A stretch of 64,000 nucleotides of DNA, taken from a virus. Made by a program: the position numbers and the translations under genes. This document shows, piece by piece, positions 1 through 64,000 of the stretch; positions within the stretch are counted from its first letter, which is position 1, and each line of letters opens with the position of its first letter. Under the pieces are notes generated by a model, which was not told where the DNA came from, did no database searches, and saw only the letters and a list, made by a program, of their open reading frames with translations. Location of the stretch: the IMG/VR virus record IMGVR_UViG_3300032093_009077, positions 3,939-67,938 of that record; one strand, written 5' to 3'.

Positions 1-1302
1 GGTAGTGCATCATTTACTCCATTCATGCAGTTATCGGCTTCAGACCGCCGTGCTATCATTGAAGATCTACTTGACATTCAAATCTTTTCTACAATGAATG
101 GCATTGTCAAAGATCGCATAACTATCAATAAAGATACTATAACAACCAAGAAACACGAAATTGATTTGATGCAACAGAAGTACGATATGCAAAAGAAACA
201 TATCGAACAACTCAAGCAAAACAATGAAGAAAAGGTAAAAGAATATGTTGATGAAATTCAATGCCATAGCGATACCGTATCCACCTTACTCACGAATGTT
301 GCGACCCTTACCGCCGAGACAGAAGAACTCCAACTGGTTGTTGCGAGTAAAATTGATGCAGAGGCTAAGGTCAAGAAGATTACAAAACTTGAATCACAAA
401 TTGAAAGCAACTTATCCAAATTTCAGAAGGATATCAGTTTCTTTCAATCACATGATGATTGTCCAACGTGTAGGCAAGCCATTGCCAATTCTTTTAAGAC
501 GCAAGAGCTTAAAGCCCTCGATAACAAGGTTGCGGAATGTAAACACGGACTCAATCAGTTAGAAGAAAAGTTAAACGCTGAACAAACTAAACTGAATGAT
601 ATAAATGAAAAGCAAAAGATTATCAATCAGAAACAGGTTCAAATTGCAACTCACAATGCTACAATCACAGAAACAAATAAACTGATTGCTCGATTGCAGA
701 AACTTACAAATGAGTTGCAAGAATCTAAAGTAATATCGGACTCAGAAGAACAACAGCTGAAAGAACTAAAAGACTCTTTGAGTACGCTGCAACTAAACTT
801 AAAAGCATTAATTGAAGAACGGACATATTATGAGGTCGCTTCTAATTTATTAAAAGATACTGGCATCAAAACTAAGATTGTTCGTCAGTATTTACCAATC
901 ATTAATAAGTTGGTGAACAAGTATTTAGCATCATTGGATTTCTTTGTTAACTTTAACCTTGATGAATCATTTAAAGAAACAATTAAATCACGGCATCGTG
1001 ATGAGTTTACTTATAATAATTTTAGTGAAGGTGAGAAACAGCGTATTGATATGGCTTTGATGTTGACTTGGCGTGCAGTTGCCAAGTTGAAGAATTCTTC
1101 TAATACAAATTTGCTGATACTTGATGAGGTGTTTGATAGTAGTTTAGATACAAATGGCACAGAAGAACTCATGAAGATTCTTCACATGCTAGAAGATGTG
1201 AATCTATTCGTTATCTCTCACAAAGGAGATATTTTAGTTGATAAATTTACCAATATAATTCGTTTCGAAAAAGTAAAGAATTTTTCAAAGGTGATAAAAT
1301 GA
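1..1302 (+). CDS. gp46: Recombination endonuclease ATPase subunit (SbcC/Rad50-like), 5'-truncated by the window edge
   Basis: Frame open from base 1 (GSASFTPFMQL); CPTC zinc hook, coiled coil, FSEGEKQR signature, LLILDEVFD Walker B. Confidence 0.95.
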   Translation, partial: GSASFTPFMQLSASDRRAIIEDLLDIQIFSTMNGIVKDRITINKDTITTKKHEIDLMQQKYDMQKKHIEQLKQNNEEKVKEYVDEIQCHSDTVSTLLTNVATLTAETEELQLVVASKIDAEAKVKKITKLESQIESNLSKFQKDISFFQSHDDCPTCRQAIANSFKTQELKALDNKVAECKHGLNQLEEKLNAEQTKLNDINEKQKIINQKQVQIATHNATITETNKLIARLQKLTNELQESKVISDSEEQQLKELKDSLSTLQLNLKALIEERTYYEVASNLLKDTGIKTKIVRQYLPIINKLVNKYLASLDFFVNFNLDESFKETIKSRHRDEFTYNNFSEGEKQRIDMALMLTWRAVAKLKNSSNTNLLILDEVFDSSLDTNGTEELMKILHMLEDVNLFVISHKGDILVDKFTNIIRFEKVKNFSKVIK

Positions 1303-1886
1303 GTGAAGAACTTTTAGTTATTAATACGGACAACGTTGTAAAAGAAACCGAGATTGTTGAACCTTTGCCACTTTATGGTGAAGGATTTGATATGCTTGAC
1401 GATGAAATTCCTTTGTACACAGACCCTTTGCCAAATCCATTGATGAGCAAACTTGTGGAAAGGTTAAAACTTACCATGAAACTTTATGGTGGTATTGGTC
1501 TTTCAGCCAATCAATGTGGTGTTTATCAAAGAGTATTTGTCCTTGGCCATGGTGATTTTCAATTAGTCTGTATTAACCCAAAAGTTTTAGAAATATCGGA
1601 AGAAACAATTAAATCTGATGAAGGCTGCCTCTCTTATCCAGGATTATTTGTTAAGATAGAAAGACCTGCTGCAATTAAGGTTGAATTTATGAATGAAACT
1701 GGTGAAGTAAAACAGATGATGTTAGAAGGGTTAACTGCTCGGTGTTTCTTACATGAAACAGAACACATGAATGGCGGAAGATTTATACAACATGTTAAAC
1801 CTGTTGCCATGAGATTGGCAAGACAAAAACAAATTAAAAGAGTTAAGAAAGTTACAAGAGCACAAAAGAATGGCATACGCCTTTGA
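1299..1886 (+). CDS. def: Peptide deformylase
   Basis: GIGLSANQ, EGCLS and HETEH motifs. Confidence 0.93.
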   Translation: MSEELLVINTDNVVKETEIVEPLPLYGEGFDMLDDEIPLYTDPLPNPLMSKLVERLKLTMKLYGGIGLSANQCGVYQRVFVLGHGDFQLVCINPKVLEISEETIKSDEGCLSYPGLFVKIERPAAIKVEFMNETGEVKQMMLEGLTARCFLHETEHMNGGRFIQHVKPVAMRLARQKQIKRVKKVTRAQKNGIRL

Positions 1887-3150
1887 TCCAAAAGATGATG
1901 TAGAAACACAATGGAAAAAATGGTCAGAACTGGAAGAAATTTCTGACCTTGATTTTACCATTGATGATTTGCGTGAACGCACTATACAAGAACTTACCTA
2001 TGTTTCTAAAATGGATGTGCGTGAATATACTTTGTTTCAAAAGTGGTGTGAAGTGCAAGAACGTTACCCTACAGTAACAGTTAATGATTTGTGGGAAGGC
2101 GAGAAACGGGTTCTAGAGGATGATAAACAGCGTGAACTGATACCTCAACTGAAGAACAACATTTGGATGCCAGCCAATGTTGACGATTATCTGAATCTAG
2201 AACCCGAACTCCTTTACACAAATAAAGAAGGTGATTTGCCAGAAACATGGAATTGTATTCGTACTTTTTCATCCACAATGAAAAACAATGCCAACATTGG
2301 TAGAAATTTAAATTTTATTGTAAGAGATAAAGTAACAAAAAAATATCTAGGTGTTATTTGTATTTCATCTGACTTTTTAGATTTGACACCTAGAGATAAC
2401 TTTATTGGTTGGTCGAGAGAAAAGAAAACTCAAGGTGCTATGATCAACCATACTGCCATCGGCTCTACGATTGTGCCTTTACAACCTCTTGGTTATAATT
2501 ATGTTGGTGGCAAATTATTGGCTTTGCTTTGTTTGGCCGATCCTATACAACAACTATGGGAAAAACTATATGGTGATAAATTAGTTTCTGTAACAACAAC
2601 ATCACTCTATGGTAAAACAAAAGCTGGTGGGTTGTCCCAATACGATAATTTGGATTACTGGCAGCCGATGGGCTTTACTAGTGGTTCAGTATCGTTTGAA
2701 CCATTGAAAGATACACGATACATGATTCGTGAATGGCTTCGTAAGAATCATACTCGTAAATACTTTGAATGGTATGTAGCAAAGAAACCTTCAGGTCAAC
2801 CACATAAGCGTGACCACAAGAATCGTTCTTTGAACTTTGCTTACTCGCAAATGAAAATACCAAAAGAATTGATTCGTAGTGAACATGCTCGTGGCATTTA
2901 TTTTACACCTTTGTATGATAAGACTTGCGAATTTCTCCGAGGCGATCATGATGGCAAAGATATGAAAAAACTCTTTGATACTAGCGTTGAGAGCCTAAGT
3001 AATATATGGAAGATGAAACATGCGAAACCACGTATCAGTATTCTAAAGAAAAAAGGTACAGTTTCACATGAAACACTTTTCTATGATGACCTTACCGTGT
3101 TATCATGGGAAGAAACAAAAGCTAAATATCTTATCCAGATTGGCAGATAA
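1870..3150 (+). CDS. DUF4338/DruA-like domain protein (paralog of 25149..26261)
   Basis: IVPLQPLGYNYVGGKLLA and TTSLYG...SQY motifs shared with 25149..26261. Confidence 0.6.
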   Translation: MAYAFDPKDDVETQWKKWSELEEISDLDFTIDDLRERTIQELTYVSKMDVREYTLFQKWCEVQERYPTVTVNDLWEGEKRVLEDDKQRELIPQLKNNIWMPANVDDYLNLEPELLYTNKEGDLPETWNCIRTFSSTMKNNANIGRNLNFIVRDKVTKKYLGVICISSDFLDLTPRDNFIGWSREKKTQGAMINHTAIGSTIVPLQPLGYNYVGGKLLALLCLADPIQQLWEKLYGDKLVSVTTTSLYGKTKAGGLSQYDNLDYWQPMGFTSGSVSFEPLKDTRYMIREWLRKNHTRKYFEWYVAKKPSGQPHKRDHKNRSLNFAYSQMKIPKELIRSEHARGIYFTPLYDKTCEFLRGDHDGKDMKKLFDTSVESLSNIWKMKHAKPRISILKKKGTVSHETLFYDDLTVLSWEETKAKYLIQIGR

Positions 3151-3577
3151 ACCCTTTATGATTTGATTGTTTTCCTTTAGAAACATTTATCATACCACTT
3201 TGAAAAAGACCATTTTCCTTACAAAATTTTGTTAAGTTTTTTATTAATAACTTTGTTCCATCTGGACAAATTATTAACCATTCTTTAGAGAGTGTATTTG
3301 CTATTTTTTCTTTTTGAGAGTTATTATTTGGAATTCCTAAATTCCAAGGAATTTTTCCTTTATTAGCAATACTTTGTTTTATTTTTGTTTCTTGTGAAAG
3401 TTTTTTACCTAAATTAATTTCACGCAGAATTTGTTTTGTTGATTCAGGAAGTTTTTCTCCTGGAATTCCACCATAAGAATGTGTGGCATTTTTAGGTATT
3501 TCTAGTGGATTATTTTTACACCATTCACGGAGATGTATAATGAATGGGTCATCATTTTTAGGTAAATAAATATTCAT
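3131..3577 (-). CDS. NUMOD3/HTH DNA-binding protein; homing-endonuclease-derived, no nuclease domain visible
   Basis: KKLSQETKIKQS, KGKIPWNLG and NLTKFCKENGL...HKGF repeats; own late promoter and RBS. Confidence 0.7.
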   Translation of the reverse strand: MNIYLPKNDDPFIIHLREWCKNNPLEIPKNATHSYGGIPGEKLPESTKQILREINLGKKLSQETKIKQSIANKGKIPWNLGIPNNNSQKEKIANTLSKEWLIICPDGTKLLIKNLTKFCKENGLFQSGMINVSKGKQSNHKGFICQSG

Positions 3578-3643
3578 GCTGGCATAGTTCCTTTATGTTA
3601 GAGTGGATGCAGACGGCAATCTGGCGATCCACACCTATTTATA
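3578..3643 (-). promoter_or_regulatory. T4-type late promoter TATAAATA followed by a hairpin leader
   Basis: TATTTATA at 3636-3643 on +; GTGGAT/ATCCAC stem with inner CAGA/TCTG stem at 3603-3632; AAGGA SD. Confidence 0.75.
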
Positions 3644-3654
3644 CCTTAAAAATG

Positions 3655-3683
3655 TTGACTTTCAGCCTACATAAGAGTATAAT
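3655..3683 (+). promoter_or_regulatory. sigma70-type early promoter upstream of the tRNA-like RNA
   Basis: TTGACT-N17-TATAAT. Confidence 0.8.
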
Positions 3684-3693
3684 ATCCTTTCAT

Positions 3694-3756
3694 GCGGTGA
3701 GTCCGAGACAACCTACCCCCGTAGGTAGACAGGTTTAACTCCTGTTAACCGCTCCA
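3694..3756 (+). ncRNA. Minimal tRNA-like RNA with encoded CCA
   Basis: Acceptor GCGGTGA/TAACCGC + T + CCA; T arm ACAGG-TTTAACT-CCTGT; ACCTA-CCCCCG-TAGGT arm; 3-bp GTC-CGA-GAC mini D arm. Confidence 0.7.
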
Positions 3757-3763
3757 CCAAACA

Positions 3764-3848
3764 TAAGTAAGTACTTACTAACATCTACCAGGTAGTGTTG
3801 TTTTTATACAACAAATGCATTGACAAAGCTCCAAAATGGTAGTATAAT
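3764..3848 (+). promoter_or_regulatory. Consensus sigma70 early promoter with upstream palindromic boxes
   Basis: TTGACA(3820)-N17-TATAAT(3843); palindrome AGTAAGTACTTACT 3766-3779; TGTTG-N8-CAACA 3796-3813. Confidence 0.85.
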
Positions 3849-3878
3849 GGTAAGATATAGTCAAAAAGGTGTCATAAC

Positions 3879-6224
3879 ATGTCTTTTACTGCCGAACAAA
3901 AATCACAATTAGCAAAACTTCTGGCAACCGAGAATCTAACGGTTCAACACCAGAAAATCTCTACTGCTAAATTCGATCCTAAAAACCGTGTGCTTTACCT
4001 GCCAATCTGGCAAAACATGACAGGTCTGATTTATGACTTGTTGGTAGGCCATGAAGTTGGTCATGCTCTGTATACTCCTGCTGAAGGTTGGCATGATGCA
4101 GTTACCGATACTGATAAAAATAAAAACTTCAAAAACTTTTTGAATGTTGTTGAAGATGCTCGCATTGAGAAAAAAGTTAAGCGCAAATATCCTGGCTTAA
4201 ATACTGCCTTCAAATTGGCATATCAAGAGTTAAACTTGCGTGACTTTTTTGGCATTAAAGGCCGTGATGTGAATGAAATGCCTTTCATTGATCGCCTGAA
4301 CCTTTTCAGTAAGTCACAATGGACTGCCACATGGATTCGATTCACAGCTCAAGAAGAACTGCTTGTCAAAGAAGTGCAGGCGGCCGAAACTTGGGATGAT
4401 GTGCTTCGTATCACAAACAAAATCTATCAGTATTCAAAAGAAGAACAACATGAAATGGCACTTGAATACCATGATGAACTAATGCGTCAGATGGCTGATG
4501 ATGCTGACGAATATGGTGAAGAAGAATATGGTGATGATGTTGATGATGAATTCGATGACGAATATGGTTTTGGCCAAGGTGATGGAGACGAATTTGAAGA
4601 AGGTGAAACACAATCACAGCGCAGTCAATCTAGTGATGAAGAAGCTGGCGAAGAAAATTTAGAAGGCGGTCAGTTTATCAACCATGATAAAACTTCACAT
4701 CCTGGTGATAAAGACCAATTTGATCCTACATGCCAGACAGATCAAAACTATCGCCGTAATGAATCACAACTGCTCGATGACAAGTGTAAAGAATTTGTTT
4801 ATGTAGATATTCCCAAACCTAAATTGCAAAACATTATTACTCCTGCCAAACGTGTGCAAGAGTTAATGACAAAAGGTTACAAACAATTTATTAATGAGAA
4901 AGTAATTCCGGCTGAAAAACCGATGCAGTTGCTCAATGAATTTAAACGGCGTAATGAACGATATGTAAGTTTGTTGGCCAAAGAATTTGAAATGCGTAAG
5001 GCAGCTAAGTCGTATAGTAAATCTAAACTGTCTGATACAGGTGATATTGACATTAACAAACTTTCATCTTATAAGTTTGATGACAATATCTTCCGTAAAG
5101 TGATGATGACACCTAAAGGTAAGAACCATGGCCTAGTATTGTTACTTGACCGTTCTGGTTCAATGTCACGCAATATGACTGGATCTATTGAACAGATTTT
5201 GGTGCTATCAATGTTCTGCCGCAAAGTGAACATTCCTTTTGTTGTGTATGGTTTTACTGAATCGTCACATGTACATGCCATTGATTTAGGCATTGACCCT
5301 AATGACAGAGAGTTTAAGGTTGAATATGTTCATACAGAAAAACATAAGTGTTTCTCTGATAATGCTGGTGAAATGAAATTTGATAATGTGCATTTGCGTG
5401 AGTACCTTAATTCCAAAATGTCCAATGCCGAGTTTACTGGCGCATTGAAGAATATGTGTTTATTGATGGAAGGTTATAAAGAAGATCGGCGTTATTCACC
5501 AAGACCAGAATCAGAACAATTGAACAACACTCCAATGACACAAGCTATTGTTGCAACTGCTGAAATTATGGCAAATTTTAAACGCAATCATAACTTAGAT
5601 ATTTGTAGTCTGGTTGTTGTGCATGATGGTGATGCTGACAGTTTAGGAAATTATTGGTCAGAAGAAGAAGTTATTGATAACGCAACGAATCAACCTAAAA
5701 TGAAGAAAGTTCCTAGGTATTACAATTCTAGTGATCGAGTTTACATTATCCGTGATCGGCAGAATAAGTTTGAAGCCAAAATGACTTTAAATTTTAGTGA
5801 AGATATTCCAATTAACATTTTGAAATGGTTTAATAAGACAACTGGTGCTCGTGTGTTTGGTTTCTTTATTGCTGAGGGTCGTAGTGAAGCAAAGCATATT
5901 GCCAGAAACAAATACCTCTATGAAAATGGTAAGAACTATTGGGTTATGGGTGCTGAAATTGGTCGTGAAGCTGCCGAAGAATTGGTCAAGAAAACTTTGA
6001 AACAATTCAAAGATGAAAAGTTTCTTACAAGCAAACTACCAGGTTATGAAAACTTTTTCTTTATCTCTGGCGGCCAAGAATTGACCACAGATGATGAAAA
6101 TGGTATTGAAGTAGAAGGCAAATTCTCTGCTCGTAAATTGGCAACTGCCTTTGCCAAGTATAATAAGAAGCGAGCGGTAAATCGTGTGTTAGTATCTCGG
6201 TTCATTCAAGGTATTGCCGCATAA
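3879..6224 (+). CDS. CobT-like protein: HExxH metallopeptidase-like N-terminus, acidic linker, VWA domain
   Basis: HEVGH...NVVEDARIE; MIDAS DRSGS, NTP, HDG; adjacent to a MoxR ATPase. Confidence 0.8.
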   Translation: MSFTAEQKSQLAKLLATENLTVQHQKISTAKFDPKNRVLYLPIWQNMTGLIYDLLVGHEVGHALYTPAEGWHDAVTDTDKNKNFKNFLNVVEDARIEKKVKRKYPGLNTAFKLAYQELNLRDFFGIKGRDVNEMPFIDRLNLFSKSQWTATWIRFTAQEELLVKEVQAAETWDDVLRITNKIYQYSKEEQHEMALEYHDELMRQMADDADEYGEEEYGDDVDDEFDDEYGFGQGDGDEFEEGETQSQRSQSSDEEAGEENLEGGQFINHDKTSHPGDKDQFDPTCQTDQNYRRNESQLLDDKCKEFVYVDIPKPKLQNIITPAKRVQELMTKGYKQFINEKVIPAEKPMQLLNEFKRRNERYVSLLAKEFEMRKAAKSYSKSKLSDTGDIDINKLSSYKFDDNIFRKVMMTPKGKNHGLVLLLDRSGSMSRNMTGSIEQILVLSMFCRKVNIPFVVYGFTESSHVHAIDLGIDPNDREFKVEYVHTEKHKCFSDNAGEMKFDNVHLREYLNSKMSNAEFTGALKNMCLLMEGYKEDRRYSPRPESEQLNNTPMTQAIVATAEIMANFKRNHNLDICSLVVVHDGDADSLGNYWSEEEVIDNATNQPKMKKVPRYYNSSDRVYIIRDRQNKFEAKMTLNFSEDIPINILKWFNKTTGARVFGFFIAEGRSEAKHIARNKYLYENGKNYWVMGAEIGREAAEELVKKTLKQFKDEKFLTSKLPGYENFFFISGGQELTTDDENGIEVEGKFSARKLATAFAKYNKKRAVNRVLVSRFIQGIAA

Positions 6225-6270
6225 GTTGTTGGGTTTTTTATATAATTAAATTTGATAGGAGTTTTATATT

Positions 6271-7464
6271 ATGAGTAAACGTGCCGAAGTTCGTCAAAAG
6301 TTTCTTTCTGCCCTACTTAAACTTGGCAGACCTACTGCAACAAAGGAAGAAATTACCGATATTTGTAAGAGTATTGGTATCGCTCATCCTTATTGGTTCA
6401 CTAATGATGAAGCGAACCGTGTAAAACGTGGCGTTTATAGAGTGCCTTCTACTCAACTAGATACCATGCCTGCTCTACAAGCTCAAGTGATCCCTATGGC
6501 TAAACCTGTTGAAAAATCAAATCATCGTATCAGTAATGTTACGACAGACCTAGATGAAACAAATCTAGTGCCGACTGCATACAAAAACTATGTGCCGTTT
6601 GGTAACTTTGAAGATGTAATGTCAATCGTTTCATCGATGCGTTTTTTTCCTGTTTTCATTTCTGGTCATTCTGGCAACGGTAAGACCATGTCAATTGAAC
6701 AGGCATGTGCCAAAGCTAAACGCAAGTTTGTTTGCGTATCGATGACACCTGAAACCGATGAGAGTGATCTACTTGGTAACTATGTTCTGATTGATGGTAA
6801 TATGGAATGGCGTGATGGTCCTGTGACTACTGCTGCTCGTCAAGGTGCCGTTCTGTGTATCGATGAGATTGATTATGGTGCTCAGAATCTTTCCTCTTTG
6901 CAGCGTGTACTTGAAGGCAAACCGTTTATGCTGAAAAAGAAAGGCGAATTGATTTCACCTGCACCTGGTTTCACCGTGTTTGCTACGGCAAATACAAAAG
7001 GTAAAGGTTCAGATGATGGTCGTTATATGTTCACCAACGTTTTGAATGAAGCTTTTCTTGAGCGTTTTCGTACCACAATGGAACAAGAATTTCCGCCAGT
7101 AAAAACTGAGCGTAAAATTATTGAGAAAGAATTGGCATCAGTTGGCAAAGCTGACGATGATTTCGCCGAGAAACTTGTTACTTGGGCTGATGTAATTCGT
7201 AAAACATTTGCTGATGGCGGTTGTGATGAAGTGATTTCTACTCGCCGCCTTGTGCATATCGTTGAAACATACGGCATCTTTGGTGACAAGATGAAGGCAA
7301 TTACTTTGTGTTTGAATCGCTTTGATGATGACACTAAGGCATCGTTTGTTGACCTGTATACCAAAGTTGATGCAGGAGCTTCTGCCGATGATATTCTGGC
7401 ACCTCAACCAGATCCTGTGGCAGAAGAAGTCAAACCTGAAGCTGATGCAGCATCGCCTTTCTAA
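6271..7464 (+). CDS. cobS: CobS-like MoxR AAA+ ATPase
   Basis: GHSGNGKT Walker A, IDEID Walker B, ATANTKGKG, NEAFLERF, ISTRRL. Confidence 0.88.
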   Translation: MSKRAEVRQKFLSALLKLGRPTATKEEITDICKSIGIAHPYWFTNDEANRVKRGVYRVPSTQLDTMPALQAQVIPMAKPVEKSNHRISNVTTDLDETNLVPTAYKNYVPFGNFEDVMSIVSSMRFFPVFISGHSGNGKTMSIEQACAKAKRKFVCVSMTPETDESDLLGNYVLIDGNMEWRDGPVTTAARQGAVLCIDEIDYGAQNLSSLQRVLEGKPFMLKKKGELISPAPGFTVFATANTKGKGSDDGRYMFTNVLNEAFLERFRTTMEQEFPPVKTERKIIEKELASVGKADDDFAEKLVTWADVIRKTFADGGCDEVISTRRLVHIVETYGIFGDKMKAITLCLNRFDDDTKASFVDLYTKVDAGASADDILAPQPDPVAEEVKPEADAASPF

Positions 7465-7477
7465 TGGTTCGGCACTT

Positions 7478-7505
7478 GAACCGTTGGCAACAACGGTTCT
7501 TTTTT
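7478..7505 (+). terminator. Rho-independent terminator
   Basis: GAACCGTTG-GCAA-CAACGGTTC then T-run. Confidence 0.85.
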
Positions 7506-7526
7506 ATTTCTTTGCCTACAAATCTC

Positions 7527-7555
7527 TTGACAAGTAGCGCATCCTATGATACTAT
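7527..7555 (+). promoter_or_regulatory. sigma70-type promoter
   Basis: TTGACA-N17-TACTAT with extended TG. Confidence 0.75.
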
Positions 7556-7629
7556 ATGTTTATTGAGTGAACGGTCTCCGCTCAATACATTTTTACCTTG
7601 TTGAGACCTTTTTAATGGAGTTTTATATA

Positions 7630-7902
7630 ATGTCAGTTAAGTCCAAAGTCCTCGCCTATCTTTCCAAAGACAGCGCCTACAACACACTTACCGCAACCAA
7701 GATGCAGAGCCTTTTCGGTGTTGCTAATCCTTCCGCAGTCATCAATGACCTGCGTAACGAAGGTCATGCAATTTACCTGAACAGCCGTGTCAATGCAAAC
7801 GGCGACAAAGTTTCTTTCTATCGCCTTGGCAGCCCGACAAAGCGCATGGTCGCTGAAGGCATCGCCGCAATTCGTTCACAAGGTGAGCGTGCTTTTGCCT
7901 AA
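7630..7902 (+). CDS. Small winged-HTH-like DNA-binding protein
   Basis: GGAG SD at 7617; NPSAVINDLRNEGHAIY...FYRLG pattern; codon usage suggests high expression. Confidence 0.6.
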   Translation: MSVKSKVLAYLSKDSAYNTLTATKMQSLFGVANPSAVINDLRNEGHAIYLNSRVNANGDKVSFYRLGSPTKRMVAEGIAAIRSQGERAFA

Positions 7903-7920
7903 AATAGTTTAGGAAAAGCA

Positions 7921-7959
7921 AAGAGGAATCGATAAATAATAATGTCGATTCCTCTTTTT
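7921..7959 (+). terminator. Terminator hairpin overlapping a late-promoter-like GATAAATA
   Basis: AAGAGGAATCGA...TCGATTCCTCTT then T-run; GATAAATA at 7931-7938. Confidence 0.75.
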
Positions 7960-7976
7960 CATTTTATGGGTACATT

Positions 7977-8792
7977 ATGGAAATCAAAGTTAAACTTGAA
8001 GATCTAAAACAAAATAAATTATTTGTAGCAACACCAATGTACGGCGGCATGGCCCACGGCCTGTACGTTAAATCCTGCTTAGATTTACAATCAGTAATGT
8101 CTAAGTACGGCATCGATTCAAAATTCTCCTTCCTTTTCAACGAATCTCTTATCACAAGAGCACGAAACTATCTCGTTGACGAATTTCTCCGTTCTGGTTG
8201 TACACACATGTTGTTCTTAGATTCGGACATTCATTACAATCCACAAGATGTTTTGGCTATGATGGCTCTTGATAAAGATGTAATTGGCGGTCCTTATCCT
8301 AAGAAGTCAATCAATTGGGGTAACATCGCTCAGGCAGCAAGAAGTAGGCCTGATATGGAACCAAAAGAATTAGAAAAATTAGTTGGTGAATATGTATTCA
8401 ATGTGGTACATGGCACTAAAACTTTCCAAGTTACAGAGCCACTTGAAGTTATGGAAATTGGTACTGGTTATATGATGATCAAGCGTCATGTATTTGAAAA
8501 ACTTGAGAAGGCATTTCCACAGTTACGATATAAACCTGACCATGTTGGCCAAGCTAACTTTGATGGTTCACGATACATTCATGCTTACTTTGATACCATT
8601 ATTGATACAAAAGATTCAGCAACAGGTGGCGGATCTGATCGCTATCTAAGTGAAGATTATATGTTCTGCCAGTTGTGGCGTAAGATTGGTGGCCAAGTTT
8701 GGTTATGCCCATGGATGAAAACTCAACACATTGGAACATATCCATTTACAGGTGATATGCCAGCAGTTGCAGCACATACAGGTAAGTTGTAA
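7977..8792 (+). CDS. GT-A-fold glycosyltransferase-like protein conserved in T4-like phages
   Basis: FVATPMYGG, SLITRARN, FLDSDI (DxD), GTGYMMI, YLSEDYMFC. Confidence 0.65.
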   Translation: MEIKVKLEDLKQNKLFVATPMYGGMAHGLYVKSCLDLQSVMSKYGIDSKFSFLFNESLITRARNYLVDEFLRSGCTHMLFLDSDIHYNPQDVLAMMALDKDVIGGPYPKKSINWGNIAQAARSRPDMEPKELEKLVGEYVFNVVHGTKTFQVTEPLEVMEIGTGYMMIKRHVFEKLEKAFPQLRYKPDHVGQANFDGSRYIHAYFDTIIDTKDSATGGGSDRYLSEDYMFCQLWRKIGGQVWLCPWMKTQHIGTYPFTGDMPAVAAHTGKL

Positions 8793-9133
8793 TGGCTTCA
8801 AAGCAAGAAGTAGCAAAATCTCAAAATGCAAAAACTGGTGGTCGCAAGTTTGATGGTGGTAAATTACAATATGGTTTACTGCCACCACTTGCATTAAAAG
8901 CCACAGTTGATGTATTGACATTTGGTGCAGAAAAGTATGAACCTAATAATTGGAAGCATGTACCTGATTCTAAACGTAGGTATTTTGATGCACTACAAAG
9001 GCATGTGTGGGCATGGAAAGAAGGTGAACAGATTGATCCAGAATCAAGTAAACACCATCTAGCACATGCTCTTTGTTGCCTCATGTTTCTGTATGAACAT
9101 GATATATTATACTCTGTGAATGACAAATCTTAA
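8792..9133 (+). CDS. DUF5664 dATP/dGTP diphosphohydrolase-like protein
   Basis: KFDGGK...LLP, VLTFGAEKY..NNW, DPES..HHLAHA motifs. Confidence 0.8.
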   Translation: MASKQEVAKSQNAKTGGRKFDGGKLQYGLLPPLALKATVDVLTFGAEKYEPNNWKHVPDSKRRYFDALQRHVWAWKEGEQIDPESSKHHLAHALCCLMFLYEHDILYSVNDKS

Positions 9134-9148
9134 TTATGAGGTATTTAA

Positions 9149-9832
9149 ATGAAACTTTCAAGCAATACAATTTCTGTATTAAAGAATTTCGGTTCTATCA
9201 ATGAAGGCATCTACTTTAAAAAAGGTAAGACGCTCAAGACCGTATCAAAACTAAAAAATGTTCTAGCAGAAGCCACAATTGCAGAGGATATTCCTACTGA
9301 TTTTGGTGTTTCTGATGTGAACAATTTCTTATCTGTAATCTCTCTTAGCAAAGATGATACTACCTTTGAGTTTGAAGGTAAGAACATTGTCATCGTAAAT
9401 AACAAAGGTCGTAGTCGCACAAAGTATCGTTTCTGTGAACCAACGATGATCATTACGCCGCCTGAGAAAGAAATTGCGATGCCAGATCCAGAAATCACAT
9501 TTGATTTTACTGCTGATGATTTTGCATGGACTCTGCGTAGTGCATCTGTATTGTCCTCACCTCATGTTGTTGTTGAATCTGATGGAAAAAAAGTAAATGT
9601 GGTGTGTACTGACCTTACAAATGATGCTGCTCATACTAATTCACTTGAAATTGGTGAAGGTAATGGCAACAAATATAAAATGATTTTTAAGACCGAACAT
9701 CTTGATAAGATTATGCCTGGTGCATATACTGTACAAATTTCATCTAAAGGTATTGGTAAATTTGTAAACAAGAATGTGGCATTGAAATACTGGATCTCAA
9801 CTGAGTCTGGTTCTAAACTTGAAAAAGCTTAA
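9149..9832 (+). CDS. gp45: Sliding clamp
   Basis: MKLS..TI.VLKNF.SIN start; position before gp44. Confidence 0.92.
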   Translation: MKLSSNTISVLKNFGSINEGIYFKKGKTLKTVSKLKNVLAEATIAEDIPTDFGVSDVNNFLSVISLSKDDTTFEFEGKNIVIVNNKGRSRTKYRFCEPTMIITPPEKEIAMPDPEITFDFTADDFAWTLRSASVLSSPHVVVESDGKKVNVVCTDLTNDAAHTNSLEIGEGNGNKYKMIFKTEHLDKIMPGAYTVQISSKGIGKFVNKNVALKYWISTESGSKLEKA

Positions 9833-9860
9833 TTTATTATGATTTATGTGAAAGGTTCCC

Positions 9861-10793
9861 ATGGAACATTTATTATGGACAGAGAAGTATCGCCCTCAGA
9901 CAGTAGAAGATTGTATTCTGCCAGAGCGCCTGAAAAAACCATTTCAGGAGTACGTGAAGCAGCAAAACATTCCCAATCTCCTATTGACTGGTGGGGCCGG
10001 CGTTGGCAAAACGACCGTAGCGAAAGCGATGTGTCATCAAATAGGGTGCGATTATCTAGTAATCAATGGTTCTGACGAATCAGGCATTGACACATTTCGT
10101 ACCAAGATTAAAAATTATGCCTCATCGATGAGCCTTTCCGGTGGCAGGAAAGTCATTATCATCGATGAGGCTGATTATCTAAATCCAAATTCAACTCAAC
10201 CTGCTTTGCGTAATGCGATTGAAGAATTTGCAAGTAATTGTTCATTCATCTTTACTTGTAATTTTAAGAATCGCATTATTGATCCGCTTCATTCTCGTTG
10301 TGCCGTTGTTGAATTCTCACTCAAAAACGGTGAGAAAGATAAGATGGCAACTCAGTTCTTCAAGCGTATTCAATCGATTTTGCAAAGTGAAAAAATTGAC
10401 TTTGACAAATCAGTTATTGCTGAACTAATCAAAAAACATTTTCCAGATTTTCGCCGTGTTCTAAATGAACTACAGCGTTATTCACAATTTGGTGCAATCG
10501 ATACAGGAATTTTGGCACAGATTGGTGATGTGTCTATCAAAGAAATTGTAAAGTATATTTCTGAAAAAGATTTTGGTGCAATTCGTAAATGGGTTGCATC
10601 AAACGATATGGATCAGAATTTATTTTTCCGTAAAATTTATGATGCTTTGTATGATACATTAAAGCCAGCTTCGATTCCTCAAGCGGTCATTATTCTTGCT
10701 GACTATCAATACAAGTCGGCTTTTGTTGCTGACCAAGAAATTAATACTGTTGCATGTCTAACAGAATTGATGGTGAATTGTGAGTTTGTATGA
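9861..10793 (+). CDS. gp44: Clamp loader large subunit
   Basis: LWTEKYRP, GVGKTT, IIDEAD, SRC motifs. Confidence 0.96.
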   Translation: MEHLLWTEKYRPQTVEDCILPERLKKPFQEYVKQQNIPNLLLTGGAGVGKTTVAKAMCHQIGCDYLVINGSDESGIDTFRTKIKNYASSMSLSGGRKVIIIDEADYLNPNSTQPALRNAIEEFASNCSFIFTCNFKNRIIDPLHSRCAVVEFSLKNGEKDKMATQFFKRIQSILQSEKIDFDKSVIAELIKKHFPDFRRVLNELQRYSQFGAIDTGILAQIGDVSIKEIVKYISEKDFGAIRKWVASNDMDQNLFFRKIYDALYDTLKPASIPQAVIILADYQYKSAFVADQEINTVACLTELMVNCEFV

Positions 10794-11077
10794 ACGATTT
10801 ATTAAGACCAACTATAGAATGGATCAAAGATGATTGGAATTCTAACTCTGCTCGTTTTTTGCTTGAGTTGCTTGCTTGGGCTATTAGTATTGGGTGTTCG
10901 ATTACAATGGCTCTCACGGTACCCACTCCGCCCCTTTTATATCTCTATCCTATTTGGATTCTCGGTTGCAGCATCTATGCTTGGGCTGCTTGGACTCGCA
11001 GAAGTTTTGGAATGCTGGCTAACTACTTGCTCTTAACGACAATCGATACAATTGGCCTTATGAGGATGGTAATATGA
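10790..11077 (+). CDS. Small membrane protein (about 3 TM)
   Basis: Hydrophobic segments; ATGA overlaps with both neighbours. Confidence 0.65.
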   Translation: MNDLLRPTIEWIKDDWNSNSARFLLELLAWAISIGCSITMALTVPTPPLLYLYPIWILGCSIYAWAAWTRRSFGMLANYLLLTTIDTIGLMRMVI

Positions 11078-11457
11078 GTCCATTTGATTATGTAAACCAG
11101 ATACTTCAAGGTAAAAAACAGTTAATTATTGATGAGGAGACTGAGAAAAAGTACAGTCCTTTTCTTACAAATCGTTCTTTATCCTACCATCTTGACTGTA
11201 TAATGTATGCAAACGAGATGAACCGCCGGCATTTTCTAGATAATAAGTGTCAGAACGATTTTTTACTAAATACCATACGGTCTAAGAAAAGGCCGTTTGC
11301 TAAGTGGGTTAAGGCTGAAAAAGGTGAAGATTTAGAATGTGTCAAGATCATGTATGGACTATCAGACGCAAAAGCTCGTGAAGCGATCCGCCTACTTAGT
11401 AATGAACAAATCCAACAATTAAAAGAACAAACCGATACCGGTGGATTAAGGAAGTGA
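11074..11457 (+). CDS. gp62: Clamp loader small subunit
   Basis: YSPFLTNRSLS...ANEMN, KRPFAKW; synteny. Confidence 0.9.
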   Translation: MSPFDYVNQILQGKKQLIIDEETEKKYSPFLTNRSLSYHLDCIMYANEMNRRHFLDNKCQNDFLLNTIRSKKRPFAKWVKAEKGEDLECVKIMYGLSDAKAREAIRLLSNEQIQQLKEQTDTGGLRK

Positions 11458-11458
11458 T

Positions 11459-11863
11459 ATGGTCGACCTTACACAATTTGTTGAGGTTACTCTCAATGAA
11501 CAAGATGATTTCTTAAAAGTAAGAGAAACACTTACTCGAATTGGTGTATCGTCACGCAAAGAAAAAGTATTATACCAATCTTGCCACATACTACACAAAC
11601 AAGGCAGATATTATATCGTACACTTTAAGGAACTTTTTGCCCTTGACGGTAAACCATCTAACATTTCAGAGAATGATGTACAAAGACGTAATGCAATAGC
11701 TAAGTTATTAGAAGAATGGGGTCTCGTTAAAATTTTGAATTCTAGAATTATGGAAAACAATATTGCACCACTTCATCAGATAAAAATTATTTCTTTCAAA
11801 GATAAAGATGAATGGGAATTAATTCCTAAATATAATATTGGTAAAAAATCACAAGATTACTGA
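11459..11863 (+). CDS. regA: Translational repressor RegA
   Basis: DFLKVRETLTRIG, LYQSCHILHKQG.YYIVHFKELF. Confidence 0.96.
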   Translation: MVDLTQFVEVTLNEQDDFLKVRETLTRIGVSSRKEKVLYQSCHILHKQGRYYIVHFKELFALDGKPSNISENDVQRRNAIAKLLEEWGLVKILNSRIMENNIAPLHQIKIISFKDKDEWELIPKYNIGKKSQDY

Positions 11864-11874
11864 AATGATACGCC

Positions 11875-12057
11875 ATGGAAAAAGTGAAGAATCCTGTAAG
11901 ACTAAAAAACATTTATCAAGGAACTGTAGTTTATACTTTAGACTATGATGATGTTTATCGTATGAACGAAATGGAATTTATTCGGGTTTATGAAGAAGCT
12001 AACCCTCAACGCACATACTTGGCTAACAAGGCAGCCTTCGTAAAACTGGATAAATAA
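11875..12057 (+). CDS. Hypothetical protein
   Basis: ORF fills the gap in the operon. Confidence 0.55.
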   Translation: MEKVKNPVRLKNIYQGTVVYTLDYDDVYRMNEMEFIRVYEEANPQRTYLANKAAFVKLDK

Positions 12058-12060
12058 AAC

Positions 12061-12110
12061 TGTGACGCCTAATGGGTCACAATTATTAACTCGCTTAAAA
12101 GGAGAAAACT
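12061..12110 (+). promoter_or_regulatory. ROSE-like RNA thermometer leader of hsp20
   Basis: CTCGCT-TAAA-AGGAG pairs with the SD leaving a bulged G; upstream GTGAC/GTCAC hairpin; GATAAATA late-like box just upstream. Confidence 0.6.
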
Positions 12111-12596
12111 ATGACACTAGGACGTGTTACATTCGGGCCATTGGCTCATTCTACACTTGGATTTGAAAAGTTTATTAATGATGTTGATAGACTGTTGAAT
12201 ATGGATGTCCAAAAAGCCACATCTACTTTCCCTCCACACAATATCATTAAACTTGATGAGTCTCGTTATGTTGTTGAGCTCGCTGTAGCTGGCTTCAGCA
12301 AAAGTGAAATTGAAATTACTGTTGAGGATAGTACATTGACAATTACAGGTGAAAAGAAAGAAGGTCAGGCTGATATTCAGTATCTACACAGAGGTATTGG
12401 TACCAGATCGTTCACTAAGAAGCTGACGATAGCTGACACCATTGAAGTTCAAGGCGCTGAGTTTAAGGATGGTATTCTGCGTGTTGGTCTTATCAATGTA
12501 ATTCCTGAACACAAAAAGCCTAAGAAAATTGAGATAGGTAAGGAGTTAAAACAATTTTCTCCTAAACTATTACAAGAAGAAAATTCTCCGGCTTAA
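12111..12596 (+). CDS. hsp20: Small heat shock protein (IbpA/Hsp20 family)
   Basis: FPPHNI, ELAVAGF, YLHRGI..RSF, DGIL. Confidence 0.94.
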   Translation: MTLGRVTFGPLAHSTLGFEKFINDVDRLLNMDVQKATSTFPPHNIIKLDESRYVVELAVAGFSKSEIEITVEDSTLTITGEKKEGQADIQYLHRGIGTRSFTKKLTIADTIEVQGAEFKDGILRVGLINVIPEHKKPKKIEIGKELKQFSPKLLQEENSPA

Positions 12597-12600
12597 ACAC

Positions 12601-12630
12601 ATGGGGGCGATTTTTTCGCCTCCATTTTTT
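12601..12630 (+). terminator. Rho-independent terminator
   Basis: ATGGGGGCGA/TCGCCTCCAT stem plus T-run. Confidence 0.8.
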
Positions 12631-12661
12631 AACTCTAAAATTAACTTTGGATATATATATC

Positions 12662-12832
12662 ATGAAACCAAACAAAACATTCAAAATGCCTAAGTCAACA
12701 AAAAGACTGCTGGCTGGTTTATCTGGTGGTGACCATACTTCTTTCAAAAAGAGTATGATAGAATCTCACCTCATGTCTACTATTATAGTACGTGATAAGA
12801 AAAAAAATAAAGTAGAAAAAAATGAAGAATAA
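12662..12832 (+). CDS. Small basic hypothetical protein
   Basis: ORF overlapping the start of the next gene. Confidence 0.5.
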   Translation: MKPNKTFKMPKSTKRLLAGLSGGDHTSFKKSMIESHLMSTIIVRDKKKNKVEKNEE

Positions 12833-13280
12833 ATTTAAGGTCGCTCATATGGAGGCGGCCGAAGTTTATTCTCAATTATCTTCTGCTCGGCGCCTTCAAG
12901 TTGGTTGTGTTATTGTAAAAAACAATACAATCATTGGAATTGGTTATAACGGCATGCCATCTGGTTGGGATAATGACTGTGAATTTGCAGATTATTATGA
13001 TGATGGTGATTTTGTCATTAGATCCAAACCAGAAGTCCTTCATGCAGAAACAAACGCAATAGCAAAAGTGGCTAAATCTACTAACTCCACAGAAGATGCA
13101 GATTTGTTTGTAACACATGCACCTTGTTTAGATTGTGCAAAACTTATTCACCAATCTGGAATCAAAAGAGTATTTTACAGAGATACATATAGGAGTGATG
13201 AAGGTTTAAAGTTTCTTAAACAATGTAATATTGAGGTGGAAAATGTCAAAGAGTTACAATGCAACGGTAGTGGCGATTGA
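12822..13280 (+). CDS. cd: dCMP deaminase
   Basis: GYNG, HAE, PCLDC motifs. Confidence 0.92.
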   Translation: MKNKFKVAHMEAAEVYSQLSSARRLQVGCVIVKNNTIIGIGYNGMPSGWDNDCEFADYYDDGDFVIRSKPEVLHAETNAIAKVAKSTNSTEDADLFVTHAPCLDCAKLIHQSGIKRVFYRDTYRSDEGLKFLKQCNIEVENVKELQCNGSGD

Positions 13281-13431
13281 CTGTTTTGGTGATGCAATCG
13301 TTCAATTACCAGATAAGTTGGTGGAAGAATTAGATTGGCGAGTGGGTGATACGTTAGATTATGAACTTGTAGATAAAAGTATTATAATTAAAAATCTGAC
13401 AAAGGAAAAAAGAAATGCAACTAACAGCTAA
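13243..13431 (+). CDS. AbrB/MazE-like small protein
   Basis: IVQLPDKLVEELDWRVGDTL pattern; GAGG SD. Confidence 0.6.
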   Translation: MSKSYNATVVAIDCFGDAIVQLPDKLVEELDWRVGDTLDYELVDKSIIIKNLTKEKRNATNS

Positions 13432-13879
13432 TTTTTCATTAGAAGAAATGATTAAGAGCGAAACTGCTCTGCGTCAAGGTTTAGAGAATATACCAGGTGA
13501 AGCTGAGATTGAAAATCTTAGAGTTTTGTGTACCTATGTTTTACAACCTTTACGTGATGCCTGGGGTCGTGGCATCAAAGTGAATTCCGGCTTCAGACAC
13601 CCTGATGTGAACGCTGCCGTAGGCGGGTCACGCACATCCGATCATTGTCGTGGTCAAGCTGCTGATATTGAAATACCAGGAGTTTCAAATTACGATTTAG
13701 CAAAATACATCGAACAATACTTTCAATTTACACAAGTAATTTTGGAATTCTATACACCAGGTATTCCTGATTCTGGTTGGGTCCACGTATCATATGATCA
13801 GAACAATTTAAAGAAACAATCTTTAACTGCGATGCGTGAAAATGGTAAAGTGGTTTACAAACCTGGTTTAATTGCATAA
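13415..13879 (+). CDS. Peptidase M15A (D-Ala-D-Ala carboxypeptidase family), candidate endolysin
   Basis: NSGFR, SDHCRGQAAD, WVHVS. Confidence 0.85.
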   Translation: MQLTANFSLEEMIKSETALRQGLENIPGEAEIENLRVLCTYVLQPLRDAWGRGIKVNSGFRHPDVNAAVGGSRTSDHCRGQAADIEIPGVSNYDLAKYIEQYFQFTQVILEFYTPGIPDSGWVHVSYDQNNLKKQSLTAMRENGKVVYKPGLIA

Positions 13880-14001
13880 TGGATCCAAGAGCCCTTATTG
13901 CATTTTTAAACCGAGTAAAATGTTGGATACCTGAATACAATGGCGGCATTAGAGGCGAAATTGATCAGGTAATCCAACAATTGAGAAATTCAATAAGGTA
14001 A
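13879..14001 (+). CDS. 40-aa hypothetical protein (not in the ORF track)
   Basis: TAATG coupling; MDPRALIAFLNRVKCWIPEYNGGIRGEIDQVIQQLRNSIR. Confidence 0.45.
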   Translation: MDPRALIAFLNRVKCWIPEYNGGIRGEIDQVIQQLRNSIR

Positions 14002-14040
14002 ATAGGAAAATATCATTAGACATATAATGTAAATCCTGAT
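14002..14040 (+). promoter_or_regulatory. OxyR-like (LysR) box upstream of ahpC
   Basis: ATAG-N7-TCAT-N7-ATAA, three of four tetramers of ATAG-N7-CTAT-N7-ATAG-N7-CTAT approximately matched. Confidence 0.45.
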
Positions 14041-14105
14041 ATATTATTGATAAGTACTATCATAGTAGTAGTACTGATATAAATTGACTATCAAGGAGAA
14101 TTGAA

Positions 14106-14666
14106 TTGAAAACCGTAGGTGACAAGTTAGAAAAATTTTTAGTTGTAGGTATTAATCCAGGTAAAGACGATTTTTTTGATATTACAGAAAAATCATTTGA
14201 AGGCAAATGGAAAGTAATTGTTTACTATCCAAAAGATTTTACATTTGTATGCCCAACAGAAATTGTGGCTTACGATAAACTCTTTCAAGATTTTGCGGAT
14301 CGTGATGCGGTTCTATTAACAGGTTCTACAGACAATGAATTCTGTAAATTAGCATGGCAACGCTCCCATGAAGATCTTTCTAAGATCAAACACATTCAGT
14401 TTGCTGACACTCAGCGTCCAGGTTATGACGTAGATAGTGAGTATCGTGATTTAGGTCTTATTAGTCAACTTGGTGTATTCTATAAGCCAGCTGGCGCAGC
14501 ATTACGTGCTACATTCATCGTTGATCCAGATAATGTGATTCAACATGTTACAGTAAACAATCTAAATGTTGGCCGTTCACCAGAAGAAACTTTGCGTGTA
14601 TTAGATGCTTTGCAAACAGGTGAATTGTGTGCATGTAATCGTGCCGTTGGTGGTGAAACTTTATAA
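14106..14666 (+). CDS. ahpC: Peroxiredoxin AhpC
   Basis: [21 protein letters not shown]; TTG start with AAGGAG SD. Confidence 0.95.
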
Positions 14667-15874
14667 TGCAATTTCCAATTTATCTTGATTACTCATCTAC
14701 AACTCCTGTTGATCCTAGAGTTGTAGAATCCATGATACCTTTTTTATATCAAAATTTTGGTAATCCTGCTTCAAGAAGTCATGCTTTTGGATGGAAGGCA
14801 GAAGATGCTGTTGAAGAAGCACGAAAAAATGTAGCTGATTTAGTTAACTGTGATTCGAAAGAAATAATTTGGACTTCTGGTGCTACTGAATCGATTAATT
14901 TGGCATTAAAAGGTGCCTGTAAGTTCAATAAACAAAAAGGCAATCATGTTATCACAATCAAAACAGAACACAAAGCAACATTAGATACATGTAGAGAATT
15001 AGAAAGAGAAGGATTTGAAGTAACTTACTTAGATGTAAAAGATGATGGTTTAATTGATATTGAGAATTTTATTTCTTCTATAAAATCTTCTACAATTTTA
15101 GTTTCTGTAATGTTTGTAAATAATGAAATAGGTGTAATACAAGATATTGCTAAATTAGGAGAAATTTGTAGAGAAAAAGGAATTATTTTTCATGTTGATA
15201 GTGCTCAAGCAGCAGGAAAAGTAGACATTGATTTGCAATCATTAAAAGTAGATTTAATGTCATTTTCTGCACATAAAGTTTATGGGCCGAAAGGCATTGG
15301 AGCATTATTTGTAAGAAGAAAACCTAGAGTTAGATTAGAAGCACAGATACATGGTGGTGGCCACGAAAGAGGTTTAAGATCTGGGACTTTACCAACACAT
15401 CAAATTGTAGGCATGGGAGAATCTTTCAAACTTGCTAAACAAGAAATGCACAAAGAAAATGATAATATCAAAAAAATGCGTGATCTTTTACTTGATGGTT
15501 TAAAAGAAATTCCTCATGTTTATATTAATGGTTGTTTAAAGAATCGTGTACCACACAATTTAAATATAAGTTTCAATTATATTGAAGGTGAATCATTATT
15601 GATGGGCATAAAAGATATTGCTGTTTCATCTGGTTCAGCATGTACTTCAGCTAGTTTAGAACCATCATATGTTTTACGTGCGTTAGGAAGGTCAGATGAA
15701 CTTGCTCATTCATCGATTAGATTTTCTATTGGACGATTTACTAAAGAAGAAGATATAAATTTTACGATAGATCTACTGAAGAAAAAAGTAAATCATTTAA
15801 GGTCGATGAGTCCTTTATGGGAAATGGTACAAGAAGGAATAGACCTTGATAAAATTGAATGGGCAGCACATTAA
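14666..15874 (+). CDS. iscS: Cysteine desulfurase IscS
   Basis: [19 protein letters not shown] (PLP lysine), [23 protein letters not shown]. Confidence 0.97.
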
Positions 15875-15890
15875 AATCAAGGAGAAATAA

Positions 15891-16403
15891 ATGATTTGGG
15901 TCGATCAAATTAAGGAGGCATTACCAGAATATGCGAAAGATACAAAACTCAATTTGGATTCCGTTATTAATCGTAGCACTATTGATGTTACCATTGCTCA
16001 AGGTTGCGCCCTCGCAGCAGCAATGGCAACAGGTAACGGAAAACTCGTTGCTTTTATTCAGTCAGGTCTGGAGGATACCAGAGAGCGTGACGCAGCGTTA
16101 ACAGCTGCATCGCTCATGGCTATGACTAACATTTGGTATCCATTTGTTGAAATGGCAAATGATGATCGTTTGAAAGGTCTTCCTGCACAATTAAGAATGA
16201 ACGCAATCGCAACACATGGCGGCACTAGTAAAGTAAATTTTGAAGCATATAGTTTGGCTGCATCAATTGTTGGCAAATGTCATTTCTGTATTAGTGCTCA
16301 TTACAGTACTTTGAAACAAGAAGGTTACACAGTCGAACAATTGCGTGATATTGGCCGTATTGCTGCTGTAATTACTTCTGTTGCAAAAGTATTAAATAGT
16401 TAA
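15891..16403 (+). CDS. ahpD: Alkyl hydroperoxide reductase AhpD
   Basis: LPEYAKDTKLNL, MAMTNIWY, GKCHFC..AH. Confidence 0.92.
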   Translation: MIWVDQIKEALPEYAKDTKLNLDSVINRSTIDVTIAQGCALAAAMATGNGKLVAFIQSGLEDTRERDAALTAASLMAMTNIWYPFVEMANDDRLKGLPAQLRMNAIATHGGTSKVNFEAYSLAASIVGKCHFCISAHYSTLKQEGYTVEQLRDIGRIAAVITSVAKVLNS

Positions 16404-16442
16404 TGTAACAAAAGATTCATATAAAATTCATACTTTTGTAAC
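16403..16442 (+). promoter_or_regulatory. Tandem Pho boxes
   Basis: Four heptamers at exact 11-bp period: ATGTAAC, GATTCAT, AATTCAT, TTGTAAC; directly upstream of pstS. Confidence 0.7.
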
Positions 16443-16509
16443 ATTGGAAATGTTGCAACACAATACATATTAATGAAGCATTTTTGCTTCTATTAATAAG
16501 GAGAACTTA

Positions 16510-17517
16510 ATGAAAAAAATTCTACTGACACTACTGGCGGCATTTACCGTTACAGCACACGCAGCAGATATTACTGGCGCTGGCGCAACATTTCCATATC
16601 CAATTTATTCTAAATGGGCTGAAGGATATAAAAAGACAACTGGCGTTGGATTAAATTATCAATCAATTGGTTCGTCTGGTGGTGTAAGACAAATCAATGC
16701 TAAGACCGTTGCATTTGGTGCTACAGATGCACCGGTATCAGGTGCAGATTTAGATAAGAATGGTCAAGTGCAATTTCCAGCTGTTCTTGGTGGCGTAGTT
16801 CCTGTTTTTAATCTTGAGGGTTTCAAACCAGGTGAACTTAGGTTAAATGGTGTTGTGCTTGCAGAAATTTTTATGGGAAAAATTACAAAGTGGAATGATC
16901 CAAAAATTGCTTTATTAAATCCTTCCGCAAAACTTCCAAATCAAACAATTACTGTGGTGCATCGTGCTGATGGTTCTGGCACTACATTTATTTTTACTGA
17001 TTATCTGAATGAAGTTAGCCAAGATTGGCGTGCAAATGTTGGTAAAGGCGCATCAGTAAAATGGCCAGCCACATCAAGTGTTGGTGGTAAAGGTAATGAA
17101 GGTGTTGCAGCAAATGTTGAGCGAGTAAAAGGTTCTATTGGATATGTTGAGTATGCATATGCAAAGAAAAATAAAATACCTCACATTAGAATGGAAAATA
17201 GAAATGGTCTTTATGTAGATCCAGATGATTCTACTTTTGCAGCTGCCGCAGCAAACGCTGATTGGTTTAGTGTTTCAGGCATGGGCATTTCATTAGTGAA
17301 TCAAAGAGGAACTCAAGCTTGGCCAATTACAGGCGCAAGTTTTATTATCATGTATAAAGATCCAACTGATAAAAAATCAAGCCAAGAAGTATTAAAGTTT
17401 TTTGATTGGTCTTGGAAAAATGGCAAAAAAGATGCATTAGATTTAGACTATGTGCCTCTGCCAGACTCTTTAACTAATCAAATTAGACAGAAGGTTTGGT
17501 CTCAGATTAAACACTAA
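16510..17517 (+). CDS. pstS: Phosphate ABC transporter substrate-binding protein
   Basis: Signal peptide; GAGATFPYP, YQSIGS.GG, HRADGSGTT. Confidence 0.97.
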   Translation: MKKILLTLLAAFTVTAHAADITGAGATFPYPIYSKWAEGYKKTTGVGLNYQSIGSSGGVRQINAKTVAFGATDAPVSGADLDKNGQVQFPAVLGGVVPVFNLEGFKPGELRLNGVVLAEIFMGKITKWNDPKIALLNPSAKLPNQTITVVHRADGSGTTFIFTDYLNEVSQDWRANVGKGASVKWPATSSVGGKGNEGVAANVERVKGSIGYVEYAYAKKNKIPHIRMENRNGLYVDPDDSTFAAAAANADWFSVSGMGISLVNQRGTQAWPITGASFIIMYKDPTDKKSSQEVLKFFDWSWKNGKKDALDLDYVPLPDSLTNQIRQKVWSQIKH

Positions 17518-17570
17518 ATACTCATTACAACATTGTTTATGTTAAAGTGAAATTTTTATGTTAGATTATT

Positions 17571-18221
17571 ATGGCATTTCTTGTTCACAATTTACCTCCA
17601 ATCCAATGCTTTGTTAAAAAAGAGTTTCTCTATGACTTTGAAAAAGGTCATGGAGAGCTCGAGCCTTGCATATGGATCAGTTTAAAATGTATCAAAGGCC
17701 AGGCATTTAGAATCGAAGCATTACTGCCAAATTATGGTGCATTGTATGATAAACTCCCATTACATGCATTTGTATCAAGGCAAAAAGACTTAAATACATC
17801 ATCTTTACCTTTGGATTACTTGCAAATTTGGGACTGTTTGAGTTATAATTTTACTGTCATTGAAAAAGATAACCTTCGAATGTTGAAGTGTAAATTCTTA
17901 GACAAAGACAAAACATGGCATTTTGGTGAGTATATGTTCACCGTAGATTTTTGCCAAAACGACCCTGGTTATCTAAACACAGGATTTTCTGAAACAGTAG
18001 AAGAACATAAGAGTTATAATTTTATTAAGTTAGACAACGGACAATTTGCCGCACAACCTAACAATAAAACATTATTCTATGATGCATCTTTGACTGTGCC
18101 AGAGTTTAAGAGACCAGATTTTAAAATAGCAACAAAGTTGTATTCAGTAGAAAAATTCAATAAACATTCTGCTCGAAACAACAATGATTTTTTCTATGAC
18201 TTTGAGGAAAGAAAAGAATGA
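17571..18221 (+). CDS. Conserved hypothetical phage protein
   Basis: 216-aa ORF; GQFAAQPNN motif. Confidence 0.75.
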   Translation: MAFLVHNLPPIQCFVKKEFLYDFEKGHGELEPCIWISLKCIKGQAFRIEALLPNYGALYDKLPLHAFVSRQKDLNTSSLPLDYLQIWDCLSYNFTVIEKDNLRMLKCKFLDKDKTWHFGEYMFTVDFCQNDPGYLNTGFSETVEEHKSYNFIKLDNGQFAAQPNNKTLFYDASLTVPEFKRPDFKIATKLYSVEKFNKHSARNNNDFFYDFEERKE

Positions 18222-18442
18222 ACACCCGTGAACTAGCAAAAAAATTAGCCCAAGAGCACAAAACAATTCAAGCAGAAAAATATGATTTATTCCTGCGTGA
18301 CTATGATAATATGGTTGAATTGATTGGACTTGTGCAAGATCCTAATTACAGTATGAATGACTTTCGTGGTCGTGAAATGCTTTTTCCAAAACGCTGGCTC
18401 ACATTAACTGTACTTGATGCGGAGACTGTTGTAAATGTATAA
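18218..18442 (+). CDS. Hypothetical protein
   Basis: ATGA coupling. Confidence 0.6.
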   Translation: MNTRELAKKLAQEHKTIQAEKYDLFLRDYDNMVELIGLVQDPNYSMNDFRGREMLFPKRWLTLTVLDAETVVNV

Positions 18443-18602
18443 AGTTATTTTTAAAAATAAGATTGATGAATCCCGTCAGGCTTTCAAATTTTTTATGAGT
18501 GAAGAAAAAGCAAAACTTTATCAAAAAGAATTAACTGAACAAGGTTATGCATTTGTTAAAATTGAGGATATGAATGATAAAACTAATAACGTTGAAAACT
18601 AA
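18435..18602 (+). CDS. 55-aa hypothetical protein (not in the ORF track)
   Basis: GGAG SD; MYKVIFKNKIDESRQAFKFF... Confidence 0.45.
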   Translation: MYKVIFKNKIDESRQAFKFFMSEEKAKLYQKELTEQGYAFVKIEDMNDKTNNVEN

Positions 18603-18870
18603 TCACACACTTTTAGGTGATGTAACCATTGACGGTGATAAACCTGTAAAAATCAAACAACCTGTACAAGTTGTTTCTGTGCCACCTCGTAGTCAAAATG
18701 ATTCTGGTGGTATTGCTTTTTCTCCATTTTTAGAGTATAGTCAAGAATTCAAAACAGGAATCGAACTACAATGTTCTGATATTTTAGTCATTACAAATCC
18801 TGTTGTTGAATTAGAAAATCAATACAATTCTATTTTTGGTTCTGGAATACAAATTGCGAAAGCTCTGTGA
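18574..18870 (+). CDS. Small hypothetical protein typically found before gp43 (Sm-like fold possible)
   Basis: MIKLITLK...Y..IFGSGI pattern; synteny. Confidence 0.65.
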   Translation: MIKLITLKTNHTLLGDVTIDGDKPVKIKQPVQVVSVPPRSQNDSGGIAFSPFLEYSQEFKTGIELQCSDILVITNPVVELENQYNSIFGSGIQIAKAL

Positions 18871-21398
18871 GTAAATACTATACAAACGTTGTTGTACAAG
18901 GCAACAACATTCTCTACCGTGGTGTGCAAAAAGGTAGGCGAGTACGGATGAAAGTTCAATACTCGCCTACTTTGTTTTTGCCAACCAAAAAACCTACCGA
19001 TTTTAAAACTCTTTTCGGTGAAAATCTTGAGGCTATGCGATTCGAATCGATTCGTGAAGCTCGTGACTTTGTTAAGAGATATGACGGTGTAGAAAATTTC
19101 AAAATATTTGGAAATGATAGATATGAGTATGCCTTCATTGCTGATGAATTCAAAGCACAAATAGAGTGGGATCAAAACGAACTATCGATTGCAATCATCG
19201 ATATTGAGGTCGGTTCTGAAAATGGTTTTCCTGATCCATATCGTGCAAGTGAACCTATCACGGCTATTGCTGTTCGCCAATTAAATGGTGGCATTACTGT
19301 TTATGGTTGTGGTGACTATGAAGTGCAAGGTGAAGAAGTTTATATAAAATGTGATGATGAAGTTTCGTTATGTAAAAAGTTTTTAAGAGATTGGCAAGAT
19401 AACTATCCCGATATTATTACAGGTTGGAATACTGAATTCTTTGATATTCCTTATCTCGTAAATCGTTTTAAAAATCTTCTTGGCGAAGATGAAATGCGTA
19501 AACTTTCACCATGGAATAATGTGTGGGAAAGAAGAACCACTTTTAACGGGAGAGAACTAATTGCGTATAATATTTCCGGTGTTGCTGCTCTTGATTATAT
19601 TGAGCTTTACAAATGGTATGCGCCAGGCGGCAAATCACAAGAATCGTACAGACTTGATAACATCGCACATGTCGAACTAGGTGAAAAGAAATTAGATTAT
19701 TCTGAATATGATAATCTACACCAGTTGTATCGGTTGAATTATCAAAAGTTTATTGAGTATAATATTAAAGACGTAGAACTTGTTGTCAAACTAGAAGATA
19801 AACTAAAACTCTTACAGTTGGCCATTACTCTGGCATACGACACAAAAACTAATTATGAAGATGTTTTTGCTCAAACAAGAATGTGGGATTCTCTTATCTA
19901 TTCTCACCTTCTGGCTAAAAGAATCATTGTGCCGCCAAAGGTTGTCAAACGAAAAGATTCTGCATTTGAAGGTGCTTATGTAAAAGAGCCACAAGTTGGT
20001 ATGCATCCATGGGTCGCATCATTTGACCTTGATTCTTTGTACCCTCACCTGATGATGCAGTATAATATTTCACCAGAAACTCTTGTTGAATCTGATGATT
20101 ATACTGATGAAATGCGTCAGGTGTTGATGCAAGGTGTCAATGTTGATAAAATGCTTGAACAAAAAATTGACACAAAAAATCTAAATGGTGTTACACTCAC
20201 ACCAAATGGCCAATTCTTTCGCACCGATATTCAAGGTTTCTTGCCAAAAATGATGGAAGAAATGTATGAAGATCGTAAGAAGTTTAAGAAAATGATGTTG
20301 AAGGCTAAACAAGATTATGTAAACGAAAAAGATGAAGTAAAGAAGAATGAAATTGGTAAACTAGTGGCGAGATATAATAATCTACAACTAGCAAAGAAAG
20401 TTTCACTTAACTCTGCTTATGGTGCATTAGGTTCTCAGTATTTCCGTTTCTATGATCTTCGCCAGGCACTTGCAGTTACAATGGCAGGTCAACTTTCTAT
20501 TCGATGGATTGAAAAGAAGTTGAATCAATTTATGAACAAATTATTAAAAACGGAAAATGATTATGTCATCGCATCAGATACAGACTCGATTTATCTCCGC
20601 CTTGGTGAACTCGTTGATAAAGTGTATACGGGTGAGAAGAAAACTCCAAGAATTATCTCCTTCATGGACAAGGTCTGTGAGGATAAAATACAACCATTTA
20701 TTAATCAGAGCTATCAAGAACTTGCTGACTACGTTCACGCATACTCGCAAAAGATGAGAATGAAGCGTGAAGCTTTGGCTGACAAAGGTGTATGGACTGC
20801 CAAGAAACGCTATATTATGCATGTGTATAATAACGAAGGTGTTGCATACGATGAACCTGATATGAAGGTGATGGGTCTTGAAATGGTCAAATCATCTACG
20901 CCTTCTGCTATTCGTGAGAAAATGTCTTTGCTCATTAAAATTATGATTACCAAAGATGAAGCAGCAGTTCAAGAATTTATTGCAAACTTTCGTGCAGAGT
21001 TTAAGAAACTTCCGCCTGAAGATATTTCTTTTCCAAGAGGCGTGAATGGTATCAGAGAATACTCTGATTCTATATCGATATATAAGAAAGGTACACCAAT
21101 TCATGTCAAAGGTGCGTTGATATACAATTACATTCTTAAAGAAAAAGATTTAACAAAAAAATACCCTTTGATACAAGATGGTGAAAAATTAAAATTCTCT
21201 TATCTCAAAACACCTAATCCTGTAAAAGATACAGTCATTTCATATCCAAACAGATTGCCAGTCGAACTAGGTTTACATGAGTACATTGATTATGAATTAC
21301 AGTTCGAGAAATCCTTTATTGAACCAATTAAGATTATTCTTGATTGTATGGGTTGGCATGTTGAGAAACAGAGTTCATTAGAGGACTTTTTCGCATGA
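18867..21398 (+). CDS. gp43: Family B DNA polymerase
   Basis: DIEV exonuclease I, FDLDSLYP, KVSLNSAYG, SDTDS; no intein or intron seen. Confidence 0.98.
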   Translation: MSKYYTNVVVQGNNILYRGVQKGRRVRMKVQYSPTLFLPTKKPTDFKTLFGENLEAMRFESIREARDFVKRYDGVENFKIFGNDRYEYAFIADEFKAQIEWDQNELSIAIIDIEVGSENGFPDPYRASEPITAIAVRQLNGGITVYGCGDYEVQGEEVYIKCDDEVSLCKKFLRDWQDNYPDIITGWNTEFFDIPYLVNRFKNLLGEDEMRKLSPWNNVWERRTTFNGRELIAYNISGVAALDYIELYKWYAPGGKSQESYRLDNIAHVELGEKKLDYSEYDNLHQLYRLNYQKFIEYNIKDVELVVKLEDKLKLLQLAITLAYDTKTNYEDVFAQTRMWDSLIYSHLLAKRIIVPPKVVKRKDSAFEGAYVKEPQVGMHPWVASFDLDSLYPHLMMQYNISPETLVESDDYTDEMRQVLMQGVNVDKMLEQKIDTKNLNGVTLTPNGQFFRTDIQGFLPKMMEEMYEDRKKFKKMMLKAKQDYVNEKDEVKKNEIGKLVARYNNLQLAKKVSLNSAYGALGSQYFRFYDLRQALAVTMAGQLSIRWIEKKLNQFMNKLLKTENDYVIASDTDSIYLRLGELVDKVYTGEKKTPRIISFMDKVCEDKIQPFINQSYQELADYVHAYSQKMRMKREALADKGVWTAKKRYIMHVYNNEGVAYDEPDMKVMGLEMVKSSTPSAIREKMSLLIKIMITKDEAAVQEFIANFRAEFKKLPPEDISFPRGVNGIREYSDSISIYKKGTPIHVKGALIYNYILKEKDLTKKYPLIQDGEKLKFSYLKTPNPVKDTVISYPNRLPVELGLHEYIDYELQFEKSFIEPIKIILDCMGWHVEKQSSLEDFFA

Positions 21399-22225
21399 TT
21401 AAAATTAATTCTCAAGTGTGGTTGCCATTTGTAACTGCAATCGCATTGTCAGTAGTAGCCGCATATTATTCAATCATTGGTTTGGCACAGATATTTCCTG
21501 GTTCTTTTTGGCCAGTTGTTATCATGGGATCGATACTTGAAATTGCTAAACTGGTTACAATTTCTTGGTTATACAACAATTGGTCATTTGCAGGTAAATT
21601 ACTTAAAACATACTTTTCAATTGCGGTGTTTTTGTTAATGACAATTACATCGATGGGTATTTTTGGTTATCTTTCAAAAGCACACATTGATTCTACAATT
21701 GTTTCTGGTGCAAACACCGTACAGTTAAGAAACATCGAAGCACAAGAAAAGATTGCTAAAGAACGATTGACATATCTGTTACAACGTGCAGGTGACCCTG
21801 CAACGGCCACGAATAGAATTGACCGGCAGATACAAGAAACACAAGCAGAAATCAAACGAATTACAACTGAAAAATTACCTTTACTTGCAGAAGAAAATAA
21901 ACTGACGGCAGAAATTGGTCCAATTAAGTATGTCGCCGAACTTTTCTTTGATAAAGCAGACCCATCTTTTATAGATAAAGCTGTACGATCTGTTATTATT
22001 ACAATCATTATCGTATTTGACCCATTGGCAATCTTACTTTTAATTGCCGCTCAAAAAACATTCAAACAAACCCGTAAAAAGAAGATTATTACGGTAGAAG
22101 ATGGGGAAGAAAAGATTATAGAGGTTGACGATGATGATGATATTGTGATACAATATGATATGGAAGATATAAACGAAGTTATCCCTAAATCTAAGATTAC
22201 CAAACTTGACGGAGGTTCATTTTAA
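21395..22225 (+). CDS. Membrane protein with coiled coil
   Basis: Three N-terminal TM helices, GIFGYLSKAH, VFDPLA C-terminal TM. Confidence 0.75.
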   Translation: MIKINSQVWLPFVTAIALSVVAAYYSIIGLAQIFPGSFWPVVIMGSILEIAKLVTISWLYNNWSFAGKLLKTYFSIAVFLLMTITSMGIFGYLSKAHIDSTIVSGANTVQLRNIEAQEKIAKERLTYLLQRAGDPATATNRIDRQIQETQAEIKRITTEKLPLLAEENKLTAEIGPIKYVAELFFDKADPSFIDKAVRSVIITIIIVFDPLAILLLIAAQKTFKQTRKKKIITVEDGEEKIIEVDDDDDIVIQYDMEDINEVIPKSKITKLDGGSF

Positions 22226-22226
22226 C

Positions 22227-23285
22227 ATGGGTTTATTAGACAAACTGAAAAAGAATACGACAATTAAAGAATCGTCTATTCTTGAAAAATCAAAATTCTT
22301 TACTGAAAAAGATATGATTCCTACTGATGTGCCTATGATTAATGTGGCACTATCAGGCAGGTTAGATGGCGGCCTTGTACCAGGTCTTACAATGTTGGCA
22401 GGTCCATCTAAACACTTCAAAACAGCATTTGCATTATTAATGGCATCTGCATACATGAAGAAGTATAGTGATGCTGTTGTTCTATTTTATGATTCAGAAT
22501 TTGGCACACCACAGAAATATTTTGAAACATTTGATATTGATATGGGTCGTGTTCTTCATACACCAATTACTGATGTAGAAGAATTGAAACATGATATTAT
22601 GAATCAATTGCAAGGCCTGGAAAAAACAGACCATGTAATTATTGTAATCGATTCAATTGGTAATTTGGCTTCTCGTAAAGAAGTTGAAGATTCACTTGAA
22701 GGCAAATCTGTTGCAGACATGACCCGTGCAAAACAAATCAAATCATTGTTTCGTATGATTACACCACATCTTACAATTAAAGATGTACCAATGGTTGTTG
22801 TCAATCACACTTATAAAGAAATTGGCATGTTTCCAAAAGATATTGTTGGTGGTGGTACAGGTTCTTACTACTCTGCTGATACAATCTGGATTCTTGGCCG
22901 TCAGCAAGAAAAAACTGGTGGTGATATTGTTGGTTATAACTTTATCATCAATGTTGAAAAGTCTCGTTATGTTCGTGAAAAATCTAAAATTCCTGTCACA
23001 GTATCATTTGAAGGTGGTATCAACAAATATTCAGGTCTACTTGAAATTGCTCTTGAAGGAAACTTTGTTTCGAAACCTACAGCTGGTTGGTATGCAAAAG
23101 TAAATCAAGAAACTGGTGAAATTGATAGTCAGAAGTTCCGTGAATCTGATACTAACACAAAAGAATTTTGGAAAGATATTCTAAAAAATGCTAAGTTTAA
23201 AGAATTCATTTCGAAGAAATATTCTATCTCCTATGGTAGCATTATGGGAGAGGATGTTTCGGAAGAAGAAGTTACCGAAGTATAG
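22227..23285 (+). CDS. uvsX: RecA-like recombinase UvsX
   Basis: AGPSKHFKT, YDSEFG, IDSIGNLAS, VVNHTY. Confidence 0.96.
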   Translation: MGLLDKLKKNTTIKESSILEKSKFFTEKDMIPTDVPMINVALSGRLDGGLVPGLTMLAGPSKHFKTAFALLMASAYMKKYSDAVVLFYDSEFGTPQKYFETFDIDMGRVLHTPITDVEELKHDIMNQLQGLEKTDHVIIVIDSIGNLASRKEVEDSLEGKSVADMTRAKQIKSLFRMITPHLTIKDVPMVVVNHTYKEIGMFPKDIVGGGTGSYYSADTIWILGRQQEKTGGDIVGYNFIINVEKSRYVREKSKIPVTVSFEGGINKYSGLLEIALEGNFVSKPTAGWYAKVNQETGEIDSQKFRESDTNTKEFWKDILKNAKFKEFISKKYSISYGSIMGEDVSEEEVTEV

Positions 23286-23565
23286 ATTTCAAAACTCACC
23301 TGTAGATGATGTAACATGGGTTCAAATTACTGATGGTAGATATTCATCAGTAGTTTTTTCTTATGGTACAGTTCGATTCTCTTGGGAACTAGACATTCCT
23401 AAACTACAATTTAGTTACAATATTCTGCACTCAGGTAATCATGATCCTGATCTATTGAAAAATGATCAAGAATTTGTTACAATGATGGGAGATATTCTTA
23501 CAGAAATAATTATTGCGAATGAACCGATTAGAACAAACAATCCTCAAGAATCTGATTTACAATGA
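23233..23565 (+). CDS. gp40-like head vertex assembly chaperone (start uncertain, 23233 or 23254)
   Basis: Lies between uvsX and gp41 as T4 gp40 does; overlaps both. Confidence 0.55.
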   Translation: MVALWERMFRKKKLPKYRFQNSPVDDVTWVQITDGRYSSVVFSYGTVRFSWELDIPKLQFSYNILHSGNHDPDLLKNDQEFVTMMGDILTEIIIANEPIRTNNPQESDLQ

Positions 23566-24916
23566 TGACTATTCACGAAAAGTTTTGCCTTTTCTGAAAG
23601 CAGAATACTTTAACGACCTAACCGAGAAAACGGTATTCAATGAAGTCCAAGAGTTTATCAACAAATACAAAAATCTACCAACACATGAAGCACTTGTAAT
23701 TAATTTTACTGAAACTAAAAATCTAAGTGAAGAACAAGTCCGTGAATCAATACAACTTCTAAAAGAATTACACGAAGGTCGTAAAGAAGATACAGAAAAA
23801 CAATGGCTCATTGAACAAACAGAAAAGTTCTGCCAAGATCGTGCAATCTATAATGCAATTATGGAATCTGTATCGATACTTGATGATAAACAAGGCCGCA
23901 AATCAAAAGGTGAAATACCAACTTTGTTGAGTGAAGCACTTGGAGTTTCATTTGATTCATCGATTGGTCACGATTACATGCAAGATATGGATCGCCGATA
24001 TGATTTCTATCACAAGACAGAAGCTCGTATCAAATTTGACCTTGACATGTTCAACAAGATCACTAAAGGTGGTCTGCCAATCAAAACATTGAATATCGCT
24101 TTGGCAGGTACTGGTGTTGGTAAATCATTGTTTATGTGTCATATGGCTGCATCGTGTCTATCTCAAGGCCATAATGTGTTGTATATTACACTTGAAATGG
24201 CAGAAGAAAAGATTGCAGAGCGTATTGATGCGAATCTGTTGAACATTGACATGCAAGAACTTCATGTGATACCTAAAACTGATTACGAAAGAAAGTTTGA
24301 AGTATTGCGTAGTAAAACACATGGTAAATTAATCATCAAAGAATATCCAACTGCAAGTGCTTCTGTATTGCATTTTAGATCTTTGATTAATGAACTGCAA
24401 CTGAAAAAGAGTTTTAGACCAGATATTATCTTTGTTGATTACCTAAACATCTGTGCATCATCACGAATCAAACCAGGTGCAAGTGTAAACTCATATTCTT
24501 ATATCAAGGCCATTGCAGAAGAACTTCGTGGTCTTGCAGTAGAGTTTGCTGTGCCTGTTATGAGTGCAACACAAACAACAAGAAGTGGTTTTACAAATAC
24601 AGATCCAGGTCTAGAAGATACATCAGAATCTTTTGGTCTTCCTGCGACTGCTGACTTTATGTTTGCTTTGATTTCTACAGAAGAATTAGAACAGTTAAAT
24701 CAAATCATGGTCAAACAATTGAAGAATCGTTTTGGTGATCCTAATCACTTTAAGCGTTTTGTGGTAGGTATTGATAGAGCTAAGATGCGTTTGTTTGATG
24801 CAGAACCAACAGCGCAACAAGGTATCGTAGATGCAGGTCAAGATGACGAACCTATTAATACTTTTGGTAATCGTGAACGCAAGTTCAATTCTAAATTTGA
24901 AGGAATCAAAGTATGA
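23519..24916 (+). CDS. gp41: Replicative DNA helicase
   Basis: AGTGVGKS, TLEMAEE, FVDYLNI, SESFGLPATAD, KQLKNR. Confidence 0.97.
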   Translation: MNRLEQTILKNLIYNDDYSRKVLPFLKAEYFNDLTEKTVFNEVQEFINKYKNLPTHEALVINFTETKNLSEEQVRESIQLLKELHEGRKEDTEKQWLIEQTEKFCQDRAIYNAIMESVSILDDKQGRKSKGEIPTLLSEALGVSFDSSIGHDYMQDMDRRYDFYHKTEARIKFDLDMFNKITKGGLPIKTLNIALAGTGVGKSLFMCHMAASCLSQGHNVLYITLEMAEEKIAERIDANLLNIDMQELHVIPKTDYERKFEVLRSKTHGKLIIKEYPTASASVLHFRSLINELQLKKSFRPDIIFVDYLNICASSRIKPGASVNSYSYIKAIAEELRGLAVEFAVPVMSATQTTRSGFTNTDPGLEDTSESFGLPATADFMFALISTEELEQLNQIMVKQLKNRFGDPNHFKRFVVGIDRAKMRLFDAEPTAQQGIVDAGQDDEPINTFGNRERKFNSKFEGIKV

Positions 24917-25152
24917 AAGTAGTTCAATTTGAACCAAAGGTTGAAAAAACAAGTAAGAAGATGAAAGATGACTTGATTGAAGTTCTTGATGCATTGAGAG
25001 AAAAAATTGACAAAGATGAAGTCACAGAATTTGTAATATCTTCAATGCATGTTGATGGTGAAGTTGAAATCTATGCCTGCACCAAAGATTTTGTTGGTGC
25101 CATTGGACTATTTGAAGCAGGTAAACATAATTTATTAACACAATACGAATGA
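24913..25152 (+). CDS. Hypothetical protein
   Basis: ATGA coupling on both sides. Confidence 0.65.
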   Translation: MKVVQFEPKVEKTSKKMKDDLIEVLDALREKIDKDEVTEFVISSMHVDGEVEIYACTKDFVGAIGLFEAGKHNLLTQYE

Positions 25153-26261
25153 ACCTAGATCAAGCACTACATTGTTCAAAAGTCTTTGAAAATTATTTCA
25201 AGGATTTTAATCGCATTGATGAATACATGCGTGAACAAAAATTGAATTCATTGGCCGAATTACCTTTTGCTTTGCCTGGTTGTGGTCCCGAAGAAGATTT
25301 GTTTTCTGACTTCACTATGAATCCGCAAGATATGGATTTTGAAGTCATTGAAATGGAATCTAGTCGTTGGCAATTGTATCTTGACATTATTTCATCACAC
25401 AACAATCTTTCCAGTCCAGGCAGAAACTTACGATTAGCTGTATTAGAAAAAAATACTCAGAAGTGGGTTGGTTTTATTCGTATTGGTTCGCCAACAATTA
25501 TGATGAAACCGAGAAATGAATTGCTTGAGTGTGTAATCACCAATGAAGAAAGTACAACAAAGTCATTTAATAAAGCCGCAGCAATGGGATTTGTAATTGT
25601 GCCAGCGCAACCTTTCGGTTTCAATTATCTTGGCGGAAAGTTACTTGCAGGTATCTGTTGTTCACATGAAGTGAAATCGATGCTTGACAAAAAGTATAGC
25701 ATGAATACTTGTTTGTTTGAAACAACTTCATTGTATGGTAGTTCCAAATCTGTATCACAATATGACGGCATGAAGCCCTACCTCAGATTTGCTGGCACTA
25801 CTGATTCAGATTTTCTGCCAATGATGCATGGCAAACCTTATGAAGATTTAGTAAAATATGTAGAAGATGTAAATGGTGGCCCTATTGTACCTGAAGATGC
25901 AAGTAGTCGCAAGTTGAAGATCATTAATACTACAATTGCGATGACAAAATCAGCATTAAAGAGTCATAAAGATCATTATGATTCATTTATGAACATCATC
26001 GAAAAAGCCAAAAGTCTGACCGAAAAGAAAAGATATTACTATTCAAATTATGGTTATTCAAACTATAAAGATGTAGTACTTGGCAAGACCGACAAACTTG
26101 TGCCAGACAAGGAAAACTATGACAAACATGGTCTGGCCAACATCATAAAGTGGTGGAAGAACAAGGCTTGTAGTAGATTTACAACACTTCAGACAGAAAA
26201 CCGCATAAGAACAGACATGGAAGTATGGACTGGCGATAAGGAGATTGACATTATACGGTAA
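25149..26261 (+). CDS. DUF4338/DruA-like domain protein (paralog of 1870..3150)
   Basis: PGRNLR, IVPAQPFGFNYLGGKLLA, ETTSLYG..SQYDG. Confidence 0.6.
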   Translation: MNLDQALHCSKVFENYFKDFNRIDEYMREQKLNSLAELPFALPGCGPEEDLFSDFTMNPQDMDFEVIEMESSRWQLYLDIISSHNNLSSPGRNLRLAVLEKNTQKWVGFIRIGSPTIMMKPRNELLECVITNEESTTKSFNKAAAMGFVIVPAQPFGFNYLGGKLLAGICCSHEVKSMLDKKYSMNTCLFETTSLYGSSKSVSQYDGMKPYLRFAGTTDSDFLPMMHGKPYEDLVKYVEDVNGGPIVPEDASSRKLKIINTTIAMTKSALKSHKDHYDSFMNIIEKAKSLTEKKRYYYSNYGYSNYKDVVLGKTDKLVPDKENYDKHGLANIIKWWKNKACSRFTTLQTENRIRTDMEVWTGDKEIDIIR

Positions 26262-26278
26262 TTGTGGTAGGATAAATA
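26245..26278 (+). promoter_or_regulatory. Overlapping sigma70-like and late-like promoters
   Basis: TTGACA-N17-TAGGAT and GATAAATA. Confidence 0.55.
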
Positions 26279-26279
26279 A

Positions 26280-27386
26280 ATGATTATGAAAATCCCTACC
26301 AAAGTTAATACAGATACTTCAAGTCAGTCAGGTGCTGGTGCAGAAGTAACTGCACTAGCAGAATCACTACAGGCTTATGCTTGTGCAACTAGACAACACT
26401 ATGGCAAACCGTTAGGTGATATTTCTCAAGTTACTGAACGAACAATTGCTGATGCAGATTGCGATAGAACTTTGAAACAATGCATGAAAGGTCTAGATGA
26501 AAAATGGTTTTTAAGTATTGTCAAAACAGCAAACAAAATATTTGAAGAAGTTCCTGGTGCTCGATCAGGAAAGAATTTTAAGTTTTATCGTGGTGGTCGT
26601 TTTGTAGATTCTATTTACAATGAGTGGAGAAAATTTAAAAAAGAAAGTGGTATCACAGGTGATGACAAATGGAATCCTGCTGATATTTGGATGGTCAAAA
26701 AATCTTTTAAATTGAAAACTGGTTGGCCAACACTTAGAGATTATAACAGGTACATTTATGATGAGTTCGCCAAAACTAATTTGATCGGCATATCACTCAA
26801 AAAATTAGATCCAAAAGCCACATCTGCACATTCTAAAATATTTAATAACGGTAAACCATTAATTGCTAAGTTTAGAGGCATAAAACTTGGCAGTAATATG
26901 ACAGACTCGAAAGATATTTACATACAATACACATCTGAAGGTATAGATGGTGAAATACAGTTTAGAAATTTCTCAAGTAGACCACAACCATCATCGTGGC
27001 AAGGAGAAATTAAAGGTAAGACCGCAGCTGGTGGAAAAATTGGCGGCGGAGTAATATTTGCTGGTGCTATAGAATCTGGTGTGCCAAGAACGAAACTTAC
27101 GCAACCAAATCAAACACCAATTGATAAACCAAAAGATTCTGATTTTAAAGAATTTGCAACGATGTTTAAGAAATTATCTGGTTCAAAAGATAGCATAGAT
27201 AATTTAGTATTACAAGCAAAATCAGGACACAGAAAAGATAAAACTTGGTGGATGTCCAAATACATTGGTATCAGTTTAGTCTATAATGTAATACAAGCAG
27301 GAAAACAAGATGATTTCTGCAAATATATTTTTGAATATGCTTCATCAGCAACTAAGAACAGTAGTATTTTTATAAAGTACAGTTAA
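26280..27386 (+). CDS. Putative PD-(D/E)xK restriction-fold nuclease
   Basis: E...DKWNPADIW...GISLKK pattern. Confidence 0.5.
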   Translation: MIMKIPTKVNTDTSSQSGAGAEVTALAESLQAYACATRQHYGKPLGDISQVTERTIADADCDRTLKQCMKGLDEKWFLSIVKTANKIFEEVPGARSGKNFKFYRGGRFVDSIYNEWRKFKKESGITGDDKWNPADIWMVKKSFKLKTGWPTLRDYNRYIYDEFAKTNLIGISLKKLDPKATSAHSKIFNNGKPLIAKFRGIKLGSNMTDSKDIYIQYTSEGIDGEIQFRNFSSRPQPSSWQGEIKGKTAAGGKIGGGVIFAGAIESGVPRTKLTQPNQTPIDKPKDSDFKEFATMFKKLSGSKDSIDNLVLQAKSGHRKDKTWWMSKYIGISLVYNVIQAGKQDDFCKYIFEYASSATKNSSIFIKYS

Positions 27387-27418
27387 TGAACACGTAGAAG
27401 ATGATTTTTTTATAAATA
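27387..27418 (+). promoter_or_regulatory. Late promoter of the endonuclease preceded by a degenerate target-site copy (candidate operator)
   Basis: TATAAATA 27411-27418; TGAACACGTAGAAGATGA 27387-27404 matches 28161-28178 at 13/18. Confidence 0.7.
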
Positions 27419-27435
27419 GATGAGAAGGGAATTTT

Positions 27436-28077
27436 ATGTACGGATTCGTCTATTTGACCACCAATAAAATTAATGGTAAAAAATACATCGGAATGTGTAA
27501 AAACACACATGAAAAAAATTATTTGGGTTCTGGAAAATTATTAAAATCTGCCATAAAAAAATATGGAAAAGAAAATTTTGAAAGAGTTATATTGCAAGAA
27601 TGTCAAAATTTTGAGGAATTGAGTAAATCAGAAGAATATTGGATAAAAAAATATAATGCTGTTGAAGATAATACTTTTTATAATTTAACATCTGGTGGTT
27701 TTGGTGGTAACAGCGACTATTTAAAAGAGTATTGGAATAAATTTACCAAAGAAGAACGAAAAATTTGTAGGCAATGGATTAAAAGAGATGTTTATGGTAA
27801 AAATAATCCAATGTATGGTAAAAAACACTCAGAAGAAACTAAAAGAATCATAGGTTCAAAAAGTGTGAATAGAAATTGGAATAAACCTAACCATAAGGGA
27901 GAAAAAAATCCTAGAGCCAAAAAAGTTCTAGTTGAAATGGATAATTTGGTAAATCAATTTAATTGTCTAAAAACTTTTGCTAATAGTATTAAAAATATTC
28001 CTTACTCAACATTAAAGAGTATCGCAAAAGATGGAAGATATTCAAAAAAATATAATTTAAGAATAACATATGTTTAA
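27436..28077 (+). mobile_element. Free-standing GIY-YIG homing endonuclease with NUMOD3 (Seg-like)
   Basis: GFVY...KKYIG, YLGSG, FYNL, NPMYGKKHSEETK; very AT-rich. Confidence 0.9.
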
Positions 28078-28159
28078 TTTTAACGACTTTTTAATGGAGA
28101 AAAATCAAGGTGTACTTCTTGCTGAAGAAAAATCTGGCAAGAATGTTCACCTTGAATAG
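28070..28159 (+). CDS. N-terminal 29-aa segment of the ligase-like gene, ending at UAG inside an 8-nt insertion
   Basis: MFNFNDFLMEKNQGVLLAEEKSGKNVHLE*; continues as (E)HIEDEVLNRG in another frame from 28162. Confidence 0.65.
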   Translation: MFNFNDFLMEKNQGVLLAEEKSGKNVHLE

Positions 28160-28161
28160 CT

Positions 28162-36214: not shown

Positions 36215-38706
36215 AATTTAAAGATTTTTTATTTGAGCAGAGAGAAAAACACGCTGTTATGGCATTTGGTCGCCTTAATCCACCAACTCTCGGACACGAA
36301 AAACTAGTCAATAAAGTCAAAAGTATCGCACAAAAGGTTGGCGGTACTGCACATATCGTAGTTTCGCACTCTCAAGATTCTGAGAAAAATCCACTCTCCG
36401 CAGCACAAAAATTAAAACATGCTAAACGTGCATTTCCTGGTGTCCATGTTATGGCATCAGACAAAGAGGCACCAAATTTTTTAGCACAGGCCGCCAAGTT
36501 ACACAAAGCAGGTGTGACTCATTTTCATATGGTTGGTGGCCAAGATCGTGTAGAAGAATTTCATAATCTTCTACACAAATATAATGGTGTAAAAGGACCA
36601 CATGGTCGTTTTAATTTTAAAAAGATAGAAGTACACTCAGCAGGTGATAGAGATCCTGATTCTGAAGGTGTAGAAGGTATGTCAGCAAGTAAGATGAGAG
36701 AACACGCAAAAACAAATAATTTTGCTCACTTTAAAAAAGGTGTGCCATCAACAATGTCACATGAACATGCATTTGAAATGTTCAAAGATGTTCGTAAAGG
36801 TATGGGATTGAAAGAAGATGTGAACACCGATTTTGAAGAATTACTTAATGAAGGTGTGCATGACAAATCAATCTTCAAAGCAGTTTTCTTGGCAGGTGGT
36901 CCTGGTTCTGGTAAAGATTATGTTTTGGATAATACATTACAAGGACATGGTCTTGTTGAAATTAATTCTGATAAGGCATTAGAGTTTTTAATGGACAAAC
37001 ATGGTCTTGATAAAACAATGCCTGCAACCGAGAAACATCGCCGTGATTTAGTTCGTGGTAAAGCCAAGAATATGACTGAGTTGCGTCAACGCCTTGCATT
37101 AATGGGTCGTAATGGTCTTATCATTAATGGTACAGGTGATGATGCAGAAAAGATTGGAACAATTAAAAAGAAGTTAGAAGAATTAGGTTACGAGTCATCA
37201 ATGGTAATGGTGAATACTGCTGATGATGTGTCGATGCAAAGAAACATTGAACGTGGCCAAAGAGGTGGTCGTACAGTACCAGAAGAAATAAGAAAACAAA
37301 AATGGGATGCATCACAAAATGCAAGACCAAAGTATGCAGAAATGTTTAAAGATAACTATCATGAGTTTGACAATTCACAAGATTTGCGTACTGCACCACC
37401 AGAAGTTGTAAAAGCAAAAACAGAAGAATTAACACAAATTTATAAAAACATTCAAAAGTTTACAAATAAACCAGCGAAGAATGATACATCTAAAAATTGG
37501 ATTGCTTCTGAATTACAGAGAAAAGATCTGATGAAAGTAAACAAAGAAGTTGAAGTAAAAGAACCACATTCATCATCTAAGGCTGCAGAAGATGCCAAGA
37601 AAAGAGGTTTACAATATTATGGTTTTGGTAGATATGGAACGAATGGTAAAGTTACATTCCGTTCTGTGCATGATAGATTAGTTGAAGTACCGAAAGAACC
37701 TATGAAAAAACCTGTCAACGAAGAATTTGAAGAATTGATTGCAGAAGATTTACGCAAGTGGTTTAGTAAAACAGATCCAGAAGGTGGTTGGAAAAGAATT
37801 AACAGTAAAGGTGAAGCAATTGGTCCTTGTGCAAGAGAACCAGGTGAACCAAAACCAAAATGTATGTCAAATGAGAAGCGTGCTAAATTAAGTAAAAAAG
37901 AAAGAGCATCAGCAGTTGCAGCTAAACGCCGCCATGATCCTGTTGCTGATCGATCTGGTAAAGGTGGAAAACCTGTAAACGTTTCTAATTTTGGTAAAGG
38001 TAAATTATCTGAATCATATGAATTATCCGATAGAGATTCATTAAATGTATTATTGTTAGGCACTTCAATTGATGAAGTTGATCTTAATAATTTTGAAGAA
38101 CAAAAGAAACCAAAATATCTTACGGATAAAAATGGTAAAGTAAGAACATTTATGCTTCGAGCAGCTGCTGCAAGAGAAGCACATACACAGAATGGTATTG
38201 TAATGCCATATAAAAATGGTTATGTAATTAAATTAAACGAGGAGAATGAAGATGTTAAACTTTCTGAAGAATCTATTTTCAACACCACAACCAGAAGTTC
38301 TGGACTCATTAGCGAAAACACCAAGCCAGAGAAAAGAAGAATCATCGGCGGCACCACAGCCTACGGTTTCGCAAAAAAGCACGCCTACGCCGGAGAAGAA
38401 ACCAGCAGTGATGAAGAATCCTCCGGCCAAATCAAAAAAATCACCCTCGCCGAAATCTGGAAAAGGAAAAAAGAAGTAAAAGAATCAATTGACAAAGGCA
38501 TCGAACCAGGTATTTCTATGGCAGCTGCCGGCGAATCAATTGGTCGAGATATGGGTGAAAAGAACCGTAAAAAAGATGGTAAAGTTACGGTTACAAATGA
38601 AATGACTGGTGATGAAACTGGTGCATCGATTGGTGCTCAGAAAGAAGATGAATTAAAGAAAAAAGGAATTAACCTTTCAACATTTAAAACAAAGAACCCA
38701 ATATGA
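36211..38706 (+). CDS. Multidomain protein: HxGH-type cytidylyltransferase-like domain, zeta-toxin-like P-loop kinase and further small modules
   Basis: FGRLNPPTLGH and SASKMR; AGGPGSGK with INSD and IINGTG; DLRKWF...PKC module. Confidence 0.8.
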   Translation: MKFKDFLFEQREKHAVMAFGRLNPPTLGHEKLVNKVKSIAQKVGGTAHIVVSHSQDSEKNPLSAAQKLKHAKRAFPGVHVMASDKEAPNFLAQAAKLHKAGVTHFHMVGGQDRVEEFHNLLHKYNGVKGPHGRFNFKKIEVHSAGDRDPDSEGVEGMSASKMREHAKTNNFAHFKKGVPSTMSHEHAFEMFKDVRKGMGLKEDVNTDFEELLNEGVHDKSIFKAVFLAGGPGSGKDYVLDNTLQGHGLVEINSDKALEFLMDKHGLDKTMPATEKHRRDLVRGKAKNMTELRQRLALMGRNGLIINGTGDDAEKIGTIKKKLEELGYESSMVMVNTADDVSMQRNIERGQRGGRTVPEEIRKQKWDASQNARPKYAEMFKDNYHEFDNSQDLRTAPPEVVKAKTEELTQIYKNIQKFTNKPAKNDTSKNWIASELQRKDLMKVNKEVEVKEPHSSSKAAEDAKKRGLQYYGFGRYGTNGKVTFRSVHDRLVEVPKEPMKKPVNEEFEELIAEDLRKWFSKTDPEGGWKRINSKGEAIGPCAREPGEPKPKCMSNEKRAKLSKKERASAVAAKRRHDPVADRSGKGGKPVNVSNFGKGKLSESYELSDRDSLNVLLLGTSIDEVDLNNFEEQKKPKYLTDKNGKVRTFMLRAAAAREAHTQNGIVMPYKNGYVIKLNEENEDVKLSEESIFNTTTRSSGLISENTKPEKRRIIGGTTAYGFAKKHAYAGEETSSDEESSGQIKKITLAEIWKRKKEVKESIDKGIEPGISMAAAGESIGRDMGEKNRKKDGKVTVTNEMTGDETGASIGAQKEDELKKKGINLSTFKTKNPI
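38252..38479 (+). CDS. Candidate overprinted small Pro/Lys-rich protein
   Basis: GAGGAG SD 7 nt before ATG; MLNFLKNLF amphipathic start; alternative frame inside 36211..38706. Confidence 0.5.
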   Translation: MLNFLKNLFSTPQPEVLDSLAKTPSQRKEESSAAPQPTVSQKSTPTPEKKPAVMKNPPAKSKKSPSPKSGKGKKK

Positions 38707-39092
38707 AAAGACTAAAAGATTTTATTGCAGAACGTTGCTGGCCAGGATACAAACCTGCTCCAGGAAAAACTGCATACTCAAAAGGTTCTTGCGTAAAAGA
38801 AGAAGAACAAATCGATGAAGTGGCCGCATGGCAACGCAAAGAAGGTAAAAATCCTGAAGGTGGTTTGAATCGTAAAGGTATTGAATCATATCGCCGTGAA
38901 AATCCAGGTTCAAAACTTTCAATGGCAGTCACAACAAAACCAAGCAAATTGAAACCTGGTTCAAAAGCCGCTAATCGCCGTAAATCATTCTGTGCAAGAA
39001 TGGGTGGAATGAAGAAGCGTTTAACATCTGCTAAAACCGCAAATGATCCCGATTCACGCATCAATAAAGCACTAAGAAAGTGGAACTGTTAA
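38703..39092 (+). CDS. DUF6321-like basic protein with capsid-targeting-like leader
   Basis: MKRLKDFIAE; CWPGYK module; AAWQRKEGKNPEGGLN...RRKSFCARM...WNC. Confidence 0.75.
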   Translation: MKRLKDFIAERCWPGYKPAPGKTAYSKGSCVKEEEQIDEVAAWQRKEGKNPEGGLNRKGIESYRRENPGSKLSMAVTTKPSKLKPGSKAANRRKSFCARMGGMKKRLTSAKTANDPDSRINKALRKWNC

Positions 39093-39098
39093 TATATT

Positions 39099-40514
39099 AT
39101 GACACAATTTACGACACAAACAAATCAGTTTTTAAACACCAATAGGCACATCTATGAGGTCATGTATTTGGCCAATGGTGCCAATGGTGATATTGTGTCG
39201 ACCGGAAATAGATTGCCAGTTGATGCTGCATTTTCTGGCACTGCTGGTGATGCTTTTGGCCGTTTGCGTGTTGCAGAACCATTTACACTTGGTGACTACA
39301 AACATCTTTACGCAATTGACCCAAACTTTATAGATTTTACTGCAAATGGCGGTTCAGTTGTGTTTACAGGAAATACTGCTTCTGCTACACTATCAACAAA
39401 CAATAGCACATCATCTGTATCGGTACACCAAAGTAAATTTTATCATAGTTATCAACCAGGCAAATCACAAGTTATTCTTTCTTCTGTTGTGTTTGGGTAC
39501 GCACAACAAAATGTGACAAAGAGAACTGGATACTTTGATGACCGTGATGGAATTTATTTTGAGCAAGTTGGTTCAAACACATCAACCGGCACAGATAACG
39601 GAACATTAAATTTTGTAATTCGTTCTTTTGTTACTGGTACTCCATTAGAAACAGATATTGGTTCTTATAAGCGTAGAGTGCCACAATCACAATGGAATGT
39701 TGACCGCTGTGATGGCACAGGAGCATCAGGTTTCAATATCGATACTTCAAAAACACAATTAATTTATATTGACTTTCAATGGTTAGGTGTTGGTCGTGTT
39801 CGTGTTGGTTTTGTTCACGATGGTGCGTTTATTATAGCACATGAATACTATCACTCAAATGTATTGGATGAAGTTTATATTTCAAATCCAAATTTACCAG
39901 TTCGTTGTGAAATAAGAAATACAGGAACAACTTCTGGCGGTTCTATGGATCAAATATGTGCTACTGTTATTGCAGAGGGTGGTTACAATGAATCTGGACT
40001 TGATTGGTCGGTTGTTGGTGATGCAAGAACAACAGCTACACCATCTGCGACAGAATTGCCACTTATTGCATTGAGATTAAAAAATACATTTCAAACTTAC
40101 CCTAATAGATTAAGTGTAAAATTGGAAACTCTTTCACTATATGCGGAAACAAATAGTATTATTTTTAAGATTATAAAATTACCAAATCAAGGACATTTGG
40201 CAAATAGCACAGGTGCGTTAGTGTGGACTTCAGCAGATTCGGATAGTGGTTGTGAATATTGCGTTAATGCTAATACATATGATTCAGCTAACGGAGATAT
40301 GTTATTGTCTGGATTTGTTCCGTCAGGGTCATCACAAAATTCCTTGTCACCAGTAAGCACCGGAGGAATTTCTACCGCAAAGAAAAATATTATTACACAA
40401 AATTTTGATTCAACAAATTCAGAAGTATATGTAGTAGTGGTCAGAACAATTACAACAGCCGGTAATCAATCTGCAACCGTAGCAGCTGCATTACAATGGC
40501 GAGAAATTTATTAA
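39099..40514 (+). CDS. Putative virion structural protein
   Basis: DAFGRLRV, YQPGKS, QWLGVGRVRVGF; Thr/Ser/Asn-rich beta protein. Confidence 0.65.
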   Translation: MTQFTTQTNQFLNTNRHIYEVMYLANGANGDIVSTGNRLPVDAAFSGTAGDAFGRLRVAEPFTLGDYKHLYAIDPNFIDFTANGGSVVFTGNTASATLSTNNSTSSVSVHQSKFYHSYQPGKSQVILSSVVFGYAQQNVTKRTGYFDDRDGIYFEQVGSNTSTGTDNGTLNFVIRSFVTGTPLETDIGSYKRRVPQSQWNVDRCDGTGASGFNIDTSKTQLIYIDFQWLGVGRVRVGFVHDGAFIIAHEYYHSNVLDEVYISNPNLPVRCEIRNTGTTSGGSMDQICATVIAEGGYNESGLDWSVVGDARTTATPSATELPLIALRLKNTFQTYPNRLSVKLETLSLYAETNSIIFKIIKLPNQGHLANSTGALVWTSADSDSGCEYCVNANTYDSANGDMLLSGFVPSGSSQNSLSPVSTGGISTAKKNIITQNFDSTNSEVYVVVVRTITTAGNQSATVAAALQWREIY

Positions 40515-40531
40515 AACTCAGGAGAAAAACC

Positions 40532-41305
40532 ATGCAATTTGACAACCAAAAAACAAGAAATGTCGCAGATGTAGTTGCCAAGATTTTGGCTGGTGAATCT
40601 GCAAAGCAGGAACCAAAGATGTTGGAAGAAGAATTAAAAGGTCAACAACATAAGATTGATGCCAATAAAAATAACAAGATTGATGCTCACGACTTCAAAC
40701 TGCTTCGTGCTAAAAAAGAAGTGAAGAAAGAAGAAGTAGAGCAGATTGATGAAGTATTTGAAAAAGATGATCCTGTAGGCACCAAAAAGAAAACAACTAT
40801 GGGAACAGCAACAAAAACTGCAACAGGTATGAAACACGAAAGAACACCCGAGAAAGATCTTGAAGCAGGCGTCACAGATTGGGATAAAGAAGAAAGATTA
40901 GCAAAAAGACATTTGAGTCCTAAACCTGCTAAGAAAAAATATGGTGCTCGTCAAAATTATATTCGTTCTACCCGTGTAAATGAATCTTTTACAGGATTAC
41001 TTTCACAGTATCAAGAAGGCGGATTAAAGAATCTTTTTGAATCACTTAAAAAAGAAGAAGAAGTTTTAAATGAAGAAGTAAAAGAAGAAACTGTAGAAGT
41101 TGAAGTCACCGATTTAAATGCAACAAATGGTGTTGCCATCGAAACCATTGAAGAGCGTACACTTACAGAGCCAGAAACTGCAAAGAAAGAAGAAATTGTT
41201 AAGTCGATGAAAAAGAAAATGTCTGGCTTTAAACAGCGTTATGGTGAGGACGCTAAATCAGTAATGTATGCCACCGCCACCAAAATGGCCAAGAAAGGTG
41301 CCTGA
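40532..41305 (+). CDS. Charged modular protein, probable internal head protein
   Basis: AGGAG SD; KIDANKNNKIDAHDF, EEVEQIDE, VMYATATKMA modules. Confidence 0.7.
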   Translation: MQFDNQKTRNVADVVAKILAGESAKQEPKMLEEELKGQQHKIDANKNNKIDAHDFKLLRAKKEVKKEEVEQIDEVFEKDDPVGTKKKTTMGTATKTATGMKHERTPEKDLEAGVTDWDKEERLAKRHLSPKPAKKKYGARQNYIRSTRVNESFTGLLSQYQEGGLKNLFESLKKEEEVLNEEVKEETVEVEVTDLNATNGVAIETIEERTLTEPETAKKEEIVKSMKKKMSGFKQRYGEDAKSVMYATATKMAKKGA

Positions 41306-41306
41306 A

Positions 41307-42287
41307 ATGAAAAAACCGTCTGAAGTTTTCAGCAGTATTCGTTACGCTAAAGGTAAATCAAAAGATAAACCTCATACATCAACAGACAATGAGGAACATT
41401 ATACCGTTGGCGAAAAAGAATACGATCAACAAGTAAAACATGTCAAAAAAATGGCGATGCAGGAACAAAGTGATACCATGGAAAAAGTTGAAATGGTAAA
41501 ATCACAATTGCATTTCATCAAATATGCTTGCGAAGAAATTCTTGAATATATTGATATGGGCGGTGAAGTTGAAGAATGGTATCAAGTTAAAGTTGCCAAA
41601 TCTTTTAGTGAGTTTGAAAGTCTCCATGCATTTATGGAAGGCGAATCTCGCCGTAAAGGTATGAAAGAAGAAGTGGAACAGTTAGATGAATTATCACCAT
41701 CTACAGTTTCTTCTTATAAAACTCAAGCACAAAAAAGTATTCAACAATTAAAACCACATGCCGAAAAAGGTGAGTATCGTGATATTGCTAAAAATATCAT
41801 GCAACGCCGTCAAAAAGGCCTTGCTGCAGCCATGAAGCGTGAAGAAGTAGAACAGTTAGATGAAAAGAATGTTCCTACGAACCCATCTTTATGGTCGAGA
41901 GCAAAAGCGTTAGCACGATCAAAGTTTGATGTGTATCCATCAGCATATGCAAATGGTTGGGCATCAAAATGGTATAAAGGAAAAGGTGGTGGTTGGAAAT
42001 CTGTAAGTGAATCTGTAGAAAATCCTCCATTCGAAGGTGGTACAAAATCAAAAGAAAAAGTAGTACCCGGCAAACATGGTAAAGGATATTCGACTGCTCG
42101 CCATCTTGCTCGTATGGCCATGAAAAAACAAGTCGAAAAGATGAAAAAGGCACCTATGAAAGAAGAAACTCGTAAGGCTGCTATTGTAAAAGACATTATG
42201 AAGAAGAAAACTGAACCCGATGATAAGTTTCAAGCAAATCCAACACTTACTTCACAGGTTCAAAAGGTCGATAACGCAGTAACATAA
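41307..42287 (+). CDS. Charged modular protein with DUF5872-like module, probable internal head protein
   Basis: Two EEVEQLDE linkers; YPSAYANGW...GGGW module. Confidence 0.7.
   Translation: MKKPSEVFSSIRYAKGKSKDKPHTSTDNEEHYTVGEKEYDQQVKHVKKMAMQEQSDTMEKVEMVKSQLHFIKYACEEILEYIDMGGEVEEWYQVKVAKSFSEFESLHAFMEGESRRKGMKEEVEQLDELSPSTVSSYKTQAQKSIQQLKPHAEKGEYRDIAKNIMQRRQKGLAAAMKREEVEQLDEKNVPTNPSLWSRAKALARSKFDVYPSAYANGWASKWYKGKGGGWKSVSESVENPPFEGGTKSKEKVVPGKHGKGYSTARHLARMAMKKQVEKMKKAPMKEETRKAAIVKDIMKKKTEPDDKFQANPTLTSQVQKVDNAVT
41667..41864 (+). repeat. Direct 24-nt repeats encoding EEVEQLDE (related copies at 40730-40753 and 38799-38819)
   Basis: GAAGAAGTGGAACAGTTAGATGAA (41667) vs GAAGAAGTAGAACAGTTAGATGAA (41841): one mismatch. 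Confidence 0.85.
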
Positions 42288-42315
42288 ATACCAAATAAAT
42301 TTTTAGGAGAAAGAA

Positions 42316-42654
42316 ATGCCTTTATTTTCTGCAACTGATGCCAATACTGGCGCACCAAAATTTGCCGTTGCTGGCGGACTCGGTGTGTCTGCTAATGGTT
42401 ATACACTCTATGCAAATACTACTACTGGTGCGTATGTACCAGGCGCCGCTATCGGTGTTTTTGGTGTAGATACTACAGAGATTGCTCTTGCTGCAAACAA
42501 AGCAAACAAACCAGCTCATACTGGTTGGGTTTTACGCACAGCAGGAACAGGTGGTCGTGAAGGTCGTGTGCAAACGGAAGTCATTGTTGCTGGCGGTATG
42601 AGTGGAGACATTCAAACAACAGCTAATGATAATATCGTTTACGCTAACACCTAA
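42316..42654 (+). CDS. Small virion protein
   Basis: CATAAATA late-like box at 42283 and AGGAG SD; HTGWV...GGR.GRVQTEVIVA. Confidence 0.7.
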   Translation: MPLFSATDANTGAPKFAVAGGLGVSANGYTLYANTTTGAYVPGAAIGVFGVDTTEIALAANKANKPAHTGWVLRTAGTGGREGRVQTEVIVAGGMSGDIQTTANDNIVYANT

Positions 42655-43064
42655 TGATTCACTTTAAAGAATTTCTGAATATAGATCCAGGTCAAGCAGA
42701 AGAAGCGCACGAGCCTTCTCAACGTGCATCTTCTTCTGTTTTAAACCCTCATATTCAGAGTGAAATAAACAGTTTGTTATACAGGGAACTAAATGAGTTT
42801 CCTGTACCAAACGCACAGGCTGGCATACAAAAGATTCGCAAAACATTACATCGTTTTGGTCTTGATATGCCTGCTCTATATGATTTAGATCCTGAAGGTG
42901 ATGAAATTACTTTTGATTTAAATCAGTATGACAACCCTGATGTAATGATTTACCTTTATGTTTTATATGCTATTACCGATGACGGTTATTATGATTTCTA
43001 TGCACAGGTAGGTGATGAAGAAACAATTGATAATCTAGTATCGGAGGAAGATAACGAAGAATAA
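42654..43064 (+). CDS. Acidic hypothetical protein
   Basis: TAATG coupling; MIHFKEFL leader. Confidence 0.65.
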   Translation: MIHFKEFLNIDPGQAEEAHEPSQRASSSVLNPHIQSEINSLLYRELNEFPVPNAQAGIQKIRKTLHRFGLDMPALYDLDPEGDEITFDLNQYDNPDVMIYLYVLYAITDDGYYDFYAQVGDEETIDNLVSEEDNEE

Positions 43065-43456
43065 TGTCTTTTGATAACTTGACGAATGATAATATTATGA
43101 TGTATGCAATTAAATCGTATGATAGTCCTAATTGTGTAATGAGTGAATTTACTGAGGATATGAAACGATTTAATTATATCAAAAGACTTTTTCGGCGTTA
43201 TACAAAATACGGTGAATTAAGAGAACGTTTGATTCTTAATCATCTGATAGTTTTATATAATGTTTTTGGTGTTGAACCAACCACACGCATGTTATTTTTT
43301 AAGATTAGTAAAAGTGATTGGTCTGCATTAAAAACTTATTTGTTGTTTTTAAGTTATATGCCAATTACGGTAAGAGGCATTAAAGGACAAAATATACAAT
43401 CATCTGATATTGCTGTTGATATGACAATTGCAGATGTACTAAGAGACATAAAATGA
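43064..43456 (+). CDS. Conserved T4-like phage hypothetical protein
   Basis: EF.ED.KRF.YIKRL, ERLILNHLIVLYNVFG. Confidence 0.75.
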   Translation: MSFDNLTNDNIMMYAIKSYDSPNCVMSEFTEDMKRFNYIKRLFRRYTKYGELRERLILNHLIVLYNVFGVEPTTRMLFFKISKSDWSALKTYLLFLSYMPITVRGIKGQNIQSSDIAVDMTIADVLRDIK

Positions 43457-43692
43457 CCTGGTCAGACAAATATAAAAGAAGTATCGACTGTAATAATCCA
43501 AAAGGATTTTCACAGAGAGCTCATTGTCAAGGTAGAAAAAAGAGATTGAAAGAAGAAATGCCTGTCAACAATGTAAGTGGTGGTAATATTGCTGGCCTTG
43601 GTGTTGGATCTCAAGGCGAACCAGGTATTAAGAAAAGAAAGACTGCTTCGTTTATTGCTTATATGAGAAGAAAGAATGTTTCAAGCAATTAA
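43453..43692 (+). CDS. Small two-module protein
   Basis: WSDKYKRSIDCNNPKGFSQRAHC module, LKEE, P.NNV..GNIAG module. Confidence 0.7.
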   Translation: MTWSDKYKRSIDCNNPKGFSQRAHCQGRKKRLKEEMPVNNVSGGNIAGLGVGSQGEPGIKKRKTASFIAYMRRKNVSSN

Positions 43693-44146
43693 ACTTGTCA
43701 TTGTTTTGATTATCATTGCTGGTTTGGCCGCAGGTGGTTGGTATGTTACAAATCTAAAGGCAGACTTAGCGGTATCTGAAATGAACAATCAGAAGTTACA
43801 AGATGGTATACAAAAACAACAAGAATTATTAGAACAACAACAAAAAGATATTACACAAATACAAGAAACAAATAAAGAACTGGCACAACAAAACGAAAAG
43901 AATAAAAAAGATGTAGATTCTCTTTCAAAGAAATTTTCTAAAAGAGATATTGGTGAAAGAGCAATAGAGAATCCAGAATTAGTAGAAAAGTTAGTAAATC
44001 GTGGTACAGTAAATGCCTTGCGTTGTATTGAATTGGCATCAGGTGCACCACTTAACGAAAAAGAAAAAGCAGCTAAAACCCCTGTAGAGGCAAACCGTGA
44101 ATGTCCGTCCCTTATTGATCGCAACTATACTGCTCCCTCTCATTAG
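43676..44146 (+). CDS. Inner-membrane spanin (Rz-like)
   Basis: N-terminal TM helix then coiled coil; overlaps a lipoprotein gene. Confidence 0.65.
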   Translation: MFQAIKLVIVLIIIAGLAAGGWYVTNLKADLAVSEMNNQKLQDGIQKQQELLEQQQKDITQIQETNKELAQQNEKNKKDVDSLSKKFSKRDIGERAIENPELVEKLVNRGTVNALRCIELASGAPLNEKEKAAKTPVEANRECPSLIDRNYTAPSH

Positions 44147-44465
44147 TGGTTGTTCTATACTTGGTTGGAAGTCTGTAGAGCCAATTGAGATAAAAACAAA
44201 AGCTGTAGAGAGAACAAGGTTAAACTTGTCCGACCCAGCACCAATTCAGGCAAGAGAATTACAATGGGTTATTATTACAAAAGATAATGCTCAAGAAGTT
44301 TTTAAACGATTAGAAGAAAAAGGTGTTGATATAGTTCTGTTTGGATTGACCGATGAAGGTTATGAACAGTTAGCATTGACGATGGCAGAATTAAGAAACT
44401 ATATTGCACAACAGAAAACAATCATCATTAAATATAAAGATTACTACGAGCCTAAGGAAAAATAA
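44097..44465 (+). CDS. Outer-membrane spanin lipoprotein (Rz1-like)
   Basis: Lipobox ISGC after hydrophobic signal; 50-nt overlap with the preceding gene. Confidence 0.65.
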   Translation: MNVRPLLIATILLPLISGCSILGWKSVEPIEIKTKAVERTRLNLSDPAPIQARELQWVIITKDNAQEVFKRLEEKGVDIVLFGLTDEGYEQLALTMAELRNYIAQQKTIIIKYKDYYEPKEK

Positions 44466-44467
44466 AA

Positions 44468-46237
44468 ATGCCGTTAACACAAATTCAACCAGGTTCTTAT
44501 GAAGCCGCATCAATTAACACAACAGATTTAGGTGCAAATGTAACGGCAACTTATGCGACCTATGCGGCCGTTGCAGCCAATCTTACACCAAGAATCACTA
44601 CAGTCAATGTCGCCAATAGTTCTTATACAGTATTAGATGATACTGCTGTAAATACAGCTGGTGGATATCTAGTAATTACTGGTGCAAACTTTCAATCTGG
44701 TGCTATTGTAACAATCGATACAACAAATGCAACAAGCACTACATTTATTAACAGTACTACATTAAGAGTTCAAACACAATCAAGAACTGCTGGTTCATAT
44801 AATTTATATGTTACAAATCCAGATGGTGGAACTGCAATTAAAATTTTAGGTGTAACTTACTCAAATACTCCAATATGGGGTACAGCAGCCACTTTAAGTG
44901 GTCAGGTATCTAATACGGCCTTTGCTGTAAACATTAGTGCCAATTCAGATTCAGCTGTAACTTATAGCAATACTACGGCATTACCAGCAGGTACCACATT
45001 ATTGGCTAATGGGCTTTTTTATGGTACTGTAAGTATTGGTGCAGAAACTACGTATTCATTTGATGTAAATGCTATTGATGCTGAGTTACAAGATACACCA
45101 AGAACATTTAGCTTGACGGTTACAGTACCACCTCCTTGGATCACAGGAGCATTATGGGTTTGGGGTGATGATACTAACGGTCAGTCTGGATTAAATGTTC
45201 CAGTTAATACAACTAGATCAAGTCCTGTTCAAGTTGGATCAGATACTACATGGACAAGTGAACAAGGTGCTAATGGCGCAACTAATGGCAGTAGAATTGC
45301 CATAAAAACTAATAATACTTTATGGGCTTGGGGTTCTGGCACCGGTGGCATTTTAGGACTTAATGATGCTATTAATCGATCAAGTCCTGTGCAAATAGGT
45401 ACAGCAACAAATTGGAGTAAAGTCGGTCAAGGCCAAGGTGGAACATGTTTTTTCGCAATTAAAACTGATGGTACTCTTTGGACTTGGGGACCATCTAATG
45501 CAGTAATGGGACTTAATGATGCTATTCACCATTCTAATAATCGATCAAGTCCTACTCAAATAGGCACAGAAACAACCTGGAATGGCATTTGGGCTGGCCA
45601 AAACGTTGTAACTGCTACTAAAACTGATAATACATTATGGGTTTGGGGTTCTGGCTCTAATGGTTCATTGGGACTTAATGATGTTATTAATCGATCAAGT
45701 CCTACTCAAGTAACATTTTCAAATTGGTCAAAAATTAATGTTGGTCAGTTTTTAATATCTATTGTTAAAACAGATGGTACTCTTTGGATGTTTGGAGGAA
45801 ATAATATTCAAGGAGTTTACGGAAATGATACTGCCGTCAATGTATCAAGCCCAATACAAATTGGTTCTTCTACAAATTGGCGAGAAGTCTGGCCAGGTCA
45901 AACAGTATGTTTTGGAGTTAAAACAGATGGAACAGCATGGGTTTGGGGAAGTTCTGCATATGGTAACACAGGTTTGAATGATCTTGTTTCTCGATCAAGT
46001 CCAACACAATTAGGATCACTTACTACATGGAAATCTGGTAGAATATTTGGTGGTCATGCATTGGCTATTACAACTTCAAATCAATTATTTACATGGGGAA
46101 GAAATATTAATGGAATGCTTGGAGACAATATAACATACGGCGCTAATAGATCTTCTCCTGCTCAAGTAGGATCTGCAACAAATTGGCAATTTGCACAAAT
46201 AGGCGGTACAACAACAGCATTTGCACTTCGCTCATAA
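44468..46237 (+). CDS. IPT/TIG + Ig-like + RCC1-repeat beta-propeller protein, putative receptor-binding or virion protein
   Basis: ITGANFQSGA...VTNPDGG; repeats of AIKTDGTLWxWG...LGLND..NRSSPxQxG. Confidence 0.85.
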   Translation: MPLTQIQPGSYEAASINTTDLGANVTATYATYAAVAANLTPRITTVNVANSSYTVLDDTAVNTAGGYLVITGANFQSGAIVTIDTTNATSTTFINSTTLRVQTQSRTAGSYNLYVTNPDGGTAIKILGVTYSNTPIWGTAATLSGQVSNTAFAVNISANSDSAVTYSNTTALPAGTTLLANGLFYGTVSIGAETTYSFDVNAIDAELQDTPRTFSLTVTVPPPWITGALWVWGDDTNGQSGLNVPVNTTRSSPVQVGSDTTWTSEQGANGATNGSRIAIKTNNTLWAWGSGTGGILGLNDAINRSSPVQIGTATNWSKVGQGQGGTCFFAIKTDGTLWTWGPSNAVMGLNDAIHHSNNRSSPTQIGTETTWNGIWAGQNVVTATKTDNTLWVWGSGSNGSLGLNDVINRSSPTQVTFSNWSKINVGQFLISIVKTDGTLWMFGGNNIQGVYGNDTAVNVSSPIQIGSSTNWREVWPGQTVCFGVKTDGTAWVWGSSAYGNTGLNDLVSRSSPTQLGSLTTWKSGRIFGGHALAITTSNQLFTWGRNINGMLGDNITYGANRSSPAQVGSATNWQFAQIGGTTTAFALRS

Positions 46238-46255
46238 AATAACAGAGAAAAACAA

Positions 46256-46417
46256 ATGGCACTCACTAAAATATCTTCAAATGAAATTCAAACTGGTGCA
46301 GTTACATCAGATAAAATTGCAACCAACGTATCACTTGGTGGTCCTCAAATAGGTACAGCAACAACATGGAAAAATGTTTATCCATTATATTATGGTCAAC
46401 TAGGTATTGGTGAATAA
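46256..46417 (+). pseudogene. Internally deleted remnant of an RCC1-repeat gene (53-aa ORF, not in the ORF track)
   Basis: MALTKISSNEIQTGAVTSDKI...LGGP joined directly to QIGTATTWKNV; CAAATAGGTACAGCAACAA also occurs near 45392. Confidence 0.6.
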
Positions 46418-46418
46418 A

Positions 46419-46838
46419 ATGAAATCTTTAATCCTCTCCATACTCCTTACAACCACTCTTTCAGGCTGTGCGGTTGGTTATAAAGTCTACGATGCCTTCT
46501 TTATGGCTAAATATGATAACCTTGAATATGCATTGACCAACAAAGTCCGCACACTATCTGAATTGGCTGTTGAAGATTGTAAAGACCAAAGCAAATCAAA
46601 AGATAATTTTGAAGGTCTCTATTTCATTTCAGTAGAGTTGAAAAACTTTACACAATATTTACCTGATAATCCTGATGCTCACAAATTGGCAGGCAACCTC
46701 GTAGAATTAACAAAACAAGGAAGGGAATTGTATGCTAAAGGTACTGGTGTTTCTGAAGGTTTTTGCCGAATCAAGTTACAACAAATTAATCGGTCTGCTG
46801 AAGTGGCCCAAAAAGTAATAGGAAAGAAACCAAGATGA
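46419..46838 (+). CDS. Lipoprotein
   Basis: MKSLILSILLTTTLSGC lipobox. Confidence 0.75.
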   Translation: MKSLILSILLTTTLSGCAVGYKVYDAFFMAKYDNLEYALTNKVRTLSELAVEDCKDQSKSKDNFEGLYFISVELKNFTQYLPDNPDAHKLAGNLVELTKQGRELYAKGTGVSEGFCRIKLQQINRSAEVAQKVIGKKPR

Positions 46839-47041
46839 CTTTAAATGAAATAGATGCTTCATATCGTGAAGCTACATCAATGTTTGAACAAGGTGAAATT
46901 ACCAAAGAAGAATATTTAAATTTTCTTCGTGGGTTTGAAATTGAAAAAACCGTAACAATGAACGCAGAAGAAATGCAGCAGAAAGAACAACTTCATGCTG
47001 CAATTACAACTGCTATTTCAATTGTGAGTGCTTTGGCGTGA
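46835..47041 (+). CDS. Hypothetical protein
   Basis: ATGA coupling; GEITKEEY (SHOCT-like). Confidence 0.6.
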   Translation: MTLNEIDASYREATSMFEQGEITKEEYLNFLRGFEIEKTVTMNAEEMQQKEQLHAAITTAISIVSALA

Positions 47042-47271
47042 ATTGGTTTCACAGCATGTTATCTGATGGTACAGATGATCTTATCAGCAGTAAAAGAGCA
47101 GTAACAATCGCCGCATTTGTTTTGTGTGCTATCGCCTTTGTTGCAGATTTATTTTGGGATTATAAGGTAGATCCAAATGTGTTTGAGGGTATGATGTATA
47201 TTGCCATCGCCGGCCTTGGAGTTACTGCCTCAGAAAAATTTGCTAAAAAGAGCGAGGCACCAAAACTATGA
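47038..47271 (+). CDS. Two-TM membrane protein, holin candidate
   Basis: SSKR, two TM helices, basic tail. Confidence 0.55.
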   Translation: MNWFHSMLSDGTDDLISSKRAVTIAAFVLCAIAFVADLFWDYKVDPNVFEGMMYIAIAGLGVTASEKFAKKSEAPKL

Positions 47272-47474
47272 AAATAAATAATATGTCTTACCATTTACAA
47301 GATGTTACACTAACCCCTGTTGAACCAAAACGTTTTGCAGAATATGTGCAAGATAAACAACAAACGGATGCAGAAGTAAAAGCGGTTCTTGAAAAAATAG
47401 ATCAAGAAATGGTAGATTTGAAATGCCTACTATCACAAATTGCCGCAATAAGGTGTAACAAAGATGTATCCTGA
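47268..47474 (+). CDS. Hypothetical protein
   Basis: Translational coupling. Confidence 0.5.
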   Translation: MKINNMSYHLQDVTLTPVEPKRFAEYVQDKQQTDAEVKAVLEKIDQEMVDLKCLLSQIAAIRCNKDVS

Positions 47475-47937
47475 AGAAGAAAAAATACACAACATAGAAA
47501 TGAAAGTTGGCTTGCTCGAAAAAGATATACAGCAAGTTGATCGTGTGTGTGAAAAACTATCCGAATCAATTGAAAAGATTCAAGAAATGAATGACAACAT
47601 GATTCGTATGTTGACTATTCATGAACAACGCCATGAACAGCACGAAAAGGCAGAAGATAATTTGCAAGAAGATATTAAAGAACTGCACTCAAGAATTACC
47701 ACAATTAGCCGTGAAATTCATGATAGAATAGATCAGGTCGAATTTCGTATTACCGAAAGACTTGACAATATTCGTGCCGATCTGATTCGCCATAAAGAAG
47801 AAGATGGTGGCAATAAAGTTGGTGCTACATTAAAAGAAATAGACAAATATAAATGGATGATATTAGGTGCAGCTATTGCTATCGGTTGGATTATCGGCAA
47901 CGTCAATCTAGGTGTTTTAGGTACACTTTTCAAATAA
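47464..47937 (+). CDS. Coiled-coil protein with C-terminal TM helix
   Basis: Heptad pattern; KWMILGAAIAIGWII. Confidence 0.7.
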   Translation: MYPEEEKIHNIEMKVGLLEKDIQQVDRVCEKLSESIEKIQEMNDNMIRMLTIHEQRHEQHEKAEDNLQEDIKELHSRITTISREIHDRIDQVEFRITERLDNIRADLIRHKEEDGGNKVGATLKEIDKYKWMILGAAIAIGWIIGNVNLGVLGTLFK

Positions 47938-47975
47938 ACTTGTTTTTGTTGTAGTTTTCTGTTACACTTTACATT

Positions 47976-49004
47976 ATGTTATCTGTTGATTCTAAATACA
48001 TCCGTCTACTCTCATTCCGTCTGCGAAACTTTAAGCAGAAGAATGATTACCTTTGGAATTTTTCCTGTCCCATATGCGGTGACAGTAAGAAAAATAAAAC
48101 AAAGGCTCGTGGATATGTGTACCGTAAATTAAATGATTTGTTTTATTCCTGCCATAATTGTGGTGCAGGGTTAAGTATTGGTAATTTTATAAAGTTCGTT
48201 GATGAAAATTTACACAAAGAATACACACTTGAGCGATACACATCAGGTAAGACCAATAACTCCTCGCTCGCTAACACAGTCCTCAACATCAGCCCACCGA
48301 AATTTGATCGAATTGAAAAGGCGAAAACATTTGACCATGCCGAATGGGTCAGCAAACTCCCAAGTGGACATTTTTGTTTAGATTATGTTTCAAACAGAAA
48401 AATACCAATCGAGTTTCACGATAAGTTATTGTTTACTGAGCATTACAAACAATTCATTGATACTCTGATACCAAATCATGGCAAAATTTTATATGATGAT
48501 CCACGACTTGTAATACCCTTTTATGATGAATATGATGAATTAATTGCAGTATCAGGTCGTGCATTGGTAAAAAGCGAAAGAGAATTGAGATACATTACGA
48601 TTCGCACCAATGACTCTCAAAGTAAGTTGATATTTGGCATGGATCGTGTAGATTTATCAAAAGATGTTTATATTGTAGAAGGACCACTTGATTCATTGTT
48701 TATAAGTAACTGTATAGCAAGTGGTGACGCAAATCTTTCATTGACAGCAAAAAATATTTCAGCAGGTAAAAAGATTTTAATTTTTGATAATGAACCAAGA
48801 AATAAAGAAGTGATGAATTTGATGCAAAATGCCATTAAATCCGATCAATATGTCGTTATTTGGCCTAATACGATGAGAGGTAAAGACATAAACGAAATGA
48901 TTATGAATGGTTATACTCAAAGTGAGATACAAGAAATTATAAGTAGTAACTCCTTCAAAGGTCTTGAAGCGCAAGCTAAATTTACATTTTGGAAAAAAAT
49001 ATGA
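47976..49004 (+). CDS. gp61: DNA primase
   Basis: CPICGDS...CHNCG zinc finger; VEGPLDS and DNEPRN...KDIN TOPRIM. Confidence 0.95.
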   Translation: MLSVDSKYIRLLSFRLRNFKQKNDYLWNFSCPICGDSKKNKTKARGYVYRKLNDLFYSCHNCGAGLSIGNFIKFVDENLHKEYTLERYTSGKTNNSSLANTVLNISPPKFDRIEKAKTFDHAEWVSKLPSGHFCLDYVSNRKIPIEFHDKLLFTEHYKQFIDTLIPNHGKILYDDPRLVIPFYDEYDELIAVSGRALVKSERELRYITIRTNDSQSKLIFGMDRVDLSKDVYIVEGPLDSLFISNCIASGDANLSLTAKNISAGKKILIFDNEPRNKEVMNLMQNAIKSDQYVVIWPNTMRGKDINEMIMNGYTQSEIQEIISSNSFKGLEAQAKFTFWKKI

Positions 49005-49657
49005 AAGTTGAATTGATTAGTTATTCTCAACCTGATGTATATTTTGTTGAGAATATGACAGAATTGGTTGCCTTCTGTGCGAGAGTGTCGAATCCAAGCA
49101 ATCAATCTAATAAAGATACAAGTGACAAATTGATTCGTTATCTTATCAAACATGCTCATTGGAGTCCTTTAGAAATGGTGAGCATGTGTTTAGAAATAGA
49201 AACTACAAGAGATATTGCGAGACAAATGTTACGTCACCGTTCTTTTTCTTTTCAAGAGTTTAGTCAAAGATACGCCGATCCAACAAAAGAATTAGATTTT
49301 GTAATTCGTGAAGCAAGATTACAAGATGAAAAGAATCGTCAAAATAGTATTGAGACAGAAGATAACTTATTACAAATAGAATGGGAAAGAGCTCAGAAAA
49401 GAGTTTTGTTTGCAGCCAAAAGAGAATATGAATGGGCTATCAAAAATGGTATTGCAAAAGAACAGGCTCGTGCAGTATTACCTGAAGGACTTACAGTATC
49501 TAGATTATACATGAATGGAACACTCAGATCATGGATTCACTACATACAACTTCGCTCTGCGAATGGCACACAAAAAGAACACATGGAAATTGCACGTAAA
49601 TGTGCAGAAGTAATCGCCAAAGTATTTCCGATGGCGAATGAATTTGTAACAAAATAA
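49001..49657 (+). CDS. thyX: Flavin-dependent thymidylate synthase
   Basis: HWSPLE, RHRSFSFQEFSQRY, AR.VLP. Confidence 0.96.
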   Translation: MKVELISYSQPDVYFVENMTELVAFCARVSNPSNQSNKDTSDKLIRYLIKHAHWSPLEMVSMCLEIETTRDIARQMLRHRSFSFQEFSQRYADPTKELDFVIREARLQDEKNRQNSIETEDNLLQIEWERAQKRVLFAAKREYEWAIKNGIAKEQARAVLPEGLTVSRLYMNGTLRSWIHYIQLRSANGTQKEHMEIARKCAEVIAKVFPMANEFVTK

Positions 49658-49677
49658 TAATAACATTGGAGTATTGG

Positions 49678-51474
49678 ATGAACAATATCGTTCACGGCAT
49701 CACCGTTGATTTCACTAGAGATTCGTTATTTGATGAATTAGGCATTAAAAGGTTAAAAGAAAGTTATATGCGTGAAGATGAAACTTCACCACAAGAAAGG
49801 TTTGCATATGTCTCTAAACATTTTGGGTCGAACATTGAACACTCGCAAAGGCTTTATGAGTATTCTTCTCGACATTGGCTTTCTTATAGTACTCCCATTT
49901 TATCTTTTGGTCGGAGTAAGCGTGGTCTTCCTATTTCATGTTTTCTTCCATATTTGGATGATTCTGCGGAAGGCCTTGTTGATTGTTTATCTGAAGTTAA
50001 CTGGCTCTCAATGTTAGGTGGAGGTATAGGAATTGGAATTGGAATTCGTAGTTCAGATGATAAGTCGGTTGGTGTTATGCCTCATTTGCGTACCTATGAT
50101 GCTTCATCACTTGCTTATCGGCAAGGCCGAACAAGGCGTGGTTCTTACGCTGCTTATCTTGATATTTCTCATCCTGATATTCTCATTTTTTTAGAGATGC
50201 GTAAACCAACAGGCGACCAAAATATGCGTTGCTTGAATCTACATCATGGCATCAATATTACAGATGACTTCATGTATCTAATCGAAAAGTGTATGTTAGA
50301 CCCAAATGCAGATGATACATGGGAACTTAAAGACCCACATAGTGGTGAAGTGCGTGATACGGTACCTGCTCGTGAATTGTGGCAACGCATACTTGAGATT
50401 CGTATGCAAACAGGTGAACCATATTTGCATTTCATTGATACAAGTAATGCAGCGATGCCAGAGTTTCAAAAGAAATTAGGCCTATCAATCAAACAATCTA
50501 ATTTGTGTAGTGAAATTATTTTACCAACAGATAAAGAACGCACAGCCGTATGTTGTTTATCATCAGTTAATTTGGAGTATTTTGATGAATGGAAATCTGA
50601 CCCATTATTTTTGCGTGACGTTGCCGAAATGCTTGATAATGTCTTGCAGTACTTTATTGACAATGCTCCTGACACTATTGCTCGTGCAAAGTATAGTGCC
50701 CAGCGGGAGCGTTCTATTGGTATCGGTGCTCTTGGGTTCCATGCTTATTTGCAGCGAAACAATTTGGCTTGGGAATCTGCTTTGGCCACATCAGCCAACA
50801 ACAAAATCTTTAAACACATTAGAGCACACTTAGATCAAGCAAACATATATCTTGGTAAACAAAGGGGTGAAGCTCCTGACGCTAAAGGTACCGGTTTACG
50901 CTTTAGTCATATGCTCGCTATTGCTCCTAATGCTAGTTCATCCATCATTATGGGTAACACTAGCCCTTCTGTTGAACCTTTTCGAGCTAATGCTTATCGA
51001 CAAGACACATTGAGTGGTGCATTTTTAAACAAGAACAAATATTTGGATAAAATCATCAAGGAGAAATGCGATGCAGACAGTAAACTCGACTACAATGAGA
51101 TTTGGTCATCAATTATCTCAAACGATGGATCCATTCAACACCTTGACTTTCTCGATGAATGGACGAAAGATGTGTATAAAACCTCTATGGAAATTGACCA
51201 AAGATGGGTTGTGGACCATGCAGCTAACAGACAAAGTTACATTGACCAAGCGCAATCTATCAATCTCTTTTTTCGACCAGATGTTAACGTAAAATATCTC
51301 CATGCTGTACACTTTCAAGCATGGAAACAAGGGTTGAAAACACTTTACTATTGTCGTTCTGAAAAATTGGCCAAAGCCGATAAAGTAAGTAAAAAGATTG
51401 AACGCCAAGTGATACAAGAAATTGATTTGAAACAATTGGCGACTGAAGAAGTGTGTTTGGCCTGTGAAGGTTAA
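49678..51474 (+). CDS. nrdA: Class I ribonucleotide reductase alpha subunit (short, no ATP cone)
   Basis: PISCF, SNLCSE, APNASSS, LKTLYY, C-terminal CLACEG. Confidence 0.96.
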   Translation: MNNIVHGITVDFTRDSLFDELGIKRLKESYMREDETSPQERFAYVSKHFGSNIEHSQRLYEYSSRHWLSYSTPILSFGRSKRGLPISCFLPYLDDSAEGLVDCLSEVNWLSMLGGGIGIGIGIRSSDDKSVGVMPHLRTYDASSLAYRQGRTRRGSYAAYLDISHPDILIFLEMRKPTGDQNMRCLNLHHGINITDDFMYLIEKCMLDPNADDTWELKDPHSGEVRDTVPARELWQRILEIRMQTGEPYLHFIDTSNAAMPEFQKKLGLSIKQSNLCSEIILPTDKERTAVCCLSSVNLEYFDEWKSDPLFLRDVAEMLDNVLQYFIDNAPDTIARAKYSAQRERSIGIGALGFHAYLQRNNLAWESALATSANNKIFKHIRAHLDQANIYLGKQRGEAPDAKGTGLRFSHMLAIAPNASSSIIMGNTSPSVEPFRANAYRQDTLSGAFLNKNKYLDKIIKEKCDADSKLDYNEIWSSIISNDGSIQHLDFLDEWTKDVYKTSMEIDQRWVVDHAANRQSYIDQAQSINLFFRPDVNVKYLHAVHFQAWKQGLKTLYYCRSEKLAKADKVSKKIERQVIQEIDLKQLATEEVCLACEG

Positions 51475-52252
51475 TGTTGTACTAAGAACTTGCGATAGAG
51501 TATCTTTGGCTACCGATAGAATAGTGCCAAAGGATGAATGTATAGTAAGATGTTTACATTCACTTGTGTCATCATTGGATGAATATGGCGACTATTCATT
51601 ACATATTATAGATGATAACTCAAGTGAAGAAACAAAAAATAAAATTAAAGAGATTGCACATTCTGCTACATTTAATTTTTTACCAGAAAGAAATCAAGAT
51701 GGGTTAAATGGTAAACAGAAGTCACGTTACTCAGTTAAAGTTGCCTATGATTACATTGATACTTTACCTGAAGATGAATTAGTTTACATTGTAGAAGATG
51801 ATTATTTGCATTATAATTATTCAATACAAAGAATGATTGATGCATGGAAGTTTTTTAGTAGTTTTGATTTAAGTGTAGACATTGGTATATTTCCACAAGA
51901 TTTTGCACAATTATATCTACACCCAAGAAATTTATATAACGAAACATACGTCAGGCCATGTATTGTGGTTGCAGGACCAGATCGTTACTATCGCACTACA
52001 TGGTTTACACATGAATCATTTATGGTTCGTAAATCAGTAATAACAAAATATAAAGAAGAATTTGATAAACTAATGGAGATTGGTGAAATAGATGGCAAAT
52101 GGGAAGGCACATGTTTATCAAATGTATGGGTAAAACCTGATGTAAAGATGTTGATGCCCATGAAAACACTTGCTATACATGTAAGTGCCAAAGAAGATAT
52201 TTCATTCTTCTGCGATGATTTTTATAGGCTATGGGAACAAAACGCATATTAG
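51464..52252 (+). CDS. GT2-like glycosyltransferase
   Basis: IIDDNSS, YIVEDDYLH. Confidence 0.7.
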   Translation: MKVNVVLRTCDRVSLATDRIVPKDECIVRCLHSLVSSLDEYGDYSLHIIDDNSSEETKNKIKEIAHSATFNFLPERNQDGLNGKQKSRYSVKVAYDYIDTLPEDELVYIVEDDYLHYNYSIQRMIDAWKFFSSFDLSVDIGIFPQDFAQLYLHPRNLYNETYVRPCIVVAGPDRYYRTTWFTHESFMVRKSVITKYKEEFDKLMEIGEIDGKWEGTCLSNVWVKPDVKMLMPMKTLAIHVSAKEDISFFCDDFYRLWEQNAY

Positions 52253-53250
52253 TTGTAGGTGCTGGCTTTGCTGGTGCCGTAGTTGCTCGTAAGTTACATG
52301 AGGCTGGTTATGATGTAACTGTAATAGATCGCCGTGATCATATTGCTGGTAATGCTTATGATTTTCAAAATGGTTTTGGTATTCGTGTGCATAGATATGG
52401 TCCACACCTATTTCATACAAATAACGAAGAAGTATTTAAATGGTTGACCAAGTTTACAGATTGGGTGCCGTACGAACACCACATCAAGGCCAAATTGAAA
52501 GATGGTACATTTGTACCTTTTCCTGTAAATAGAAATACATTGAAACATGTAAAGAAAGATGATGTATTTAAAGTATTCTTTGAACCTTACTCAAAGAAGA
52601 TGTGGGGTGAATACTATAAAGAGTTAAGCAAAGATGTTTTTGATCGTGTAAAGCCTAGAGATACAAATGATGATAGGTGTTTTACAGATGAATATCAGTA
52701 TATGCCAGTTGATGGTTATACTAAGATGTTTGAAAACATATTGAACGGCATCAAAGTTAAATTAAGTACTGATTATCATAAATCAATGGAAAATGATTAT
52801 GACCATATATTTAATTCGATGGCCATAGATGAATATTATGATTATTGTTATGGTGAATTGCCATATCGATCAATACGTTTTCATACACACACAGTACCAA
52901 TTGATGAAATATTACCATGCACCACAGTAAACTTTACTGACGATAATAAGTTTACAAGAGTTACAGAATGGAAACAAATACCAATGCATGGTACCAATAT
53001 GAATTATAGTACAGTTACATATGAAGAACCTTGTGATTATAAAGAAACTGGTGAAAAGTATTATCCAGTTATCACAGAAAAAAATAAAGAGTTGTACAAG
53101 AAGTATAGAGAAATACAAAATGATAAGGTGACATTTATTGGCCGTTGTGGCCTTTATACCTACATGGATATGCATATGGTTATTTCGTCATCGTTATCAA
53201 TTGCAAAAAAATTTATAAGAGAGAACAAATATGGTAAAGAAGAAGCATAA
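52231..53250 (+). CDS. glf: UDP-galactopyranose mutase
   Basis: VGAGFAG, HIAGNAYD, HRYGPHLFHT, YYP, GRCGLY.YMDM. Confidence 0.93.
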   Translation: MGTKRILVVGAGFAGAVVARKLHEAGYDVTVIDRRDHIAGNAYDFQNGFGIRVHRYGPHLFHTNNEEVFKWLTKFTDWVPYEHHIKAKLKDGTFVPFPVNRNTLKHVKKDDVFKVFFEPYSKKMWGEYYKELSKDVFDRVKPRDTNDDRCFTDEYQYMPVDGYTKMFENILNGIKVKLSTDYHKSMENDYDHIFNSMAIDEYYDYCYGELPYRSIRFHTHTVPIDEILPCTTVNFTDDNKFTRVTEWKQIPMHGTNMNYSTVTYEEPCDYKETGEKYYPVITEKNKELYKKYREIQNDKVTFIGRCGLYTYMDMHMVISSSLSIAKKFIRENKYGKEEA

Positions 53251-54220
53251 CATAACAGAAGAAAGAAATTCATTTAAACCATTCTATTATCCGTGGGCAT
53301 ATGAGGCATGGTTGAAACACGAACAAATTCATTGGTTGCATACAGAAGTGCCAATGCTTGAAGATGTAAAAGATTGGAAAAACAAATTATCGAAAGAAGA
53401 AAAACAATTTCTCACACACATCTTTCGTTTCTTCACACAAGGCGACATAGATGTTGCTGGTGGTTATGTAAAGAATTATCTACCATACTTTCAACAACCT
53501 GAAGTTCGTATGATGTTGCTTGGTTTTGCGGCTCGTGAAGCACTACATGTTGCTGCATATTCACATTTAATTGAAACTCTTGGTTTGCCTGAAACCATGT
53601 ATAATCAGTTTTTAGAATATGATGCCATGAAACAGAAACACGATTACATTTTAGACATTTCAAATCAAAATACATCAAAAGAAAACACAGCCAAACACAT
53701 TGCTGTATTCTCTGCATTTACCGAAGGCATGCAATTGTTTAGTTCATTTATTATGTTGTTGAATTTCCCACGCCACGGTAAAATGAAAGGCATGGGACAG
53801 ATTGTTACATGGTCGATTGTAGATGAGACAATGCATACAGAATCAATGATTAAACTGTTTAGAACATATATCGAAGAAAATAAAGAGATTTGGAATGATG
53901 ATCTTAAATCTCAGATATATACCATTGCAACCAAGATGGTCGAATTAGAAGATAAGTTCATCGACCTTGCGTTTGACATGGGACCAATGCAAGATTTAAC
54001 GTCTGAAGATGTTAAACAGTATATTCGTTATATTGCTGATCGTAGATTGATTAGTCTTGGTATGAAAGGAATTTTCAAAGTTAAAAAGAACCCGTTACCA
54101 TGGGTAGAAGAAATGATTAACAGTCCAATTCATGGTAATTTCTTTGAGAATCGTGTTACAGATTATGCAAAAGGTGCTTTATCGGGAGATTGGGAAGATG
54201 TTTGGGGTAAAGCCGCATAA
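53231..54220 (+). CDS. nrdB: Ribonucleotide reductase beta subunit
   Basis: EALHVAAY, EGMQLFSSF, DETMH, NFFE. Confidence 0.96.
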   Translation: MVKKKHNITEERNSFKPFYYPWAYEAWLKHEQIHWLHTEVPMLEDVKDWKNKLSKEEKQFLTHIFRFFTQGDIDVAGGYVKNYLPYFQQPEVRMMLLGFAAREALHVAAYSHLIETLGLPETMYNQFLEYDAMKQKHDYILDISNQNTSKENTAKHIAVFSAFTEGMQLFSSFIMLLNFPRHGKMKGMGQIVTWSIVDETMHTESMIKLFRTYIEENKEIWNDDLKSQIYTIATKMVELEDKFIDLAFDMGPMQDLTSEDVKQYIRYIADRRLISLGMKGIFKVKKNPLPWVEEMINSPIHGNFFENRVTDYAKGALSGDWEDVWGKAA

Positions 54221-54231
54221 AGGAGAAATAA

Positions 54232-54375
54232 ATGTTAGAAACTCTATTTTGGATTTTAGTAGGTGCTTTTATTGGTTGGAATTTTCCACAACCTGAATTA
54301 GCAAAAAACATTCAAGCCAAGTATTTACAAAAGTATATCGATAAACTAAAAGCAATTTTGTTTTTCTGGAGATAA
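54232..54375 (+). CDS. 47-aa membrane protein (not in the ORF track)
   Basis: AAGGAG SD; MLETLFWILVGAFIGWNFPQP. Confidence 0.65.
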   Translation: MLETLFWILVGAFIGWNFPQPELAKNIQAKYLQKYIDKLKAILFFWR

Positions 54376-54376
54376 A

Positions 54377-54781
54377 ATGGCATATTCATCACAGGTTATA
54401 GACCACTATGAAAATCCTAGAAACGTTGGAAGTTTTGATCGACAAGACACCTCTGTGGGTACTGGAATGGTTGGCGCACCGGCCTGCGGCGATGTAATGA
54501 AATTACAAATTAAGGTAGACGATGGCATTATCACGGATGCAAAATTTAAAACATATGGATGTGGCTCTGCGATTGCAAGTAGTTCACTTGTCACGGAGTG
54601 GGTTAAGGGCAAGACTCTTGCTCAAGCGGCGGAGATTAGGAATACACAAATTGCAGAAGAACTTGCGTTACCGCCGGTTAAAATACATTGCTCCATATTG
54701 GCAGAGGATGCGATCAAAGCGGCCATAGGCGATTATAGAAAGAAAAACGAAATTGATAACACTAACACCATTAGCAGCTGA
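54377..54781 (+). CDS. iscU: Fe-S cluster scaffold IscU
   Basis: [36 protein letters not shown]. Confidence 0.97.

Positions 54782-64000: not shown

Follow-up and report, generated by a model that had tools for sequence, protein, structure and literature searches.

In S. aureus and S. epidermidis, the staphylococcal tRNA-Gly species NP1-NP3 are glycine donors for FmhB, FemA and FemB, and these non-proteogenic RNAs carry TGC or TGT T loops together with A49-U65 and A51-U63 pairs (PMC7826273). Mom of phage Mu is a GNAT that takes its glycine from Gly-tRNA-Gly and not from Gly-tRNA-Ala (PMC13219725). Non-proteogenic tRNA-Gly for the Fem transferases and Gly-tRNA-Gly for Mu Mom are the working analogues for the locus described here, which lies in a 64,000-nt stretch of viral DNA (the window; IMG/VR record IMGVR_UViG_3300032093_009077, positions 3,939 to 67,938). 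Judged from its sequence, an element in this window is a functional RNA gene, a miniaturised and non-decoding descendant of a phage tRNA-Gly that we call the mini-tRNA. Its parts and neighbours are collected in the table below.

Features of the mini-tRNA locus and of the second DUF4338 paralogue (positions are those of the window)
Feature	Position	Strand	Remarks
DUF4338/DruA-family gene (426 aa), proposed enzyme partner	1870..3150	+	Pfam PF14236, E 6.7e-19
HNH-type homing endonuclease gene, separating the DUF4338 gene from the RNA gene	3131..3577	-	PHROG homing/HNH endonuclease matches
Sigma-70-type promoter of the RNA gene	3655..3683	+	TTGACT 3655-3660, 17-nt spacer, TATAAT 3678-3683; 11/12 matches
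Mini-tRNA (63 nt, tRNA-Gly-derived, ending with the encoded CCA)	3694..3756	+	Cloverleaf MFE, covariation, model R2
Acceptor 5' strand	3694-3700	+	Pairs with 3746-3752
Minimal D hairpin	3701-3709	+	3 bp, 3-nt loop CGA, lacks GG
Anticodon-arm remnant	3711..3726	+	6-bp stem, outer pair variable; tetraloop CCCC at 3717-3720
Two-base linker AG	3727-3728	+	
T arm	3729-3745	+	5 bp, 7-nt loop TTTAACT
Discriminator U73 and encoded CCA	3753..3756	+	T 3753, CCA 3754-3756; invariant in class a
Second CCA	3757-3759	+	Not conserved; relatives differ in the bases that follow the first CCA
Inverted repeat TGTTG-N8-CAACA, separating the RNA gene from the following promoter	3796..3813	+	Conserved
Separate consensus promoter of the downstream gene	3820..3848	+	12/12 matches
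CobT-like 'peptidase' gene (781 aa)	3879..6224	+	phrog_459, E 3.9e-175; weak CobT match
Second DUF4338 paralogue (370 aa), located in the block of replication genes	25149..26261	+	PF14236, E 2.1e-9; phrog_19197, E 3e-132

The RNA, which lies 3' of a sigma-70 promoter, folds into a four-arm mini-cloverleaf whose acceptor stem consists of five Watson-Crick pairs followed by G.A and then A-U. The promoter, the acceptor with its G.A, the D arm, the 2-nt variable region, the T arm, the discriminator T and the CCA are all present where the initial annotation had placed them. The cloverleaf is the minimum-free-energy (MFE) structure of the 63-mer, at -22.3 kcal/mol and with 70% of the ensemble (z = -3.45), and 1 of 200 shuffles was as stable. 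In a 123-nt transcript context, the MFE structure pairs the tip arm with a downstream hairpin and the cloverleaf is not formed, an outcome that we count against the glycyl-carrier reading set out below. Our model R2 gave 93 bits to the element, its sole match in the 67.9-kb contig. As had been predicted, ARAGORN called no tRNA in the window, and it called no tmRNA there either; Rfam cmscan of the window at E up to 10 returned nothing tRNA-like, and RF00005, searched at E up to 1, matched nowhere in the contig. The G3.U70 alanine identity of a tmRNA tRNA-like domain is absent, G3-C70 being invariant in the mini-tRNA. The suggestion that the RNA is a Y-RNA-like adaptor found no support: no Ro/Rsr-type gene was found among the 85 ORFs scanned and no Y-RNA model of Rfam gave a match.

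Uncultured T4-like phages related to pelagimyophages carry a large family of RNAs of 63-70 nt to which the mini-tRNA belongs, and its class (class a, 63-66 nt) is the most reduced one. In the class-a covariation set of 43 distinct relatives and 21 pairs, 10 of the 21 pairs had changed on both sides, 91.8% of cells were paired compared with 83.0% in shuffles, and the covariation score was 0.262 versus 0.093, with 0 of 500 shuffles scoring as high. For the 67-68 nt class (39 sequences), the corresponding figures were 98.5% versus 88.0% of cells paired, and 11 of the 22 pairs showed double-sided changes, as did 18 of 22 when all classes were taken together in an alignment fitted to the model. Compensatory changes support all four helices across the family, and the structure is under selection. 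The core is near-invariant among relatives and the flanks diverge, and some relatives carry tandem double copies. In blastn searches of cultured phages, neither the window element nor two members of other classes had a match, and the class-a pattern had 30 matches in cellular genomes, none of which had the family's flanks. No description of the family was found in the literature searched, supplements lying outside that search.

Within class a, acceptor pairs 1-4 are G-C, C-G, G-C and G-C in 43/43, and pair 5 (5:68) is U-A in 29 and A-U in 14. The G.A originally noted as a mismatch is indeed present at 6:67 and is itself conserved, this pair being non-standard in 40/43, and pair 7:66 is A-U in only 25/43. 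U73 and the encoded CCA are invariant even among class-a members found by a pattern that leaves the acceptor end unconstrained; of the double CCA that had been pointed out, the second copy is there in the window and is not kept among relatives. The D hairpin is invariant within class a, and across classes its third pair is A-U (24), U-A (20), G-C (18) or C-G (5). The anticodon-arm remnant shows changes on both sides in 5 of its 6 pairs in class a, where the pair closing the tip loop is C-G in 23 members, U-A in 19 and U-G in 1, and is never unpaired. Because this closing pair covaries, the tip loop is a tetraloop (CCCC or CCCA) on a stem of 5-6 bp, and the 6-nt anticodon loop of the initial annotation has to be given up. 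In the 67-68 nt class a 32:38-like pair covaries (A-U 30, G-C 9), leaving a pentaloop, and in other family members the loops look 6- or 7-nt by eye. Every member has CC in its tip loop, which in the window element lies inside the tetraloop on the shortened arm. In the class-a T arm, 3 of the 5 pairs show double-sided changes and pairing reaches 100% of cells, with A-U at 49-65 in 37/43 and at 51-63 in 42/43. The T-loop triplet TTC occurs in 0 of 78 family members versus 26 of 26 canonical phage tRNA-Gly; the triplet is TTT in the window element and NGC in the other classes. The tetraloop with its covarying closing pair and the lack of both the D-loop GG and the T-loop TTC bear out the earlier verdict that this is not a decoding tRNA.

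The mini-tRNA descends from tRNA-Gly. Of the canonical tRNA-Gly genes in 78 loci, 29 of 30 show the acceptor signature GCGG...CCGCU, which none of the 139 other tRNAs of those loci has, and G1-C72, C2-G71, G3-C70 and U73 are invariant both in 43/43 class-a members and in the 78-row family alignment. As read from the aligned sequences, the full invariant set (G1-C72 to G4-C69, U73, CCA and the tip-loop CC) is the bacterial tRNA-Gly charging signature, the bacterial GlyRS identity set being taken from PMC9976931 and PMC7826273. Many relatives have the element within a tRNA cluster, 5-7 nt away from a canonical tRNA-Gly, and in one (L267) a canonical tRNA-Gly(UCC) occupies the exact position of the window element. 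Two class-a genomes that are near-complete (100% and 95%) have 26 and 22 canonical tRNAs, respectively, in a distant cluster, tRNA-Gly among them, and each has one mini-tRNA. Since these genomes keep a canonical tRNA-Gly besides, the mini-tRNA is not a product of decay. Simple decay, which had been named as the outcome that would undo the initial annotation, has the canonical tRNA-Gly of L267 at the same spot in its favour; the abundant compensatory changes carried by the short form argue against it.

Upstream of the RNA gene, the -10 hexamer lies 10 nt from G1, and a promoter with at least 9/12 matches was found at the fixed distance in 55 of 92 class-a contexts versus 40 of 825 shuffles. The HNH endonuclease gene is an insertion outside the DUF4338/mini-tRNA system, as only 2 of the 94 other class-a contexts have such a gene close to the mini-tRNA. 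On the downstream side, the TGTTG-N8-CAACA repeat occurs within 200 nt of the RNA in 77 of 89 class-a contexts and is possibly a terminator or an operator; no consensus terminator was scored downstream of the RNA gene, where segment 3760-3812 folds no better than its shuffles. The CobT-like 'peptidase' gene is a constant downstream neighbour (69/69 class-a loci). One run search returned five RNA runs containing part of 3100-6300; compared with 3300-4300, the metatranscriptome contigs from four of them, whose libraries were not of the small-RNA type, left 3678-3784 uncovered, a gap that is neutral as to transcription, and one contig ended at 3677.

The mini-tRNA gene is linked to the DUF4338 gene, which immediately precedes it in 73 of 74 class-a loci and in 19 of 57 loci of other classes. 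When loci were chosen by the DUF4338 protein alone (best 80 of 545 relatives, 72-93% identical; 77 loci counted), the mini-tRNA was downstream in 72, and the remaining 5 had a canonical tRNA-Gly (1), no such element (3) or a sequence that was too short (1); because these are the closest 80 of 545 relatives, shared descent inflates the linkage counts. One locus, L045, has neither the DUF4338 gene nor the element. In 5 of 5 other contigs tested in which the element lies inside a tRNA cluster, both DUF4338 paralogues are present and nothing tRNA-like follows the DUF4338 gene, showing that the linkage is not obligatory. In the Pelagibacter phage Mosig, a cultured phage that does have the DUF4338 gene, the models R1, R2 and RF00005 found no tRNA-Gly or mini-tRNA.

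The DUF4338/DruA family is also present in the Druantia defence system. Against Pfam at E up to 10, the DUF4338 protein of the window matched only PF14236, and its profile found no related solved structure among PDB sequences; a language model matched the protein weakly to PF22559 (score 0.84). None of 64 DUF4338 relatives matched the Mom family PF25680 at E up to 1, and hhalign of DUF4338 with Mom, either as a single sequence or as a 37-row alignment, gave probabilities of 0.1-0.3. A cyanophage homologue labelled "methylcarbamoylase mom" by its depositor turned out to be a PF14236/phrog_19197 protein and not Pfam Mom. No member of the Fem, Mom or L/F-transferase families was found within the window. 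DUF4338 is called a GNAT domain in PMC10853773.

We propose, at about even confidence, that the mini-tRNA is a non-decoding glycyl carrier for the neighbouring putative GNAT, the DUF4338 protein. Being non-decoding yet strictly kept, under its own promoter and after an acyltransferase-type gene, it is probably a private glycine carrier and not a broken tRNA. Transcription from its own early-type promoter would start about 2-4 nt before G1; processing by RNase P at the 5' end is plausible, and the 3' end would be trimmed to the encoded CCA. The host glycyl-tRNA synthetase may then charge the RNA with glycine, given that G1-C72, C2-G71, G3-C70, U73 and the tip-loop CC are kept. The class-a anticodon-side arm falls about 3 bp short of that in the 67-70 nt classes and presents its CC in a tetraloop, and anticodon-side recognition by GlyRS may fail for this reason. 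By analogy, the ribosome and EF-Tu would bind the charged RNA poorly, since it lacks a 7-nt anticodon loop and the elbow signature of the D and T loops and its A49-U65 and A51-U63 pairs are weak, and it would for that reason constitute a private pool of activated glycine for use by the GNAT-type DUF4338 protein encoded directly upstream. DNA, a protein N terminus and an envelope precursor are candidate acceptors for the transfer. Of the four roles that had been put forward for this RNA, that of aminoacyl donor gains most, from the invariant tRNA-Gly signature and from the DUF4338 linkage (73/74; 72/77 among loci from the best 80 of 545). A bolder version, which we regard as possible and rather doubtful, is a phage-private, translation-orthogonal pair in which a host-charged 63-nt carrier, invisible to EF-Tu and the ribosome, feeds a GNAT that puts a Mom-like glycine-derived modification on phage DNA; extended further, this version would make aminoacyl-tRNA-dependent enzymes of Druantia DruA and of those DUF4338 modules that are fused to other DNA-conflict proteins.

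The conserved acceptor end could also serve a quite different purpose. It is the invariant part of the RNA, and it is what host toxins directed at the acceptor end of tRNA-Gly read: TacT reads U73 and G71 (PMC9976931), and FaRel2 reads G1-C72, C2-G71, G4-C69 and Pu5-Py68 (PMC11559606). A decoy or sponge for such toxins (TacT-type GNATs, FaRel2-type CCA-pyrophosphorylating toxSAS) would offer an acceptor stem and CCA outside translation and so spare the real tRNA-Gly pool, and the early-type promoter and the tandem double copies of some relatives would suit this role. Decoying of tRNA-targeting toxins, already suggested in the initial annotation, nevertheless leaves the DUF4338 linkage unexplained, in particular the position directly after that gene in 73/74 class-a loci, as it does the canonical tRNA-Gly at the same spot in L267; moreover, a decoy that acts stoichiometrically would be of little use against a toxin that acts catalytically, and pair 5:68 is U-A in 29/43, not the purine-pyrimidine preferred by FaRel2. 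We therefore hold a decoy to be unlikely, if still worth bearing in mind. The same linkage (73/74 class-a loci; 72/77 loci from the best 80 of 545) would also apply if the RNA were a partner of the DUF4338 protein without donating glycine, whether as a substrate that this enzyme acylates at the aminoacyl group or at a base, or as an inhibitor, scaffold or guide. The GNATs AtaT, TacT and TmcA use aminoacyl-tRNA as substrate (PMC13219725), and the D and T loops are invariant in class a, which suggests specific protein contacts. Against such a partnership, the conserved CCA end and the complete set of GlyRS determinants indicate that charging is what selection maintains, and replacement by a canonical tRNA-Gly in L267 better fits a generic Gly-tRNA role than a bespoke inhibitor. 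We rate this second possibility slightly below the decoy.

Two further readings are highly improbable, and to the same degree. If the RNA were a glycine tRNA of unusual shape that still decodes, this would accommodate those members whose loops resemble 7-nt anticodon loops with NCC, as well as the odd, ARAGORN-callable tRNA-Gly(ACC) of the cultured relative HTVC008M. However, the class-a loop is of 4 nt with a covarying closing pair, the 67-68 nt class has a pentaloop by its covarying 32:38-like pair, so that loop size differs between classes (4 and 5 nt, respectively), and the complete genomes already have a canonical tRNA-Gly. A decaying tRNA pseudogene, functionless chance hairpins, or a cis element of a neighbouring gene (terminator or leader) would have to be reconciled with compensatory changes in every variable helix, a near-invariant core between diverging flanks, a dedicated promoter at a fixed distance, a downstream gene with its own 12/12 promoter, retention of the element where the HNH gene splits it from the upstream gene, and the occurrence of the same RNA within tRNA clusters; what speaks for this group is the canonical tRNA-Gly at the same spot in one relative (L267).

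If the glycyl-carrier reading is true, the mini-tRNA would be the first phage-encoded tRNA dedicated to off-ribosome work and tied to a specific enzyme gene, and the large, uncharacterised DUF4338/DruA family would gain a concrete function, namely aminoacyl-tRNA-dependent transfer. If charged, it would be about the smallest natural RNA for glycyl-tRNA synthetase. As such, the mini-tRNA would be useful for the study of tRNA identity and as a natural template for translation-orthogonal carrier RNAs, and the family exposes an annotation gap, as standard tRNA finders miss all of it.

Among other tRNA-shaped RNAs, mascRNA and the herpesvirus tRNA-like RNAs resemble the mini-tRNA in having a reduced anticodon arm and tRNA-like processing and in not decoding. 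These are eukaryotic or animal-virus RNAs that are not known to be aminoacylated or to have an amino-acid identity set or a linked transferase. Much closer are the canonical tRNA-Gly of the same phage group, which have the same acceptor signature (29/30), often adjoin the mini-tRNA and, in two cases, receive 28 bits from the class-b model. These canonical RNAs differ in having a D-loop GG and a TTC-type T loop (26/26), a 7-nt anticodon loop and a length of 73-75 nt, and in being called by ARAGORN and RF00005, none of which holds for the mini-tRNA. The tRNA-Gly(ACC) of Pelagibacter phage HTVC008M (KC465899.1 91140-91213), which is of the same lineage and whose DUF4338 protein is 55% identical, is odd in its own right. 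Like the mini-tRNA it has GCGG...CCGCUCCA ends and no D-loop GG, with an AGC-type T loop, and the DUF4338 gene is 3.9 kb upstream of it; unlike the mini-tRNA, it is 74 nt long, has a 7-nt anticodon loop and is called by both ARAGORN and RF00005 (49.5 bits). In a published table (PMC7029224) this phage is entered with 0 tRNAs.

The staphylococcal non-proteogenic RNAs (PMC7826273) are likewise tRNA-Gly paralogues retained alongside proteogenic ones. Both they and the mini-tRNA keep G1-C72, C2-G71, U73 and CC, lack the T-loop TTC and carry A49-U65 and A51-U63, pairs that bind EF-Tu weakly, and for both the proposed job is non-ribosomal glycine donation. They differ in that the staphylococcal RNAs have a full-size cloverleaf and a UCC anticodon loop, whereas the mini-tRNA has 63 nt, a 3-bp D hairpin and a tetraloop, and in that the partner is a Fem transferase in staphylococci and, for the phage-encoded mini-tRNA, would be the neighbouring DUF4338 protein. 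The same source restricts the NP lineage to staphylococci, making the mini-tRNA an analogue and not a member. With Mu Mom (PMC13219725), the likeness is that of a phage GNAT-type enzyme, putative on the DUF4338 side, drawing glycine from charged tRNA-Gly. Mom uses the host tRNA-Gly and has no dedicated RNA, whereas the DUF4338 system has the mini-tRNA, and the neighbour of the mini-tRNA is Pfam DruA/DUF4338, not Pfam Mom, with no similarity between the two by hhalign. Mom probably recognises the acceptor end of its tRNA, and it is the acceptor end that is invariant in the mini-tRNA.

The promoter that the initial annotation proposed some 10 nt before the mini-tRNA was confirmed (TTGACT-N17-TATAAT, with G1 ten bases after the -10 hexamer), and the tRNA top half that it described, with a G.A mismatch, 5-bp T stem, 7-nt loop, T73, and CCA, lies where it was placed. 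The second CCA is present in the window but is not conserved among relatives, and the supposed 6-nt anticodon loop is in fact a 4-nt loop with a covarying closing pair. As had been expected of a tRNA finder, ARAGORN called 0 tRNAs in the 64-kb window; an Rfam scan (E up to 10) returned nothing tRNA-like for the element, which matches no Rfam family, and the Rfam tRNA model RF00005 gave 0 matches across the whole contig. Folded alone, the 63-mer adopts a cloverleaf that makes up 70% of the ensemble (-22.3 kcal/mol, z = -3.45). Within 123 nt of context, its tip arm instead pairs with a downstream hairpin in the minimum-energy fold, so that folding order would matter. The inverted repeat downstream, retained in 77/89 related contexts with a loop ranging from T-rich to A-rich, may serve as an operator or as a terminator of unusual form.

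Features of the window around the mini-tRNA and elsewhere
Feature	Position	Strand	Remarks
DUF4338/DruA paralogue pair	1870-3150 and 25149-26261		26% identical to each other; the second lies after a gp41-type helicase gene
HNH homing endonuclease gene	3131-3577	-	inserted between DUF4338 gene and mini-tRNA gene
Promoter	3655-3683		TTGACT-17-TATAAT; score 11/12
Mini-tRNA	3694-3756	+	63 nt; starts ten bases past the -10 hexamer
Acceptor stem			Watson-Crick at the first five pairs; G.A sixth, A-U seventh
D hairpin			3 bp, 3-nt loop
Tip arm			stem with CCCC cap, followed by two linker bases
T arm			5 bp, 7-nt loop; T73 and CCA at the 3' end
Inverted repeat	3796-3813		TGTTG-N8-CAACA; immediately upstream of the next promoter's -35
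Further free-standing homing-endonuclease-type genes	27436-28077, 35591-36214, 56986-57399, 61512-63038		with the first, HNH and GIY-YIG-like
831-aa protein	36211-38706		cytidylyltransferase-like N-terminus and Zeta-toxin/AAA_33-type kinase domain
Sugar-nucleotide and glycosyltransferase genes	30771-33710, 51464-53250		near the 831-aa protein
Auxiliary metabolic genes	14106-16403, 54377-56405		peroxiredoxin, class-V aminotransferase (cysteine-desulfurase type), CMD-family, NifU-like, Fe-S assembly, and isocitrate-lyase-family proteins

The window (positions 3939-67938 in a viral contig of 67.9 kb, estimated to be 41% complete) carries T4-type replication genes (gp46-like, clamp, clamp loader, RegA, DNA polymerase, UvsX, gp41, gp61, NrdAB, and Td). 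The HNH gene separating the DUF4338 gene from the mini-tRNA was seen in only 2/94 other related contexts.

The mini-tRNA belongs to a large family. An exact 29-mer spanning the T arm and 3' end is present in 29 viral contigs, in which the core is near-invariant and the flanks diverge. A gapped pattern fixing only the two ends matched at least 117 contigs; among the matches listed were 85 distinct sequences, and exclusion of seven (six that look like accidental matches in coding sequence, and a 72-nt tRNA-like sequence of another kind) left 78 sequences of 63 to 70 nt. A second pattern, based on the D hairpin and T loop with the acceptor unconstrained, matched at least 116 contigs; the matches listed comprised 51 strings, of which three were accidental, and yielded 43 different cores belonging to the window's class. 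Three classes are discernible, bridged by intermediates such as locus L103: the window's class (63 to 66 nt, tetraloop), a 67-68 nt class with a 9-bp tip stem and a U-N-C-C-C pentaloop, and a 68-70 nt class with T loops such as TGCAACT. In the 48 loci scanned with ARAGORN, every one of the elements was missed. Tandem double copies 3 to 5 nt apart, with differing acceptor sequences, occur downstream of the DUF4338 gene in L271, L272, L273, L275, and L278 and also in L079, L096, L119, and L074.

Selection on the structure is evident in two of the classes. Among the matches listed, 91.8% of cells were paired in the 43 sequences of the window's class (83.0% when shuffled; only 36 to 52% in slid controls), 10/21 pairs changed on both sides, and covariation was 0.262 versus 0.093. 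The 39 sequences of the 67-68 nt class gave 98.5% versus 88.0% paired cells, both-side changes at 11/22 pairs, and covariation of 0.380 versus 0.160. A cross-class alignment of 69 matches gave 95.9% versus 75.6%, 18/22 pairs, and 0.575 versus 0.168, counts that lean towards structure because the sequences were aligned by a covariance model and include two genes for canonical tRNA-Gly and a match that is probably false. The observed covariation was reached by 0/500 shuffles in each case. Every Watson-Crick combination is seen at the third D-stem pair in the cross-class alignment. The tip-loop closing pair covaries in the window's class (C-G 23, U-A 19, U-G 1) and in the 67-68 nt class (A-U 30, G-C 9), which makes the loops 4 and 5 nt long, respectively. 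The G.A at 6:67 is conserved, being non-standard in 40/43 window-class sequences. A promoter scoring at least 9/12 at the fixed distance was found in 55/92 window-class and 44/73 other-class contexts, compared with 40/825 in the shuffled control.

The DUF4338 gene lies directly upstream in 73 of the 74 window-class loci with enough upstream sequence and in 19/57 loci of other classes; a CobT-like "peptidase" gene lies downstream in 69/69 window-class loci. In the reverse direction, the best 80 of 545 relatives of the DUF4338 protein (72 to 93% identical) included 77 loci with at least 150 nt downstream of the gene, and 72 of these carry a mini-tRNA there, 69 no farther than about 70 nt from the end of the gene, two past an insertion of about 0.5 to 0.8 kb, and one at 1.3 kb. 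Three others have nothing downstream, one is too short to judge, and one (L267) has a canonical tRNA-Gly(UCC) in the mini-tRNA's place, with promoter layout and downstream hairpin unchanged. The family model R2 alone matched 66 of these best 80 loci, always on the strand of the gene. Locus L045, whose "peptidase" is the closest relative of the one in the window (88% identical), lacks both DUF4338 gene and mini-tRNA. The linkage is not universal. Both DUF4338 paralogues occur in 5/5 contigs whose mini-tRNA lies within a tRNA cluster, and nothing tRNA-like follows the DUF4338 gene there. The DUF4338 gene is present in Mosig, a cultured Pelagibacter phage, in which searches with R1, R2, and RF00005 found no tRNA-Gly-like RNA. 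Pelagibacter phage HTVC008M, listed with 0 tRNAs in a published table (PMC7029224), has, 3.9 kb downstream of its DUF4338 gene, an odd tRNA-Gly(ACC) whose D loop lacks GG and whose T loop is AGC-type (L315 1501-1574; KC465899.1 91140-91213).

Several observations point to tRNA-Gly ancestry. In many relatives the element lies within a phage tRNA cluster, 5 to 7 nt from a canonical tRNA-Gly, and its common acceptor signature occurs in 29/30 tRNA-Gly and 0/139 others (169 canonical tRNAs from 78 loci). Over the whole length, identity is only slightly higher to tRNA-Gly (0.615) than to the next tRNA (0.584), and the class-b family model gives two neighbouring tRNA-Gly genes a higher score (28 bits) than the window element (16.6 bits). 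The D loop lacks GG and 0/78 family members among the matches listed have TTC in the T loop, whereas 26/26 canonical phage tRNA-Gly have both; the missing features are those that translation needs. Two near-complete window-class genomes (100% and 95%) have one mini-tRNA each, far from canonical clusters of 26 and 22 tRNAs that include tRNA-Gly. Simple decay of a tRNA, raised in the initial annotation as an outcome that would count against a functional RNA, is at odds with the data: a canonical tRNA-Gly does occupy the site in L267, yet many of the mini-tRNA pairs change on both sides. In a complete 214-kb relative (L353, G010:C1:9200-17000; 1288-1362 and 6433-6506), ARAGORN calls a cluster of 28 tRNAs, among them tRNAs with CUA and UUA anticodons that could be stop-codon suppressors.

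Pfam assigns the upstream protein to DruA/DUF4338, termed a GNAT domain in a comparative-genomics paper (PMC10853773). Phage Mu Mom, a GNAT, is described as moving glycine from Gly-tRNA-Gly onto adenine in DNA and as refusing Gly-tRNA-Ala, the acceptor end probably being what it reads (PMC13219725). No sequence relation was detected between the DUF4338 protein and Mom, and no member of the Fem, Mom, L/F-transferase, or tRNA-repair families was found among the window's 85 open reading frames. Overall, the data fit a putative chargeable, non-decoding glycine carrier placed repeatedly or anciently beside a GNAT-type gene, and our best model, held with moderate confidence, is that the mini-tRNA is a candidate glycyl donor for the neighbouring enzyme. 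The main rival, a decoy against toxins (TacT, FaRel2) recognising the acceptor end of tRNA-Gly, draws on the same invariant positions but leaves the linkage to the DUF4338 gene unexplained, and we consider it unlikely; a non-donor partnership with the DUF4338 protein seems somewhat less likely still. A decoding tRNA, a decay product, and a cis-regulatory element are poorly supported.

No description of the family was found in the literature searched, which comprised papers without their supplementary files. New here are the class of 63 nt with a tetraloop, the almost constant physical association with the DUF4338 gene (counted from either partner), the canonical tRNA-Gly occupying the mini-tRNA site in one relative, and the coexistence of mini-tRNAs with full canonical tRNA sets.

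The glycyl-donor model accords with two comparisons. The positions invariant in the family (G1-C72, C2-G71, G3-C70, U73, and the CC in the tip loop) match the bacterial glycine identity set as given in PMC9976931 and PMC7826273. In the T stem of the window's class, 49-65 is A-U in 37/43 sequences and 51-63 is A-U in 42/43, and staphylococcal non-proteogenic tRNA-Gly, as described in PMC7826273, has identical weak EF-Tu pairs at 49-65 and 51-63.
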